A DNA stretch of 64,000 nucleotides from Zootoca vivipara (taxonomy: Eukaryota), in the NCBI RefSeq assembly GCF_963506605.1, contig NC_083288.1, positions 45,136,001 to 45,200,000 on the forward strand. The letters are read 5' to 3'. A program made the position numbers and the translations under genes. Positions within the stretch are counted from its first letter, which is position 1, and each line of letters starts with the position of its first letter. Shown here one piece after another: positions 1 to 64,000 of the stretch. Under the pieces are notes generated by a model. That model was not told where the DNA came from, ran no database searches, and saw nothing but the letters and a program-made list of their open reading frames with translations.

Positions 1-185
1 TTTAAATAATGACAGGAGAAAGAATACTTTTGTAGTGCTTTTAGAGTCTATGGTGCATCAGCAGTAGGGGAACTGCCAAAGTAATCATATTTGTGATGTT
101 ACAGAATCATAGGTTAGGATTCCACCTAGAAGGTCATCCAGTTCACTCCCTTGCAATGCAGAATATCCAGAAGTCTTTGTTGTTT
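1..185 (-). promoter_or_regulatory. Upstream flank of a further V2R gene located left of the window
   Basis: Homologous to about 12880-13060, 24667-24850 and 35337-35610, which begin about 360 bp upstream of each V2R ATG. Confidence 0.7.
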
Positions 186-254
186 TTTATTGGTTTTTAC
201 ATTGTTTTGTTTGTTCTCTCTCTCTCTCTCTTTGTTTTTTAAATCATTATCATT

Positions 255-1160
255 CAGATTTGGAAATATTCATAAGAAGCTTTGGTGGTAAGAAAAGAAC
301 TCACTCTGAAACTCACTTACAGGTGGTACCTAACACCACAGAAACTAACACTAATATGCCCAGGAACCTCACCAAAATGCTGGAGAGGATTCACTTCCAC
401 AGGTACATACCACCACATGTGATGGGAATGTCCTAAAATCCAACCTTTCTGGACATCAATCCTACAAGAAATATGCAAAATAACTAAGCAAGTATTAGAT
501 GTCACCCCAGAACTGGCCATACTAAACATCTCCCAATACAATAATGTCCACTCATAAAACAAAGTGCTCATAACCCACCTGATCTCAGCAGCCAGAAACA
601 TCATAGCCAGACAGTGGAGAGACCTGTCAGGAGTAAGCATAGACCAATGGTATCAAATAGTATGGGGAACAGCCTTATTAGGGGGAAAAAACAATACTGT
701 AAACTGTAATTGACATGGGGGAAATAGAAGAAGCTGCCTTCACCTCGGTATGGTTCCATTTTATCACATACACAGCCCAACAAGCCAACAGCATACGAAT
801 CAATCTGGCTAACCTGATCCAAACACAAACACGCCTTGCTCACACACAAAAACAAATTTCACTACAGCCAATCAAAGACAACCGACCACACCCTTGGCCA
901 CCCCCAACCTCTTTCACCACCAAAGGAATACTAGTGAATAGTAAAGGGAAGCCACACAAGTGACGCTGACACGGACCCCCCCCACTAAGTAGAATAGAAG
1001 CATTGCCACCCGACCTCACCATTCCCCTCCCCCTGCCCCCATTTCTTGCTAATGTAGTCCTCATGTATCAACAAATGATACTGATCGGTAGAAAGTGTAA
1101 CTTGAAAAAAGAGACATTGCACATAGTTTATTAAACGAAGAAATCTTTAATAATATATAT
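255..1160 (+). mobile_element. L1/Tx1-clade LINE 3' fragment (degenerate ORF2 C-terminus plus 3' UTR)
   Basis: Decayed frame YRWYLTP...CWRG...GTYHHM*WECP (L1-type Cys/His knuckle); same family as 32745-33770. Confidence 0.75.
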
Positions 1161-1563
1161 ATATATTTCTTTTTCAAAAAAGATTGGGAGGTGGGGAAGG
1201 AAGCAGGAGGTTCCCTGGATGAAAGGCATGGTAGAAAGGGACTCCCAGAAGAAGTAGGGTCTCAGGTGGGAGATGATAAGGTCTACTTCTCTCTGTTTGA
1301 ATAAATGACTGGATATTTACGATATAAATATGTTAAAGGGCCCATCTTCTCTCTCCCTCTCCTTATTTTTGTGGGTTTCCCCCCCTTTTGATTAGCCTTG
1401 TTCTACAGACTAGGTTGATTCTTATTGTATTCCATTGAAATTTTTCAAATATAATATAATATAATAAATATAAAATAATATAAATATAATATATACGAGA
1501 GAAATTCCAGGTTGGGAAAGCCAAGTGTATGCACTTGTTTGGGTGGTAGTGCACTAAGACATA

Positions 1564-1968
1564 TCCTATATAATAAAGTCCAAGTGTCTCTGCGTCCAGT
1601 TTTCCCGTGTGTCCCTGGGTTACTGCGCATGTGCCCCAGGGACACAGGAATTGGACAGCAGAGACTGCACGTGCGCACTCTCCCCCCCTCTGCCTCCTCC
1701 TCACAACCCTCCCTGGCCTGTGAGAGGAGCGGCGGGAGGCCGCGAAGCAGCGGTGACGAGGTAGGCGTTTGTGTCCCGCATCCTTCCTGTCAGCGGCTTG
1801 GGAAGAGGAACGGAGGAGGAGAAAGCAGCGCTTTCTCCTCCTCCGTTCCTGTCCCCCTGCCGCCGACAGCAAGGACAGGTCCCAGGGTTCGGAGAAGCAC
1901 TGCGCAAGCGCTTCTCCAAACCCCAGGATGTTCTAGCGCCCGTTATTGAACGGGCTGAAATACACTAG
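1564..1968 (+). mobile_element. Non-autonomous Helitron
   Basis: A|TCCTATATAATAAA 5' end; hairpin GCCCGTT-ATTG-AACGGGC (1938-1955) then CTAG|T 3' end; no TSD. Confidence 0.85.
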
Positions 1969-2175
1969 TAGTAAATAACCACAGTTTGAACAAGTAAACT
2001 TAAAACCGAATGAAAATAGCAAAACAGTTCCTGCTAAATAGCATCTAGATGTGTTCACTACTAAAGACAATGCTTAAAAATGAAGCAATTGCAGATCCAA
2101 ATAGACCAATCTCAGCAAGAACATCCAATCCCTCAGAAACTTCTTCTTATTTTGTTCTTGGAGCCTCCTATTCTT

Positions 2176-3412
2176 TTTTTTATAATCTATTTTTATTAAT
2201 TTTCCAATTAAAACACGATTATATCACATTCATTATTTCAAATTATACAAATACATATCAATTAAACCGAATATTATGCCAAATCATATAATATTTTCTG
2301 GAGTTCCCATGCTTCAAAAATTTGGGGATTCCTCGCACCCGTCTATTTTTCTAAAGTCCAAATCTTCACTCAAAATCCAAAATAATCCCGATCTTTCCCC
2401 ACCAGTCACTAAAATATTTTCTTCTTTCATCCGATTTTTTCACAGCTGCTGAAATAAGTATCAAACGAGAGTTCACATATATTCTTCTCCTGTGTGAGTT
2501 TTAATCGTCCTGGCCCCCCCCATATATCTTCTGTCTGGAATGTCCTGTTGCGTCAGCATTTAAACACGGAGCAGCGCCATCTTAAAAAGCTTAGATCACT
2601 TTCTCTTTCTTAAGCTTTTTATTTTTTAAACCAACAATCTTTGTAAAATTTACAGCTTTTCCAGGCAAAGAAACAGCAGTCACATTATGCATAGACTCTT
2701 GATAAGTTTGTGGCTCTCCTTGCCCTGTAGCTGAACTTAGCTTCAGATCGCTGTTCAAATTCAAAGTGCGTCACAACCATAAATCCACCGAACGCATTCC
2801 AGGGACTCCGACCGTCCAGTTAAAGGGGGGCCTCTCTCTTCAGTAGTTTTACAACTTCAAAGGATATGCTCAATAGAATAGTTTATAATTCATTACTCAC
2901 TCAGGTATTCTTTATCTCTCATTTGTTCCAAACAAACAAGGACGTCCCGTCCGGGAAGGTATGGAGTAACTCGTAGAGTATATGAAAAAAAATAAAAAAG
3001 TTCGCTTCCCTTCTCGTTACGTCCCCATCAATCTTTCTTCCAGATAAAATACAGCTTTGACTTCTCGCCCTCAGCAGCTCAAATTCCTTGGCAGTAAACA
3101 GAGCTTCTTCCCCTCCTTCCGAAGCATGTCCATGAATACGCCTAATTATCTTCTTTAATCATGGAGATCCCGCTCTGCAAGTTGGCGTCCGGGAGATCCG
3201 ACATTTCATGAGTGCTCTCAGCCCAGGCCCCCCCCCCACTCCTTGAACAGTCGGAGTGGGTTTGGGGGCATCGCGGGCCCGCGGGCCCTCTCCGTAACCC
3301 CCGGAGAGGTAAGGGGGTTGCCTTTAACTCCCCTGGCAACCGCCGAATTCCTCATGAAGGTCGGAGGGATGGAACAAGGGTCAGCCATTCCTGCAGGCGG
3401 AAGCGGAACCCC
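2176..3412 (-). mobile_element. Short L1-derived (HAL1-like) retroposon
   Basis: 16-bp TSD GGAGCCTCCTATTCTT (2160-2175, 3413-3428), A-tail, GC-rich 5' end GGGGTTCCGCTTCCG. Confidence 0.7.
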
Positions 3413-4283
3413 GGAGCCTCCTATTCTTATTTCATGTTGTTCATCCTCAGTTTCCAAGAGAAATACAATCTCTCTGAAAAACCCTGGCTGACAGCTCTAC
3501 TTGGATATATTGTTTCTCTCCCCTTCTTAGCCAATCAGAATCACAGTAGAACTATGTTTAGATTCCGATTACCCAAAATCTGAAGTTTCTTTTGCTGCAA
3601 TTTTGTCCTTCCTGTGGATCTCCCTTTATCTGTAACCTGTGGAACCCTGTATCCATATGGGTAGCTATGGTGTCAGGGAGCTAGCCAGGACATAGGGTGA
3701 AGGTAGAAATGGGTGAAAAATATTCCAGGGCCCCCCCAAAGAGTCGAGGCCGCACTTGATGAACCCAGACACCTCTGGGATGATCTCATTTCCATCCAGA
3801 AGCAGTTCAAGAGTTGGCCTAATGTCTAATTACTGTCAAACACTCTAATTACACATAGGGCTGGAAGAAGAGTGGGAAGATATGATGTTGCATTTTCTCC
3901 AAATTCAGGATTTGGGGTGTGTGCGTTTAAATACCACAGGGTTCTCTTTTGCAAACAACTTATTTGTGGGGAAGCTGCTTGAGGTTGAGCACCCTTCAAG
4001 ATCTCTGCCCCACTCAACCGTTGAGTGAAGGCAAGAATTCTGTGGGCTGGGGCATCAGGTAGGAAGGAGAATCAGGCAGTCAATCCCCTACATTATCCTG
4101 GGAATACACACTCTCCAGCTCCCAATGGTTTACCCAAATTTGTTTAGGAAAGGCACAGGGGCTCCTGAGCAGAAATGAGGATAGGAAGGCAAAGTAAATT
4201 TTCTGGTAAGGTCTTCATGAGGATATTACCAGGAAAGTGATACATGCCAGCAAATTCAACAGAATGACAAATTCCACTGTCCT

Positions 4284-5185
4284 TTAAACCTTTCTTTGTG
4301 TTAGCTGCTCTCTGTTGTTCAGGTCAGGCCTCATCACAATAATGTAGCATTTAGGGGCAAAAATGCAAGCCAGTAACCCAGCACCAGAAGCAAAGATGGA
4401 GAAGATCTCCACGGCCACCATGTATTTTCCTCTGGTGCTCAGGTAGGTTGGAATGAAGGAGAGCCAAACGCTGCAGAAGACCAGCATGCTGAAGGTGATG
4501 AACTTGGCTTCGTTGAAAGTGTCAGGCAACTTCCTGGCTAGGAAGGCCACCGTGAAGCTGACAGTGGCCAGGAAGCCCATGTAGCCCAAAACACAATAGA
4601 ACATGAGGACTGACCCTTCATTACACAGAAATATGATTTCTTCAGTCATTGAGTGCAGGTCCACATCTGGGAATGGGGGAGAGGTTGCCAGCCAGAGGAC
4701 ACAGATTCCTACTTGAACAATGGAGCAGGAAAACACAATGGAATAAGCCAGTTCTTTGCCTACCCATTTCCTCATATTAGTTCCAGGTTTGGTAGCCATA
4801 AATGCCAAAACCACCAATATGGTTTTGGCTAAGATGCTGGAGAGGGCCACAGAGAAGACAATGCCAAAAGCAGTTTGTCGGAGAAGGCAAGTCACCTTAT
4901 CAGGTTTTCCAATGAACAACAAAGAAGAGAGAAAACACAAGAGGAGGGAGATAAGGAGACCATAGGTGAGGCTTCGGTTGTTGGCTTTGACTATGGCTGT
5001 ATTGCGATGATTGATGAAGATGCCAAGCACCAGAATTGTGATCAGAGAGAATAAAAGTGTAGAGGAAGTTGAAACAATGGCCAGGGTTTCATCCAAGGCT
5101 AGGAAGTTTGGAATCTTAGGAATGCATAGATCCTGGTCTTTGTTTGGATATTGATCTCTTGGACAACTGACACATGTTTCCATGT
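4284..5185 (-). CDS. V2R-1 exon 6 (7TM domain)
   Basis: DMETCVSC...KANNRSLTY...[11 protein letters not shown]...stop; 902 bp. Confidence 0.95.
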
Positions 5186-8100
5186 CTGAAAATAAACAAA
5201 CAATGCATGACATTTTGAAGCATCCAAAACTATTTTAATATTTTGATGGTATCTATAAAGCATTAAAACAACACATCTTTTAATTTAAGCCATCTGTCCT
5301 GCAGCAGTTTAATGTCAACAATACTGACAGGAGCCTAGAGCTTTTGCATTATCTTAAGATGTCATCCCCAACCTTTCTCATTTGAAATCATTCCTTCTGG
5401 ACATTGATCACAATCATAGCAGCAAAACTTCTTTCCCTCCTTCTTTTTCTTCCCATAACCAGGACGGCAGTTGGCATTACATATAGAAAGTGGTGGCACC
5501 TATACAAAGAGATAGGAAGAGTTTAATATTATGATATTGTTTTGGGAAATCTATCCAATATCTTATAGCAGAAAATAGGAGGACGAATAGTGTGAAATGA
5601 TCCATATGTACACAAGCGGCAAATCCCATGGGGTGTTCTTTTGTGGTGGCTCACGGAGGCAGGAATTAAAGGTACCCCATTATAGTGGTTCTGCTTTTAC
5701 CTGCAGAGTCATTAAAGAAACAAGTACTAGGAAATCAGACCATGACCTTTGGGTTGTGGTGTTCTGTTAGGGCCTATTCTGTCTCCTACAATATTTATCA
5801 TCTATATGAAACCCTTAGGAATAATATCCTAGGATCTGCTACATGGTGTCATCTGGATACTGATGATGTGAAGTTCTACCTTTCCATTCCATTGGAACGA
5901 GAGGAGGTGGTGAAGGTGCTGGACAGGTGTCTGGAGGCAGTGATGGAAGTGATCTGGACTGAGTCCTTATAGGAGAGAAATGCTTTGGGTTGGTGGTTCC
6001 AATGCCTGACCTGTTCTGGGTGTTGGGATTTCATTCCTCCGTTGTTGGATATGTGATTGTTTTCATCACATGTCTGTGTTGACATTCCATACTGTTGGAG
6101 TCATGAGAATGGCAGTTCAGTTACACTGTTACGTTAGGTTCTACTATTGTTTTTAGTCTACTCTCTCTTGGAAAAGAAGGAGAGAGAAGCCATGTTTCCT
6201 TTGTTCTGTTACACTTGTATAATAAAGTAGCTTAGATTCCACAACTCAAATGCCAAGCTTCTGCTTGGACTCTGCTAATGTATTGTGTGCATATATCCTC
6301 AGATATAGGGACCCAGGTGGGGCTGTGGTTAAACCACTGAGCCTAGGGCTTGCTGATCAGAAGGTCGGCGGTTCGAATCCCTGTGATGGGGTGAGCTCCC
6401 ATTGCTTGGTCCCAGCTCCTGCCAACCTAGCAGTTCGAAAGCACGTCAAAATGCAAGTAGATAAATAGGAACCGCTACAGCGGGAAGGTAAACGGCGTTT
6501 CCATGTGCTGCTCTGGTTTGCCAGAAGCGGCTTTGTCATGCTGGCCACATGACCTGGAAGCTATACGCCGGCTCCCTCGGCCAATAATGCGAGATGAGCG
6601 CGCAACCCCAGAGTCGGTCACGACTGGACCTAATAGTCAGGGGTCCCTTTACCTTTACCCTCAGATATATGTCGCAGAAGTGCTTTGGGAAAGAAGAGTG
6701 ATGAATCATCCCAAGAGTCGCTTGTGGGGTCGAACGCAGCTGCCTGCCATTTTCCAAGTTGGTTCAGAAGCCCAGGCATGGTTTATACGTACCAACACTG
6801 GGAGGGCTTGCATTCCCCTTGAAGCAAGACAACTGCGATCACTCCTTTATTCAAATTCATCACTAGAGTCTGAAGTGGTTTCTGGTGCTAGCTAGGAGAG
6901 CTTATCTCCTCCTTAGACCTATTCACCAGCTACAACCGCGCCTAGATGTATATGTCCTAAACTTGCATTCATAAAAACTCAAGAAAATTACGAAGTTCAT
7001 TCTCAACCCAAATACTGATACAGCTAGCTTAGTTTTCAATCTAATGCCACTAACTGGAGAAATTGCTCTTCTTAGAGTGAGATGTCTTCTGTGCATGTTG
7101 CTCATTCTGGTATTGTGGCTCATTTGTTTATGTACAGACAGAGCTTCAAGCATTTCTTAAAGGCCAATATTTTTTCCGCTATGCCATGTAATGTAATATT
7201 ATGTACAAAGAAAAGTGCCATTAGCAAAATTGAAGGCCAACAAGCATGGCCTCAGAAACTGAAGGTGCAAACTTAGAGGAAAAGTCACTCTTTCAAATAG
7301 AGTATCTCTCCATCAAAGTACTATCCATCTAGATATGAAAACTTCTTATTTTAACCCATATTTAATTGTGAATTTCAAAGTTAATAATGTATGAAGTGCT
7401 TTTGTTACATCGCATTTTGTGAATAACCACAAATTATGGCATTTCACGGACTGTGCCGTTATTCCCATACCTGAGTGAAGTCTCTGTGCCATTTGATTCT
7501 GTCCTCATTAATGGTGAACTCTTTGCCAGGAGGGGCCTGAGGATCCAACCTTCCCACTTTGACCCTGACATATGATCCATTTCGGAACGTGACCAAGTTA
7601 ATCATATCGAAGCCAGCTGCTAATTCTCCATATTCATTTAATGTAATTTCATCCCCAACACTGTTGTTGAATGAGATTCTCTGCAGGAATGAGTGGAGCT
7701 AAGTGGAAAGAGAATAAAAAGGTCTATAAAGCATTTTAATAGTCTAATTAAAAGTGTTAAATAGCTTTCCAAGATGGAATTAATTCATTTTCCTCTAGGA
7801 GGTAAACAATGAATTAAGTTCACAATGGGGGGGGGGGGAATCCATATTTCAGTTGCACATACAGGAGGAGGAGAAAATCATGAATCAGTGTCAATTCAAC
7901 ATTTGACCGACTTCCATAAAGATATTATGAAGGAGAGTTGAGCCCATAGACCTGCTTGCTTGGGACCTGCCTTTGTCAAGATCCAAGAAAGGGACAGAAT
8001 TGGAGAAGTCCTGTAAGAGAAGCTATGGGAGCTCATGTTCTCAAAGGATAGGAATGCAACATGAGAACGTCTGACTTGACATTTCCTTAGTTTATACATA

Positions 8101-8505
8101 TCAGGGGATTTGAGCATGGTTTCATGAACTTGCTGGATGCAGAAGAGTGGGAGGAAGCAGCAGCTGGGGGACCCCAAAAGGACACGCCAAGGAAAGGAGG
8201 CTCAGAGCCAGGGGATTGGTGGTGGGATGACAATGAGTGGTCAGTGGGAGAAGAGCGAGCAGACTGGGAGGAGGGGTTGTCAGAAATTGAGGAGGTAACA
8301 GGGTTAAGTGAGAAGGAAGAGGCTGTGGCAGATGGCATTCCAGTCTCCGAGGCAGAAGAGGAGGCTGGAGAGAAGCAGGGTTTGAGACAGTGATCAGACA
8401 GTTGTTAGCCCCTTCTGGTGTTAGGCTTCATGGCCAAGAAACCCCTGGTGGTGGGAAGACAGGGACAGGGGCCTTCCTTCCTTTTTTCTCTTTGATAGGC
8501 TGAGG

Positions 8506-8561
<56 letters not shown>

Positions 8562-11500
8562 TTATACCCTGCCTATCTGGATGAGTTTCCGCCAGTCACT
8601 CTGGGTGGCTGATCCCCACCGAAGACTGGGGTTGGGGTCATGGTTTTGCTCCCTCAGAATTATGGGCCTGGGGCCATGGACCCCCCGCCTCCAACTTTCA
8701 CCACTGGGTAACTGGACAGGAAAGAGAGACAGAGAGAATTCCGGAGGGATATGGGGAGAAAATGGAGGGGTTTGCAGTGTGTAGAAGGTGGTTGGCAAAG
8801 GTGCAGTTACCTGTAGTTGTTGGTAGTCTCTTGCTTATGAAAGTCTGTGTTATCTAATGTCTGTTCAGTATCATAGGAAATATTCTAATTTCCATCTTTG
8901 ATTCAATAAAAGATCCTTAGATTTCTTTTTAATTTCTTAAGTTCTATTGTTTTATTTCTTTACTGATAATTAAAAGCCATCTCACATAATTTATCAATGC
9001 AGTGAATGCTTCGTAAAAGGGAACAGTACCTGCCAAGGTTCTACATATTGTGGAGAGATTTCCCTCCCAGCATCTCTTTTCTTGCGAATGACTCCAGCCC
9101 AGTGCTTGCTATTTAAGGCATGTGCCAAAGCATAGACAGCATTATAGATACTGTAGCTTTGCCCAGTCATGCTCATTTCAAAAAATGGTGCAGGAAGTCG
9201 CTCCAGCAACTCCTCTCCAGTACATTCGCGAACTGACACAGTGGAATTTGAAAGTGAACAATCAAATGCGTCTTCCCAGAAATCTTTGATAAAACCATCT
9301 GTGTCTGTCCAATGAGGATGTATATTCTGAAGAAAGTCTTTAAAGTTGTGAATCTCCTTGGAGTGAATTGCAAAGGAGATAGCACCATGGAACATTCGTA
9401 TATTAACAAAAGCTTTTTTTTGAAGGCTATGTAATAGGAAATCAAGTTTGGCTGTTGCAATCCATACTTTTCCTTCATGTGACTTCATATGAGGAAATAG
9501 TAGCTGAGATAACCCCATCACCGTTAAAGCATTTGCCAACCACAGAATAAACCTACTTTCTCCGAATACCAGAACTGCATTGGCTTTGCTGGTTGTGAAA
9601 GTTGGTAACAAAATCCTTGTGTCGTCCACCATTTCCAGAAAGTTACCATTAAAATGCAGATTGAGTTCAATTCTTTCTGTGAATGCTGAACAGATTCCAT
9701 TCTTGAAAAACTTGGCTTCAATTGTCTGTAAGAAATGTTCACCGGCTTCATTAGCTGTAGTCACGAGCCCAACCCATTTCCATTGGAAATGCAGAAGTAA
9801 CTGGATAATTCCCTGATACTGAAGGTCTTCATTGGGGACCATGCGATAAAAGGAAGAGAACTTGGTTCCATCATTTATGGCCGGTTCAAATAAACCATAT
9901 GAAATCTGGAAAAAGCAAAAGCCAAATGTTTCCAAGTGGAAACAAGAACTCATGATATTCAATTTTTTTTCAAATATAAACACACACACACAATATAAAT
10001 GGAATATATACCCCAAATGTACCAAGTTTAGGGACAGCACCAACCCCATCTCATAGAGGAAAACACAGATAATCTTGCTCAATGGCAGGGCTGTCTTAAG
10101 CATATGCGGTTCCGGGGTGCAAAGATCCGCCCGGGGCCTCTCCCCCAGTCCTAGAGGCGCTGGAGGGGGGAGCTGGCTGGCCGCCTCAGCGTCCCCCTGG
10201 CTCAGTCACCCTTGAACTCGCGGCGCAAAAGAACCAACCACGTCGCTCTAACCGATGGGAAGGCTCTTCCCCAGACTGAACTCTCAGGCCCCGGACTCTT
10301 GGCCTGATGCCCCTGAGAGCCCTGTGCCTGGGTACCCCACACCCCTAGCACCTATGGGTAAGACAGCCCTGCTCAATGGTTTCTATATATATATATTTAT
10401 TCTTATGGCATCACCACAGCTTTATACTTGTACACACAGATTATATCCAAGAATAGGGGAACATTTATCATCGCTCATGTAAGTGGATGATTGAACAAAA
10501 CTCCAAAGTGGAGGTGGATCGTGTACTTATGCTCCGTAATCTTTACAGCAGTTGTAGAGAGAGGTTGATTCTCTATCTACTAAGAACTCTCTCAGGAAGG
10601 TTTCCTGGGAAATCATGAAGAGTTCCAAAAGATCATATATGTTATTGTTCTCTGACTACAATAAACCACATCATGTAAAATATCAGTAAAATGGAAATTA
10701 ACGTACCAGCACAAATTAAAACAACTAAACTGAAATCCAACAATGAAGCAAAAAAGCACAATTCACTATATAACTTTGTGAAAGGACAGGTGCCAAATGC
10801 TAAAACAACGTCAAGAAAACAGTGTTTTCAGTTAGCCTCTGAAAGTGAAAAATGTTGATTAACATCATACTTTGGGAAAGGCTATCTTGATTTTTAAAGG
10901 GAGGAACACTTTTAATTAATGAGTTCTAAGTTGTTCATACCTTTGAAGCCATTGTCAATGTTAATAATTGAGTAGCTCACAGGAAGCCAGTGCAGAGTTT
11001 TCAGGACTGATATATATGAACCAGTCTAGGTACCTAGTTTACAAACCTGGCAGCTTTACAGAAATCTTCTATTACATCTATTAAACACAAATTGCCCTTC
11101 TTACACACATTGTTGGATATGGATATTATGGCCCTTTGTCCATTTTTCCACTCCATATATATGAATCAGTAGATTCCTAATGCAAGCAAAGCATGAAATC
11201 TCTGTTTTTCAAAACCCATATTCTACCTGTGGAATCTTGAAAAGACCTAAGACGTTTGCCATGCACCAGGAAGTATCAGAGCTAAGTCCCCCAATGACTC
11301 CTATTACATTTTTCTGGATGCCACACCTGTAGTTGGGAACAAAGTGATGTGATTTAAAGATCAAGTCCAGAGTGTTTCGGTAGGTCAACTTGGAATCATA
11401 ATAGCTGTCATAGATGTGGAAACCGAGAGAGACATTGGGCAACATCCTGGGATTCCCATTGATCTCATCAACAGCAAAGACCAAAGCAAGGATGTGCTGG

Positions 11501-12514
11501 TAGAACTTTGTCAACAACCTGCAAATGAAGTGAGGTTTTGTTTAATGGGAAAATTAAACAGTGCACAGAATCTAGATATGAGAGATTCACCCACCTGCCT
11601 ATAAAGAGAGGGCACGGCCAGCAACGTTTATGTATTTATTTAGACAACCTTTATATAATAGTGTGTCAATAAAAATATATTAAAGTGATTTCTACAGCTG
11701 CTGCAAACTTCATTGACATCTTCGTCAAACTATCTACTAAGACCACAACATCTTATTGATGATTTCTTACAACCAGTTGAGACCCCATGACTGTAGAAGT
11801 GAAATTATTATTATTTTGCTCATCACTTTGCACTTGCTTACAGTGAATTGAATTTGCCATTTTCCTGCCCATGCATTCCCTTTGAAGAGATCATTTTGTT
11901 GCTCTTTGCGACCCATGTTTGTTTTCTCCATCCTGGACATTTTGGTATCATCAGCAAAGTTAAGGACCTCACTGCTTGCCCATTTGTTCCTCTTACGTTT
12001 TTATGACATCCCTTTTATTTTCTCTTGCTCTTTTTCTCTTTTCTCTCTACCTTTATAGAATTTGACAAAGAAAGCTCAGCGTTCATTGGCAGTATATGCA
12101 TAGCCTATGTGCATGGAGATTTCTAATAAAAACGCGCGTGTGTGTGTAGAAAATAGTTCCATTCTTTTTCTAAAAATTTTTTAAAGCTTTTTTTCAACAA
12201 ACCAATCAAAAGTTTTTTCCCGAGTCAAGCATGGCATATAAAGAATACATAAAATAATATTAAGTACCAGTTACTTACAGTGGGGTATCAATGAAGACCT
12301 TGGAAGGGTGTTTATTGAAGGATAAATTGGGGACTATATAACAGATATGAGATGCCATTGCACCAATGACCAGGTCACCTGGCTCATACCACTCGTGTGG
12401 AACATGGACAGGATTATTAGTTGTGCAGTTAACACTTTGTACTTGGGACACCAGATTGGGGAACAGCAGGAGCAGCAGTAGCAACATTCTGATGGCAAAT
12501 ACCCTTGTCTGCAT
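4284..12514 (-). CDS. Vomeronasal type-2 receptor gene 1 (class C GPCR), 6 coding exons: 12279-12514, 11227-11518, 9030-9905, 7471-7698, 5373-5499, 4284-5185; 2661 nt, 886 aa
   Basis: Signal peptide, Venus flytrap motifs ([30 protein letters not shown]), Cys-rich CCYDC, 7TM with [16 protein letters not shown]. All introns are GT-AG and the exons join in frame. Confidence 0.93.
5373..5499 (-). CDS. V2R-1 exon 5 (Cys-rich domain)
   Basis: [42 protein letters not shown]; 127 bp. Confidence 0.9.
6021..6797 (+). mobile_element. Solo LTR (about 415 bp excluding the nested SINE)
   Basis: TGTTGG...CCAACA termini, 5-bp TSD CTGGG, internal AATAAA. Confidence 0.85.
6308..6658 (+). mobile_element. Sauria SINE, full length
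   Basis: tRNA-like head with B box GGTTCGAATCC, ACCTTT-type tail, 11-bp TSD CCTCAGATATA. Confidence 0.9.
7471..7698 (-). CDS. V2R-1 exon 4
   Basis: [18 protein letters not shown]...WHRDFTQ; 228 bp; translated by hand, absent from the ORF track. Confidence 0.9.
8120..8800. repeat. LTR-like interspersed repeat, paralogous to about 19350-19947, with an L2-like 3' end and (AAT)n inserted
   Basis: Shared by V2R-1 and V2R-2 intron 3; family not identified. Confidence 0.45.
8506..8561. repeat. (AAT)n microsatellite, tail of an L2-like fragment on the minus strand
   Basis: Direct observation; adjacent TTTATACCCTGCC matches the reverse complement of about 41010-41025. Confidence 0.9.
9030..9905 (-). 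CDS. V2R-1 exon 3
   Basis: ISYG...VEPWQ; 876 bp. Confidence 0.92.
10086..10371. mobile_element. hAT MITE
   Basis: TIR CAGGGCTGTCTTA/TAAGACAGCCCTG, 8-bp TSD CTCAATGG; empty site in V2R-3 at 32119-32126. Confidence 0.9.
11227..11518 (-). CDS. V2R-1 exon 2
   Basis: [18 protein letters not shown]...KIPQ; 292 bp with AG/GT ends. Confidence 0.92.
12279..12514 (-). CDS. V2R-1 exon 1 (signal peptide)
   Basis: [17 protein letters not shown]...GDLVIG; donor GTAAGT. Confidence 0.85.
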
Positions 12515-13151
12515 AGACACTCCTGGTTCTCTCTACAGTATTATTACTCTTCTCCACCTGATCTGAACAAGACAAATTGGGTGGTCGTTGACTCTGTCAA
12601 TTAGGAACTTTAAGGGACACCTATCCACATTATTGTTAACTAAAAGAGTGTCACAACAGAATGTCTTGGATGCGAAATAAGATACAGTGATTTGATATGA
12701 CGGAAGGAAACTGAAAACAGAGAGATAACAAAGCCCAGCCTCTCCCCCCCCCCCCTTACCATAGTTGTCTATGGAGCATCAAGGAGCTTATAATCATTTC
12801 AGACTTGCGTTTTGATTATTATTATTATTTTACACTCTGACATCTGCAGCTTCAGCCGGTTGAATTGATTATAGTAATTTAAATAATTGCAGGAGAGAGA
12901 ATTGCTTTTCTAGGGCTTTGGAATCTATGGCACATCAGCACTAAGGAAACTGCCAAAGTAATCATATTTGTGACGTTACAGAATCAGAGATTAGGCTTGA
13001 CCTAGAAGGTCAACCAGTTCACTTCCTGGCAATGCAGAATATCCACAAGTCTTTGTTATTTTTTGAAACCACTGATAAGCAGGAAACAAGACTCTTCCTA
13101 AAATTTCTCTATCGATTTTTTTTATAGAGTTGAGCCAACCATTTCTGAGTG

Positions 13152-13329
13152 CAGGGCCGGCTCTAGGTAGACCCCCGGTGGCGCGGTGCACCTTGGCGCC
13201 GGACCCGTAGGCAGGGCGCCGTGCGGAGAAGGCGTGCGGAAACCATGCTGCGCCCTGCGAGGGCGGGGGCGCCGGAGCGATCTCCGGCCCTTCAGCGCCA
13301 GGGCGGCCGACCTGCTCGAGACTGCCCTG
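13152..13329. mobile_element. hAT MITE
   Basis: CAGGGC...GCCCTG ends, 8-bp TSD TCTGAGTG. Confidence 0.85.
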
Positions 13330-13431
13330 TCTGAGTGTCAGAAGTACATTGTTGGAGCTCTGTGAAGGAAACTAGGGAAGATACCATTAGCAGTGCTTTG
13401 CTTGTTGCAGGCTCGTCTGAGCCTCTGTATA

Positions 13432-14206
13432 CAGTGGTACCTCAGATTAGGTACGCTTCAGGTTACGTTTTTTTTGGGTTACGTACCATTTTAACCCGGA
13501 AGTAAGTAACCTGGAAGTGAGAGCCCCGTGACCTCCTCCGCTCCCTCTTCCTGGCTCCCATTTTCAGCGCATGGAGCAGCAAGAGCTTCAAGATGTTCTC
13601 CTCCTCCTCCTCCTCCTCCTCCTCCTCCTCCCCTCCCTTCCCAAGCAGCACCGCCCCAAATCTCCGGCTCCAACAGCCTCCTGGCAAAGCTGGCCTGGAG
13701 TTTCCTGGGACAGGGACGATATGGGGAGGGGGTGTTTCCCCTCACCCCAAAGACCTTGCCTGGGGAGTAAAGCCCTCTTTCCCCCACCCATTGGGAAGGG
13801 GCAGGCCTCCATCCACTATTCCCGATGCCTACTAGCTCGGCTCTGCCTCTAAGGTGATGGTTCAAAATACCACTGTGTCCTGGCAACCAAGTCCTTTTTC
13901 ATGCCATGCACAGTTAATCTATGGAACTCCCTTTCACAGGAGGCAGGGATGCACCAACTAACTATCATCAGTGCATGTAAGGGGGGGGGAATCAATTTTA
14001 ATTTTTATCATCTAAAATACTGTCTCATTTGTTTTTATAGTACAGTATGTTGATTATTGCCTCCATTTTATGGGTCATTTGTCTCGTTAGAAATAAAATT
14101 CGTGCTAAATTAAACACCCCCTAAATTGTTCGCTTCAGGTTAAGTACACTTCAGGTTAAGTAATGACTTCCGGAACCAATTAAGTACTTAACCTGAGGTA
14201 CCACTG
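13432..14206. mobile_element. Tc1/pogo (Tigger-like) non-autonomous element containing a (CCT)n tract
   Basis: TIR CAGTGGTACCTCAG/CTGAGGTACCACTG, TA TSD. Confidence 0.8.
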
Positions 14207-15762
14207 TATAAGATTCCTGGTAAGATCCCTTCTTGTCCCTTTTAAAAAGAATAGACACAGCAATCTCGTTAAAGTCAATATAAAAGTAGTTTACTCACAA
14301 TCATTCAGTTCAGAGTTGGTTCCTTGAAGGCAGACTTAGGTTACAAAAGTATATATACATGTGGAACTATCCCATAAGGGAGTTAGTCCCAAGTGACTGT
14401 GAACAGGCAGTCACTTCTGCCCACATGTGGAAAAGAAGACAAAAATGGAGGAGAGAGCAGAAGAAGGAGGTGTGGTCTCCTCCTCGGGTCAGGCCACACC
14501 CACATTTCATCACATGCATAGGAAGTTTGTCCCAGCTCAGGAGAAAAAAAAGGAAGTTTTCACCTGAGTGGTACAAAGCATCCCCCAGCATGTCTATTCT
14601 AGGAATGTTGTACTTGATGCTGTGTGTTTCAGATCCCACAAAAACAGGGGTGAAAAGCAATCCAGTGCCCTCCAAAAAGTCCAATGTACACTGGATGAAG
14701 CCAGTGAAGGCAAGGATGATATGATATGGGGTGGGGCATCAGGTAGGAAGGAGAATAAGTCAGTCAATCTCCTACATTATCCTGGGAAGACACACCCAGA
14801 GCTCAGTTAGGTTTAGTTTATTTCACAGGTTATCCAACTTAATACCTGAGTTTAGTCCCTGCCTGATGCACCACTGCCTGACAACCCTAGAAAATTCTGA
14901 GGCATCTATCTTTACCTTGTGTCAGGAGCCCGGGCTGCCATCTTGATAACATAGCACGCAAGTCATAATTAGTTTGAAGATTTATTACAATACAAACAAT
15001 TAACCTTGGACATCTAACCAAGCTTCTGTGCCTTACGAGTCAGTTGACCCTTCTGAGGAGTGCCCCTGGTTCTGCAGAATATCCTGAATCTATGAAAATT
15101 ACGTTGCTGGGTTTGTTTCCTTTCCCATATATCTATTCTTTGGGCTCAGAGGATTGATTGCCCCCTCTTACGCTGAGGAAATGCTACCCCTCCTGCTTTT
15201 TGAGGCTGCCTGGTTTTCTTCTTCAGTGAGGTGACTTCTCTCCCTCCCACTCTCTTCTAACACCTTATCTACATTCCATTCTATGTCACAGGGAGGGGAA
15301 GGGGACTGCTCCCAGCTGCCTGACTGCTACCTAACTCATGCTGTGTTTCTCTACTTGGGGCAGATATGTTCATGACACCTAGAGTGATACATAGCTGCTC
15401 TAACTTGCCTAAACTGATGCCCAGTGTTTTCAAAATATTTTCAACCTAGCTCAGGACTGTGCCAAATCCAGTGCACAGTCCCACTGGATAGACAACTGCT
15501 CTGACTCAGAATTAGGCTGTTTGCAGTATTCCTGTGTTTCACTTTCTCTTCTTTCTCTGCAGCTTCCTATGGTCTCCCCAGGAAAGGCACAGAACCTCCT
15601 CTTGAGAAGAAACGTGGGGCACCCATGGGCATGCAGGAGAAGAGTAGGAAGGGAAAGTAAATTTTCTGGTAAGGTCTTGGTGGAGAAAATACAGGGAAAG
15701 TGATACCTGCCAGCAAGTCCATTAAGCCTCAGACCTAAAGGAACCTCAAATTATTTTGTCAT

Positions 15763-16664
15763 TTATAACTTTCTTTGTGTTAACTGCTCTCTGTTGTTCA
15801 GGTCAGGCCTCACCACAATAATGTAGCATTTAGGGGCAAAAATGGAAACCAGTAACCCAGCACCAGAAGCAAAGATGGAGAAGATCTCCACAGCCACCAT
15901 GTATTTTCCTCTAGTGCTCAGATAAGTTGGAATGAAGGAGAGCCAAACACTGCAGAAGACCAGCATGCTGAAGGTGATGAACTTGGCTTCGTTGAAAGTG
16001 TCAGGCAACTTCCTGGCTAGGAAGGCCACCGTGAGGCTCACTGTGGCCAGGAAGCCCATGTAGCCCAAAACACAATAGAACATGGGGACTGACCCTTCAT
16101 TACAAAGAAATATGATTTCTCCCGTCATTGAGTGCATGTCCATGTCTGGGAATGGGGGAGAGGTTGCCAGCCAGAGGACACAGATCCCTACTTGAACAAT
16201 GGAGCAGGAAAAGACAATGGAATAAGCCAGTTCTTTGCCTACCCATTTCCTCATATTGGTTCCTGGTTTGGTAGCCATGAATGCCAAAACCACCAATATG
16301 GTTTTGGCTAAGATGCTGGAGAGGGCCACAGAGAAGACAATGCCAAAAGCAGTTTGTCGGAGAAGGCAAGTCACCTTATTAGGTTTTCCAATGAACAACA
16401 AAGAAGAGAGAAAACACAAGAGGAGGGAGATAAGGAGACCGTAGGTGAGGCTTCTGTTGTTGGCTTTGACTATGGCTGTATTGCGATGCTTAATGAAGAT
16501 GCCAAGGACCAGAATTGTGATAAGAGAGAACAGAAGCGCAAAAGAAGTTGAAACAATGGCCAAGGTTTCATCAAAGCCCAGGAAGTTTGGAATTTTGGGA
16601 ATGCATAGATCCTGGTCTTTGTTTGGATATTGATCTCCTGGGCAACTGACACATGTTTCCATAT
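15763..16664 (-). CDS. V2R-2 exon 6 (7TM)
   Basis: 902 bp open frame. Confidence 0.95.
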
Positions 16665-19600
16665 CTGAAACAAACAATACATGACAATTTGAAGCATATT
16701 TTGATGGTATCTATAAACAATTTAAACAGCACGTCTAATAATTTAAGCCTTCTGTCCTGCAACAGTTTTATGTCAACAAATTTCCCAAGAGCCCAAAGCT
16801 TTTGTATTATGTTAAGATATCATATCCCACCTTTCTCATTTGAAATCATTCCTTCTGGACATTGATCACAATCATAGCAGCAAAACTTCTTTCCCTCCTT
16901 CTTTTTCTTCCCATAACCAGGACGGCAGTTGGCATTACATATAGAAAGTGGTGGCACCTTTACAAAGAGATAGGAATAGTTTAATATTATGATATTGTTT
17001 TTTGAAATTTATCCAATATCCTATTTCAGAAAATAGGGGGACGAATAGTGTGAAATGATCCATATGTACACAAGTGGCAAATCCCATGGGGTGTTCTTTT
17101 GTGGTAGCTCACGGAGGCAGGAATTAAAGGTACCCCATTATAGTTGTTCTGCTCCAACCTGCAGAGTCATTAAACAAACTAGTACATGTCAGGAGATTCA
17201 GTTCCACCTTAAGGCTTAGGCATGTTGCTGCTGATGTATGTCACATGTCTAGGCATTTCCGTTTGTACTTTTTCTTTACTGTACTGTTTGAACTGATGGA
17301 TGAGATAAAGCATCATTTCGCTCTCTCTTCAGATACGCTGTAAATAAACCGCTTTAAAATGTCTTTCTGCTGCCTTATCATCTCCGCTGAAACTGCGTGG
17401 GCATCTCTGCTGATTGCGTGCTCAGGTCACTGAGACCCTGAGTCATGTTCCATGGGAATCACTGGGACTGAGGAGAAGAGGGGGCTGCCGGCTGGACCTC
17501 CCAATGGTGATATCCCAACAGTACAGTGGTACCTCTACTTATGAATAACTCTACTTACGAATTTTTCTACTGACGAATGGAGCTCTGTCTGCCATCTTGG
17601 ATGCGGTTTAGATAGGATTTTTTCTACTTACGAATTTTTAGATAGGGTTGCTTTGACTTGCGAATTTTTTCTACCAATGCATTCCTACGGGATTCGACTT
17701 ACAAATGTGCGTTCGGAACGCATTAAATTCGTAAGTAGAGGTACCACTGTACTAGGAAATCGGTCCATGACCTTTGTGTTGTGGTGTCCTGTTAGGGCCC
17801 ATTCTGTCTCCTATGGTATTCATCATCTATATGAAACTCTTAGAAATAATATCCTAGGATCTGGCACATGGTGTCATCTGGATGCGGATGGTGTGAAGTT
17901 CTACCTTTCTACCTTTCCATTCCATTGGAACAAGAGGGGGTGGTGAAGGTGCTGGACAGGTGTCTGGAGGCAGTGATGGAAGGGATGGAAGGGATGGGGG
18001 CTGAATCCTTATCAGAGAAAAATGTTTTGGGTGGGTGGTTCCAAGGCCTGACCTGTTCCAGGTGCTGAGCTTATCCCCTGCTTAGACCTTTTCACCAGCT
18101 ACAACTTCTCCTAGATGCATATGTCCTAAATGTAGATTCATACAAACTCAAGAAAATTATGTTGTTCATTCTCAACTCAAATACTGATACAGCTAGCTTA
18201 GTCTTCAATCTAATGCCACGAACTGGAGATTTGCTTCAGAAATTTCATAAACAAATATGGTGAACATTGCCAGACTCTGTGATAGAAATTGCTCTTCTTA
18301 GTGTGAGATGTCTTCTGTGCATGTTGCTCATTCCAGTATGGTGGCTCATTTGTTTATGTACAGGACAATATGTTTTCTTAGATGGCTTATTAGCATGCTA
18401 TAAATAAAAAAGGAATGCCACTATGCCATGTAATGTAACATTATGTACAAAGAAAAGTGCCATTAGCAAAATTGAAGGCCAACAAGCATGGCCTCAGAAG
18501 CTTTAGGTGCAAACCTAAAGGAAAAGTCACTCTTTCAAATAGAATATCTCTCAATTAAAGTACTCTCCATCTAGATATGAAAACTTCTTATTTTAACCCA
18601 TATTTAATTGTGAATTTCAAAGTTAATAATGTATGAAGTGCTTTTGTTACATCACATTTTGTGAATAACCACAATTTATGGCATTTCACGGACTCTGCCG
18701 TTATTCCCATACCTTAGTGAAGTCTCTGTGCCATTTGATTCTGTCCTCATTAATGGTGAACTCTTTGCCAGGAGGGGCCTGAGGATCCAACCTTCCCACT
18801 TTGACCCTGACATATGATCCATTTCGGAACGTGACCAAGTTAATCATATCGAAGCCAGCTGCTAATTCTCCATATTCATTTAATGTAATTTCATCCCCAA
18901 CACTGTTGTTGAATGAGATTCTCTGCAGGAATGAGTGGAGCTAAGTGGAAAGGGAATAAAAAGGTGTATAAAGCATTTTAATAGTCTAATTAAAAGTGTT
19001 AAATAGCTTTCCAAGATGGAATTAATTCATTTTCCTCTAGGAGGTAAACAATGAATTAAGTTCACAATGGGGGGTATCCATATTTCAGTTGCACATACAG
19101 GAGGAGGGGAAAATCATGAATCAGTGTCAATTCAACATTTGCCAGACTTCCATAAAGATATTATGAAGGAGAGTTGAGCCCATAGACCTGCTTGCTTGGG
19201 ACCTGCCTTTGTCAAGATCCAAGAAAGGTACAGAATTTGAGTAGTGATGTAAGAGAAGTGATGGGAGCTCATGTTCTGAAAGGATAGGAATGCAACATGA
19301 GAACATCTGACTGGGCCTTTCCTTTGTCTATAGAATGGATTTGAGCATGGTATCATGGAATTGCTGAATGCAGAGGAGTGGCAGGAAGCAGGAGCTGGGG
19401 AACCCCCAAGGGACACCCCAAGGAAAGGAGGCTCAAAGACAGGGGATTAGTGGTGGGATGACAATGAGTGTTCAGAGGTAGAAGAGGGTCCTGATTGGGA
19501 GGAGGAAGTGTCAGAAACCAAAGAAGCAACAGGGTTAAGTGAGAAGGAAGAGGCTGTGGCAGACAGCAATCCAGTCTCTGAGGCAGAAGAGGAGGATGGA

Positions 19601-21129
19601 GAGAAGCAGGGTCTGGAGACAGAGATCGCACAGTTGTTAGCCTCTTCTGGGTTTAGGCTTCGTGGTTCAGAAACCCCTTTTGGAGGGAAGGCAGGGAAAG
19701 ATGAGTCAGGGATAGGGACCTGCCTTCCTGTTTTCTCTTGGATAGGCTGAGGATCCTTGCAGAAGCCAGTGCCTGTGTTGGCATCCTGGTTTTGCTCCCT
19801 CAGAATTATGGGCCTGGGGCCATGGACCCTGGCCTCCAACTTTACACCACTGGGTAACTGGACAGGATAGAGAGCCAGAGAGAATTCTGGAGGGATATGG
19901 GGAGTAAACTGAGGGGTTGTGCAGTGTGGAGGAAGCGGCTGGCAACAGCTTTACTTACGTGTAGTTGTTGGTAGTCTCTTGCTTATGAAAGTCTGTGTCA
20001 TCTAATGTCTGTTCAGTATCATAGGAAATATTCTAATTCCCATCTTTGATTCAATAAAAGTTCCTTAGATTTCTTTTTAATTTCTTAAGTTCTATTCTTT
20101 TTTTCTTTACTGATAACTACAAGTCATCTCACATAATTTATCAATGCAGTGAGTGCTTTGTAAAAGGGAACAGTACCTGCCAAGGTTCTACATATCGTGA
20201 AGAGATTTTGCCCTTGGCATCTCTTCTCTTGCGAATGACTCCAGCGAAGCGCTTGCTATTTAAGGCATGTGCCAAAGCATAGACAGCATTATAGATACTG
20301 TAGCTTTGCCCAGTCATGCTCATTTCAAAAAATGGTGCAGGAAGGCTCTCCAGCAACTCCTCTCCAGTACATTTGCGAATGCCTGGTAACACAGTGGAAT
20401 TTGAAAGTGAACAATCAAATGCGTCTTCCCAGAAATCTTTGATAAAACCATCTGTGTCTGTCCAATGGGGATATATACTCTCCAGAAAGTTTTGAAATTT
20501 GTGAATCTCCTTGGAGTGAATCGCAAAGGAGGTAGCACCATGGAACATTCGTATATTAACATAAACTTTTTTTTGAAGGCTATGTAATATGAAATCAAGT
20601 TGGGCTGTTGTAATCCATACTTTTCCTTCACGTGACTTCATATGAGGAAATAGTAGCTGGGATAACTCCATCACCGTTAAAGCATTTGCCAACCACAGAA
20701 TAAATCTGCTTTCTCCGAATACAAGAACCGCATTGGCTTTGCTGGTTGTGAAAGTTGGTAACAATATCTTTGTGTCATCCACCATTTCTAGAAAGTTACC
20801 ATTAAAATGCAGATTGAGTTCAACTCTTTCTGTGAATGCTGAACAGATTCCATTCTTGAAAAACTTGGCTTCAATTGTCTGTAAGAAATGTTCACCGGCT
20901 TCATTAGCTGTAGTCACGAGCCCAACCCATTTCCATTGGAAATGCAGAAGTAACTGGATAATTCCCTGATACTGAAGGTCTTCATTGGGGACCATGCGGT
21001 AAAAGGAAGAGAACTTGGTTCCATCATTTATGGCCGGTTCAAACAAACCATATGAAATCTGGAAAAAGCAAAAGCCAAATGTTTCCAAGTGGAAACAAGA
21101 ACTCATGATATTCCAATTAATTTAAATAT

Positions 21130-21170
<41 letters not shown>

Positions 21171-24100
21171 ATAAATGGAATATATACCCCAAATATACCA
21201 AGTTTAGGGACAGCACCAACCCCATCTCATAGAGGGCTGTCTTAAGCATATGCGGTTCCGGGGTGCAAAGATCCGCCCGGGGCCTCTCCCCCAGTCCTAG
21301 AGGTGCTGGAGGGGGGAGCTGGCTGGACGCATCAGCGTCCCCCTGACTCGGTCACCCTTGAACTCGCGGCGCAAAAGAACCAACCACGTCGCTCTAACCG
21401 ATGGGAAGGCTCTTCCCCAGACTGAACTCTCAGGCCCCGGACTCTTGGCCTGATGCCCCTGAGAGCCCTGTGCCTGGGTACCCCACACCCCTAGCACCTA
21501 TGGGTAAGACAGCCCTGCTCAATGGTTTCTGTATATTTATTTTTATTCTTATGGCATCACCACAGCTTTATACTTGTACACACAGATTATATCCAAGAAT
21601 AGGGGAGCATTTATCATTGCTCATGTAAGTGGATGATTGAACAAAACTCCAAAGTGGAGGTTGATTGTGTACTTATGCTCCATAATCTTTACAGCAGTTG
21701 TAGAGAGAGGTTGATTCTCTATCTACTAAAAACTCTCTCAGGAAGGTTTCCTGGGAAATCATAAAGAGCTCCAAAAGATTATATATGTTATTGTTCTCTG
21801 ACTACAATAAACCACATCATATAAAATATCAGTAAAATGCAAATTAGTGTACCAACACTAATTAAAACAACTACCGGTAAATTGAAATCCAACAATGAAG
21901 CAGAACAGCACAATTCACTATATAACTTTCTGAAAGGACAGGTGCCAAATGCCAGGAAAATGTCAAGAAAAGTGTTTTCAATTAGCCTCTGAAAGTGAAC
22001 AAAACCACATCCGGGCCTGCGACAGAGGTGGTGTTGTGGGCATCATGACTGAACTCTCACGATGGGGCTGAGAGCTCAGCCCCTCTCGATTGGCTGTTCC
22101 CGCCTCCGTCGGTCCAGGGCTGACCAATGAGGTTGGTCGGGCGGTGGGACTTGCAGTCTTTAAACATCCTAGAGACGGGAACTCTGCCTCTTGCCTTCTC
22201 ACTCGCCAGTGCGATCGTTTCGCCCACCCACCCTTTAGGCTAGGCTGATGCTGCTATGGACTTCGGTTGGTTGCCTGGTTGGCCAGGGGCCTGGTCATAC
22301 TTTTCCCACTTGGTCTAGCCAAGATCTTTTTTTTTCGCCTACCTCGTAGCAATTCGTCACAACTTTTGGTTTGGCGGTTAGGCATTGGAAATTTGCATAA
22401 AAAGATGGTGGGGGGTCAGGTTGCGTCATCAACTGCGCAAGAAATGGAGAAGTATTCCGTTAAAGGGGCGGGGCTTGGTCCCAGACTCCAACACACGGGC
22501 TGGAGTCGGATATAGTCAGTTAGGTTCCAATGCCTAAGCCAAGTCAACATCCGTAACCAATAAAGTTGTGGCCTTTTCGCCCACTTAAAATCTATTCATT
22601 TGTGTCTTGTGTCTTATTTGTCACAGGGAAGGAGGGACATTGCCACACAATGTTGATTAACATCATACTTTGGGAAAGGCTATCTTGATTTTTAAGGGGA
22701 GGAACATTTTTAATTAACGTGTCCTGAGTCATTCATACCTTTGAAGCCATTGTCAATTTCATAAATTGAGTAGCTCACACGAAGCCAGTGCAGTGATTTC
22801 AGGAATGATGTATATGAACCAGTCTAGGTGCCTCCTTTACAAACCTGGCAGCTTTGCAGCAATCTTCTATTACATCTATTAAACACAAATTGTACCTTCT
22901 TACAAACATTGTTGGATATGGATATTATGGCCCTTTTACTTTGTCCATTTTACAACTCCATATTTATGAATCAGTAGATTCCTACTGAAGGAAAGCATGA
23001 ATTCTGTTTTTCAAAATCCATATTCTACCTGTGGAATCTTGAAAAGACCTAAGACGTTTGCCAAGCACCAGGAAGTATCAGAGCTAAGTCCCCCAATGAC
23101 TCCTATTACATTTTTCTGGATGCCACATCTGTAGTTTGGAAAAAAGTGACGTGATTTAAAGATCAGGTCCAGAGTTGTTCGGTAGGCCATCTTTGAATCA
23201 TAATAGTTATCATAGATGTGGAATCCAAGAGAGACATTGGGCAAAATCCTGGGATTCTCATTGATCTCATCAATAGCAAACACCAAAGCCAGGATGTGCT
23301 GGTAGAACTTTGTCATCACCCTGCAAATGAACTGAATTAATGTTTAATGGGAAAATTAAACAGTGCATATTATCTAGATATAGCAGAGATTCACCCACCT
23401 GCCCATAAAGAGAGGGCACAGCCAGCAAGGTTTATTTATTTGTTTAGACAACCTTTATATAGTACTGTGTCAATAAAAATATATTAAAGTGTTTTCTACA
23501 GCTGCTGCAAACTTCATTGTCGTCTGCATCAAACTATCTACTAAGACCACAACATCTCATTGATGATTTCTTACAACCAGTTGAGACCCCATGACGGTAG
23601 AAGTGAAATTAATTTTTTGCTCATCATATTGCACTTGCTTGCAGTGAATTGAATTTGCTATTTTCCTGCCCATGCATTCCCTTTGAAGAGATCATTTTGT
23701 TGCTCTTTGCAACCCATGATTGTTTTCTCCACCCTGGACATTTTGGTATCATCAGCAAAGTTAAGGACCTCACTGCTTGCCCATTTGTTCTTCGTATGTT
23801 TTTATGCCATTCCTTTTCTTTTCTCTTGCTCTTACTCTTTTTTCTCTCTGCCTTTATAGAATTTGATAAATAAAGCTCAGCGTTCATTGACAGTATATGT
23901 TTGTAGCCTATGTGCATGCAGATTTCTAATAAAATTGTGTGTGTAGAAAATCTTTCCATTCTTTTTCTTTAAAAAGTTCTAAAGCTTTATTCTACAAACC
24001 AATAAAAAGTTTTCTTCCCATCAGCCATGACATATAAAGATTAAATAAAATAATATTAAGTACCAGTTACTTACAGAGGGTGATCAATGGAGACCAGGGA

Positions 24101-24307
24101 AGGGTGTTTATTGAAAGATATTTGGGGTAATATGTAATACATATAAGATACCGTTGCACCAATGACAAGGTCCGCTGGCTCATACCACTCGTGTGGAACA
24201 TGAACAGGGTGATTTGTGGTGCATTTAACACTTTGTACTTGGGACCCCATGTTGGGGAGAAGCAGAAGCAGAACCCACATCCTGATGGCAAATGTCCTTC
24301 TCTGCAT
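15763..24307 (-). CDS. Vomeronasal type-2 receptor gene 2, exons 24075-24307, 23029-23320, 20177-21058, 18713-18940, 16831-16957, 15763-16664; 2664 nt, 887 aa
   Basis: Same exon phases and motifs as gene 1, GT-AG introns, joins in frame. Confidence 0.93.
16831..16957 (-). CDS. V2R-2 exon 5
   Basis: 127 bp, CCYDC. Confidence 0.9.
17187..17520 (+). mobile_element. Solo LTR
   Basis: TG...CA ends, 5-bp TSD GTACA, AATAAA; absent from V2R-1. Confidence 0.8.
17524..17749. mobile_element. Tc1/pogo MITE
   Basis: TIR CAGTGGTACCTCTACTTA, TA TSD; second copy at 45783-46025. Confidence 0.9.
18713..18940 (-). CDS. V2R-2 exon 4
   Basis: 228 bp, near-identical to gene 1 exon 4. Confidence 0.9.
20177..21058 (-). 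CDS. V2R-2 exon 3
   Basis: 882 bp, ISYG...VEPWQ. Confidence 0.92.
21133..21168. repeat. (CA)n microsatellite
   Basis: Direct observation; longer than the homologous tract in V2R-1. Confidence 0.9.
21233..21517. mobile_element. Same hAT MITE insertion in V2R-2, left flank deleted
   Basis: Near-identical to 10086-10371 at the homologous site. Confidence 0.85.
22000..22648 (+). mobile_element. Unclassified retroelement repeat (possibly DIRS/Ngaro-type terminal repeat)
   Basis: Insertion relative to V2R-1; shares blocks TAGCAATTCGTCACAACTTT, CCAATGCCTAAGCCAAG and AATAAAGTTGTGGCC with copies at about 48.0, 51.8 and 55.7 kb. Confidence 0.55.
23029..23320 (-). CDS. V2R-2 exon 2
   Basis: 292 bp, MTKFYQH...KIPQ. 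Confidence 0.92.
24075..24307 (-). CDS. V2R-2 exon 1
   Basis: [17 protein letters not shown]...; donor GTAAGT. Confidence 0.85.
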
Positions 24308-24926
24308 AGACACTCCTGTTTCTCTCTACAATGTTATTGCTGTCCTCCTCCTGATTTGAACAAGAGAGATTGGGTGGTCGTTGACTCTGTCAATGTGGCA
24401 CTTAAAGGGACACATATCCACCTTATTGTTAACTTGAACACTGTCACAACAGAATGTCTTGGATGCCAAATAAGATGCAGTTATTTGATATGACAGAGGG
24501 AAACTGAAAACAGACAGGTAACAGAGCCCAGCCTCTCTCTCCTCCCTTACCATAGCTGTCTATGGAGCATCAAGGAGCTTATAATCATTTCAGACTTGTG
24601 TTTTGATTTTTTTTTTTTTTACACTCTGACATCTGGAGTTCAGCCGGTTGAATTGATTATAGTAATTTAAATAATTTCAGGAGAGAGAATTACTTTTCTA
24701 GTGCTTTTGGAGTCTATGGCACACCAGCACTAAGGAAACTGCCAAAAGTAATCATATTTGTGACATTACAGAATCAGAGATTAGGATTGACCTAGAAGGT
24801 CAACCAGTTAACTCCTTGGCAATGCAGAATATCCACAAGTCTTTGTTGTTTTTTGAAACCACTGTTTAGCAGAAATCAATACTCTTCCTAAAATTTTTAT
24901 AGAGTTGAGCCAACCTTTTCTGAGTA

Positions 24927-25340
24927 AACACTAAATCAACTAACCCCTGTGTTGCAAACTCCAGACTAAAGACAACAGCGTCAACACATGGACCGAATGA
25001 AAAATGAGGGCATAAATGTATATCTTTGTAAGTTGCAGTGAAGCGATATTCAAGAGTACACTCCATATAGTATCAAATTAAAATTCATCCAGTGATATAA
25101 TTTGAATGCTTAGCGATATCTGTCGATGCAAATAATAGCAAATAATAGACAGTGATCCGGATAATGACACTGTTTCGACGTGGTCTTCCTCAGCGTTCAA
25201 CTCAGAAATGTATACCGTCAACTTCTAAGGAGCAGTGGTCATAAAACTATTTTTATCACTAAGCATTCAAATTATATCACTGGATGAATTTTATTTTGAT
25301 ACTATATGGACTGTACTCTTGAATATCGTTTCGCTGCAAT
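24927..25340. mobile_element. Penelope-like element remnant with inverted repeat and hammerhead motif
   Basis: 86-bp inverted arms 25033-25118 and 25254-25339; hammerhead core on the minus strand; RLKTTASTHGPNEK* resembles a GIY-YIG C-terminus. Confidence 0.7.
25141..25200 (-). ncRNA. Type I hammerhead ribozyme motif
   Basis: CUGAGGA-A-GAC(CAC)GUC-GAAA-CAGUG(loop)CACUG-UC; stem I is weak. Confidence 0.65.
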
Positions 25341-25400
25341 CCACTTTCCATTACTTTCAATGGGAAATTCACTTCAGGTTAAGCACACTTCAGGTAAAGT

Positions 25401-26142
25401 CAGCGTTTCTCAACCGGTGTTCCGCGGCACAGTAGTGTGCCACGAGAAACCGGCTTGTGTGCCGCGACGTGCGACGAGGAAAAGGGCGCTTTGCATTGCT
25501 GACGGACTTCCGGCGAGGCAAGCGCGAAGCTCCTGAGAGCAACCAGCACGCCCGTGCCGCCAGCCTAGCCTCCGGACCGCCGGAACCGCTGCCGCCGGTA
25601 CACGGGCGCCAAGTGAGCCCGCCGGATCGACCGGGGAGCCGCTGGAGGCCCCCCCCCGTGACCCCACCGGAGCGACACTGAAAGCGCCCGGCTGGAGGAT
25701 CGACGGACCCCTGGGCTCCACGGCTGCCGCGTGGGCGTCGGAATCGCCCGGCGGATCAAGCGGGGAGCCGCTAAAGCCCCCCAGCGAGCCCGCCTGCGGC
25801 CGGGAAAAGTTCTGAAGCCCGGGACCTCCCACGACGCGACGGCCCTGCCTCGTCGCCGCAGCCGTCGCCACCCCAGCCGCCGCAGGAGAAGAGGAAAAGG
25901 AGGGAGCCCCCCCCCCAGGTGAGGGAAAAAGGGAAAGATAGGGAGGAGAGGGCCCCTCGCCACCCCCTAATCCAGGTGAGAGCGCCTGGTGGGTCCGCCT
26001 GGCTACCGTGCAGCAGTTCTTCAGTGGCATGCTTTTCCCCTCCAAACTAAACTAAATATAGGGCGGCACAGAGTTGGTGTGCCGCGGGATTTTTTTTCAT
26101 AGAACAAGTGTGCCGTGGCCCAAAAAAGGTTGAGAAACACTG
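25401..26142. mobile_element. hAT non-autonomous element (GC/CpG-rich)
   Basis: TIR CAG(C/T)GTTTCTCAACC, 8-bp TSD GGTAAAGT/GGTTAAGT; nested in a Tigger-like end. Confidence 0.85.
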
Positions 26143-26189
26143 GGTTAAGTAATGACTTCCTGAACCAATTAAGTACTTAACCTGAGGTG

Positions 26190-26370
26190 CCGTGCTTCTC
26201 CGAAAATAAGCCATACCCCGAAAATAAGCCATAGTGATAGGCAGTTTAACCTTGTAGGTTAAACTGTACCATACTTAATTTTAAAAAAATAAATTTAAAA
26301 AATAAGCCACCGTGTTTGTTTGTTTTGAGAAAAAAAAATATTAGATGGTGTCTTATTTTTGGAGAAACAC
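26190..26370. mobile_element. Tc1/mariner MITE
   Basis: Imperfect TIR GTGCTTCTCCGAAAATAAG / CTTATTTTTGGAGAAACAC. Confidence 0.65.
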
Positions 26371-27735
26371 AAAAGATTCCTTCTTGTCCCTCTTAAAAAG
26401 AATAGACACGACAATTTCGTTAAAGTCAATATAAAAGTAGTTTACTCACAATCATTCAGTTCAGAGTTGGTTCCTTGAAGGCAGACTTGGGTTACAAAAG
26501 TATATATACATGTGGAACTATCCCATAAGGGAGTTATTCTCAAGTGACTGTGAACAGGCAGTCACTTCTGAAAATGGAGGAGAGAGCAGAAGGAGGAGGT
26601 GTGGTCTCATCCTCAGGTCAGGCCACACCCACATTTAGTCACATGCAGAGGAAGTTTGTCCTACCTCAGGAGGAAACAGGAAGTTTTCTCCTGAGTGGTA
26701 CAAAGCATCCCCCAACATGTCCATTCTAGGAGTGTTGTATTCAACTGCTATGTGTTTCATATCCCATGATGCCCTCCAAAAAGTCCAAGGTACACTGGAT
26801 GAAGCCAGTGAAGGCAAAGATGATATGGGGTGGGGCATCAGGTAGGAAGGAGAATCATTCAGCCAATCTCCTACATTATCATGGGAAGACACACCCAGAG
26901 CTCAGTTAGGTTTAGTTTATTTCACAGGTTATCCAGCTTAATACCTGAGTTTAGTTCCTGCCTCATGCACCACTGCCTGAAAACCCTAGAATATTCTGAG
27001 GCATCTATCTTTACCTTGTGTCAGGAGCCTGGGCTGCCATCTTGATAACACAGCACGCATGCCGTAATTGTAATATTTAATTTATTATAATACAATTAAC
27101 CTCGGACATCTAACCAAGCTTCTGTGTCTTACGAGTCAGTTGACCCTTCTGAGGAGTGCCCCTGGTTCTGCAGAATATCATGAACCTATGACCATTACAT
27201 TTCTGGGTTCGTTTCGTTTCTTTGGGCTCATGGGATTGATTGCCTCCTCTTACGCTGAGGAAATGCTACCCCTCCTGCTTTCCAAGGCTGCCTGTTCTTC
27301 AGTGATGTGGCTTCTCTCCCTCCCACTCTCTTCTAACACCTTATCTACATTCCAATCCATGTCACAGGGAGGGGAAGGGGACTGCTCCCAGCTGCTTGAC
27401 TGCTTCCTAACTCATGCTGTGTTTCTCTACGTGGGGTAGATGTGTTCGTGACACCTTGAGTGATACATAGCTGCTCTAACTTGACTTAACTGATGCCCAG
27501 TGTTTTCAAAATATTCTCAACCTAGCTCAGGACTGTGCCAAATCCAGTGCACAGTCTCACTGGATAGACAACTGCTCTGACTCAGAATTAGGCTGTTTGC
27601 AGTATTCAGGAGAAGGGTAAGAAGGGAAAGTAAATTTTCTGGTAGGGTCTTGGTTGAGAAAATACAGGGAAAGTGATACCTGCCAGCAAGTCCATTAAGC
27701 CTCAGACCTAAAGGAACCACAAATTTTTCTGTCTT

Positions 27736-28637
27736 TTATAACTTTCTATGTGTTAACTGCTCTCTGTTGTTCAGATCTGGCCTCACCACAATAATGTAGC
27801 ATTTAGGGGAAAAGATGCAACCCAACAGGCCAGCACTGGAAGCCAGGATGGAGAAGATCTCCACAGCCACCATGTATTTTCCTCTGGTGCTCAGATACGT
27901 TGGAATGAAGGTGAGCCAAACGCTGCAGAAGACCAGCATGCTGAAGGTGATGAACTTGGCTTCGTTGAAAGTGTCAGGCAACTTTCTGGCTAGGAAGGCC
28001 ACCGTGAAGCTGACAGTGGCCAGGAAGCCCATGTAGCCAAAAACACAATAGAACATGTGGTCTGACCCTTCATTACATAGAAATATGATTTCTTCGGTCA
28101 TTGAGTGCATGTCCACATCTGGGAATGGGGCAGAGGTTGCCAGCCAGAAGACACAGATCCCTACTTGAATCACAGAGCAGGAAAGGACAATGGAATAAGC
28201 CAGTTTTTTGCCTACCCATCTCCTGATCCTGGATCCTGGTTTGGTAGCCATGAATGCCAAAACCACCAATATGGTTTTGGCTAAGATGCTGGAGAGGGCC
28301 ACAGAAAAGACAATGCCAAAAGCATTTTGTCGGAGAGGGCAGGTCACCATATTAGGTTTTCCGATGAACAACAAAGATGAGAGGAAACACAAGAGGAGGG
28401 AGATAAGGAGACCGTAGGTCAGGCTTCTGTTGTTGGCTTTGACTATGACTGTATCACGATGCTTAATGAAGATGCCAAGCACCAAAATTGTGATCAGAGA
28501 GAACAGAAGCGCAGAAGAAGTTGAAACAATGGCCAGGGTTTCATCAAAGCCCAGGAAGTTTGGAATTTTAGCTATGCATAGATCCTGGTCATTGTTTGGA
28601 TACTGATCTGCTGGGCAACTGACACATGTTTCCATGT
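27736..28637 (-). CDS. V2R-3 exon 6 (7TM)
   Basis: 902 bp open frame. Confidence 0.95.
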
Positions 28638-31600
28638 CTGAAAACAAATAAAGAATGCATGACATTTTGAAGCATCCAATACTATTCTTAAGAATTTCCT
28701 CACTGAAATTTTAGGATAGAGTTTTCTATCTCAAAATGTTTAAGAACTTCTGGCCCACCTTCTTTTGCCCTAGATGCATGAAAATCAAAACTTTTGTATC
28801 AAATCTGCAATTTTCTACATGGGTGACATCTCTTTTTACTGGTCCCCTTCCCTTTTTGTTGTAACGACATGTAGTGATAGCAAAATGAGAAATACATTAC
28901 AGCAGAAATCTTTGGAGCTCAGAAAGGCAAGATTAATGAGACTTTCACCCTCCTGTCAAACAACCGAAATCTTACAGGAGAAACTACAACTTCTTTTCCA
29001 CTGTAACTTTGTAGAAGTTGGAGGTAAAATATATTACCTCTTTTTAAAAATATTTTTAATGTGTTTTTAGGATAGAATTAAATTGATATTAACTATTAAC
29101 AATGAGAACAACACATCTATTTAAGTTAAGGCTTCCCTCCTCCATCAATTTAATGGCAAAGAGTTCAGAGCTTATTAAAAAAAATGGTATAGCCTAAGAT
29201 GACATCTCCCACCTTTCTCATTTGAGATCATTCCTTCTGGACATGGATCACAATCATAACAGCAAAACTTCTTTCCCTCCTTCCTTTTCTTCCCATAACC
29301 AGGACGGCAGTTGTCATTACATATAGAAAGCGGTGGCACCTATTCAAAGAGATAGGAAGAGGTTAATATGAAGACAATATTTTGGGGGATTTATTTCTGT
29401 TCCTACTTGGCGGGTCATTTGAGAAACTAGTACGAGGAAACCACTGCAATGCTTTGGGGTTGTAGTATCCTATTTTATGCCATTCTGTTTCCTGTGCTTT
29501 TTATTATCTCTACAAAACTGTTAGGAATAATATCCTTGGATCTGGCTCATGGTGTCATCTGTTTGCTGATGATGTTAGCTCTATCTCTTCATTCCATTGG
29601 AATTAGAGGAGGTAGTGAAGGTGCTGGGCAGGTGTCTGAAGACAGTGATGGATGGGATGGGGACTGAGTCCTTATAGGAGAGAAATGCTTTGGGTTGGTG
29701 GTTCCTACATTTGACCAGCAAGAACTTCTTAAGTCTGGGCTACTCCTTGATTCTACTCCTTGATTCTAAGACTGGAGTCTTAATTATGGAATTTCAGAGC
29801 CTGTGCAGTTATTTCTGTACCTCAGTGAAGCCTCTGTGCCATTTGATTCTGTCCTCATTAATGGTGAACTCTTTGCCGGGAGGGGCCTGAGGATCCCACC
29901 TTCCCACTTTGACTCTGATGTACGATGTATTTGGGAATGTGACCAAGTTTGTAATATCCAAGCTAGCTGCCAACTCTCCATATTCATTGAATTTAATTTC
30001 ATCTCCAGCACTGTTGTTGAATGAGATTCTCTGCAGGTATGAGTGTAGCTAGGTGGAAAGAGAATCAAAAGTTCAATACAGCATTGTCATAGTCTGATTA
30101 TGATGGTTGAATAGCTTTCCTAGATGGTATTAAATCCCTTTCCTCTAAGAGTTAAACACTTCAGTTTACAATGGAGAGCATACTTGTTTCAATTTCTCAT
30201 ATGGGAAGACTAGGAAAATATGAATCAGTGTAAATTCAACAGTTGACAGACTTCCATAAATAAATGTGAAAGAGTTAAGTATATAGACCTTTTTGATTGA
30301 GACCTGCCATTGTCAAGATCCAAGAAAGGGAAGGAATTTGTTCATGTTCTCAAACATCATGCTCTCTAAGCATAGGAATGGAACATGTGAACATCTGACT
30401 GGACCTTTCATTAGTTTCTGTTGTTAATATGTCTGAGAAGGAGAACGGTGTGACTGTGGCCTCACTGACTTCAAAGCTGCACAATCTCAAACTCTTTGGT
30501 CCTTGTAGCATCTGAAGCATCATTCAGTGAGGGAGTGGAGGAGGAAGAGGAAGAGCCACACTTGTCCCTTGCCAGTAAGTACAGCAATTCTTAAGATGTT
30601 TTTTTAAATGGTTTTCTAGAGGTTATTCTGGCTTTAAATGATGTTGCCTGTACGTGCAACTGCTCCCTGTAAAATGTGTGTCATCTCTAAGTTTGTTGCT
30701 TATGAAAATCTGTGCCATCTAAAATCTGTTTAGTATCTTGATTGGAAATATTCTAGTTACAGGTAGGTAGCCGTGTTGGTCTGCCATAGTCGAAACAAAA
30801 TTAAAAAATTCCTTCCATTAGCACCTTAGAGACCAACTAAGTTTGTCATTGGTTTCAGTGTATCTGAAGAAGTGTGCATGCACACAAAAGCTCATACCAA
30901 TGACAAACTTAGTTGGTCTCTAAGGAAATATTCTAATTCTCATGCTTTATACAAGAAAATGACTCAAGGTTGCTTTCTAATTTCTCAAGTCCTTTTCTGT
31001 TATTTCTTTACTGATAATTAAATGCTTACTAACGTAATGGATCAATGCAGCAAATGCTTTGTAAGAGAGAACGTTACCTGCCAAGGTTCTACATATTGAG
31101 GAGAGAGTTTTTCCTTAGCATCTCTGCTCTTGCGGATCGCTCCAGCCCAGTGCTTGCTATTTAAGGCATGTGCCAAAGCATAGACAGCATTATAGATACT
31201 GTAGCTTTGCCCGGTCATGCTCATTTCAAAAAATGGTGCAGGAAGGCTCTCCAGCATCTCCTCTCCAGTACATTCTCTAATGTCTGCTGACATAGTGGAA
31301 TTTGAAAGTGAACAACCGAATGCATCTTCCCAGAAATCTTTGATAAAACCATCTGTGTCTCTCCAATGGGGATGTATATTCTGAAGAAAGTCTTGAAATT
31401 TGTGAATTTCCATGGAGTGAATTGCAAATGATATAGCACCATGGAGCATTTGGATATTAACATTCAATTTTCTTTGAAGGCTATATAATATGAAATCAAG
31501 TTGTGCTGTTGTAATCCATACTTTTCCTTCACGTGACTTCTTTTGAGGAAATAGTAGCTGAGTGAACTCCATTATGCTTAAAGCACTTGACAACCATATA

Positions 31601-34600
31601 TTAAATCTACTTTCTCCATATACAAGAACTGCACTGGCTTTGCTGGTTTTGAAAGTTGGTAACAAAATCCTTGAGTTACCCAGCATTTCTAGTAAGTTAC
31701 CATTATAATGCAGATTGAGTTCAACTCTTTCTGTGAATGCCGAACAGATTCCATTCTTGAAAAACATGGGTTCCATTGTCTGTAAGAAATGTTCACCAGC
31801 TTCATCAGCTGTAGTCACGAGCCCAACCCATTTCCATCTGAAATGCAGAAGTAACTGGATAATTCCCTGATACTGAAGGTCTTCATTGGGGACCATGCGG
31901 TAGAAAGAAGGGATCTTGGTTTGATCATTTATGGCTTGTTCAAATGAACCATATGAAATCTAGAGAAGGGAAAAGCCAACCATAGCCAAGTGCAAAAAAG
32001 TACTCATGTTATTCAAATTTCTTTGAATATAAATAGAAAACCTCTGTATCCCTACCTACTGTACAAAGTTTGGGGACCGCACCAACCTCAATTTGCATAG
32101 ATAACAAAGACAATATTGCTCAATGGTTTCTGCATATTTATTATTGTTATTGTGGCATCATCAGATCTTCATACTTGTACACATTGATAGTCTCCAAGAA
32201 CAGGGGAGCATTTATCATGGCTCATGTTAATATACTGCTAGGTGGGTGACTCAACAAAATTCCAAGGCGAAGGCAGAGCAATAGAAATGGTTGACCATGC
32301 ACTTTTGCTCTCTAACCTTTATAGCGATTGTTGGGAGAGGTTGGTTCTCTATCTACAAAGAACTCTCTCGGGAAGATATCTTGGGGAATCCTGAAGATCT
32401 CCATTAGACTGTATATGTTATTATTCTCTGAGCACAATCAACCACACCATATAAAATATCAGTAAAATACAGAAATACCATACCAAAAACTTTCAGCCAA
32501 GGTTATAACAACAAAGAATGAAATCCAACAATGCAGGAGAACAGCCCAGTACTGACACTACTATATAACTCTGCAGAAGGCCAAATGCCAAATGCCGTAA
32601 CAGTAACTATAAATAGTGTTTTCAATTAGCCTCGGAAAATTAATAATGCCGAATAACATCCTACATCCCTACGAATGGAAAATCTTGATTTTTAATGGGA
32701 GGGACTTTATTAGGTAACGTGTCATGAATTATTTATGCATTTGTCTTTTTTTATTAAAGATTTTCCTCATTTACAAAAGCACACACATTGTCTCTTTCTC
32801 CATCTTGTGTTTTCTACAGATCAGTTACGTTTGTTGTGAGATATTGGTGTTATATGCAGTATAGGGTTGGGAAGAAAATAGGCGGGGAGAGGAGAGAGGG
32901 TGTGGGGTGGTCAAACATGTTCTTTTACTTAGTGTATGCGTGGGGTTTTTGTTTCAGCATCACTTGGGTAAGTTATTTTTCTATTCACTTGTTATGTTTT
33001 CGTGGTGGTGAGTGAGGTTGGCGTTGTCTAGGGTGTGGTTGATTGTCTTTAGTTGGCTGCAGTGGGATTTGTTTGCATGTGTGTGAGCGCGGGTTGTTGG
33101 TTTTAAGTTAGTCCTATTGAATCGTATACTGTCGGTGTGTTTGTGTTGTTGTCTTATTGGGCTGTGTATGTGATCAAGGGGAGATACCAGAATGAAGACA
33201 TCCTCTTCTATTTCTCCCCGTGTCAGTTTCAGTCTATTGGCTAGCTTTTCTAGGAAGGCTGTTTCCCATACTACTTGATACCAATGTTCCATGTTTGTTC
33301 CTGACAGGTCCCTCCAGTGTCTGGCTATGATGTTTGTGGCTGCTGAGAGTAGGTGGGTTACAAGCTCTTTATAGTGTGAGTGGACGTTGTTATCTTGGAA
33401 GATGTTCAGTAGGGTCAGTTCTGGGGTGGCCTCTAGTACCTGTTATTTTGCTTATATCTTGTGTGACTATTGTCCAGAAGAATTGGGTTTGGGGGCATTC
33501 CCACCACATGTGGACATATGGGCCTGTGGAAGTGCAGCCTCTCAAGCATTTTGGTGAGGTTACTGGGCATATCATTGCCAGGTTCCATGGTGTTAGGTGC
33601 CATTGGTAAGTGACTTTCAGAGTGAGTTCTTTTCTTTTCACTGATATGGATTTAAAGGGACATTTAGACCATGTTCTAGTCCATTGTGTGGGGTTAATTT
33701 TGGAGCATATATTATCCCCCCATTGTTTTTTGATCGCGTCAAAGGGGTTTTGTGGGCTTTGGAGCAGTGTTTATTTATGCATTTGTAAGCCTGTGCTAAC
33801 ATCAAAAATTGAGATTAGACACCTCATTTATGAACCATGCACCTTTACAGCAATATTCTATTACATCTACAAATTGTCCCTCTCATAAACATTGTTGCAT
33901 ATGCATATTATTTCCCCACCCCAATTGCAGCCCCTTTTACTTTTTCCATTTTACCACTCCATAGTTATGAATCGATAGCATAGCTATCAAGTTATCCCTT
34001 TTTTAAAGGGATTTTCCCTTATGCTGAATAGGCTTCCTCGCGAGAAAAAGGAAAACTTGGCAGCTAAGATCGATAGGTTTCGAGAGCAGGGAAAGGAAAA
34101 GTGAATTATGGCATGAAAATTTTTCTTTTCTTTTCAAACCCCATATTCTACCTGTGGAATCTTGAAAAGATCTAAGATGTTTGCCATGCACCAGGAGGTA
34201 TCAGAGCTAAGTCCCCCAATGACTCCTATTACATTTTTCTGGACGCCACACCTGTAGTTGGGAATAAAGTGATGTGCTTTAAAGATCAGGTCTAGGGTGG
34301 CTCGGTAGCTCATCTTTGAATCATAATAGTTATCGTAGATGTGGAATCCCACAGAGACATTGGGCAACATCCTGGGATTCTCGTTGATCTCATCGACAGC
34401 AAACACCAAAGCAAGGATGTGCTGGTAAAACTTTGTCATCACTCTGCAAATGAATTGAGTTACTGTTTAGTGGGAAAATTACAGAGTGTGCATAATCTAG
34501 ATATGAGAGATTCACTTGCCTTTCTGTAAAGAGAGGACACAACCAGAAAGGTTTATTTATTTGTTTTGAGAATAGTATTATACCGCTGTTTCAGAAGAAT

Positions 34601-34975
34601 ATATTAAAGCGCCTGTGTGCCTGGAGATTTCTAAAAAAACACAGTTCTAAAGCTTTTATTCCGAATCAATCAAAGTTATTTTAAGTCAGATTCAACATTT
34701 CAGAAATAAATGAAATAAAAATAAATACTCGTTACTTACATTGGGGTATCAGTGAAGACTTGGGAAGGGTGTGTATCGAAGGATAATTTGGGGACTATAT
34801 AACAGATATGAGATGCCATTGCCCCAATGACCAGGTCACCTGGCTCATACCACTCATGCGGAACATGAACAGAATTATTAGTTGTGCATTTAACACTTTG
34901 TACTTGGGACACCAGATTGGGGAGCAGCAGAAGCACAAGGAGCAACATCCTGATGGCAAATACTCTTGTGTGCAT
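27736..34975 (-). CDS. Vomeronasal type-2 receptor gene 3, exons 34740-34975, 34152-34443, 31078-31959, 29821-30048, 29213-29339, 27736-28637; 2667 nt, 888 aa
   Basis: Same exon structure, GT-AG introns, joins in frame. Confidence 0.93.
29213..29339 (-). CDS. V2R-3 exon 5
   Basis: 127 bp, CCYDC. Confidence 0.9.
29821..30048 (-). CDS. V2R-3 exon 4
   Basis: 228 bp, [18 protein letters not shown]... Confidence 0.9.
30756..30923. mobile_element. Penelope-like mini-insertion with a degenerate hammerhead
   Basis: 12-bp flanking duplication GGAAATATTCTA; 30-bp inverted repeat (30824-30853, 30896-30925); CTGAAGA-A-GTGTG-CATG-CACAC-AAAA. Confidence 0.8.
31078..31959 (-). CDS. V2R-3 exon 3
   Basis: 882 bp, ISYGSFEQ...VEPWQ. 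Confidence 0.92.
32745..33770 (-). mobile_element. 5'-truncated L1/Tx1-clade LINE
   Basis: 16-bp TSD TTATTTATGCATTTGT, A-tail, ORF2 C-terminus CLRGC...HMWWECP. Confidence 0.85.
33979..34068. mobile_element. 90-bp hAT MITE
   Basis: TSD ATCGATAG; inverted copy at 47596-47685. Confidence 0.85.
34152..34443 (-). CDS. V2R-3 exon 2
   Basis: 292 bp. Confidence 0.92.
34740..34975 (-). CDS. V2R-3 exon 1
   Basis: [18 protein letters not shown]...; donor GTAAGT. Confidence 0.87.
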
Positions 34976-35404
34976 GGACTCCCCTGGTTCTCTCTAGAGT
35001 ATTATTACTCTCCTCCACCTGATCTGAATAAAACAAATTGGGTGGCAGCTGACTCTGTCAATTTAGCACTTTAAGGGACACGTATCCACCTTATTGTCAA
35101 CTTAAAGACTGTCACAACAGAATGCCTTGGATGCCAAATAGGACGTAGTGATTTGATATGAAAGAGGGAAACTGATACAGTAACTGATAGGTAACAAAGC
35201 CCAGCCTCTCTCTCTCCTCCCTTACCATAGCTGCCTATGAAGCACTGGGGAGCTTATAACCATTTCAGACTTGCTTGTTGAGCCTTTTTCCACTCTGACT
35301 TCTGGAGCCTTGGCCATGTGAATTGATTATTGTAATTTTAATAATTACAGGGAAGAATATCAATTGTGCAGTGCTTTTGGAGTCTATGGCATATAAACAG
35401 TAGG

Positions 35405-35548
35405 CAGTGCTTTTTTCTGATGGTACTCAAGGTTATGTAGTACCGGCACCTGTTTTCCCAGGTGAAAAGCACTGGTTAAAAATGTGGCACTTAGTGTAAC
35501 AACTTCATAGTGAGTACTGGCACTGTTTTTCTAGAAGAAAAGCACTAG
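35405..35548. mobile_element. MITE in the V2R-3 upstream region
   Basis: CAGTGCTTTT...AAAAGCACTAG ends; interrupts the flank conserved in the other V2Rs. Confidence 0.65.
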
Positions 35549-36126
35549 CAGAAGGGGAACTGCCAATGTAATCATATTTGTCGCACTATAGAATCTTAGA
35601 TAAGGAATGAACCTACAGTCCACTCCTTATGAACCCCCTCTTAATGCAACATTAATCTTGTGCCTTGCTTAGGAAATAGCAAGGGAAATAAATCAATATA
35701 TTTTATGAACACATGTTTGCCTGCGTCTCAGCACCTTCACTCTTAGGGGAATTATTTGGTTGTCTCCCTGGGGTTACAGAATGTTTATAAAATGTTTTCT
35801 CTTTCCATCCAGCCCATGTTCAAGATGCACAACAGGAGAGCCTCCATAAATTCCTTCGTGACGATAAAGCAATCAACTGCAATGGATTAAAATTTAGAAG
35901 GGACTTTCAAAAGCCTTGACATCAGGCGTACCCATGGTTTGATTTCTGTAGCCCTTCGGAGGAAAGGTAGCTTGGATGAGTCTTCGAAATGTTTTTTTGT
36001 TTTGCTTTGTTTTGTTTTACTCTGGCAAACGTAAATCAGATTCAAGTTTGTTTTTGCGTTAACATAGGGGTGCAAAACTAATGTTCGTTCATTGTCGTAC
36101 ACATTACATGGCAGGACAACTGTATT

Positions 36127-36368
36127 TAGGGTTGCCATATTTCAAAAAGTAAAATTCCTGACACTCACAAAGTTGTTGGATTTTTTGGGGGAAGAAACCC
36201 ACATTGTTGAGGAAACCTTCCTCCAAAATAGTTATTTTAAGCTTTTAGAGCTCTTACCGCTGCTTTTTCCATCACATTTTCCCAATTCTGCAAAAATCCC
36301 CCCTGGCACCATTTTTACACCTGGAAACTAGGACATGTCAGGAATTTTTCTGATGCATGGCGAGCCTA
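36127..36368. mobile_element. hAT MITE (degenerate)
   Basis: TAGGGTTGCCAT / ATGGCGAGCCTA termini. Confidence 0.6.
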
Positions 36369-36823
36369 ATTGGATTGCAAAATTCAGAGAAGTGAGAACT
36401 TTGAATGAATGGCTGCATTTTGGTTTGTGAGTTGGGCTGGGAAATGTAAATTAGGTAGGTTTGCCTTCAGATGTGAACTGAACCAAATTTCTCCTCCATC
36501 CCTAGAAGGAGCCTATCCTCAACTTGCCAGCACCTCTACTGGCACCGAACACCCAATCCACTTCCATCCTCATGCTTGCCTCCACCCCATCTCATCCATC
36601 AAATGTACATCTAATATTTCTGCTTATTAAATCCTGCTCGTTGTGTTCTTCCCAGTGCCCAGCAAAGGAATGGCATAGTGACATGTGTTTAACATTTCTT
36701 TCTCCGTTTTTTCTAATGGCAGCTGTGGGGTAGAGAAGAATTTCTGCTTTTGTTTGATCTTCTTGCTTAGGTGTTACACCTTCTTACTTAGGCTCCCATG
36801 ATCTGGAACACAACCACGATTAG

Positions 36824-37753
36824 ATGAAGAAACCCAACCTGACTGTGGGGATTCAGTTCACCCTCTCTGGGTTTTCTGATGTTCTGGAGCTCCAGCTCCT
36901 CTTTTTCCTGCTCTTCCTTTTCATCTACATGTTGACTCTTCTCGGAAACATCCTCATATTCCTCACCATCTGGTCCAGCCCTGTGCTCCATTCCCCCATG
37001 TACTATTTCCTTGGCGAGCTTTCCATCCTGGATGTGCTTTATTCCAGCACCACCGTGCCCAAGATGCTGACCAGCTTCCTGACTGGTTCCCGAGCCATTT
37101 CCTTTGAGGGCTGTGTGGCTCAGCTCTATGCCTTCCACTTCTTTGGAGGCACCGAGTGTTTCCTGCTCACTGTCATGGCATATGACCGCTATGTGGCCAT
37201 ATGTGACCCTCTCCACTACTCTGGGATCATGAGCAACATGACTTGCATCAGACTGGTGGCTGCAACCTGCCTGGTGGGGGCACTTCATTCGACTCTTCAG
37301 ACTGTGCTCACCTTTCGCCTCCCTTACTGTGGGCCTTACAAACTTGACCACTATTTCTGTGATGTCCCGCCCTTACTGAAGGTAGCTTGTGCAGAAACCT
37401 CTCTGAATGAGACCGTGGTCAGAGTGAACATTGGTGTTGTGGCACTGAGTAGCTTTGCTTTGATCCTTGGTTCTTACATCCGCATTGCCATCACAATTCT
37501 CAAGATGCGCTCTGAGGAAGGGAAGAGGAAGGCCTTCTCCACCTGCGCATCTCACCTCACTGTAGTCCTCCTCCTCTATGGCCCTTGCATATTCATTTAC
37601 ATGCAGCCATCCACTGACCACTCTGCCCTGACCATTGTGGCCCTCTTTTACACATCTGTGACACCTGCCCTGAACCCCATCATCTACACCTTGAGAAATG
37701 AAGAAATCAAGAAGATGGTGAAGAAACTGGCATTCAAGAAGGTGTTTTCTTGA
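36824..37753 (+). CDS. Olfactory receptor, class II (OR10G/OR10D/OR12D-related group), 309 aa
   Basis: N-glycosylation site NLT, LHSPMYYFL, MAYDRYVAIC, KAFSTCASHL, PALNPIIYTLRN. Confidence 0.95.
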   Translation: MKKPNLTVGIQFTLSGFSDVLELQLLFFLLFLFIYMLTLLGNILIFLTIWSSPVLHSPMYYFLGELSILDVLYSSTTVPKMLTSFLTGSRAISFEGCVAQLYAFHFFGGTECFLLTVMAYDRYVAICDPLHYSGIMSNMTCIRLVAATCLVGALHSTLQTVLTFRLPYCGPYKLDHYFCDVPPLLKVACAETSLNETVVRVNIGVVALSSFALILGSYIRIAITILKMRSEEGKRKAFSTCASHLTVVLLLYGPCIFIYMQPSTDHSALTIVALFYTSVTPALNPIIYTLRNEEIKKMVKKLAFKKVFS

Positions 37754-39228
37754 AGGACAGCAGATTCTGTAGATAGAAGACCATGAGTTGGGATGAATTG
37801 TACCTCTATGAGTTGTGTCCACTGCTACTCCTGCTCAGAGTAGACCCTCTGAATGCCAGTTGCTGGGAATCACTGGGAAGAGTTGCTGTTGCACACAGAT
37901 CTTCGTGTGGGTTATAGGTTTGCCATTGTGAGAACAGGATGTTGGACTAGCTGGGCCTTGGGCATGATCCAGTAGTGCTCTTCCGATGTTATGTTCTTAA
38001 TGGGCATGACTATATTTGCTCCAATATTTTCGATGTGTCTATTTTGAGCATAACTTTGTTAGATACAATCCTATGTCTATTTGTGGGGGATAGTTGTGCC
38101 ATGAATTCTACTCATATTGATCCAGAGCAGAACTCCAACGTATAGTTAGCAGAGTAAAAGGTTAGTTGCAGGATTCCTCAAAAAAAGACCAGAGAGGCAA
38201 TTAATATTTGATTCAGCAGAGCTTTATGGCTACTGAAGGCAAATGAGCATAATGGTCACAAATCCAATACATTCAGGATTGGCACTGTCCAGCCGTACTC
38301 AGCTTCTATGAAGGAATAACCCAAACATCATGAACCTTCTGCTTGTTTCTAGAAATTTCATGTCATCTAAACATCCAGCTTGCACCAGTTTCTTTCACAG
38401 AGAGAAGCTTCCAGAACCCTCTTGAATTAATTAGAATAGGAAAGATCTCTACACATTAGATCAATTCTTTCTGTACCAAGAAATGCAAACTGACAAGTTA
38501 AAACATGGTTAGAAGATTCTAATCCTCTGTGAACATAAGACTGAAAGGTTCCCCCTGAATTTCCCAGAGTTGGTCCAGCACTATATATCCCCACTATATC
38601 TCTCTCCATTGACAGTAACACTTAGGAATCCTTAAAACTGTCAGTGTTGGTTTCTCTCAATTTCACATACTTCAAATCTTAGGTTGAATTTGCTACATTT
38701 CTGCACCAGTTTGCAGGAATAATGTGCTCACTAAACATCATCAGCACTTTAGAGCAAATTTCTCCAGATGTACAAATTTTTGCAAGCAATTTGCATTTTT
38801 ATACATACATAGCAATTTGCATTTTTATACATGTCCTAATATACATTTTTGGTTGAAAACCTATATTGCACAATTTGGAGAAGTGCAAATTTATCAAAAC
38901 TTTATTTATCTTTTATAAAACCTGTTCTCATTCTAAAATGTTATTTGTTGTATTTCATGATCAAATGTAGTAAGCCCTGGTGTCTGATGAAATTAGAAGT
39001 CCTTAGGAGAGATAAAATACTGCATGGAAACAAATACAACCACCCTTACATTGAAAACTCTAATTTCTTTCTTTATCACATTTAAATCCCATCTTTCCTC
39101 CAAGGAGCTCAAGTTGGTACATACGATTCTCCCCACCCCCATTTTTATTTTCACAACAATCCTATGAGGTAGGTTAGGCTGAAAGATAGTGACTGGCCAA
39201 AGCTGGCCAACTAAGCTTCTTTGGCAGG

Positions 39229-39993
39229 TGCGACGAACCCCCTCGCCGACGTTGCCAATAGATTATGAGACGAAAGGGTACAGGGGTAAAGCAATCGCCA
39301 CTCAATTCCTTACGCCTTAAAATAAACCCCTCAATTCTGGGCTTCTCAGTAAAGAGAGTCTAATTCCAGCTTTCATGGCCTGATCTCACAAACACTCAGG
39401 GCTATTTGAATGAACAACCTCTTGCCTACAGAACAGGGACTCCCTCAACTCAGATCCCTCTTGTATCAGTCTGCCATATCACCCTGGCAAACTTGTGGCA
39501 CTCTAGGTTTTCACCATACTGCCCTTCCTGTGTGACTCTAGGACACAAACTATCCCTTTTCCCCTAGGTAAGTTTTGCCCTTTTCTGAGTCTCCACCTCT
39601 GTGAGTTTTAATACGCAGCTGGAATAACCAAGACGATACTCTTTGGCACAAAAAGAAGATTAATTTTATTTTCTTGAGAACATAGGTTTTTCTTTTCTTA
39701 ACGGTGCATAAGTTTACAATCTTTGTTACAGTTATACATTAACTCTGTCAGACTTTAACTTCAAGTTATCCTAAGCCTAACCTAAACCACCACTATCCTG
39801 GCCCCACAACCTTCTTCTCCCCTCTTCATCACCACACTCCCCCTCTTCCAACTGCCAAAATGGTTATTCCCTCCTTTTTAAACTGGTCACCGTCCCGCCT
39901 CCTAAAGATGCACTGTCAGTTAAGCTGGAGGTGGATTAACTCTTTCTAATCCAGGGTGTAATAAATCTTCCATCCCGGGGCTAATCTGTTACA
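39229..39993. mobile_element. Solo LTR inserted into an older SINE-like repeat (about 39080-40050)
   Basis: TG...CA ends, TSD GCAGG/GGAGG. Confidence 0.6.
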
Positions 39994-40670
39994 GGAGGAT
40001 GGAGATTTGAACCCAGGCCCAAGTCCAACACTCTATGCACTATACCACACTGACCTTTTCTTCACACTTTACTTTGATGCTCACGGCCCTAATGGAAGTA
40101 TTCTGCAGGAGACCAGCTCAGACCTGGAATATTGTCTCCTTCACAAACAGAAAGCCCTTTCTCTCCCTCATCAGATCTGATACCCCTGCTCTCCAGAGGC
40201 TACTTACATTCCGTGTAAACTAGAATCGTCATCCTTAACTGAGGGCAGGGTAGCTCGCTTACAAGGCAGCATGAGCAGTCTAGGCACCCTTATTCCAACA
40301 GTTACAAGAAAACACAGTGTGCAACTCTATTGAACATCTATTCTGATGGTAAGAGTGGAATGGACAACCTCAAAAGGTACCTGTGATTTCTGCATTGCAG
40401 ATGGTTGGGCTTAGATTACCCTTGGGAGTTCCTACCAACTCTACGATAACATGCAAATGAGTGCAGCATGCTGGGTTCAGACACTAGGTTTTCTCTGTAC
40501 TGTCTGCTTCCACAACTTGGTGGCTTGTATTCTTTTCTCTACAACTTCACATGGATGTAATGAATAAGCACGGAGCAATTGTAATAAATAAAAGTTGACC
40601 CAAAACATGCAATTCTGATCTGGGGTAGGGGTTTTTTTGTTTTTTGTTTTGGCAAGAGGCCATCAAGAGA

Positions 40671-41022
40671 CCTTTAAAGCCCTAAATGGGCTCAGTCCAG
40701 TATACCTGAAGGAGCGTCTCCAACCCCATCGTTCTGCCTGGACACTGAGGTCCAATGCTGAGGGCCTTCTGGCGGTTCCCTCGCTACGAGAAGCCAAGCT
40801 ACAGGGAACCAGGCAGAGGGCCTTCTTGGTAGTGGCACCCACCCTGTGGAACGCCCTCCCACCAGATGTCAAAGAGAAAAACAACTACCAGACTTTTAGG
40901 AGACATCTGAAGGCAGCCCTGTTTAGGGAAGCTTTTAATGTTTAATAGATTATTGTATTTTAATGTCTGTTGGAAGCCGCCCAGAGTGGCTGGGGAAACC
41001 CAGCCAGATGGGCAGGGTATAA

Positions 41023-41073
<51 letters not shown>
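40671..41073 (+). mobile_element. L2-type LINE 3' end with (TTA)n tail
   Basis: FKALNGLSPVYLKERL...RAFLVVAPTLWNALP...FRRHLKAALF ORF2 C-terminus. Confidence 0.8.
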
Positions 41074-41074
<1 letters not shown>

Positions 41075-42524
41075 TGTTCACAACTCCATGAGCTAGTAGA
41101 CTTAGTGCTGGCCCTCAATAACTCTCTGCCATTCCAATGTATAGAGGTAGATCTTAGTATTCATGCATGTCATAGTTAAAGAATTACTTCTTTCACCCCA
41201 TTTATATGTGCAACCAGAACTGGGGACAAATCAGCCTGGAAGGCTGGATGAAAGCAATGGGGGGCCTATTGTTTTTGTTTTTATTATGTATCTTGGGGGG
41301 GCTGTTATTTTTGTTTTTATTATGTATTTTGTGATTTTATATCTTGATTTTATTCTGTGAACTGCCCTGAGACCCCTGGGTATAGGGCGGTATACAAAGT
41401 CAATAAATCATTATCTCATGTCATGTTAGTAAATTGACTGACACTGGTAGTTATTATTCTGCACTAATGATGCAAACATCAGTAATTGCTCATTACACTT
41501 GGTTTGTAGATCCTTTAGGGTTCTTTTCCTTGGAGTCACCAAACTGATGTCAGAATATGCTTGGGGAGAAATCTCGTCTCCCATGCTGAATAAGAACCAG
41601 AGATATGGTGAGAAGAGGGTTCATAATTCCTCCAACCAACCTTAATCGTCTTGCAACTTCTGAAGAAGATGCAAATACTGGCTCCTTCTCAAGGCAGCTA
41701 ATGAAGCTGCATGGGTCATTGACTTGGATCACCCCTCTCTAAAAATACAGGAAGATCTATTTGTCAGAGTATTTGCAAGATGCAAGAATATTGTGCATTG
41801 ACATGTGAATACAACTAATCTGACATTCAGTTTTACCAACAGTTCAAATCCTTCCAACTGGAAATTTCCATAGCTGAGGGACTCATGTTCTTGTAGATCA
41901 TGCATGCGACTTTGATGCAAGAGTCATTGTCTGGAGTCATCCTAGAGCTTCTATAAAGACAGGGAGATCTTCTGCCAGAGATATACAACTATGTTGTGCA
42001 TTTGAAGGCCAATGCCACTGATTTTTTCCAGCTTATTTGTGGTTCAGGTAAGTTCAAATACTGCCAATTGAAAAGGTCCATAGTGAAGAATCGATGTTCT
42101 CATAGCTCAGTATTCCCTAACCATGGTATCCACTCCCCAGATGCTGCTGGATACACAACATCTTTTAGCCACAGTCAACGTTGGTCAGGGATAATGGGAA
42201 ACTGAAGGGATATTTAGGGAAAGCAATGATAGATTAATGTTCAGCATGCATATGACTTCAAGAAGGCTATCTCCTCAACCTAGATATTTCAGGGCGAGAG
42301 CACACCTGATCTGCATAGCTGCCAAGTTTTCCTGATCTGCATATTGCTCCCAATTTGATGTGGAAATGTGGCAAACTGAAGTCAAGATTGAAAAAATTGA
42401 AATGGCAATGAATCAAAATGGACTGGTTAGTTTCTCCTCCTCCTCTTCCCCTCCTCAAAATTCTCATTTTCTTCCCATATTCAGGTGTGTGCCATTAAAG
42501 ACCACAACAATCAATTGAAGGTAG

Positions 42525-43454
42525 ATGGAGAAAGTCAACCTCACTCTTGTGATTAAATTCACTCTCCTGGGTTTCTCTGAAGTCCAGGGTCTTCAGATCT
42601 TCTTTTTCACTCTCTTTCTTGCCATTTACCTCTCGACGTTGCTCGGCAATGCCGTCATACTCTTCACAATCCGCCTCAGTCCTCAGCTGCACTCCCCTAT
42701 GTACTACTTCCTCTCTGAACTGTCCCTCCTAGACGTGTGTTACTCCACTTCCACCGTTCCGAAGATGCTGGCTGGGTTCATCAATGGCTCTCAAAGCATC
42801 TCTTACCAGAGCTGTGTGGCTCAGCTTTACTTCTTCCACTTCTTTGGGGGCACAGAGGGCTTCCTTCTCACTGTCATGGCCTTTGATCGTTATGTGGCCA
42901 TATGCAACCCCCTTCGCTACTCTTCCATTATGAGCAAGATGGTATGTGCCCAGTTCATGGCTGGAACATGCCTCGTCGGGACCATCCATTCCACTATTCA
43001 GACCGTCCTCACTTTCCGTCTCCCTTACTGTGGCCCTTATGAGCTTGAGCACTACTTCTGTGATGTTCCACCTTTGCTCAAAGTGGCCTGTGCTGACACA
43101 TCGATAAACAAAGTTGTCATCATGATCAATGTTGGCGTGGTCGCCCTCAGTTGCTTCCTCTTGATCACGGGCTCCTATGTACGTATTGTTGCCACCATAC
43201 TGAAGATGCGCTCGGAGGAAGGAAAGAGAAAAGCTTTCTCCACCTGCACAGCCCACCTCATCGTGGTCTTGACCCTCTATGTCCCTTGTGTCCTCATATA
43301 CTTGCAGCCAGCCACAACCAACTCGGTTCAGAAGGTGATGTCCATTTTCTACACAGCTATCACCCCTGCACTTAACCCCATCATCTATTCCTTGAGGAGT
43401 GAAGAAATCAAAAGGGCAATGAAGAAACTTGTCTTTGGGAAGATATCTTCCTGA
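42525..43454 (+). CDS. Olfactory receptor, class II, paralog of 36824-37753, 309 aa
   Basis: LHSPMYYFL, MAFDRYVAIC, KAFSTC, PALNPIIYSLR. Confidence 0.95.
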   Translation: MEKVNLTLVIKFTLLGFSEVQGLQIFFFTLFLAIYLSTLLGNAVILFTIRLSPQLHSPMYYFLSELSLLDVCYSTSTVPKMLAGFINGSQSISYQSCVAQLYFFHFFGGTEGFLLTVMAFDRYVAICNPLRYSSIMSKMVCAQFMAGTCLVGTIHSTIQTVLTFRLPYCGPYELEHYFCDVPPLLKVACADTSINKVVIMINVGVVALSCFLLITGSYVRIVATILKMRSEEGKRKAFSTCTAHLIVVLTLYVPCVLIYLQPATTNSVQKVMSIFYTAITPALNPIIYSLRSEEIKRAMKKLVFGKISS

Positions 43455-44525
43455 ATGAAAGGGAAGGAATGAAGGAGAGAGAGAGAGAGCTTGGCAAGTG
43501 GTGAGTTCAAGTAAACTGGTCAGTACGTAGCCCTCATTACCAGTAGCCTTCAATTGCTGTATCCTCCATCAACTTCTCCAATCCTATTCTAAAACCATCT
43601 TTGTTAGTGGCTCCCACCACATCCTGTGGTAGCAAATTTCACAATCTAATGGAGTGTTATGGGATGATGAATGCCCTTCCTCTGTCTTGAATCTCTTTGC
43701 TTTCAGCTTCGTTCCACGGCCCTGGTTCTAGTACTATGAAAGGGGGAGCAAACTGTTTCTGTCTGGTTCATAATCTCTTGACCTGACCTACTTCATGGGT
43801 TGCTGTGAGAATAACGGTGGTGGGATGTTTCATCCCTTCCACCCAACCATCCACCGTTTTTTTGTTTTTGTTTTAAACTGAATCTTCCACCTGTCTCTTT
43901 CTACAAACCCCTGCTTGAACACTGAGGTCTTTAGGGGAGTTACGGCTATTTGTCTCCCATAATTTGGCAGCACACCTCATATTCATGAAGCATCATGCAT
44001 TCAATATGCTGGGTTCAATTTTGTGGAACCCCCTGCCAACTGAAATGAGACAGGGCCACTCCCTGATGGAACTTTGGGCGTCTAGTCGATAACTTTTTAT
44101 TTCAGTAAGAATTTAAGGTCATTTCTGATTTTATAGCTGGCTTGTAATGGAGTTTATCTCTATTGTATTTGTTCAGCTTATTGTACACTGCTTAGAGACA
44201 ATTGCAGTTAAGTGGTATAAATAATAAATAAATAGCCTGGTTAATCAATCTAATTGCATCTTGGCTGGCCCTGGCACAGTATCATATGTGCTAAAAATCC
44301 AGCTCTGCTCTGCTCACCACTTACCATCTTGCTGAAAGTTTTGCTGCTGTTTATGGGTCTGTTTATAGATTATTGTACGACTTTTATTGTAATGTACCAT
44401 TCTTTTTTATTTTGTGTCATGTTTTGTGCCCTCAAATTCTGCAAGTTGCTTGGAGTCTCCAACCAATAAACTGAAATAATAATAACAATGGTAATGTTGT
44501 AAACAGCTGTTATTATTTTTTATTC

Positions 44526-44526
<1 letters not shown>

Positions 44527-44573
<47 letters not shown>

Positions 44574-44591
44574 GATAGATAGATGATAGAT
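44527..44591. repeat. (GATA)n microsatellite
   Basis: Direct observation. Confidence 0.95.
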
Positions 44592-45299
44592 AACAACAAC
44601 TCCTTGTGGTTGTTTGCTATGGGAAAACTATTAGGAGTCAGGAACTTGCCAATCTACCAGAAGATCTTCCTTTGCCTTCTGCTCACCCCTGTTTATGGAT
44701 TTTAAGCCTGTGAGCCATAATTATATTGTTTATTATTGATTTTATGTAAGCCACTAGACCTTTTTCAACTAAATAAAGGTGCAAAAGTGCTGTAGGTCTA
44801 TATGTAGTTTGATGCGTAAGAACATAAAAGCCTGCTGGATCAGGTTCGTGGCCCATCTTGTCCAGCATCCTGTTCTCGTAGCGACTAAGCAGAAGCTCAG
44901 AGGAAATCTGCAAATGGGACCCAAGCACACAAGCACTCTTTCCCCTGCTGCAGTGTCTGGCGACTGGTATTCAAAAACATGACTGGCTCTGACTATGGAG
45001 GAAGAGCATAGCTATGATGGCTAGTAGCTGCCGAGATAGATAGTCTTATATGCCATACATTTGTCTAATCCTCTCAAAGCCTTCCAAGTTGTTGGCCATC
45101 ACTGCCTCTGGTGGCAGCATTTTATTTTTTAAAAAAATACATTTTTTATTATTTTTTCATTGAGAACACTCCAATATGGGCCACATTATTACAATATCAC
45201 ATCATGCCGAACCATAATACAATTTATAAAGCCAATTATACATTCCATGTTCTGATCATAGCAGCACTTTAATTGCATGGTGTGTGAAGAATCACTTCA

Positions 45300-45535
45300 C
45301 AGTCGTACCTTGGTTCTTCAATGTAATCCGTTCCGGAAGTCCGAACGACTTCTGAAAATGTACAAAAACCAAAGTGTGGCTTCCGATTGGCTGCAGGAGC
45401 TTCCTGCACTCAATTGGAAGCCGTGTAAGCCGCATCAGACATTCAGCTTCCATTTTTTTTCCGCAAACTGGAACACTTACATTCAGGAGCGAAGACATAC
45501 GAGTACCAAGGCGTTTGAGAACTAAGGTACGACTG
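45300..45535. mobile_element. Tc1/pogo MITE
   Basis: TIR CAGTCGTACCTT / AAGGTACGACTG followed by TA. Confidence 0.75.
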
Positions 45536-45782
45536 TATTTTCTTTGTCCTGTATCTTCCAATATTCAGTTTCATTAGATGCCCGTGAGTTCTAGTGTTAT
45601 GAAAGAGGGGGGAAAACCATATGTGTAGGCGAGACATGTCTAGTTATGGAGAGAACCATTTTTGCCCTGGGGGCCTCTTGCGCCAACACAGGAGGAATCT
45701 GTTGAATGGGACTTCATCTCATATGCTGGTGGGAATGTAAAACTGATAGGTCTTTGAGGATTTCCCTACTTCAAATCCATTA

Positions 45783-46025
45783 CAGTGGTACCTCAACTTA
45801 CGAATAACTCTACTTACGAATGTTTCTACTTACGAACGGAGCTCCGTCCGCCATCTTGGATGTGGTTTAGATAGGATTTTTCCTACTTACGAATTTTTAG
45901 ATAGGGTTGCTTCGACTTACGATTTTTTCCTCCCAATGCATTCCTATGGGATCCGACTTACAATTTTTTTCGACTTATGAATGTGCATTCGGAACGCATT
46001 AAATTTGTAAGTACAGGTACCACTG
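45783..46025. mobile_element. Tc1/pogo MITE (same family as 17524-17749)
   Basis: TA-CAGTGGTACCT...AGGTACCACTG-TA. Confidence 0.9.
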
Positions 46026-46066
46026 TACGTCATTAGTTTGTGGAGTGAATGTTGCCACTTCTCTAC

Positions 46067-46952
46067 TGTCAGGGTTTGGGAAGTCTATTCCTCCCCTTGT
46101 GATAGCAAGAGGTAGAGATAACAAGGGAGAGTCCTTTTTAATGAGTTTGCTCATTCATAATAGTGAGAGACAAAAGAGTGCAGCAAGCCCTAACAATGGC
46201 GTTGCTCCAACTCAGCCCCCCTCCCTCCTCCCTAGCTACAGCATTTCCCTTTACGGTGGCAGCTCATGGTCAAGTGTCTGTGAGACCTTTGCTCCTGCAC
46301 CCTTAACAAATGCCGAGTTCTGGAAGAAGGGGGGGGGTCAGAAATACTCTCCAGTGACAACGTGTTAGCTGGCTGCTCTGCCTCCCCCCCTTATCCTAAC
46401 ACTTCCCAACTCTTCTGTTCGTCTATCTCTGAGCTGTGACCTTCCTCATGTCTGTATCTGGGGGTCAAAAGGGCAGCTGGCTAGCCCCCAACTGGATCGT
46501 CTCCTTCTCAGTCGTGCCACTGCAAAGATCCATCGACCTCTGGCTCCGACATAAATCAGTGACTCAGGCCTCACAGACTTGAGCATACTATACTTACAGT
46601 AGCAGTGTAAACTGCACAACGGAAGTGGCTGAGGCTGTGGATACATACTATGAACTACGGATTTATTAATCATAAATCAAGACAAAGAAACATGTCATCT
46701 CTCCTTGCTGTCTGCTCAGAGAGAGAGTGAAAACAAAAGTAATACCGCGGAAGTTCCACTTACACCAGCTGGAATGTAAACAGACATGTGACACGTAACA
46801 ATCCCATGTCTGCAAGTAAAGGTGGAATGGAAAATCCCAACACCTCAAACCCCTGCTGTAAATCAACACAGCATTCCTCTTCTCCTGCAGCATCAGTGTG
46901 TGATCTCTACCATTCCTCCTCCATCTCGTCCCCTTGAGTCCAATCCGTGACA
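46067..46952 (+). mobile_element. Solo LTR, 886 bp
   Basis: TGTCA...TGACA ends, 5-bp TSD TCTAC. Confidence 0.85.
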
Positions 46953-47595
46953 TCTACTGAATGATGTAACTGACCTTGTGTTTTAAAGGAGTCATGTTAT
47001 TTATGGACCTCATTTTTTTGTATTTTTTTAAATCATTGATGCAATCCCTGGATTCAGTTGGAGAAAAGGTGGTTCATAAATGCAATCTATAATGTAACAG
47101 TAATAACATACCACCACCTCCCCCTTTCAATACCTCTCATTATAGTTTGCCAACATGAGATATCATTATAGATTTATTTTGAAAACAAATGAAATCCCCA
47201 CCCACTAGTTGGCTGTGGGTGATCCTGAGGGAAACAGGTTAATGTTATGGAAACTGGTGGTGATGAAGCCTGAAGACATAAATTGCCATGATGCTACCAT
47301 CTAGGTGAATCCCAGAACCATTGGTGAAATAACCCAAGACAAAGGGAGGGTTATTGTTATGCTCGCAGCATGCATTCTGGAGTGACTTTAGATTAGATAT
47401 TATCTTACTGGAACAGGAGAACATTTTTGTCTTCTATGGTTTCAGGTTAAAGAGATATGCAGGTTGCTCACATGTCGCAGTCAAAAAGAGTACAATATGT
47501 GTACCTGCATACCCAAATTGTTCAGCTATACGCTCATACAGCTATTCACATATAATGTTCAATGAGTGTACAGTGTGTACATGTGTACACAACAG

Positions 47596-47685
47596 CATAG
47601 CTGCCAAGTTTTCCCTTTTCTCGCGAGGAAGCCTATTCAGCATAAGGGAAAATCCCTTTAAAAAAGGGATAACTTGGCAGCTATG
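47596..47685. mobile_element. 90-bp hAT MITE
   Basis: TIR CATAGCTGCCAAGTT, TSD CACAACAG. Confidence 0.9.
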
Positions 47686-47989
47686 CACAACAGTAGAATT
47701 GTACAGATCAACAAGTGTATACTCTTTCACATAGAAACTTGTACATGTGAACAACACGTGAACAAGCCTAAGTTGAGAAAGGATTGGTGTTCTTTTCTCA
47801 CCTAGGCATTGACTTCATGTTTAAGAGTGGTGACTGTCTTGAAATGCAGAGGAAGAAGACTAAGGAAACACTGAAAAGGACTGCGATGTAAATTAAAGAG
47901 AGCTTCGGTTTCTGCAGGCTACAGAACATCTCACATTACATCATGCAGAAAGGTAAGATTTCGTGATTGGATGAGTTCGACATAGTTAA

Positions 47990-48680
47990 GCATTGCGTGA
48001 CTAGGCGTGACAGCCACCAGGGAATGTAGGAAAGGAAGTAAAGACTCTGACAACATTATGGCATTAAAATTAGGCCACAACTTTATTAAACTTCCAAATG
48101 TAGGAAGACCTTGGCTTAGGCCTTGGGCGTGTATCCCTCCCAGCCCCCCAGCCAGGGAACTGGGGCACATTAGGGTAAATGGGATATTGGGGTGCTCTGC
48201 GCGACATAAGTGTAGGCAGGCAGCTGAGCCCATATCCCCGCACACAGGGTAGTTCACTGACGACCTTTCAGTGTATGGCCAGTGACACCCATTTATGTAA
48301 TCCCTTTAAGAGGGGACCCTGGAATCACCACCACAGGGGGGGTGAGTCACCACTTCACACACACACACACACACACACACTATAGGGAAGAAAAGACTAA
48401 AGGATTCCACCCAAGGCCATAACCGCCAAAGTTGTGACGAATTGCTATGGGGAAGACAAAACCTGCCAATGCAGGAAAATTTGTTCCTGGTCCTTCAACA
48501 ACAACCAGTCAAAGACCGTAGCAGCGTCCGCTAAACAGGAAGAAAATGTTAACCTCTAAACAAGAAACATTAACAAAGGGAGGGTTGGTTGGGTGGGTGA
48601 AGCTCCTGAGCCGACTGCCTGGCTAATACCGGCTCCTCCCCCTATTTATAATGGTCTGGCCCCACTTCCCAGGAAATGAA
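47990..48680 (-). mobile_element. Unclassified repeat, family of 22000-22648
   Basis: GGCCACAACTTTATT and GCCAAAGTTGTGACGAATTGCTA blocks; boundaries approximate. Confidence 0.55.
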
Positions 48681-49308
48681 ACTTAAAGCTGAGGCTGGGC
48701 GTGAACCTCTGAATAATAGACTGAGAAGCAGGGCAGCAGGGCAGCCCCCTTCTACTAGCAAGATCCCATCTTTAAGAAATAGATGGAAGCAAAACAGACA
48801 CATTCAGAATTCAAATTGTTTTGCAAATTCTGGATCTGAGAATATTTGTTTGAGAATTGCCTCCCAGACTGAATTCCAGCATTGCTTGGAAGATTGGTGT
48901 GCCAAGCCAATTTGTATGACAAGCCAATGTCATTTTTGTTTCTTAGGATCCTACAGAACTGTTATATTCTGTGTCAAACCTGGGTGGCAATCCAGGGTTT
49001 CAGGCAGGAGGTCTCTCCCAGACCTACCTAGAGATGCCTGGGATTGAACATGAGACCTGTTTTATGTAATTCCTGGAGAATAGCTGGAATGAGTAAACAG
49101 AGATGATACTAAATTTCAGAAACAACTTCTGCTTTCAGTTGCAGCCAAGGTCTTCTGAAATCGGAGTTACAAAAAATTAACTTGTGTTTTGGCTACTGTA
49201 CAAAGCTATAATGCAAAAACCTGTTAGTGAAAGATGAAATCCTTACAAAAAAACAAACAAAACAAAAACAAAAACAAAAAGCACAACCTACTCTTACAGC
49301 TCAAACAT

Positions 49309-49680
49309 GTTGTTGTTGTTGTTTAGTCGTGTCCGACTCTTCGTGACCCCATGGACCATAGCACGCCAGACACTCCTGTCTTCCACTGCCTCCCGCAGTT
49401 TGGTCAAACTCATGTTCGTAGCTTCGAGAACACTGTCCAACCATCTCGTTCTCTGTCGTCCCCTTCTCCTTGTGCCCTCAATCTTTCCCAACATCAGGGT
49501 CTTTTCCAAGGATTCTTCTCTTCTCATGAGGTGGTCAAAGTATTGGAGCCTCAGCTTCACGATCTGTCCTTCCAATGAGCATTCAGGGCTGATTTCCCTA
49601 AGAATGGATAGGTTTGATCTTCTTGCAGTCCATGGGACTCTCAAGAGTCTCATCCAGCACCATAATTCAAAAGCATCAAT
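49309..49680 (-). mobile_element. BovB (RTE) LINE 3' fragment
   Basis: RRLLRVPWTARRSN...SLEKTLMLGKIEG; (CAA)n tail; TSD TCAAACAT. Confidence 0.92.
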
Positions 49681-50018
49681 TCAAACATAACTTTGTTTAT
49701 TTGGAGATCAGTACTATGATTCTCAGCAAAATTAATATCTGAGCATAGCAGTCCAACTAAAAACTTGAACACCTAGTTTGAAATTCATATAACTAAAGGT
49801 CTAGACGTTTGATATTCCATATGAAAATTGAGAGTACGGTTTGGAATCTGCCACCCACCCGCAATATTAATTTTATCTGTACTTTCATTTTATCTCCTAG
49901 AAATTATAAGTAATTTTACCCAGAATTGAGCAGTTGATGTTGCACACCAACCCCTTCTCTCCCTTGTTTGGATTTTGCAGTCTAATCATTAACAACGCTA
50001 AGGTGAACATTAAGTTAC

Positions 50019-50957
50019 ATGGAGTGTGAAAACCAAACGGGACAGTACCATTTCATCATTGTTGGGTTTCCTTATCCCCATGAACTACGAGTCCCGTTGT
50101 TCCTCTTTTTCCTGCTCATCTACCTGCTCACCTTCATCGGAAACCTCATGATCCTCTTGGCAGTGGCATTTGAGCCCCGGCTGCACAAACCCATGTATTG
50201 GTTCCTTTGCCACTTGTCCTTCTTGGATATGACTGTCTCCTCAGTGGTGGTGCCCAAGGTGGTCGCTGGGTTTCTTGAAGGTGGTGGGGTCATCTCCTTT
50301 GGTGGTTGCGTGACCCAACTCTTCTTCTTCCACTTCCTGGGCTGCACTGAATGTTTCCTCTATACCGTCATGGCCTATGACCGCTTCCTGGCCATCTGCA
50401 AGCCGCTCCGCTATGGCACTATCATGAGCCATAAAGCTTGCCTCTGCCTCTCCTTTGGGACCTGGTTCGGGGGCTCCTTGCACTCTATGATACAGACCAC
50501 TCTCACCTTCCACTTGCCCTATGGCCATGGGGACCAAGTGGGCTATATCTTCTGTGACATCCCAGCTGTGCTTAAGCTGGCCTGTGCTGACACAGCACTC
50601 AACGAGATGGTGACCTTTGTAGACATTGGCTTCTTGGCCATGACCTGCTTCCTCCTCATCCTCACATCCTACGTGTACATCATCTCTGCAATCCTGAGGA
50701 TCCGTAGCGCTGAGGGACGTCGCCGAGCATTTTCCACTTGCGCTGCTCACATCACAGTTGTCATAACTTACTATGTTCCCCTAGTGTTCATCTATCTGAG
50801 GCCAGGGTCTGAAGACCCACTGGACGGAGTGGTGGCCGTGTTCTACACCACTGTAACCCCACTCCTGAATCCCGTCATTTATACATTGAGGAACAAGGAG
50901 ATGAAGTGTGCATTAAGAAAGTTGTGGAGCAGGAATATGTCTTCACCAATTGAATGA
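50019..50957 (+). CDS. OR10G6: Olfactory receptor 10G6-like, 312 aa
   Basis: OR motifs. FLCHLSFLDMT, FHFLGCTECFLYT, YIFCDIPA, VTFxDIGFLAxTCF and PLDGVVAVFYT recall human OR10G6 (from memory; orthology not tested). Confidence 0.85.
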   Translation: MECENQTGQYHFIIVGFPYPHELRVPLFLFFLLIYLLTFIGNLMILLAVAFEPRLHKPMYWFLCHLSFLDMTVSSVVVPKVVAGFLEGGGVISFGGCVTQLFFFHFLGCTECFLYTVMAYDRFLAICKPLRYGTIMSHKACLCLSFGTWFGGSLHSMIQTTLTFHLPYGHGDQVGYIFCDIPAVLKLACADTALNEMVTFVDIGFLAMTCFLLILTSYVYIISAILRIRSAEGRRRAFSTCAAHITVVITYYVPLVFIYLRPGSEDPLDGVVAVFYTTVTPLLNPVIYTLRNKEMKCALRKLWSRNMSSPIE

Positions 50958-51744
50958 TTACCTGGGCAGCTAATAGGATTTCACTGGCCATTAGCTGTGT
51001 TCACTCAGACAATATGGGGAATGCTATCTTATACTATGTTGGTGCATAATAGAAATATGTTCATTTTCCAATGGTGTCTGTGGTGAACAAGAATCTTGGG
51101 TGATCTAAAGAATGTTTCTAGCTAATCAGTTTTCTTAAAGGTGGGCATTGGGGAAAGGGAATGTGGAATGAATCAACTTCCCCATACATATGGGGCTGGG
51201 GTTTGTTGTGAGGGTGCTGTTGGTTTTTCTGTATCTTTATTCTAGATATTGTTGTGATTTATATGGAAATTATTCTATTTGGCTGGGTATTATTAAATGT
51301 TTGTGACTACTTTTGTTATGTTGTAGTTACATTTTTTAAAAAACGTAAGTTGCCTTGAGCATGGTTTTAACTGTGCAACAGTGGCATACACATAAAATCA
51401 TGTATGTATATATGAAATTTTATTTGTATGCCACCTTTCCATAGTTCAAACCATGTTCGAGGCAACTTACAACTAGGGGGAAAACCCCACACAATTCTGA
51501 CATAACAAAACGAGTCACAAAATACACAAAAACACATAACCAAATTAAACAATTTCAACATAATAAGAGCTAAAGTAAATATATTTTTTGGTATATCATT
51601 AACAGCAACAACGCCATAAACAAAACCCCATAAACAATACCCCAGCCTAAGAGTCCATTTAGCAGCCACAGTAGCTCAAGTCAGTCAGGGCCCTGTGCTC
51701 CCAGACCAAGTGGAAAAGGGAGATGGCCTTCCAAGATTCACGCT

Positions 51745-52620
51745 TCTGATGGGAATAAGCACCACCCATGGCAGAACTCAACAAACTTTTGCATGGACAG
51801 GCGGAGTCCCCCAAACCCCAGGCGACCCCCTGAGCAGAATAATGACGCAAGAAAATGTGCTATGGGATTCAAATTGGCCACAACTTTATTAAGATTCAGA
51901 TGTAGGGAGACCTTGGCTCAGGCATTGGGCGTTATCCTCCCCAGTGCCCAGCCGGGGTTCTGGGAGGCTTCGGGGTTATCCAAATACATGGGGGTTGGGG
52001 CTGGCTCTGGAGAACATATGTTCAAGCAGAGAGAGCCCACCCCCCTGTTCGCCGCCACTGGAAGGGGGAAGCGATGACACCTATTGGTATGGTCAATGCT
52101 TCCCCCAATACGCCAATCTTGTCACCGCATGGGGGTGAGGTGTCTGCCTCATGCCCCTCCCTCTTGGAAAGTCACCAAAGAATTCTGCCCAAGGCCTGAA
52201 ACCGCCAAAGTTGTGACGTATTGCTATGGGAAAGGCAAAACCTGCCAATGCAGGAAAATTCCTTTCCGGCCCATCAACAGCGACCTTGACGTAGCAGCAC
52301 CTGTATACCTGTAGAAAAAGATTAACCTGCAAAAGAAACTTGAATGAGGGTGTGGAGGGTGGGAGAAGCTCTGGAGCCAGCTGGTGCTTGGAGGTAAGAT
52401 TCAAATTCTATTGTGTGAGCTGGAAAGTCCCTCACCTTACCTGGCCATCCCCTGGCAACATCTCCCCAGGCAGGATTGGACGCTAGGCTGGGGTAGGCGG
52501 AGACCCCAGGCATCCTACCTGGGAAGGCGGTGCCAGCCCCAAACTACCAGGGAGTTGCATTATGGGATCAGGGGGCTGCGCGCGACCACTCAAAGGTCGC
52601 TCCCCATTTGATGTGTGAAG
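51745..52620 (-). mobile_element. Unclassified repeat, family of 22000-22648
   Basis: Same conserved blocks; its left part recurs inverted at 55722-55868. Confidence 0.55.
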
Positions 52621-53631
52621 CGGTCATTCTCACCAAGTTCTCACCTGTTCAAGCTGTACAACTGCAGCAACACAATTGGTATCCATGCTCTTAACTTGGG
52701 GTGGCAGGAAGATGTAAAATCCTCAAGCAGGCTGAACCAATTTTCTTTGGCATCTTCATTACCCCTTCCCCCAACCTGGCTGCAACTCTTTTGGGCGACT
52801 GGCGAGAGTCAGCGGAGCAATGTGTGTAAATTTTAGTCTTATACAATAAGCTTTGTACACACACACTCACATACTTCTTTATACATCCAGAGAAGCAGGA
52901 TGGATGGATTCATCCAGAGAAGCAAGATGAAGAGTCTGAGGACACATTCCCATTAGGCAAAAAACTCAATGTGCAAAGCAGGACAAATGAAGGGGTTTGT
53001 GGAGGTGGAGGTAGACGAGTACAGGACTTACTCCCTGGTAAATGTTACAGTAAGGGTGGGAACCTCAGGTCCCGGGACCAAATGCAATCTACCACCCACT
53101 TAAATCAAGTAAATAAATAAAAATACTTAACTAAAAGTAGAAATAATCAGAATATTTGAAACTGAAATGCTCACTGGAGTCACTCCCGTGACGTTGTAGC
53201 ACATTCTAGGAATGCAACTAGCAACCTGACTGAGTGATAGGTGTGGCTTCCATGAACTGACCAATCGTGTTGCAGGTAGCTCAGTTCTGGAACAGGACAG
53301 GTGGGTGTCCTTTCTCCCTCCTCCACCCACGTCTCTAGGCCACACCCCCTTTCCCAAGCCACACCCCTGACCAGCCCTACTTCATACTCTCCCCTTGCCT
53401 GGTTGGAATGTGACAGGGAGCTCTGTTAATGCTCCTTGCTTGCCTGAATGGAGAATACAATGAGAGCCCTGCTGGTTCAGGCAGGCAGAGTTTCATCTAG
53501 TCCAGCATCCTGTTCTCACAGTGTCCACCCAGATGCCCATGGGAAATTTTCAAGGAGGGCCTGAGTGCAACAGCATTTCCCCCATCCTGTGCTTTCCAGC
53601 AGCTGGAATTAAGACTCATGTTGCTTCTGAC

Positions 53632-54448
53632 GATTGCCGGAAGAAATATCAACAACCTCAGATATGCAGATGACACAACCTTGATGGCAGAAAGTGAGGA
53701 GGAGTTAAAGAACCTTTTAATGAGGGTGAAAGAGGAGAGTGCAAAATATGGTCTGAAGCTCAACATAAAAAAACAACCAAGATCATGGCCACTGGTCCCA
53801 TCACCTTCTGGCAAATAGAAGGGGAAGAAATGGAGGCAGTGAGAGATTTTACTTTCTTTGGCTCCTTGATCACTGCAGATGGTGACAGCAGTCACAAAAT
53901 TAAAAGACGCCTGCTTCTTGGGAGAAAAGCAATGACAAACCTAGACAGCATCTTAGAAAGCAGAGACATCACCTTGCCGACAAAGGTCCGTATAGTTAAA
54001 GCTATGGTTTTCCCAGTAGTGATGTACGGAAGTGAGAGCAGGACCATAAAGAAGGCTGATCGCCGAAGAATTGATGCTTTTGAATTATGGTGCTGGAGGA
54101 GACTCTTGAGAGTCCCATGGACTGCAAGAAGATCAAACCTATCCATTCTGAAGGAAATCAGCCCTGAGTGCTCACTGGAAGGACAGATCCTGAAGCTGAG
54201 GCTCCAATACTTTGGCCACTCATGAGAAGAGAAGACTCCCTGGGAAAGACCCTGATGTTGGGAAAGATGGAGGGCACAAGGAGAAGGGGACAACAGAGGA
54301 TGAGATGGTTGGACAGTGTTCTCGAAGAGACAAACATGAGTTTGACCAAACTGCGGGAGGCAGTGGAAGACAGGAGTGCCTGGCGTGCTATGGTCCATGG
54401 GGTCATGAAAAGTCAGACACGACCAAACTACTAAACAACAACAACAAC
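53632..54448 (+). mobile_element. BovB (RTE) LINE, 5'-truncated
   Basis: NNLRYADDTTL RT motif, frameshifts, (CAA)n tail, TSD TGCTTCTGAC. Confidence 0.93.
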
Positions 54449-55099
54449 TGCTTCTGACAGTGGAGATAAAACATAGCCATCAGGGTTCGTGACCACTGAT
54501 AACCTTATCCTCTATGAATCTCTCTAATCTAAAGTCATCAAAGTTGGAGTCTATCGTTGTGTCTTATGGGAGTGAGTTTCATGGCTTAAGCATGTACTGA
54601 TGATGATGATGTTGATGATGATGATTACAATTTATATTTCACCCTTCATCAGAAGATCCCGGGGCAGTGTACCACATTAAAAACACATTACAGAGCATCA
54701 ATGATTAAAGCATAATAAAAATCATAATGTCAGACAGCTTAATAGGGTATAGAGAGGCATACAAGCATGCGTAGAAATTAACTTATTGCACAATGGTAAA
54801 ACTCACATGCATGGCTGTGTCTACTTTTGCTTCTGGCTCCACCCACAACTGGAGTATGGCCCCTGTAAACCCAGAGGGAATGTAGCTTTGGTATGTAAAA
54901 GTTCCCTCCCCTGTGTTTGCTAGGAAAATGAAGCTTCTGTCTCTCAACAGGGGGAATTAATGAAGCGATCCTGCTAGAATACCCAGAGGAAACTGTTCTG
55001 TTTGTCCTAGCTGGTTATGCCCTTGCCGATATCAGCAGCACAATGTTGCCGTGTCAGTTGGGTTGGGTGAAAGGAAGAGAGCAACGAGATTGCCCCCTT

Positions 55100-55293
55100 A
55101 ATGGTGGGAGCATCCCTGATACTCCCTGGACATCAGCCAGGGGCCTCTCAGGCCCCCATGGAGCATATCCTTCCTCTAGAAGGCTGTGGTTTGGACTGTG
55201 CAAGTATATAGACTGGCGGACACTCAAGAACTGTGCCACACTGAAAGTAATGCCTACATACATCATCGCACTTCAGGTTTACAGGAGGTGAGA
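55100..55293 (+). promoter_or_regulatory. Putative 5' non-coding exon of the OR10S1-like gene (duplicated at about 63425-63605)
   Basis: Both copies contain GAG|GTGAG, a donor-like site; the ATG at 56539 follows a CAG acceptor. Confidence 0.4.
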
Positions 55294-56538
55294 ATATCTG
55301 AATGCAAAAGTTATGCTTCTATTAAGATATGCACATATCCTTCTGGGAAGCTCTCTAGCTGGTGGTTCATTACTCAAAGAGCATTGGGGAGCAGGTTCTG
55401 CTAGAACATCTCTTTCTGAATTTCAGTTGCTGGAAGCTACAGGAGAGAAGAGTGCTGTTGCAATCAGGTCTCATAGGCATCCAGTTGACCAGAATGCTGG
55501 ACCAGATAGGCCTTTGGATGTTCTTATGTTTTAAAACAATTTTTGAAAAAGGAAATGAATCCAGACTAGCCGCAAGCTAGGTCAGTAGAAAGCAATGTTT
55601 GTTCCCATTGTATGCTTGTCCAGAAAATGTGCTGGGAGCTTGCAGCTGTGACAAAGGGAGGAAAGCGTCCCTCTCCAAAACTTCAGAGAATTTAATTCTT
55701 CTAAAATTGACTTTTATTTTACAACGCCCAATGCTTGAGCCAAGGTCTCCCTACATCTGAATCTTAATAAAATTGTGGCCAAATTTAATCCCATAGCAAG
55801 TTGTATTGAGTCATTATTCCACTTGGGGGTTGCCTGGGTTTTGGGGGACTCTGCCTGTCCACGCAAAATATTAAAATACAGTAATCCATCGAACATTAAA
55901 AGCTTCCCTAAACAGGGCTGCCTTCAGATGTCTTCTAGAAGTCTGGTAGTTGTTGTTCTCTTTGACATCTGTTGGGAGGGCATGTCTGAGTTTGAGGTTT
56001 GGTTGTTTTTTAAAAAATAGCCAAACGTCAAATTCTAGTCCTGCATCCTGATATAATGTTGGCCAAGTTGGTAGATGCCTAAGAGAAGCTGTAAACAAGG
56101 ACTTCCGTGCAGCAGCACTTCTCCCTACTTGTGATTCCAAGTAACTGGAATTCAGAAGCATCCTTCCTCCAATAGTGAAGGTGAAACATAGTCATCAGGG
56201 TTAGCAATACATACCCATGGCAGTTAAAAGAGCAAAAGAAGGAGAGAGAGGAAGAGGGAGAAGGAATTGATAAAGAAAGAGACAGAGAAAATGAAACAAG
56301 CCTGACAATTATTTTATTTCATCATTTGAATGTCTAAATTACTATTCTTCCTGTTAGGAGCTGCAGGGCTCATACTGCCAACCTTTGTGTATATATGCAA
56401 CTTCCCCTTGTGGTGAGCCAGTGCCACTGAACTGCATGTTGCAACTTGCATGTTTTCACATCCTTTAGTTATCCTTTGATCTTGTCTTACCCTTCCATTC
56501 AGATTACTCACTTTGTTCCTTGCCTCCTGTGCTATCAG

Positions 56539-57477
56539 ATGGACCCTGCCAACCACACTGTGACGGTCTTTGTCCTGGGGGTGCTGCCAAACACAGCCGA
56601 ACTCCCCCTTCTCTTCTTCCTCATCTTCTTGGCCATCTACATGCTTACTGTGCTGGGGAACCTCCTCATCCTGATCACCATCTTGTTAGAACCCCAACTC
56701 CATCGTCTCCCCATGTACTTCTTCCTCTGCCACCTCTCCTTCCTAGACACCTGTCTCTCCTCTGTCACAGTGCCCAAAGTCTTGGCGGGCTTCCTAAGGT
56801 CCAGCTACAGAACCATCTCCTTTGGAGGCTGCATCGTCCAGCTCTATACCTTCCACTTCTTGGCAAGCACCGAGTGCTTCCTTTACACTGTCATGGCTTA
56901 TGACCGCTACCTTGCCATCTGCCGCCCGCTGAACTACAGTACACTCATGAACAGGAGGGTCTGCTCTGGTCTCACAGCTGGGACCTGGCTCACTGGGTCC
57001 TTTCATGCCGCTATCCATACCAGCCTGACGTTCCGTCTGCCCTACTGTGGTCCCAACCAAGTGGACTACTTCTTTTGTGACATACCACCAGTGCTCAAAC
57101 TAGCCTGTGCTGACACATCGGTGAACCATGCCATCATACTAGCCAACATAGGCGCTGTGGCTGCCGGCTGCTTTGTGCTCATATGTACCTCCTATGCCTA
57201 CATCACATCCGCCATTCTGAAAATCCGAACAACAGAGGGAAGGCGCCGTGCCTTCTCCACTTGCAGTGCTCACCTTACCGTGGTGCTGCTCTACTACGGC
57301 CCTCCAGTCTTTATATACTTGCGTCCATCTTCAAGTGCCTCCACCTATGGGACTCTAGCTGTATTCTACACCATCATCACTCCTATGTTGAACCCGTTCA
57401 TATACACATTGCGGAACAAGGAAGTGAAAAGGGCGTTGAGGAAATCATTCAAGAGACATGTTGCTTCTCAGGAATGA
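56539..57477 (+). CDS. OR10S1: Olfactory receptor 10S1-like, 312 aa (ATG at 56539, directly after a CAG acceptor)
   Basis: FHFLASTECFLYTVMAYDRYLAIC, HAAIHTSLTFRL, FFCDIPPVLKLAC, IGxVAAGC and PMLNPFIYTLRNKEVK recall human OR10S1 (from memory; orthology not tested). Confidence 0.85.
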   Translation: MDPANHTVTVFVLGVLPNTAELPLLFFLIFLAIYMLTVLGNLLILITILLEPQLHRLPMYFFLCHLSFLDTCLSSVTVPKVLAGFLRSSYRTISFGGCIVQLYTFHFLASTECFLYTVMAYDRYLAICRPLNYSTLMNRRVCSGLTAGTWLTGSFHAAIHTSLTFRLPYCGPNQVDYFFCDIPPVLKLACADTSVNHAIILANIGAVAAGCFVLICTSYAYITSAILKIRTTEGRRRAFSTCSAHLTVVLLYYGPPVFIYLRPSSSASTYGTLAVFYTIITPMLNPFIYTLRNKEVKRALRKSFKRHVASQE

Positions 57478-58864
57478 TAGGTTGGGCAGTCAGATTCCAC
57501 AGGGCTCTGCATAAATTTAGAAGCAGATTTATTGGACTGCGATGGAAGAGGGGCTGGGGTACCATTTTCAACATGAGGGCCACAGTCCCATCTGTGCAAC
57601 CTTCTTAGGGACACATTCCAGTGGTGGCATGACTAGGGGCAAAAACACGCAGAGCAACAGAACCTGAGTGGTCCAACGTTCATATAATATAGTAGGGAGT
57701 GATTTAAATGTTCTTCCTCTTACTCTCAGCTGTGGTATGCTTTCTCTCTTATAGGTGTTGCTAGGATCTGAACCAAAAGCCATATCAGAAACATCAGAGT
57801 GAGATTCCTGAGATGTGTATGTCCACAATTGCCTAATTTGAAGTCAGTTAAGTGGTCAAGCTTAAGGCTGCAATCACACAGCAGTATATTCCTATCCCCC
57901 TCACCAAACTACAGTTGTTGCAATGGTTTTTACAACAACCTATCTTCCTAGGGAATCCTGGGAACTGTAGCTTTTGTGAGAGGAACAGGGGTTAGAACCC
58001 TTAACAAACTACAACTCCCGGAATATATTGGGGGGGGAGGCATGACTGGTGTAAGTGGTATCATGGTGCTTTAAATGCATGGTGTCGGGGACTAGGCAGA
58101 GGAGGAATGGTGGAGACCACCTCCTCAGCCTGACCCTTCCAGGGAGGAGGAAGAGGAAGACAGTTTAGATCACGGGTTTCAAACTCAAGGTCCGCAGGCC
58201 AAATGCGGCCCGCCAGACCTCGTCATGTGGCCCGCCGAGCGCCCCGGCCAGCGGGACCCAGCAGCGGGACCTTGCTGCTGAAGCGCCGCGCCGACAAAGC
58301 ACCGAAAAACAGCTGGGGCCTGGGGAGGGGGTAGAAAGGCGGCCGGAGCAGCGCTGCGTGGAGCGCCCCGAGCCACAGCAGGAGAAGGAAGAGGCAGCTT
58401 GCCGGGTCAGCGCCCGGCAGCACCATACGGAGAGTGCCGAGCCTCTGGGACGCAGCAGTGCTCTGTAGCACTTTGAATCCTCCTCCTCCTGCCATGGCTC
58501 GGTGCCTGGAAACGGCTGCTGTTGCTGCTGCTGAAGCACAGACAAAACACCCAGCAGCGCCGCGTGGAGGAGGATTCAAAGTGCTACAGAGCACTGCTGC
58601 GTCCCAGAGGCTCGGCACTCTCCGTACGGTGCTGCCGGGCACCGACCCGACAAGCCGCCTCCTCCTCCTCTTGCCTCACCTCCTCCTCCTCCTGCCGCGG
58701 CTCAGCCTCATGAACGTGAGCTCAGCAGCGGCTCAGCCTCATGAACGTGCAACTCTGAGGCTTTACGCACGTCTGCTAAAACGGACACCCGCTGCCTCAC
58801 GCTGCACGGGAAATGCTTTTTGCCCCTGGGTCCCTTCGCGCTCTTTTCTGGCGCTGAATCAAGG

Positions 58865-59181
58865 CTTCCCTTTCTTTCTTCCTCTCTCTCATTCTTATTC
58901 TTTCTTTCCCTCTCCTTCCTTCCTTCTTTATCTCTGTCTTCTCTCCATCTTTCTTTTTCTTTCCTTCTTTATTCCCTTCCTTCTTTCCTACTCTTCTTTC
59001 TCTCCCCTCTTTCCTTCCTCTCTCCCTCCTGCTCCTTCCTTCCTTCCTTCCTTCCCATCTTTCTTCCTCTCCCTCATTCTTATTCTTTCTTTCCCTCTCT
59101 ACTTCCTTCCTTCTTTCTCCCTTTCCATCTTTTCTCCCTCTTTCTTTTTCTTTCCTTCTTTATTCCCTTCCTTATTTCCTA
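58865..59181. repeat. Pyrimidine-rich low-complexity tract
   Basis: Almost pure C/T. Confidence 0.9.
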
Positions 59182-59319
59182 NNNNNNNNNNNNNNNNNNN
59201 NNNNNNNNNNNNNNNNNNNNNNNNNNNNNNNNNNNNNNNNNNNNNNNNNNNNNNNNNNNNNNNNNNNNNNNNNNNNNNNNNNNNNNNNNNNNNNNNNNNN
59301 NNNNNNNNNNNNNNNNNNN
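59182..59319. other. Assembly gap (138 N)
   Basis: Run of N. Confidence 1.
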
Positions 59320-61034
59320 ATAGGATGCTGCTTTATACTTCTGGCCCTTAAACCCTGGAACCAGGAGAGCAGCTCCAGTGAGTCAACCTCAGCCAGTCCC
59401 TTTGGTGAAGGGTGGTGGCTCACTGGCAGAACATCTGTCCTGCATGCAGAAGGACCCCAGCATCTCCAGGTACCAGTAGCTCTGCAAAGCTCCTGCAGGA
59501 AACCCTAGCGAGCCTCCACCACCCAGTGCAGTTACAAAAAAAATCATTTTTCAATAAATTGTACAATAATATCTACTTGCCATTATTCTGACTATGTTTC
59601 TGCTTTCAGAGCTAGTTATTACTTACATTATTACAAAAAAACAGTAATAATTGAATGCAGTGACAATAATTTATGATAATAAAGAGTGGACACATAGTCC
59701 TACAGATACAACCGGCCCTTTGAGGGTGACCAAACTGCTGATGCAGCCCCCGATGAATTTGAGTTTGACACCCCTGGTTTAGATGTACAACCGGGAGGTC
59801 ACAGCTCAGAGGTAGATGAGGGGAAAAGTTGGGAGATAATGGGAGAGGAGGGTGTGAGGCATCAGCTGACGGACACGGTGCCATTGGAAAGCCTTCCAGA
59901 CCCCCCTCTCCCAGAACCCAGTGAGCCTTAAAAGTAGGAGAGCAAAGAGCTCAAAGACAGAGGGCATGTAGCAGCACCTGTAGAAGTGACGAATGAAGAA
60001 GTGGGAGAATCAGCACGTAGAGATTCAATCAGGACAACACATTTATTCCAGAGGCTGGGTTCTCTTGCCTCTTTCTGTAATTATTGAATAAAAAAGATGG
60101 TAAGAACCTTCCCGTGTATTTTATACTTCCCTTAATATTGCACATGCATGAAGCAACTGGATATATAAAATCTGATTCCTTTGGGAATAAAAATTGTCCA
60201 GCTCTACTAACCAGAACTTCTTCAAAATAGGTACAAAAACAATCAATGATACATCCAAATAATTCCATAAAGCATATTCTTATCCAAGCATAGGTTTCTC
60301 TTCTTAAATATATAACATAATTATGATCAGGGCAATAAATCAAAGCTCTGTCTCTTCCATAGCTTGCATCCAGCCTAAAGCTAAGCAGTTCCTGAAGAGG
60401 CTTTTTGACTGCCCAGGAACAAAAACCCAAGAGGCAACTCTGTTTCAAAATGGAGATTTGCAATTGAATACGTTAATCACATGTGTTTTAAGGTTAAACA
60501 TTCATGTGAGAGCTAGCAGAGAACACCAACAGTTAATTATCAACTCAGTTAGAAGCTTAGAGAGCACTCTTCTAGCTTAGTATACTCCAATGGAATTTCC
60601 AATGTTAAACCCTTAGTAATAGACGTACAGGCAATTTCTATTTTAGTGTGAATTAAACAATTATCCTTAACAGAGTGTGTGTCACTTGTTCGGATATGCA
60701 TCCTAGCTTGTTTAGCCCTGCATGGCACCTAATTTATAACACTTTCCTGCTTTCCACTCTGTTACGATTTGAGATATATAGTCTGAGTTTGATTCCTTCA
60801 TCCAATGGCAGCCAGCTCAATCTAAACTATACATTTCAAGCAGTATGATACCACTTTAAACTGTCTTGCCTTCCTCCAAAGAATCCTGGGAACTCTAATT
60901 CCTTAAGGAACTGAGAGTTGGTAGGAAACCCCCTTTCCTCTCCCAGTTACAATTCTCAGTAGTCCATGAGAAGAGGGATTGTGTGTTAAACCACTCTGGG
61001 AATGGTAGCTTTCTGGGGGTAATAGGAGTCTTCT

Positions 61035-62596
61035 AGCAGAAAGATATGGATGTCTTGGACACCCCAGGTAGTGTGGTTGCTGACCTTGAGCCAAACATCC
61101 TGGAGAGTGAAGTCAAATGGGCCTTAGAAAGCACTGCTAATAACAAGGCCAGTGGAAGTGATGGTATTCCAGCTGAACTATTTAAAATTTTAAAAGATGA
61201 TGCTGTTAAGGTGCTACACTCAATATGCCAGCAAGTTTGGAAAACTCAGCAGTGGCCAGAGGATTGGAGATCAGTCTACATCCCAATCCCAAAGAAGGGC
61301 AGTGCCAAAGAATGCTCCAACTACCACACAATTGTGCTCATTTCACATCCTAGCAAGGTCATGCTTAAAATTCTACAAGGCAGGCTTAAGCAGTATGTGG
61401 ACCAAGAACTCCCAGAAGTGCAAGCTGGATTTCGAAGGGGCAGAGGAACCAGAGACCAAATAGCAAACATGCACTGGATTATGGAGAAAGCTAGAGAGTT
61501 CCAGAAAAACATCTACTTCTGCTTCATTGACTATGCAAAAGCCTTTGACTGTGTCGACCACAGCAAACTATGGCAAGTTCTTAAAGAAATGGGAGTGCCT
61601 GATCACCTCATCTGTCTCCTGAGAAATCTCTATGTGGGACAAGAAGCTACAGTTAGAACTGGACATGGAATAACTGATTGGTTCAAAATTGGGAAATGAG
61701 TACGACAAGGCTGTATATTGTCTCCCTGCTTATTTAACTGATATGCAGAATTCATCATGCAAAAGGCTGGACTGGATGAATCCCAAACTGAAATTAAGAT
61801 TGCCGGGGGAAAATATCAACAACCTCAGATATGCAGATGACACAACCTTGATGGCAGAAAGTGAGGAGGACTTAAAATGAGGGTGAAAGAGGAGAGCACA
61901 AAATATGATCTGAAGTTCAACATCAAACAAACTAAGATAATGGCCACTGGTCCCATCACCTCCTGGCAAACAGAAGGGGAAGAAATGGAGGCAGTGAGAG
62001 ATTTTACTTTATTGGGCTCCTTGATCACTGCAGATGGTGACAGCAGAGACAAAATTAAAAGACTCCTGCTTCTTGGGAGAAAAGCGATGACAAACCTAGA
62101 CAGCATCTTAAAAAGCAGAGATCACCTTGCCAACAAAGGTCCGTATAGTTAAAGCTATGGTTTTCCCAGTAGTGATGCATGAAAGTGAGAGCTGGACCAT
62201 AAAGAAGGCTGATCGCCGAAGAATTGATGCTTTTGAATTATGGTGCTGGAGGAGACTCTTGAGAGTCCCATGGACTGCAAGAAGATCAAACCTATCCATT
62301 CTGAAGGAAATCAGCCCTGAGTGCTCACTGGAAGGACAGGTCGTGAACCTGAGACTCCAATACTTTGGCCACCTCATGAGAAGAGAAGACTCCCTGGAAA
62401 AGACCCTGATGTTGGGAAAGATTGAGGGCACAAGGAGAAGCAGATGACAGAGGACGAGATGGTTGGACAGTGTTCTCGAAGCTACCAACATGAGTCTGAC
62501 CAAACTGCAGGAGGCAGTGGAAGACAGGAGTGCCTGACATGCTCTGGTCCATGGGGTCACAAAGAGTCAGACACGACTAAACAACTAAACAACAAC
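61035..62596 (+). mobile_element. BovB (RTE) LINE, 5'-truncated, RT domain disrupted
   Basis: KASGSDGIPAELFK, QAGFRRGRGTRDQI, FIDYAKAFDCV, YADD; stops and frameshifts; CAA tail. Confidence 0.93.
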
Positions 62597-63675
62597 AGCA
62601 ATGCTCAGCACCTTCAATAAAGTAGGAATACCATGGTTCTTTGGGTGAAGCCATGGCTGTTTAAAGTACTTTGATATCACTTTAAATGTATAGTGCAAAT
62701 GAGGCCTTCATGTCCAACATCTGATTGAAACCAGCAGGGCCACTGTAGCGTAAGGAATGACAACCATGCCCTCTGGGTAATCTCAATTATTGAGGTAGGG
62801 AGATAAGAGCTCAGGGAGTTCTTAAGCTGTCCCAGACCCAACTTGCACAGGGCTCTATAAATTAAGAGCCTCACATAAGGAGCACTGTGGAATTTTGAGA
62901 TTTCAAAACTGGTCTTCGGAAAACCAACAGCATATTCTATTGTTCCTGGTCTGGCGGGGGGGGGGGGCAAGCAGTTTTGCCAAGTATAATTCTGGATATA
63001 ACCAAACCGCATCCTCTCATTTCAAGGTTCTATCATTTCAAATTGAGAGGAGGGGGAACAGGTGTTGAATGCTCCTCAGACCAGAGATGGGTTTAGGGAA
63101 ACATGAACAGTTTTTCGCACTGGGCACAGAGCCTTGCGAGCGCCACAACTATGATGTAGAATGGAAGGGGAGAGGTGGAGGGGGGGCACACTGAATTTTG
63201 GCATCACTCAGGGTGTTGCTGAAATTTAAGGTGCCAAGATCTGCCTCTACTTAGCCCCACGAAGAGCTTGATGCACATGGATGGAAAGTTGCTGGCTAGA
63301 CATTCTCCTTTAATGGTTAAAAAAAATATTATATGAGTGAGTGAAACCTTCAACATCAACCCCACCCACTGAAATGGGAGTTTTCCTCCCTGTCTCACCG
63401 TACTTGGGACCATCCAGTGAAGGAGGGAGCATTCCTGATATCCCCTGGGCATCAGCCAAAGGCCTCTCAGGCTCCTATGGAGCCTATCCTTCCCCCTGTG
63501 GTTTGGACTGTGCAAGTATATAGAATGGTGGGCACTCAAGAACTGTGCCACATTGAAAACAATGCCTACATTCATCACAGCACTGCAGCTTTACTGGAGG
63601 TGAGTGTACCTGAATGCAAAAGCTATGCTTCTATTAAGATATGCATGTATTCTCCTTCTGGGAAGCCCTCTAGAT

Positions 63676-64000
63676 CAGTGATGGGCAACCTTTTGAGCTT
63701 GGTGTGTCAAAATTCGCCAAAAAACCGAGCATAACTCGGGTGGTGTGTACTTTGAGAAAAAACCCATAATTTTACGATATTTATAGTTTAAATATCAAAA
63801 GTGTATAATTGTAATATATAACTGTATTTCATAAACCAAAAACTAATTATTTAACCCAACCAAACCAAAAACCCCTTATTTATTACACAGTGCCCAGAGT
63901 TGTTGAGCTTTTGGGGGGAGCTGCTGACCAAAGTTTGGGAGGTTTTTTTGGGTGTGTGTGTGTGCAAAAGTTGCTTTGCTTTTTTGGGGGGGAGGCCCCA
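63676..64000. mobile_element. hAT-like element, truncated by the window end
   Basis: Begins CAGTGATGGGCAACCT where homology to about 55340 stops. Confidence 0.6.

Follow-up and report, generated by a model that had tools for sequence, protein, structure and literature searches.

The 64,000-nt stretch of Zootoca vivipara DNA analysed here (the window) contains a hammerhead ribozyme motif that is enclosed by an inverted repeat and lies just upstream of a V2R-like gene. This raises the question of what the insert is, how it was formed and whether it acts on its neighbour. The preliminary description of this DNA had read it as the hammerhead of a Penelope pLTR, which was correct as far as it went but left unnoticed that this is a spliced copy whose beginning coincides with a likely transcription start. 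In itself, the locus proved to be unremarkable debris of repeats close to a V2R gene.

The hammerhead motif and its insert

As had been described, the minus strand reads CUGAGGA at 25193-25187, an extra A at 25186, GAC-CAC-GUC (stem II) at 25185-25177 and GAAA at 25176-25173, followed by a stem III of ACAGUG/CACUGU whose loop contains AUCCGGAU, and by C17 at 25148; all of these letters were verified. The motif (25148..25194, minus strand) is a type I hammerhead variant with an intact core, in which CUGANGA, GAAA and UH are all present, an extra A after A9 and a cleavage site after 25148. Its predicted helices are a stem II of 3 bp, a stem III of 6 bp with a palindromic loop, and a stem I of one G-U pair. 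Stem I had been called weak, possibly through decay of CGUU. The weakness is real, while the decay could be rejected because 38 of 39 family copies carry A at position 2.1, with UAU(U/G) 3' of the cut; the G at 2.1 is private to the window copy (1/39).

A strict descriptor combining core, stem II and stem III had a single match in the window, against none in 200 Markov-1 resamples. The Rfam scan that the preliminary description had proposed as a check gave no hammerhead model match even at E<=10, and when 66-141 nt were folded without constraints, the hammerhead did not emerge, with z ranging from -0.7 to 0.9. Predicted pairing probabilities were 0.6-0.8 for stem III, 0.1-0.2 for stem II and about 0 for stem I. 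Adopting the active fold is predicted to cost 9-14 kcal/mol, a value calculated without an active-ribozyme control and ignoring tertiary contacts and protein help. On these models the window hammerhead is predicted not to fold unaided. In keeping with the earlier statement that a palindromic loop 3 supports dimeric cleavage, a dimer is predicted to be favoured (-30.7 against 2 x -10.6 kcal/mol), yet stems I and II are unformed in the palindrome-bridged dimer. RNA depth over the cleavage site was 1-5 reads.

The motif is part of a main copy of about 325 nt (minus strand, 25250-24927). This copy derives from a Neptune-type Penelope-like element (PLE) and comprises its terminal repeat, made up of the pLTR and a 37-nt tail; it differs by 3.0% from the majority sequence of the family, the median over 57 pieces being 3.8%. 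On the minus strand, it begins with a 50-nt exon 1 of the Neptune pLTR (25201..25250), matching exon 1 of intron-keeping copies at 96%, and continues over an exact splice junction (25200..25201), where comparison with intron-bearing copies revealed a missing GT...AG intron. The pLTR part 3' of the hammerhead (24966..25147) extends to a first cluster of family 3' ends, 16 pieces ending at the equivalent of about 24965. The PLE tail of about 37 nt (24927..24965) forms the 3' end of the insertion and corresponds to a second such cluster, beyond which the junctions diverge.

Joined to this copy via about 3 filler bases is a head-to-head inverted fragment of the same element, the right arm (25254..25339, plus strand). 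It pairs with the left arm at 25033-25118, which is a part of the pLTR stretch 3' of the hammerhead. Both arms are 86 nt long and 94% complementary (5/86 differences), as had been noted, and the fold of the inverted repeat has z = -13.3, with 0 of 100 shuffles equally stable. Its assignment as a Penelope-type inverted repeat was likewise confirmed, the right arm being the usual head-to-head inverted fragment of PLE insertions. At its outer end, this arm runs directly into the interior of a MITE-like repeat of high copy number (loose ends at 25338), and about 0.8 kb found in a paralogous V2R unit is missing at this locus. No target-site duplication (TSD) is left at the window locus; TSDs of 12-15 bp were found at 3 of 14 family loci checked. 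The empty site is visible in two paralogous V2R units, one at 13.1 kb and another in L055.

Several minor features were seen in the same context. The target site at 24915-24925 resembles the spliced exon junction at 25200-25210 over about 10-11 nt in inverted orientation, which may be due to chance. A GC-rich element inserted at 25402-26143 in what remains of a MITE-like repeat has short terminal inverted repeats together with a near 8-bp duplication. The labels MITE-like and, for 25402-26143, hAT-like denote resemblances. Other fold-backs, with sub-threshold Rfam miRNA matches or long inverted arms, were found at 1781-1875, 51345-51470 and 58378-58674.

A dispersed, probably Neptune-type family and its hammerhead motifs

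Window positions 24900-25400 belong to a dispersed family with at least 126 genome matches (40 of 739 candidates scored), and exact patterns of the family occur at 26-35 places in the genome. The attribution to a Penelope pLTR was substantiated by longer copies, which link the pLTR to RT and GIY-YIG on the same strand; upstream on the hammerhead strand they run into a 3' UTR and then an ORF (L016, L037, L042, L034 and others). Pfam searches matched two of three family ORF fragments, with RVT_1 at E 2e-9 and GIY-YIG at E 0.005; the placement of RT plus a C-terminal GIY-YIG within a single ORF on the strand of the pLTR is drawn from family fragments only, with GIY-YIG below the Pfam cut-off. The ORF has the C-terminus F(M/T)FK(T/M)L(H/R)P(E/G)GLN..CF, e.g. 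KTLHPEGLN. A CX2-5CxxC linker, CGRCPSC or CGRCPAC, is present between RT and EN in L032, L034, L039 and L044-L046. Since such a CxxC linker is given in the available sections of PMC8557442 as a mark of Neptune that is common to Nematis, the sequences suggest that the element is an EN+ Penelope-like element of the Neptune clade.

The preliminary description had also translated RLKTTASTHGPNEK followed by a stop from the plus strand and likened it to the end of a GIY-YIG domain. The translation is right, but what it reads is the antisense of the non-coding tail, with a stop that none of the five other family copies examined shares; in the longer copies, the true GIY-YIG end is found upstream of the pLTR on the hammerhead strand.

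The 3' ends of the family group at two positions separated by about 37 nt, with 16 pieces in one cluster and about 34 in the other, and head-to-head inverted pieces were counted by eye in about 20 of 48 family loci. Near-symmetric head-to-head pLTR pairs, several of them spliced in both halves, were seen at L010, L011, L120, L128, L138 and L147. Among the loci examined (40 candidates scored), no partial-tandem full-length copy with two pLTRs was found. Tandem head-to-tail hammerhead units, the mark of non-LTR retrozymes, were likewise absent, the copies being single or head-to-head. No depth was obtained over the element or its left flank in contigs of organism B (X16) at 88% likeness, which hints at a young family. 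A further Penelope-type copy at window positions 30758-30926 belongs, as had been proposed, to a distinct family that is far more abundant (2516 first-look candidates) and has a classic minimal hammerhead; this copy has a palindromic 6-bp stem II and G12 changed to A.

A looser hammerhead pattern was found at 191 genome places, against 1 for a reversed control. Among 100 listed of these 191 matches (60 regions examined), the hammerhead occurs in at least nine subfamilies. Stem I measures 1-2 bp in all nine and never more than 2 bp; among 99 motifs from the examined loci, 90 have pair 2.1-1.1, subfamilies A, B, C and E using A-U and D, F, G, H and I using G-C. Stem II is 1-3 bp long (only 1 bp in four of the nine) and stem III mostly 4-6 bp, while a TCCGGA-type palindrome in loop 3 is found in seven of the nine and is absent from C and E. 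A covariation test on 8 aligned rows did not rise above shuffles (38/500). A longer or bulged stem I and a pseudoknot of loop II with the 3' strand were compared by eye and found inconsistent across subfamilies. An excess of core conservation among copies (5/440 versus 333/9250 non-CpG changes) was set aside as evidence because the searches had in part been built on the core itself and the comparison took in divergent rows. The hammerhead of the source element kept the core, G10.1-C11.1, stem III and pair 2.1-1.1, and the window copy inherited its hammerhead from there. In subfamilies F-I (L090-L106), the splice acceptor appears to lie further from the hammerhead, or no obvious intron was seen within 150 nt upstream.

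The 56 metazoan minimal PLE hammerheads drawn in Fig. S3 of PMC4209133 share with this family the CUGANGA motif, a nucleotide added after A9, G10.1-C11.1 and the palindrome of loop 3. Their helices I, II and III measure about 2-6, about 3-8 and 1-3 bp, respectively, against 1-2, 1-3 and 4-6 bp here, and none of the 56 motifs in that figure matches the present proportions. The variant is a direct test of the minimal secondary structure in a natural hammerhead with a protein partner.

Spliced and intron-keeping copies

The window copy lacks the pLTR intron exactly, the GT...AG intron lying between the equivalents of 25201 and 25200. It is present in L004, L016, L024, L025, L029, L037, L042 and others, with a length of 115 nt in L029 and L042 and more where a TA run or an insert grew; exon 1 measures 44-50 nt in the family. 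Among the 82 copies with readable junctions, 41 are spliced. These 41, from four subfamilies, all stop within 62 nt upstream of the junction, 36 of them at 40-62 nt and five inside exon 1. By contrast, 30 of 41 intron-keeping copies reach beyond 62 nt (26/37 without four references). When loci obtained through the ORF query are left out, the counts are 0/41 spliced versus 18/25 intron-keeping copies, with p about 1e-10, a value that is optimistic because the 62-nt cut-off was set post hoc and fold-back pairs are non-independent. The count includes one intron-keeping row, L032, whose match probably arose by chance. Five intron-keeping copies (L121, L081, L074, L134 and L046) stop 50-59 nt upstream and two more are interrupted there. 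Subfamilies A, C and E each show the split, while B has a single spliced copy.

The positions at which copies end point to 25250 as the likely transcription start. Among the pieces examined, no copies start at the hammerhead cleavage site. Family RNA reads in X22-X24 were few and on the sense strand; those that are spliced include flanking sequence of genomic copy L015 and therefore show neither new splicing nor cleavage.

The window copy is intron-less, starts at 25250, has the tail as its 3' end and carries an uncut hammerhead; it is short and likely inactive. With good confidence, we regard it as one insertion, likely neutral, in which the 5' end of a spliced RNA from a Neptune-type PLE was copied uncleaved back to its start, the priming having likely taken place at the tail. 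According to this model, sense RNA from the pLTR promoter would be spliced near the cap only, and the element protein would prime inside the RNA at the tail, at either of two sites 37 nt apart. Priming at the first pLTR of the capped, spliced RNA would yield copies of ~325 nt like the one in the window, and priming at the downstream pLTR longer copies with the intron unspliced, reverse copying proceeding to the transcription start without hammerhead cleavage. The inverted arm may have come from a second priming off the other target strand, and a deletion of ~0.8 kb, at or after insertion, would have removed the outer end of the arm together with any target-site duplication. Exactly spliced copies that end at the likely start require a sense template, and the fixed length of the spliced copies agrees with internal priming as demonstrated in vitro in the accessible part of PMC11167929. 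A full-length element with both pLTRs was not recovered, and a promoter in a solo or 3' pLTR would yield the same copies as a 5' pLTR template.

That lizard Neptune elements in general leave two classes of copies, short spliced ones from tail to cap and long intron-keeping ones, and have a hammerhead that is protein-dependent or non-cleaving, is a reading towards which we lean. If true, it would mean that PLEs use sense RNA and internal tail priming in vivo, and that the intron is kept only because the intron of the downstream pLTR is unspliced. The available text of PMC3846280 leaves undecided whether an antisense or an unspliced sense template accounts for intron retention in PLEs, and the family pattern bears on that question. 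In the accessible text of PMC11167929 uncleaved RNA is the template, with which the absence of copies starting at the cleavage site agrees. Alternatively, the short spliced copies could form a separate non-autonomous (SINE- or retrozyme-like) family derived from one intron-less master, as would suit their uniform length and the description of retrozymes as non-autonomous PLE pLTR derivatives in the available portion of bioRxiv 10.64898/2026.07.22.740005. This we hold to be improbable: in each of A, B, C and E, which have exon sequences of their own, spliced and unspliced copies stand side by side, so four masters would be needed; tandem arrays are lacking; and a subfamily variant 3' of the cut is shared by spliced (L008, L013, L020) and unspliced (L029, L042) copies.

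Compared with EN+ PLE insertions of the Neptune clade, as covered by the available sections of PMC8557442 and PMC3846280, the family shares the RT, CxxC linker and C-terminal GIY-YIG, the pLTR hammerhead near the 3' end, head-to-head inversion and TSDs, the last of which are absent from the window locus. Both the 30-40-bp tail and the inverted 5' piece of such insertions are present here, the tail of PMC8557442 and PMC11167929 (parts available) corresponding to the two 3'-end clusters 37 nt apart. Whereas the same sections of PMC8557442 and PMC3846280 stress intron retention in genomic copies, half of the readable junctions here are spliced.

In D. virilis Penelope, following the accessible parts of PMC2377424 and PMC4209133, the pLTR intron lies 46 nt after the start, close to the 44-50 nt found here, and likewise ends just 5' of a short (2 bp) helix I; unlike here, helix II has 6 bp and helix III is small, and the spliced form figures in those parts as an RNA or a predicted motif. 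Poseidon PAc of Anolis carolinensis, in the available part of PMC11167929, similarly has two RT start sites that define the tail and an uncleaved template, and its need of a protein for hammerhead activity would be a further likeness; it belongs to a different clade, its ORF starts in stem II, a start that was not seen here, and splicing is not dealt with in that part of the paper. New here are the hammerhead shape, with short helices I and II and a long III, and the spliced/unspliced split, the element class itself being known. The accessible literature yielded no earlier description of this motif or of genomic PLE copies that had been spliced, Repbase, Dfam, subscription papers and the supplements of bioRxiv 10.64898/2026.07.22.740005 lying outside this search; those supplements may list related families.

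The V2R neighbourhood

Three tandem V2R-like genes, 86-98% alike and in units of about 11.5 kb, are situated on the minus strand at 4287-12532, 15766-24325 and 27739-34993; the V2R label derives from translations and from the naming in the preliminary description. The first coding exon of V2R-2, a neighbour outside the element, was identified by translation at 24074..24307 (minus strand). Its ATG at 24307 lies 841 nt from the cleavage site, in line with the 0.8 kb given earlier, and the hammerhead was correctly placed on the V2R sense strand, as the flanking V2R genes share the minus strand with it. V2R-3 ends near 27739 on the same strand.

Regulation of V2R genes by the insert is unsupported by these data. 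It had been suggested that read-through RNA from V2R-3 is cleaved, or folded into the 86-bp hairpin, before V2R-2 is reached. The insert does lie on the V2R gene strand, 620 nt from the ATG of V2R-2, with an intact hammerhead core, a stem III of appreciable pairing probability and a very stable hairpin. Against this, AATAAA is present at 27086 and 26921, between V2R-3 and the insert, stem I is a single G-U pair and stem II is rarely formed in prediction, the insert is absent from the paralogous V2R units, and the divergence of the window copy is ordinary, like that of other copies; we find such regulation scarcely credible. In about 6% of each of the RNA runs X22 and X23, no read fell on V2R-2 exon 1 or over 26751-27012; coming without V2R-2 expression, these runs have no bearing on read-through. 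Slightly less remote, though still very doubtful, is the idea that an internal pLTR promoter starting at 25250 and directed towards V2R-2 provides an alternative 5' end for this gene. Its orientation suits, and the pLTR of D. virilis Penelope has an internal promoter able to drive genes downstream (PMC2377424, available part); however, the upstream pLTR and the intron are absent, and no reads joining the insert to V2R-2 were found in X22 and X23, from tissue without V2R-2 expression.

Further V2R-paralogous sequence was found in L054/L055. An olfactory-receptor-like single-exon ORF is located on the plus strand at 36824-37750, with related stretches near 42793, 50287 and 56810.
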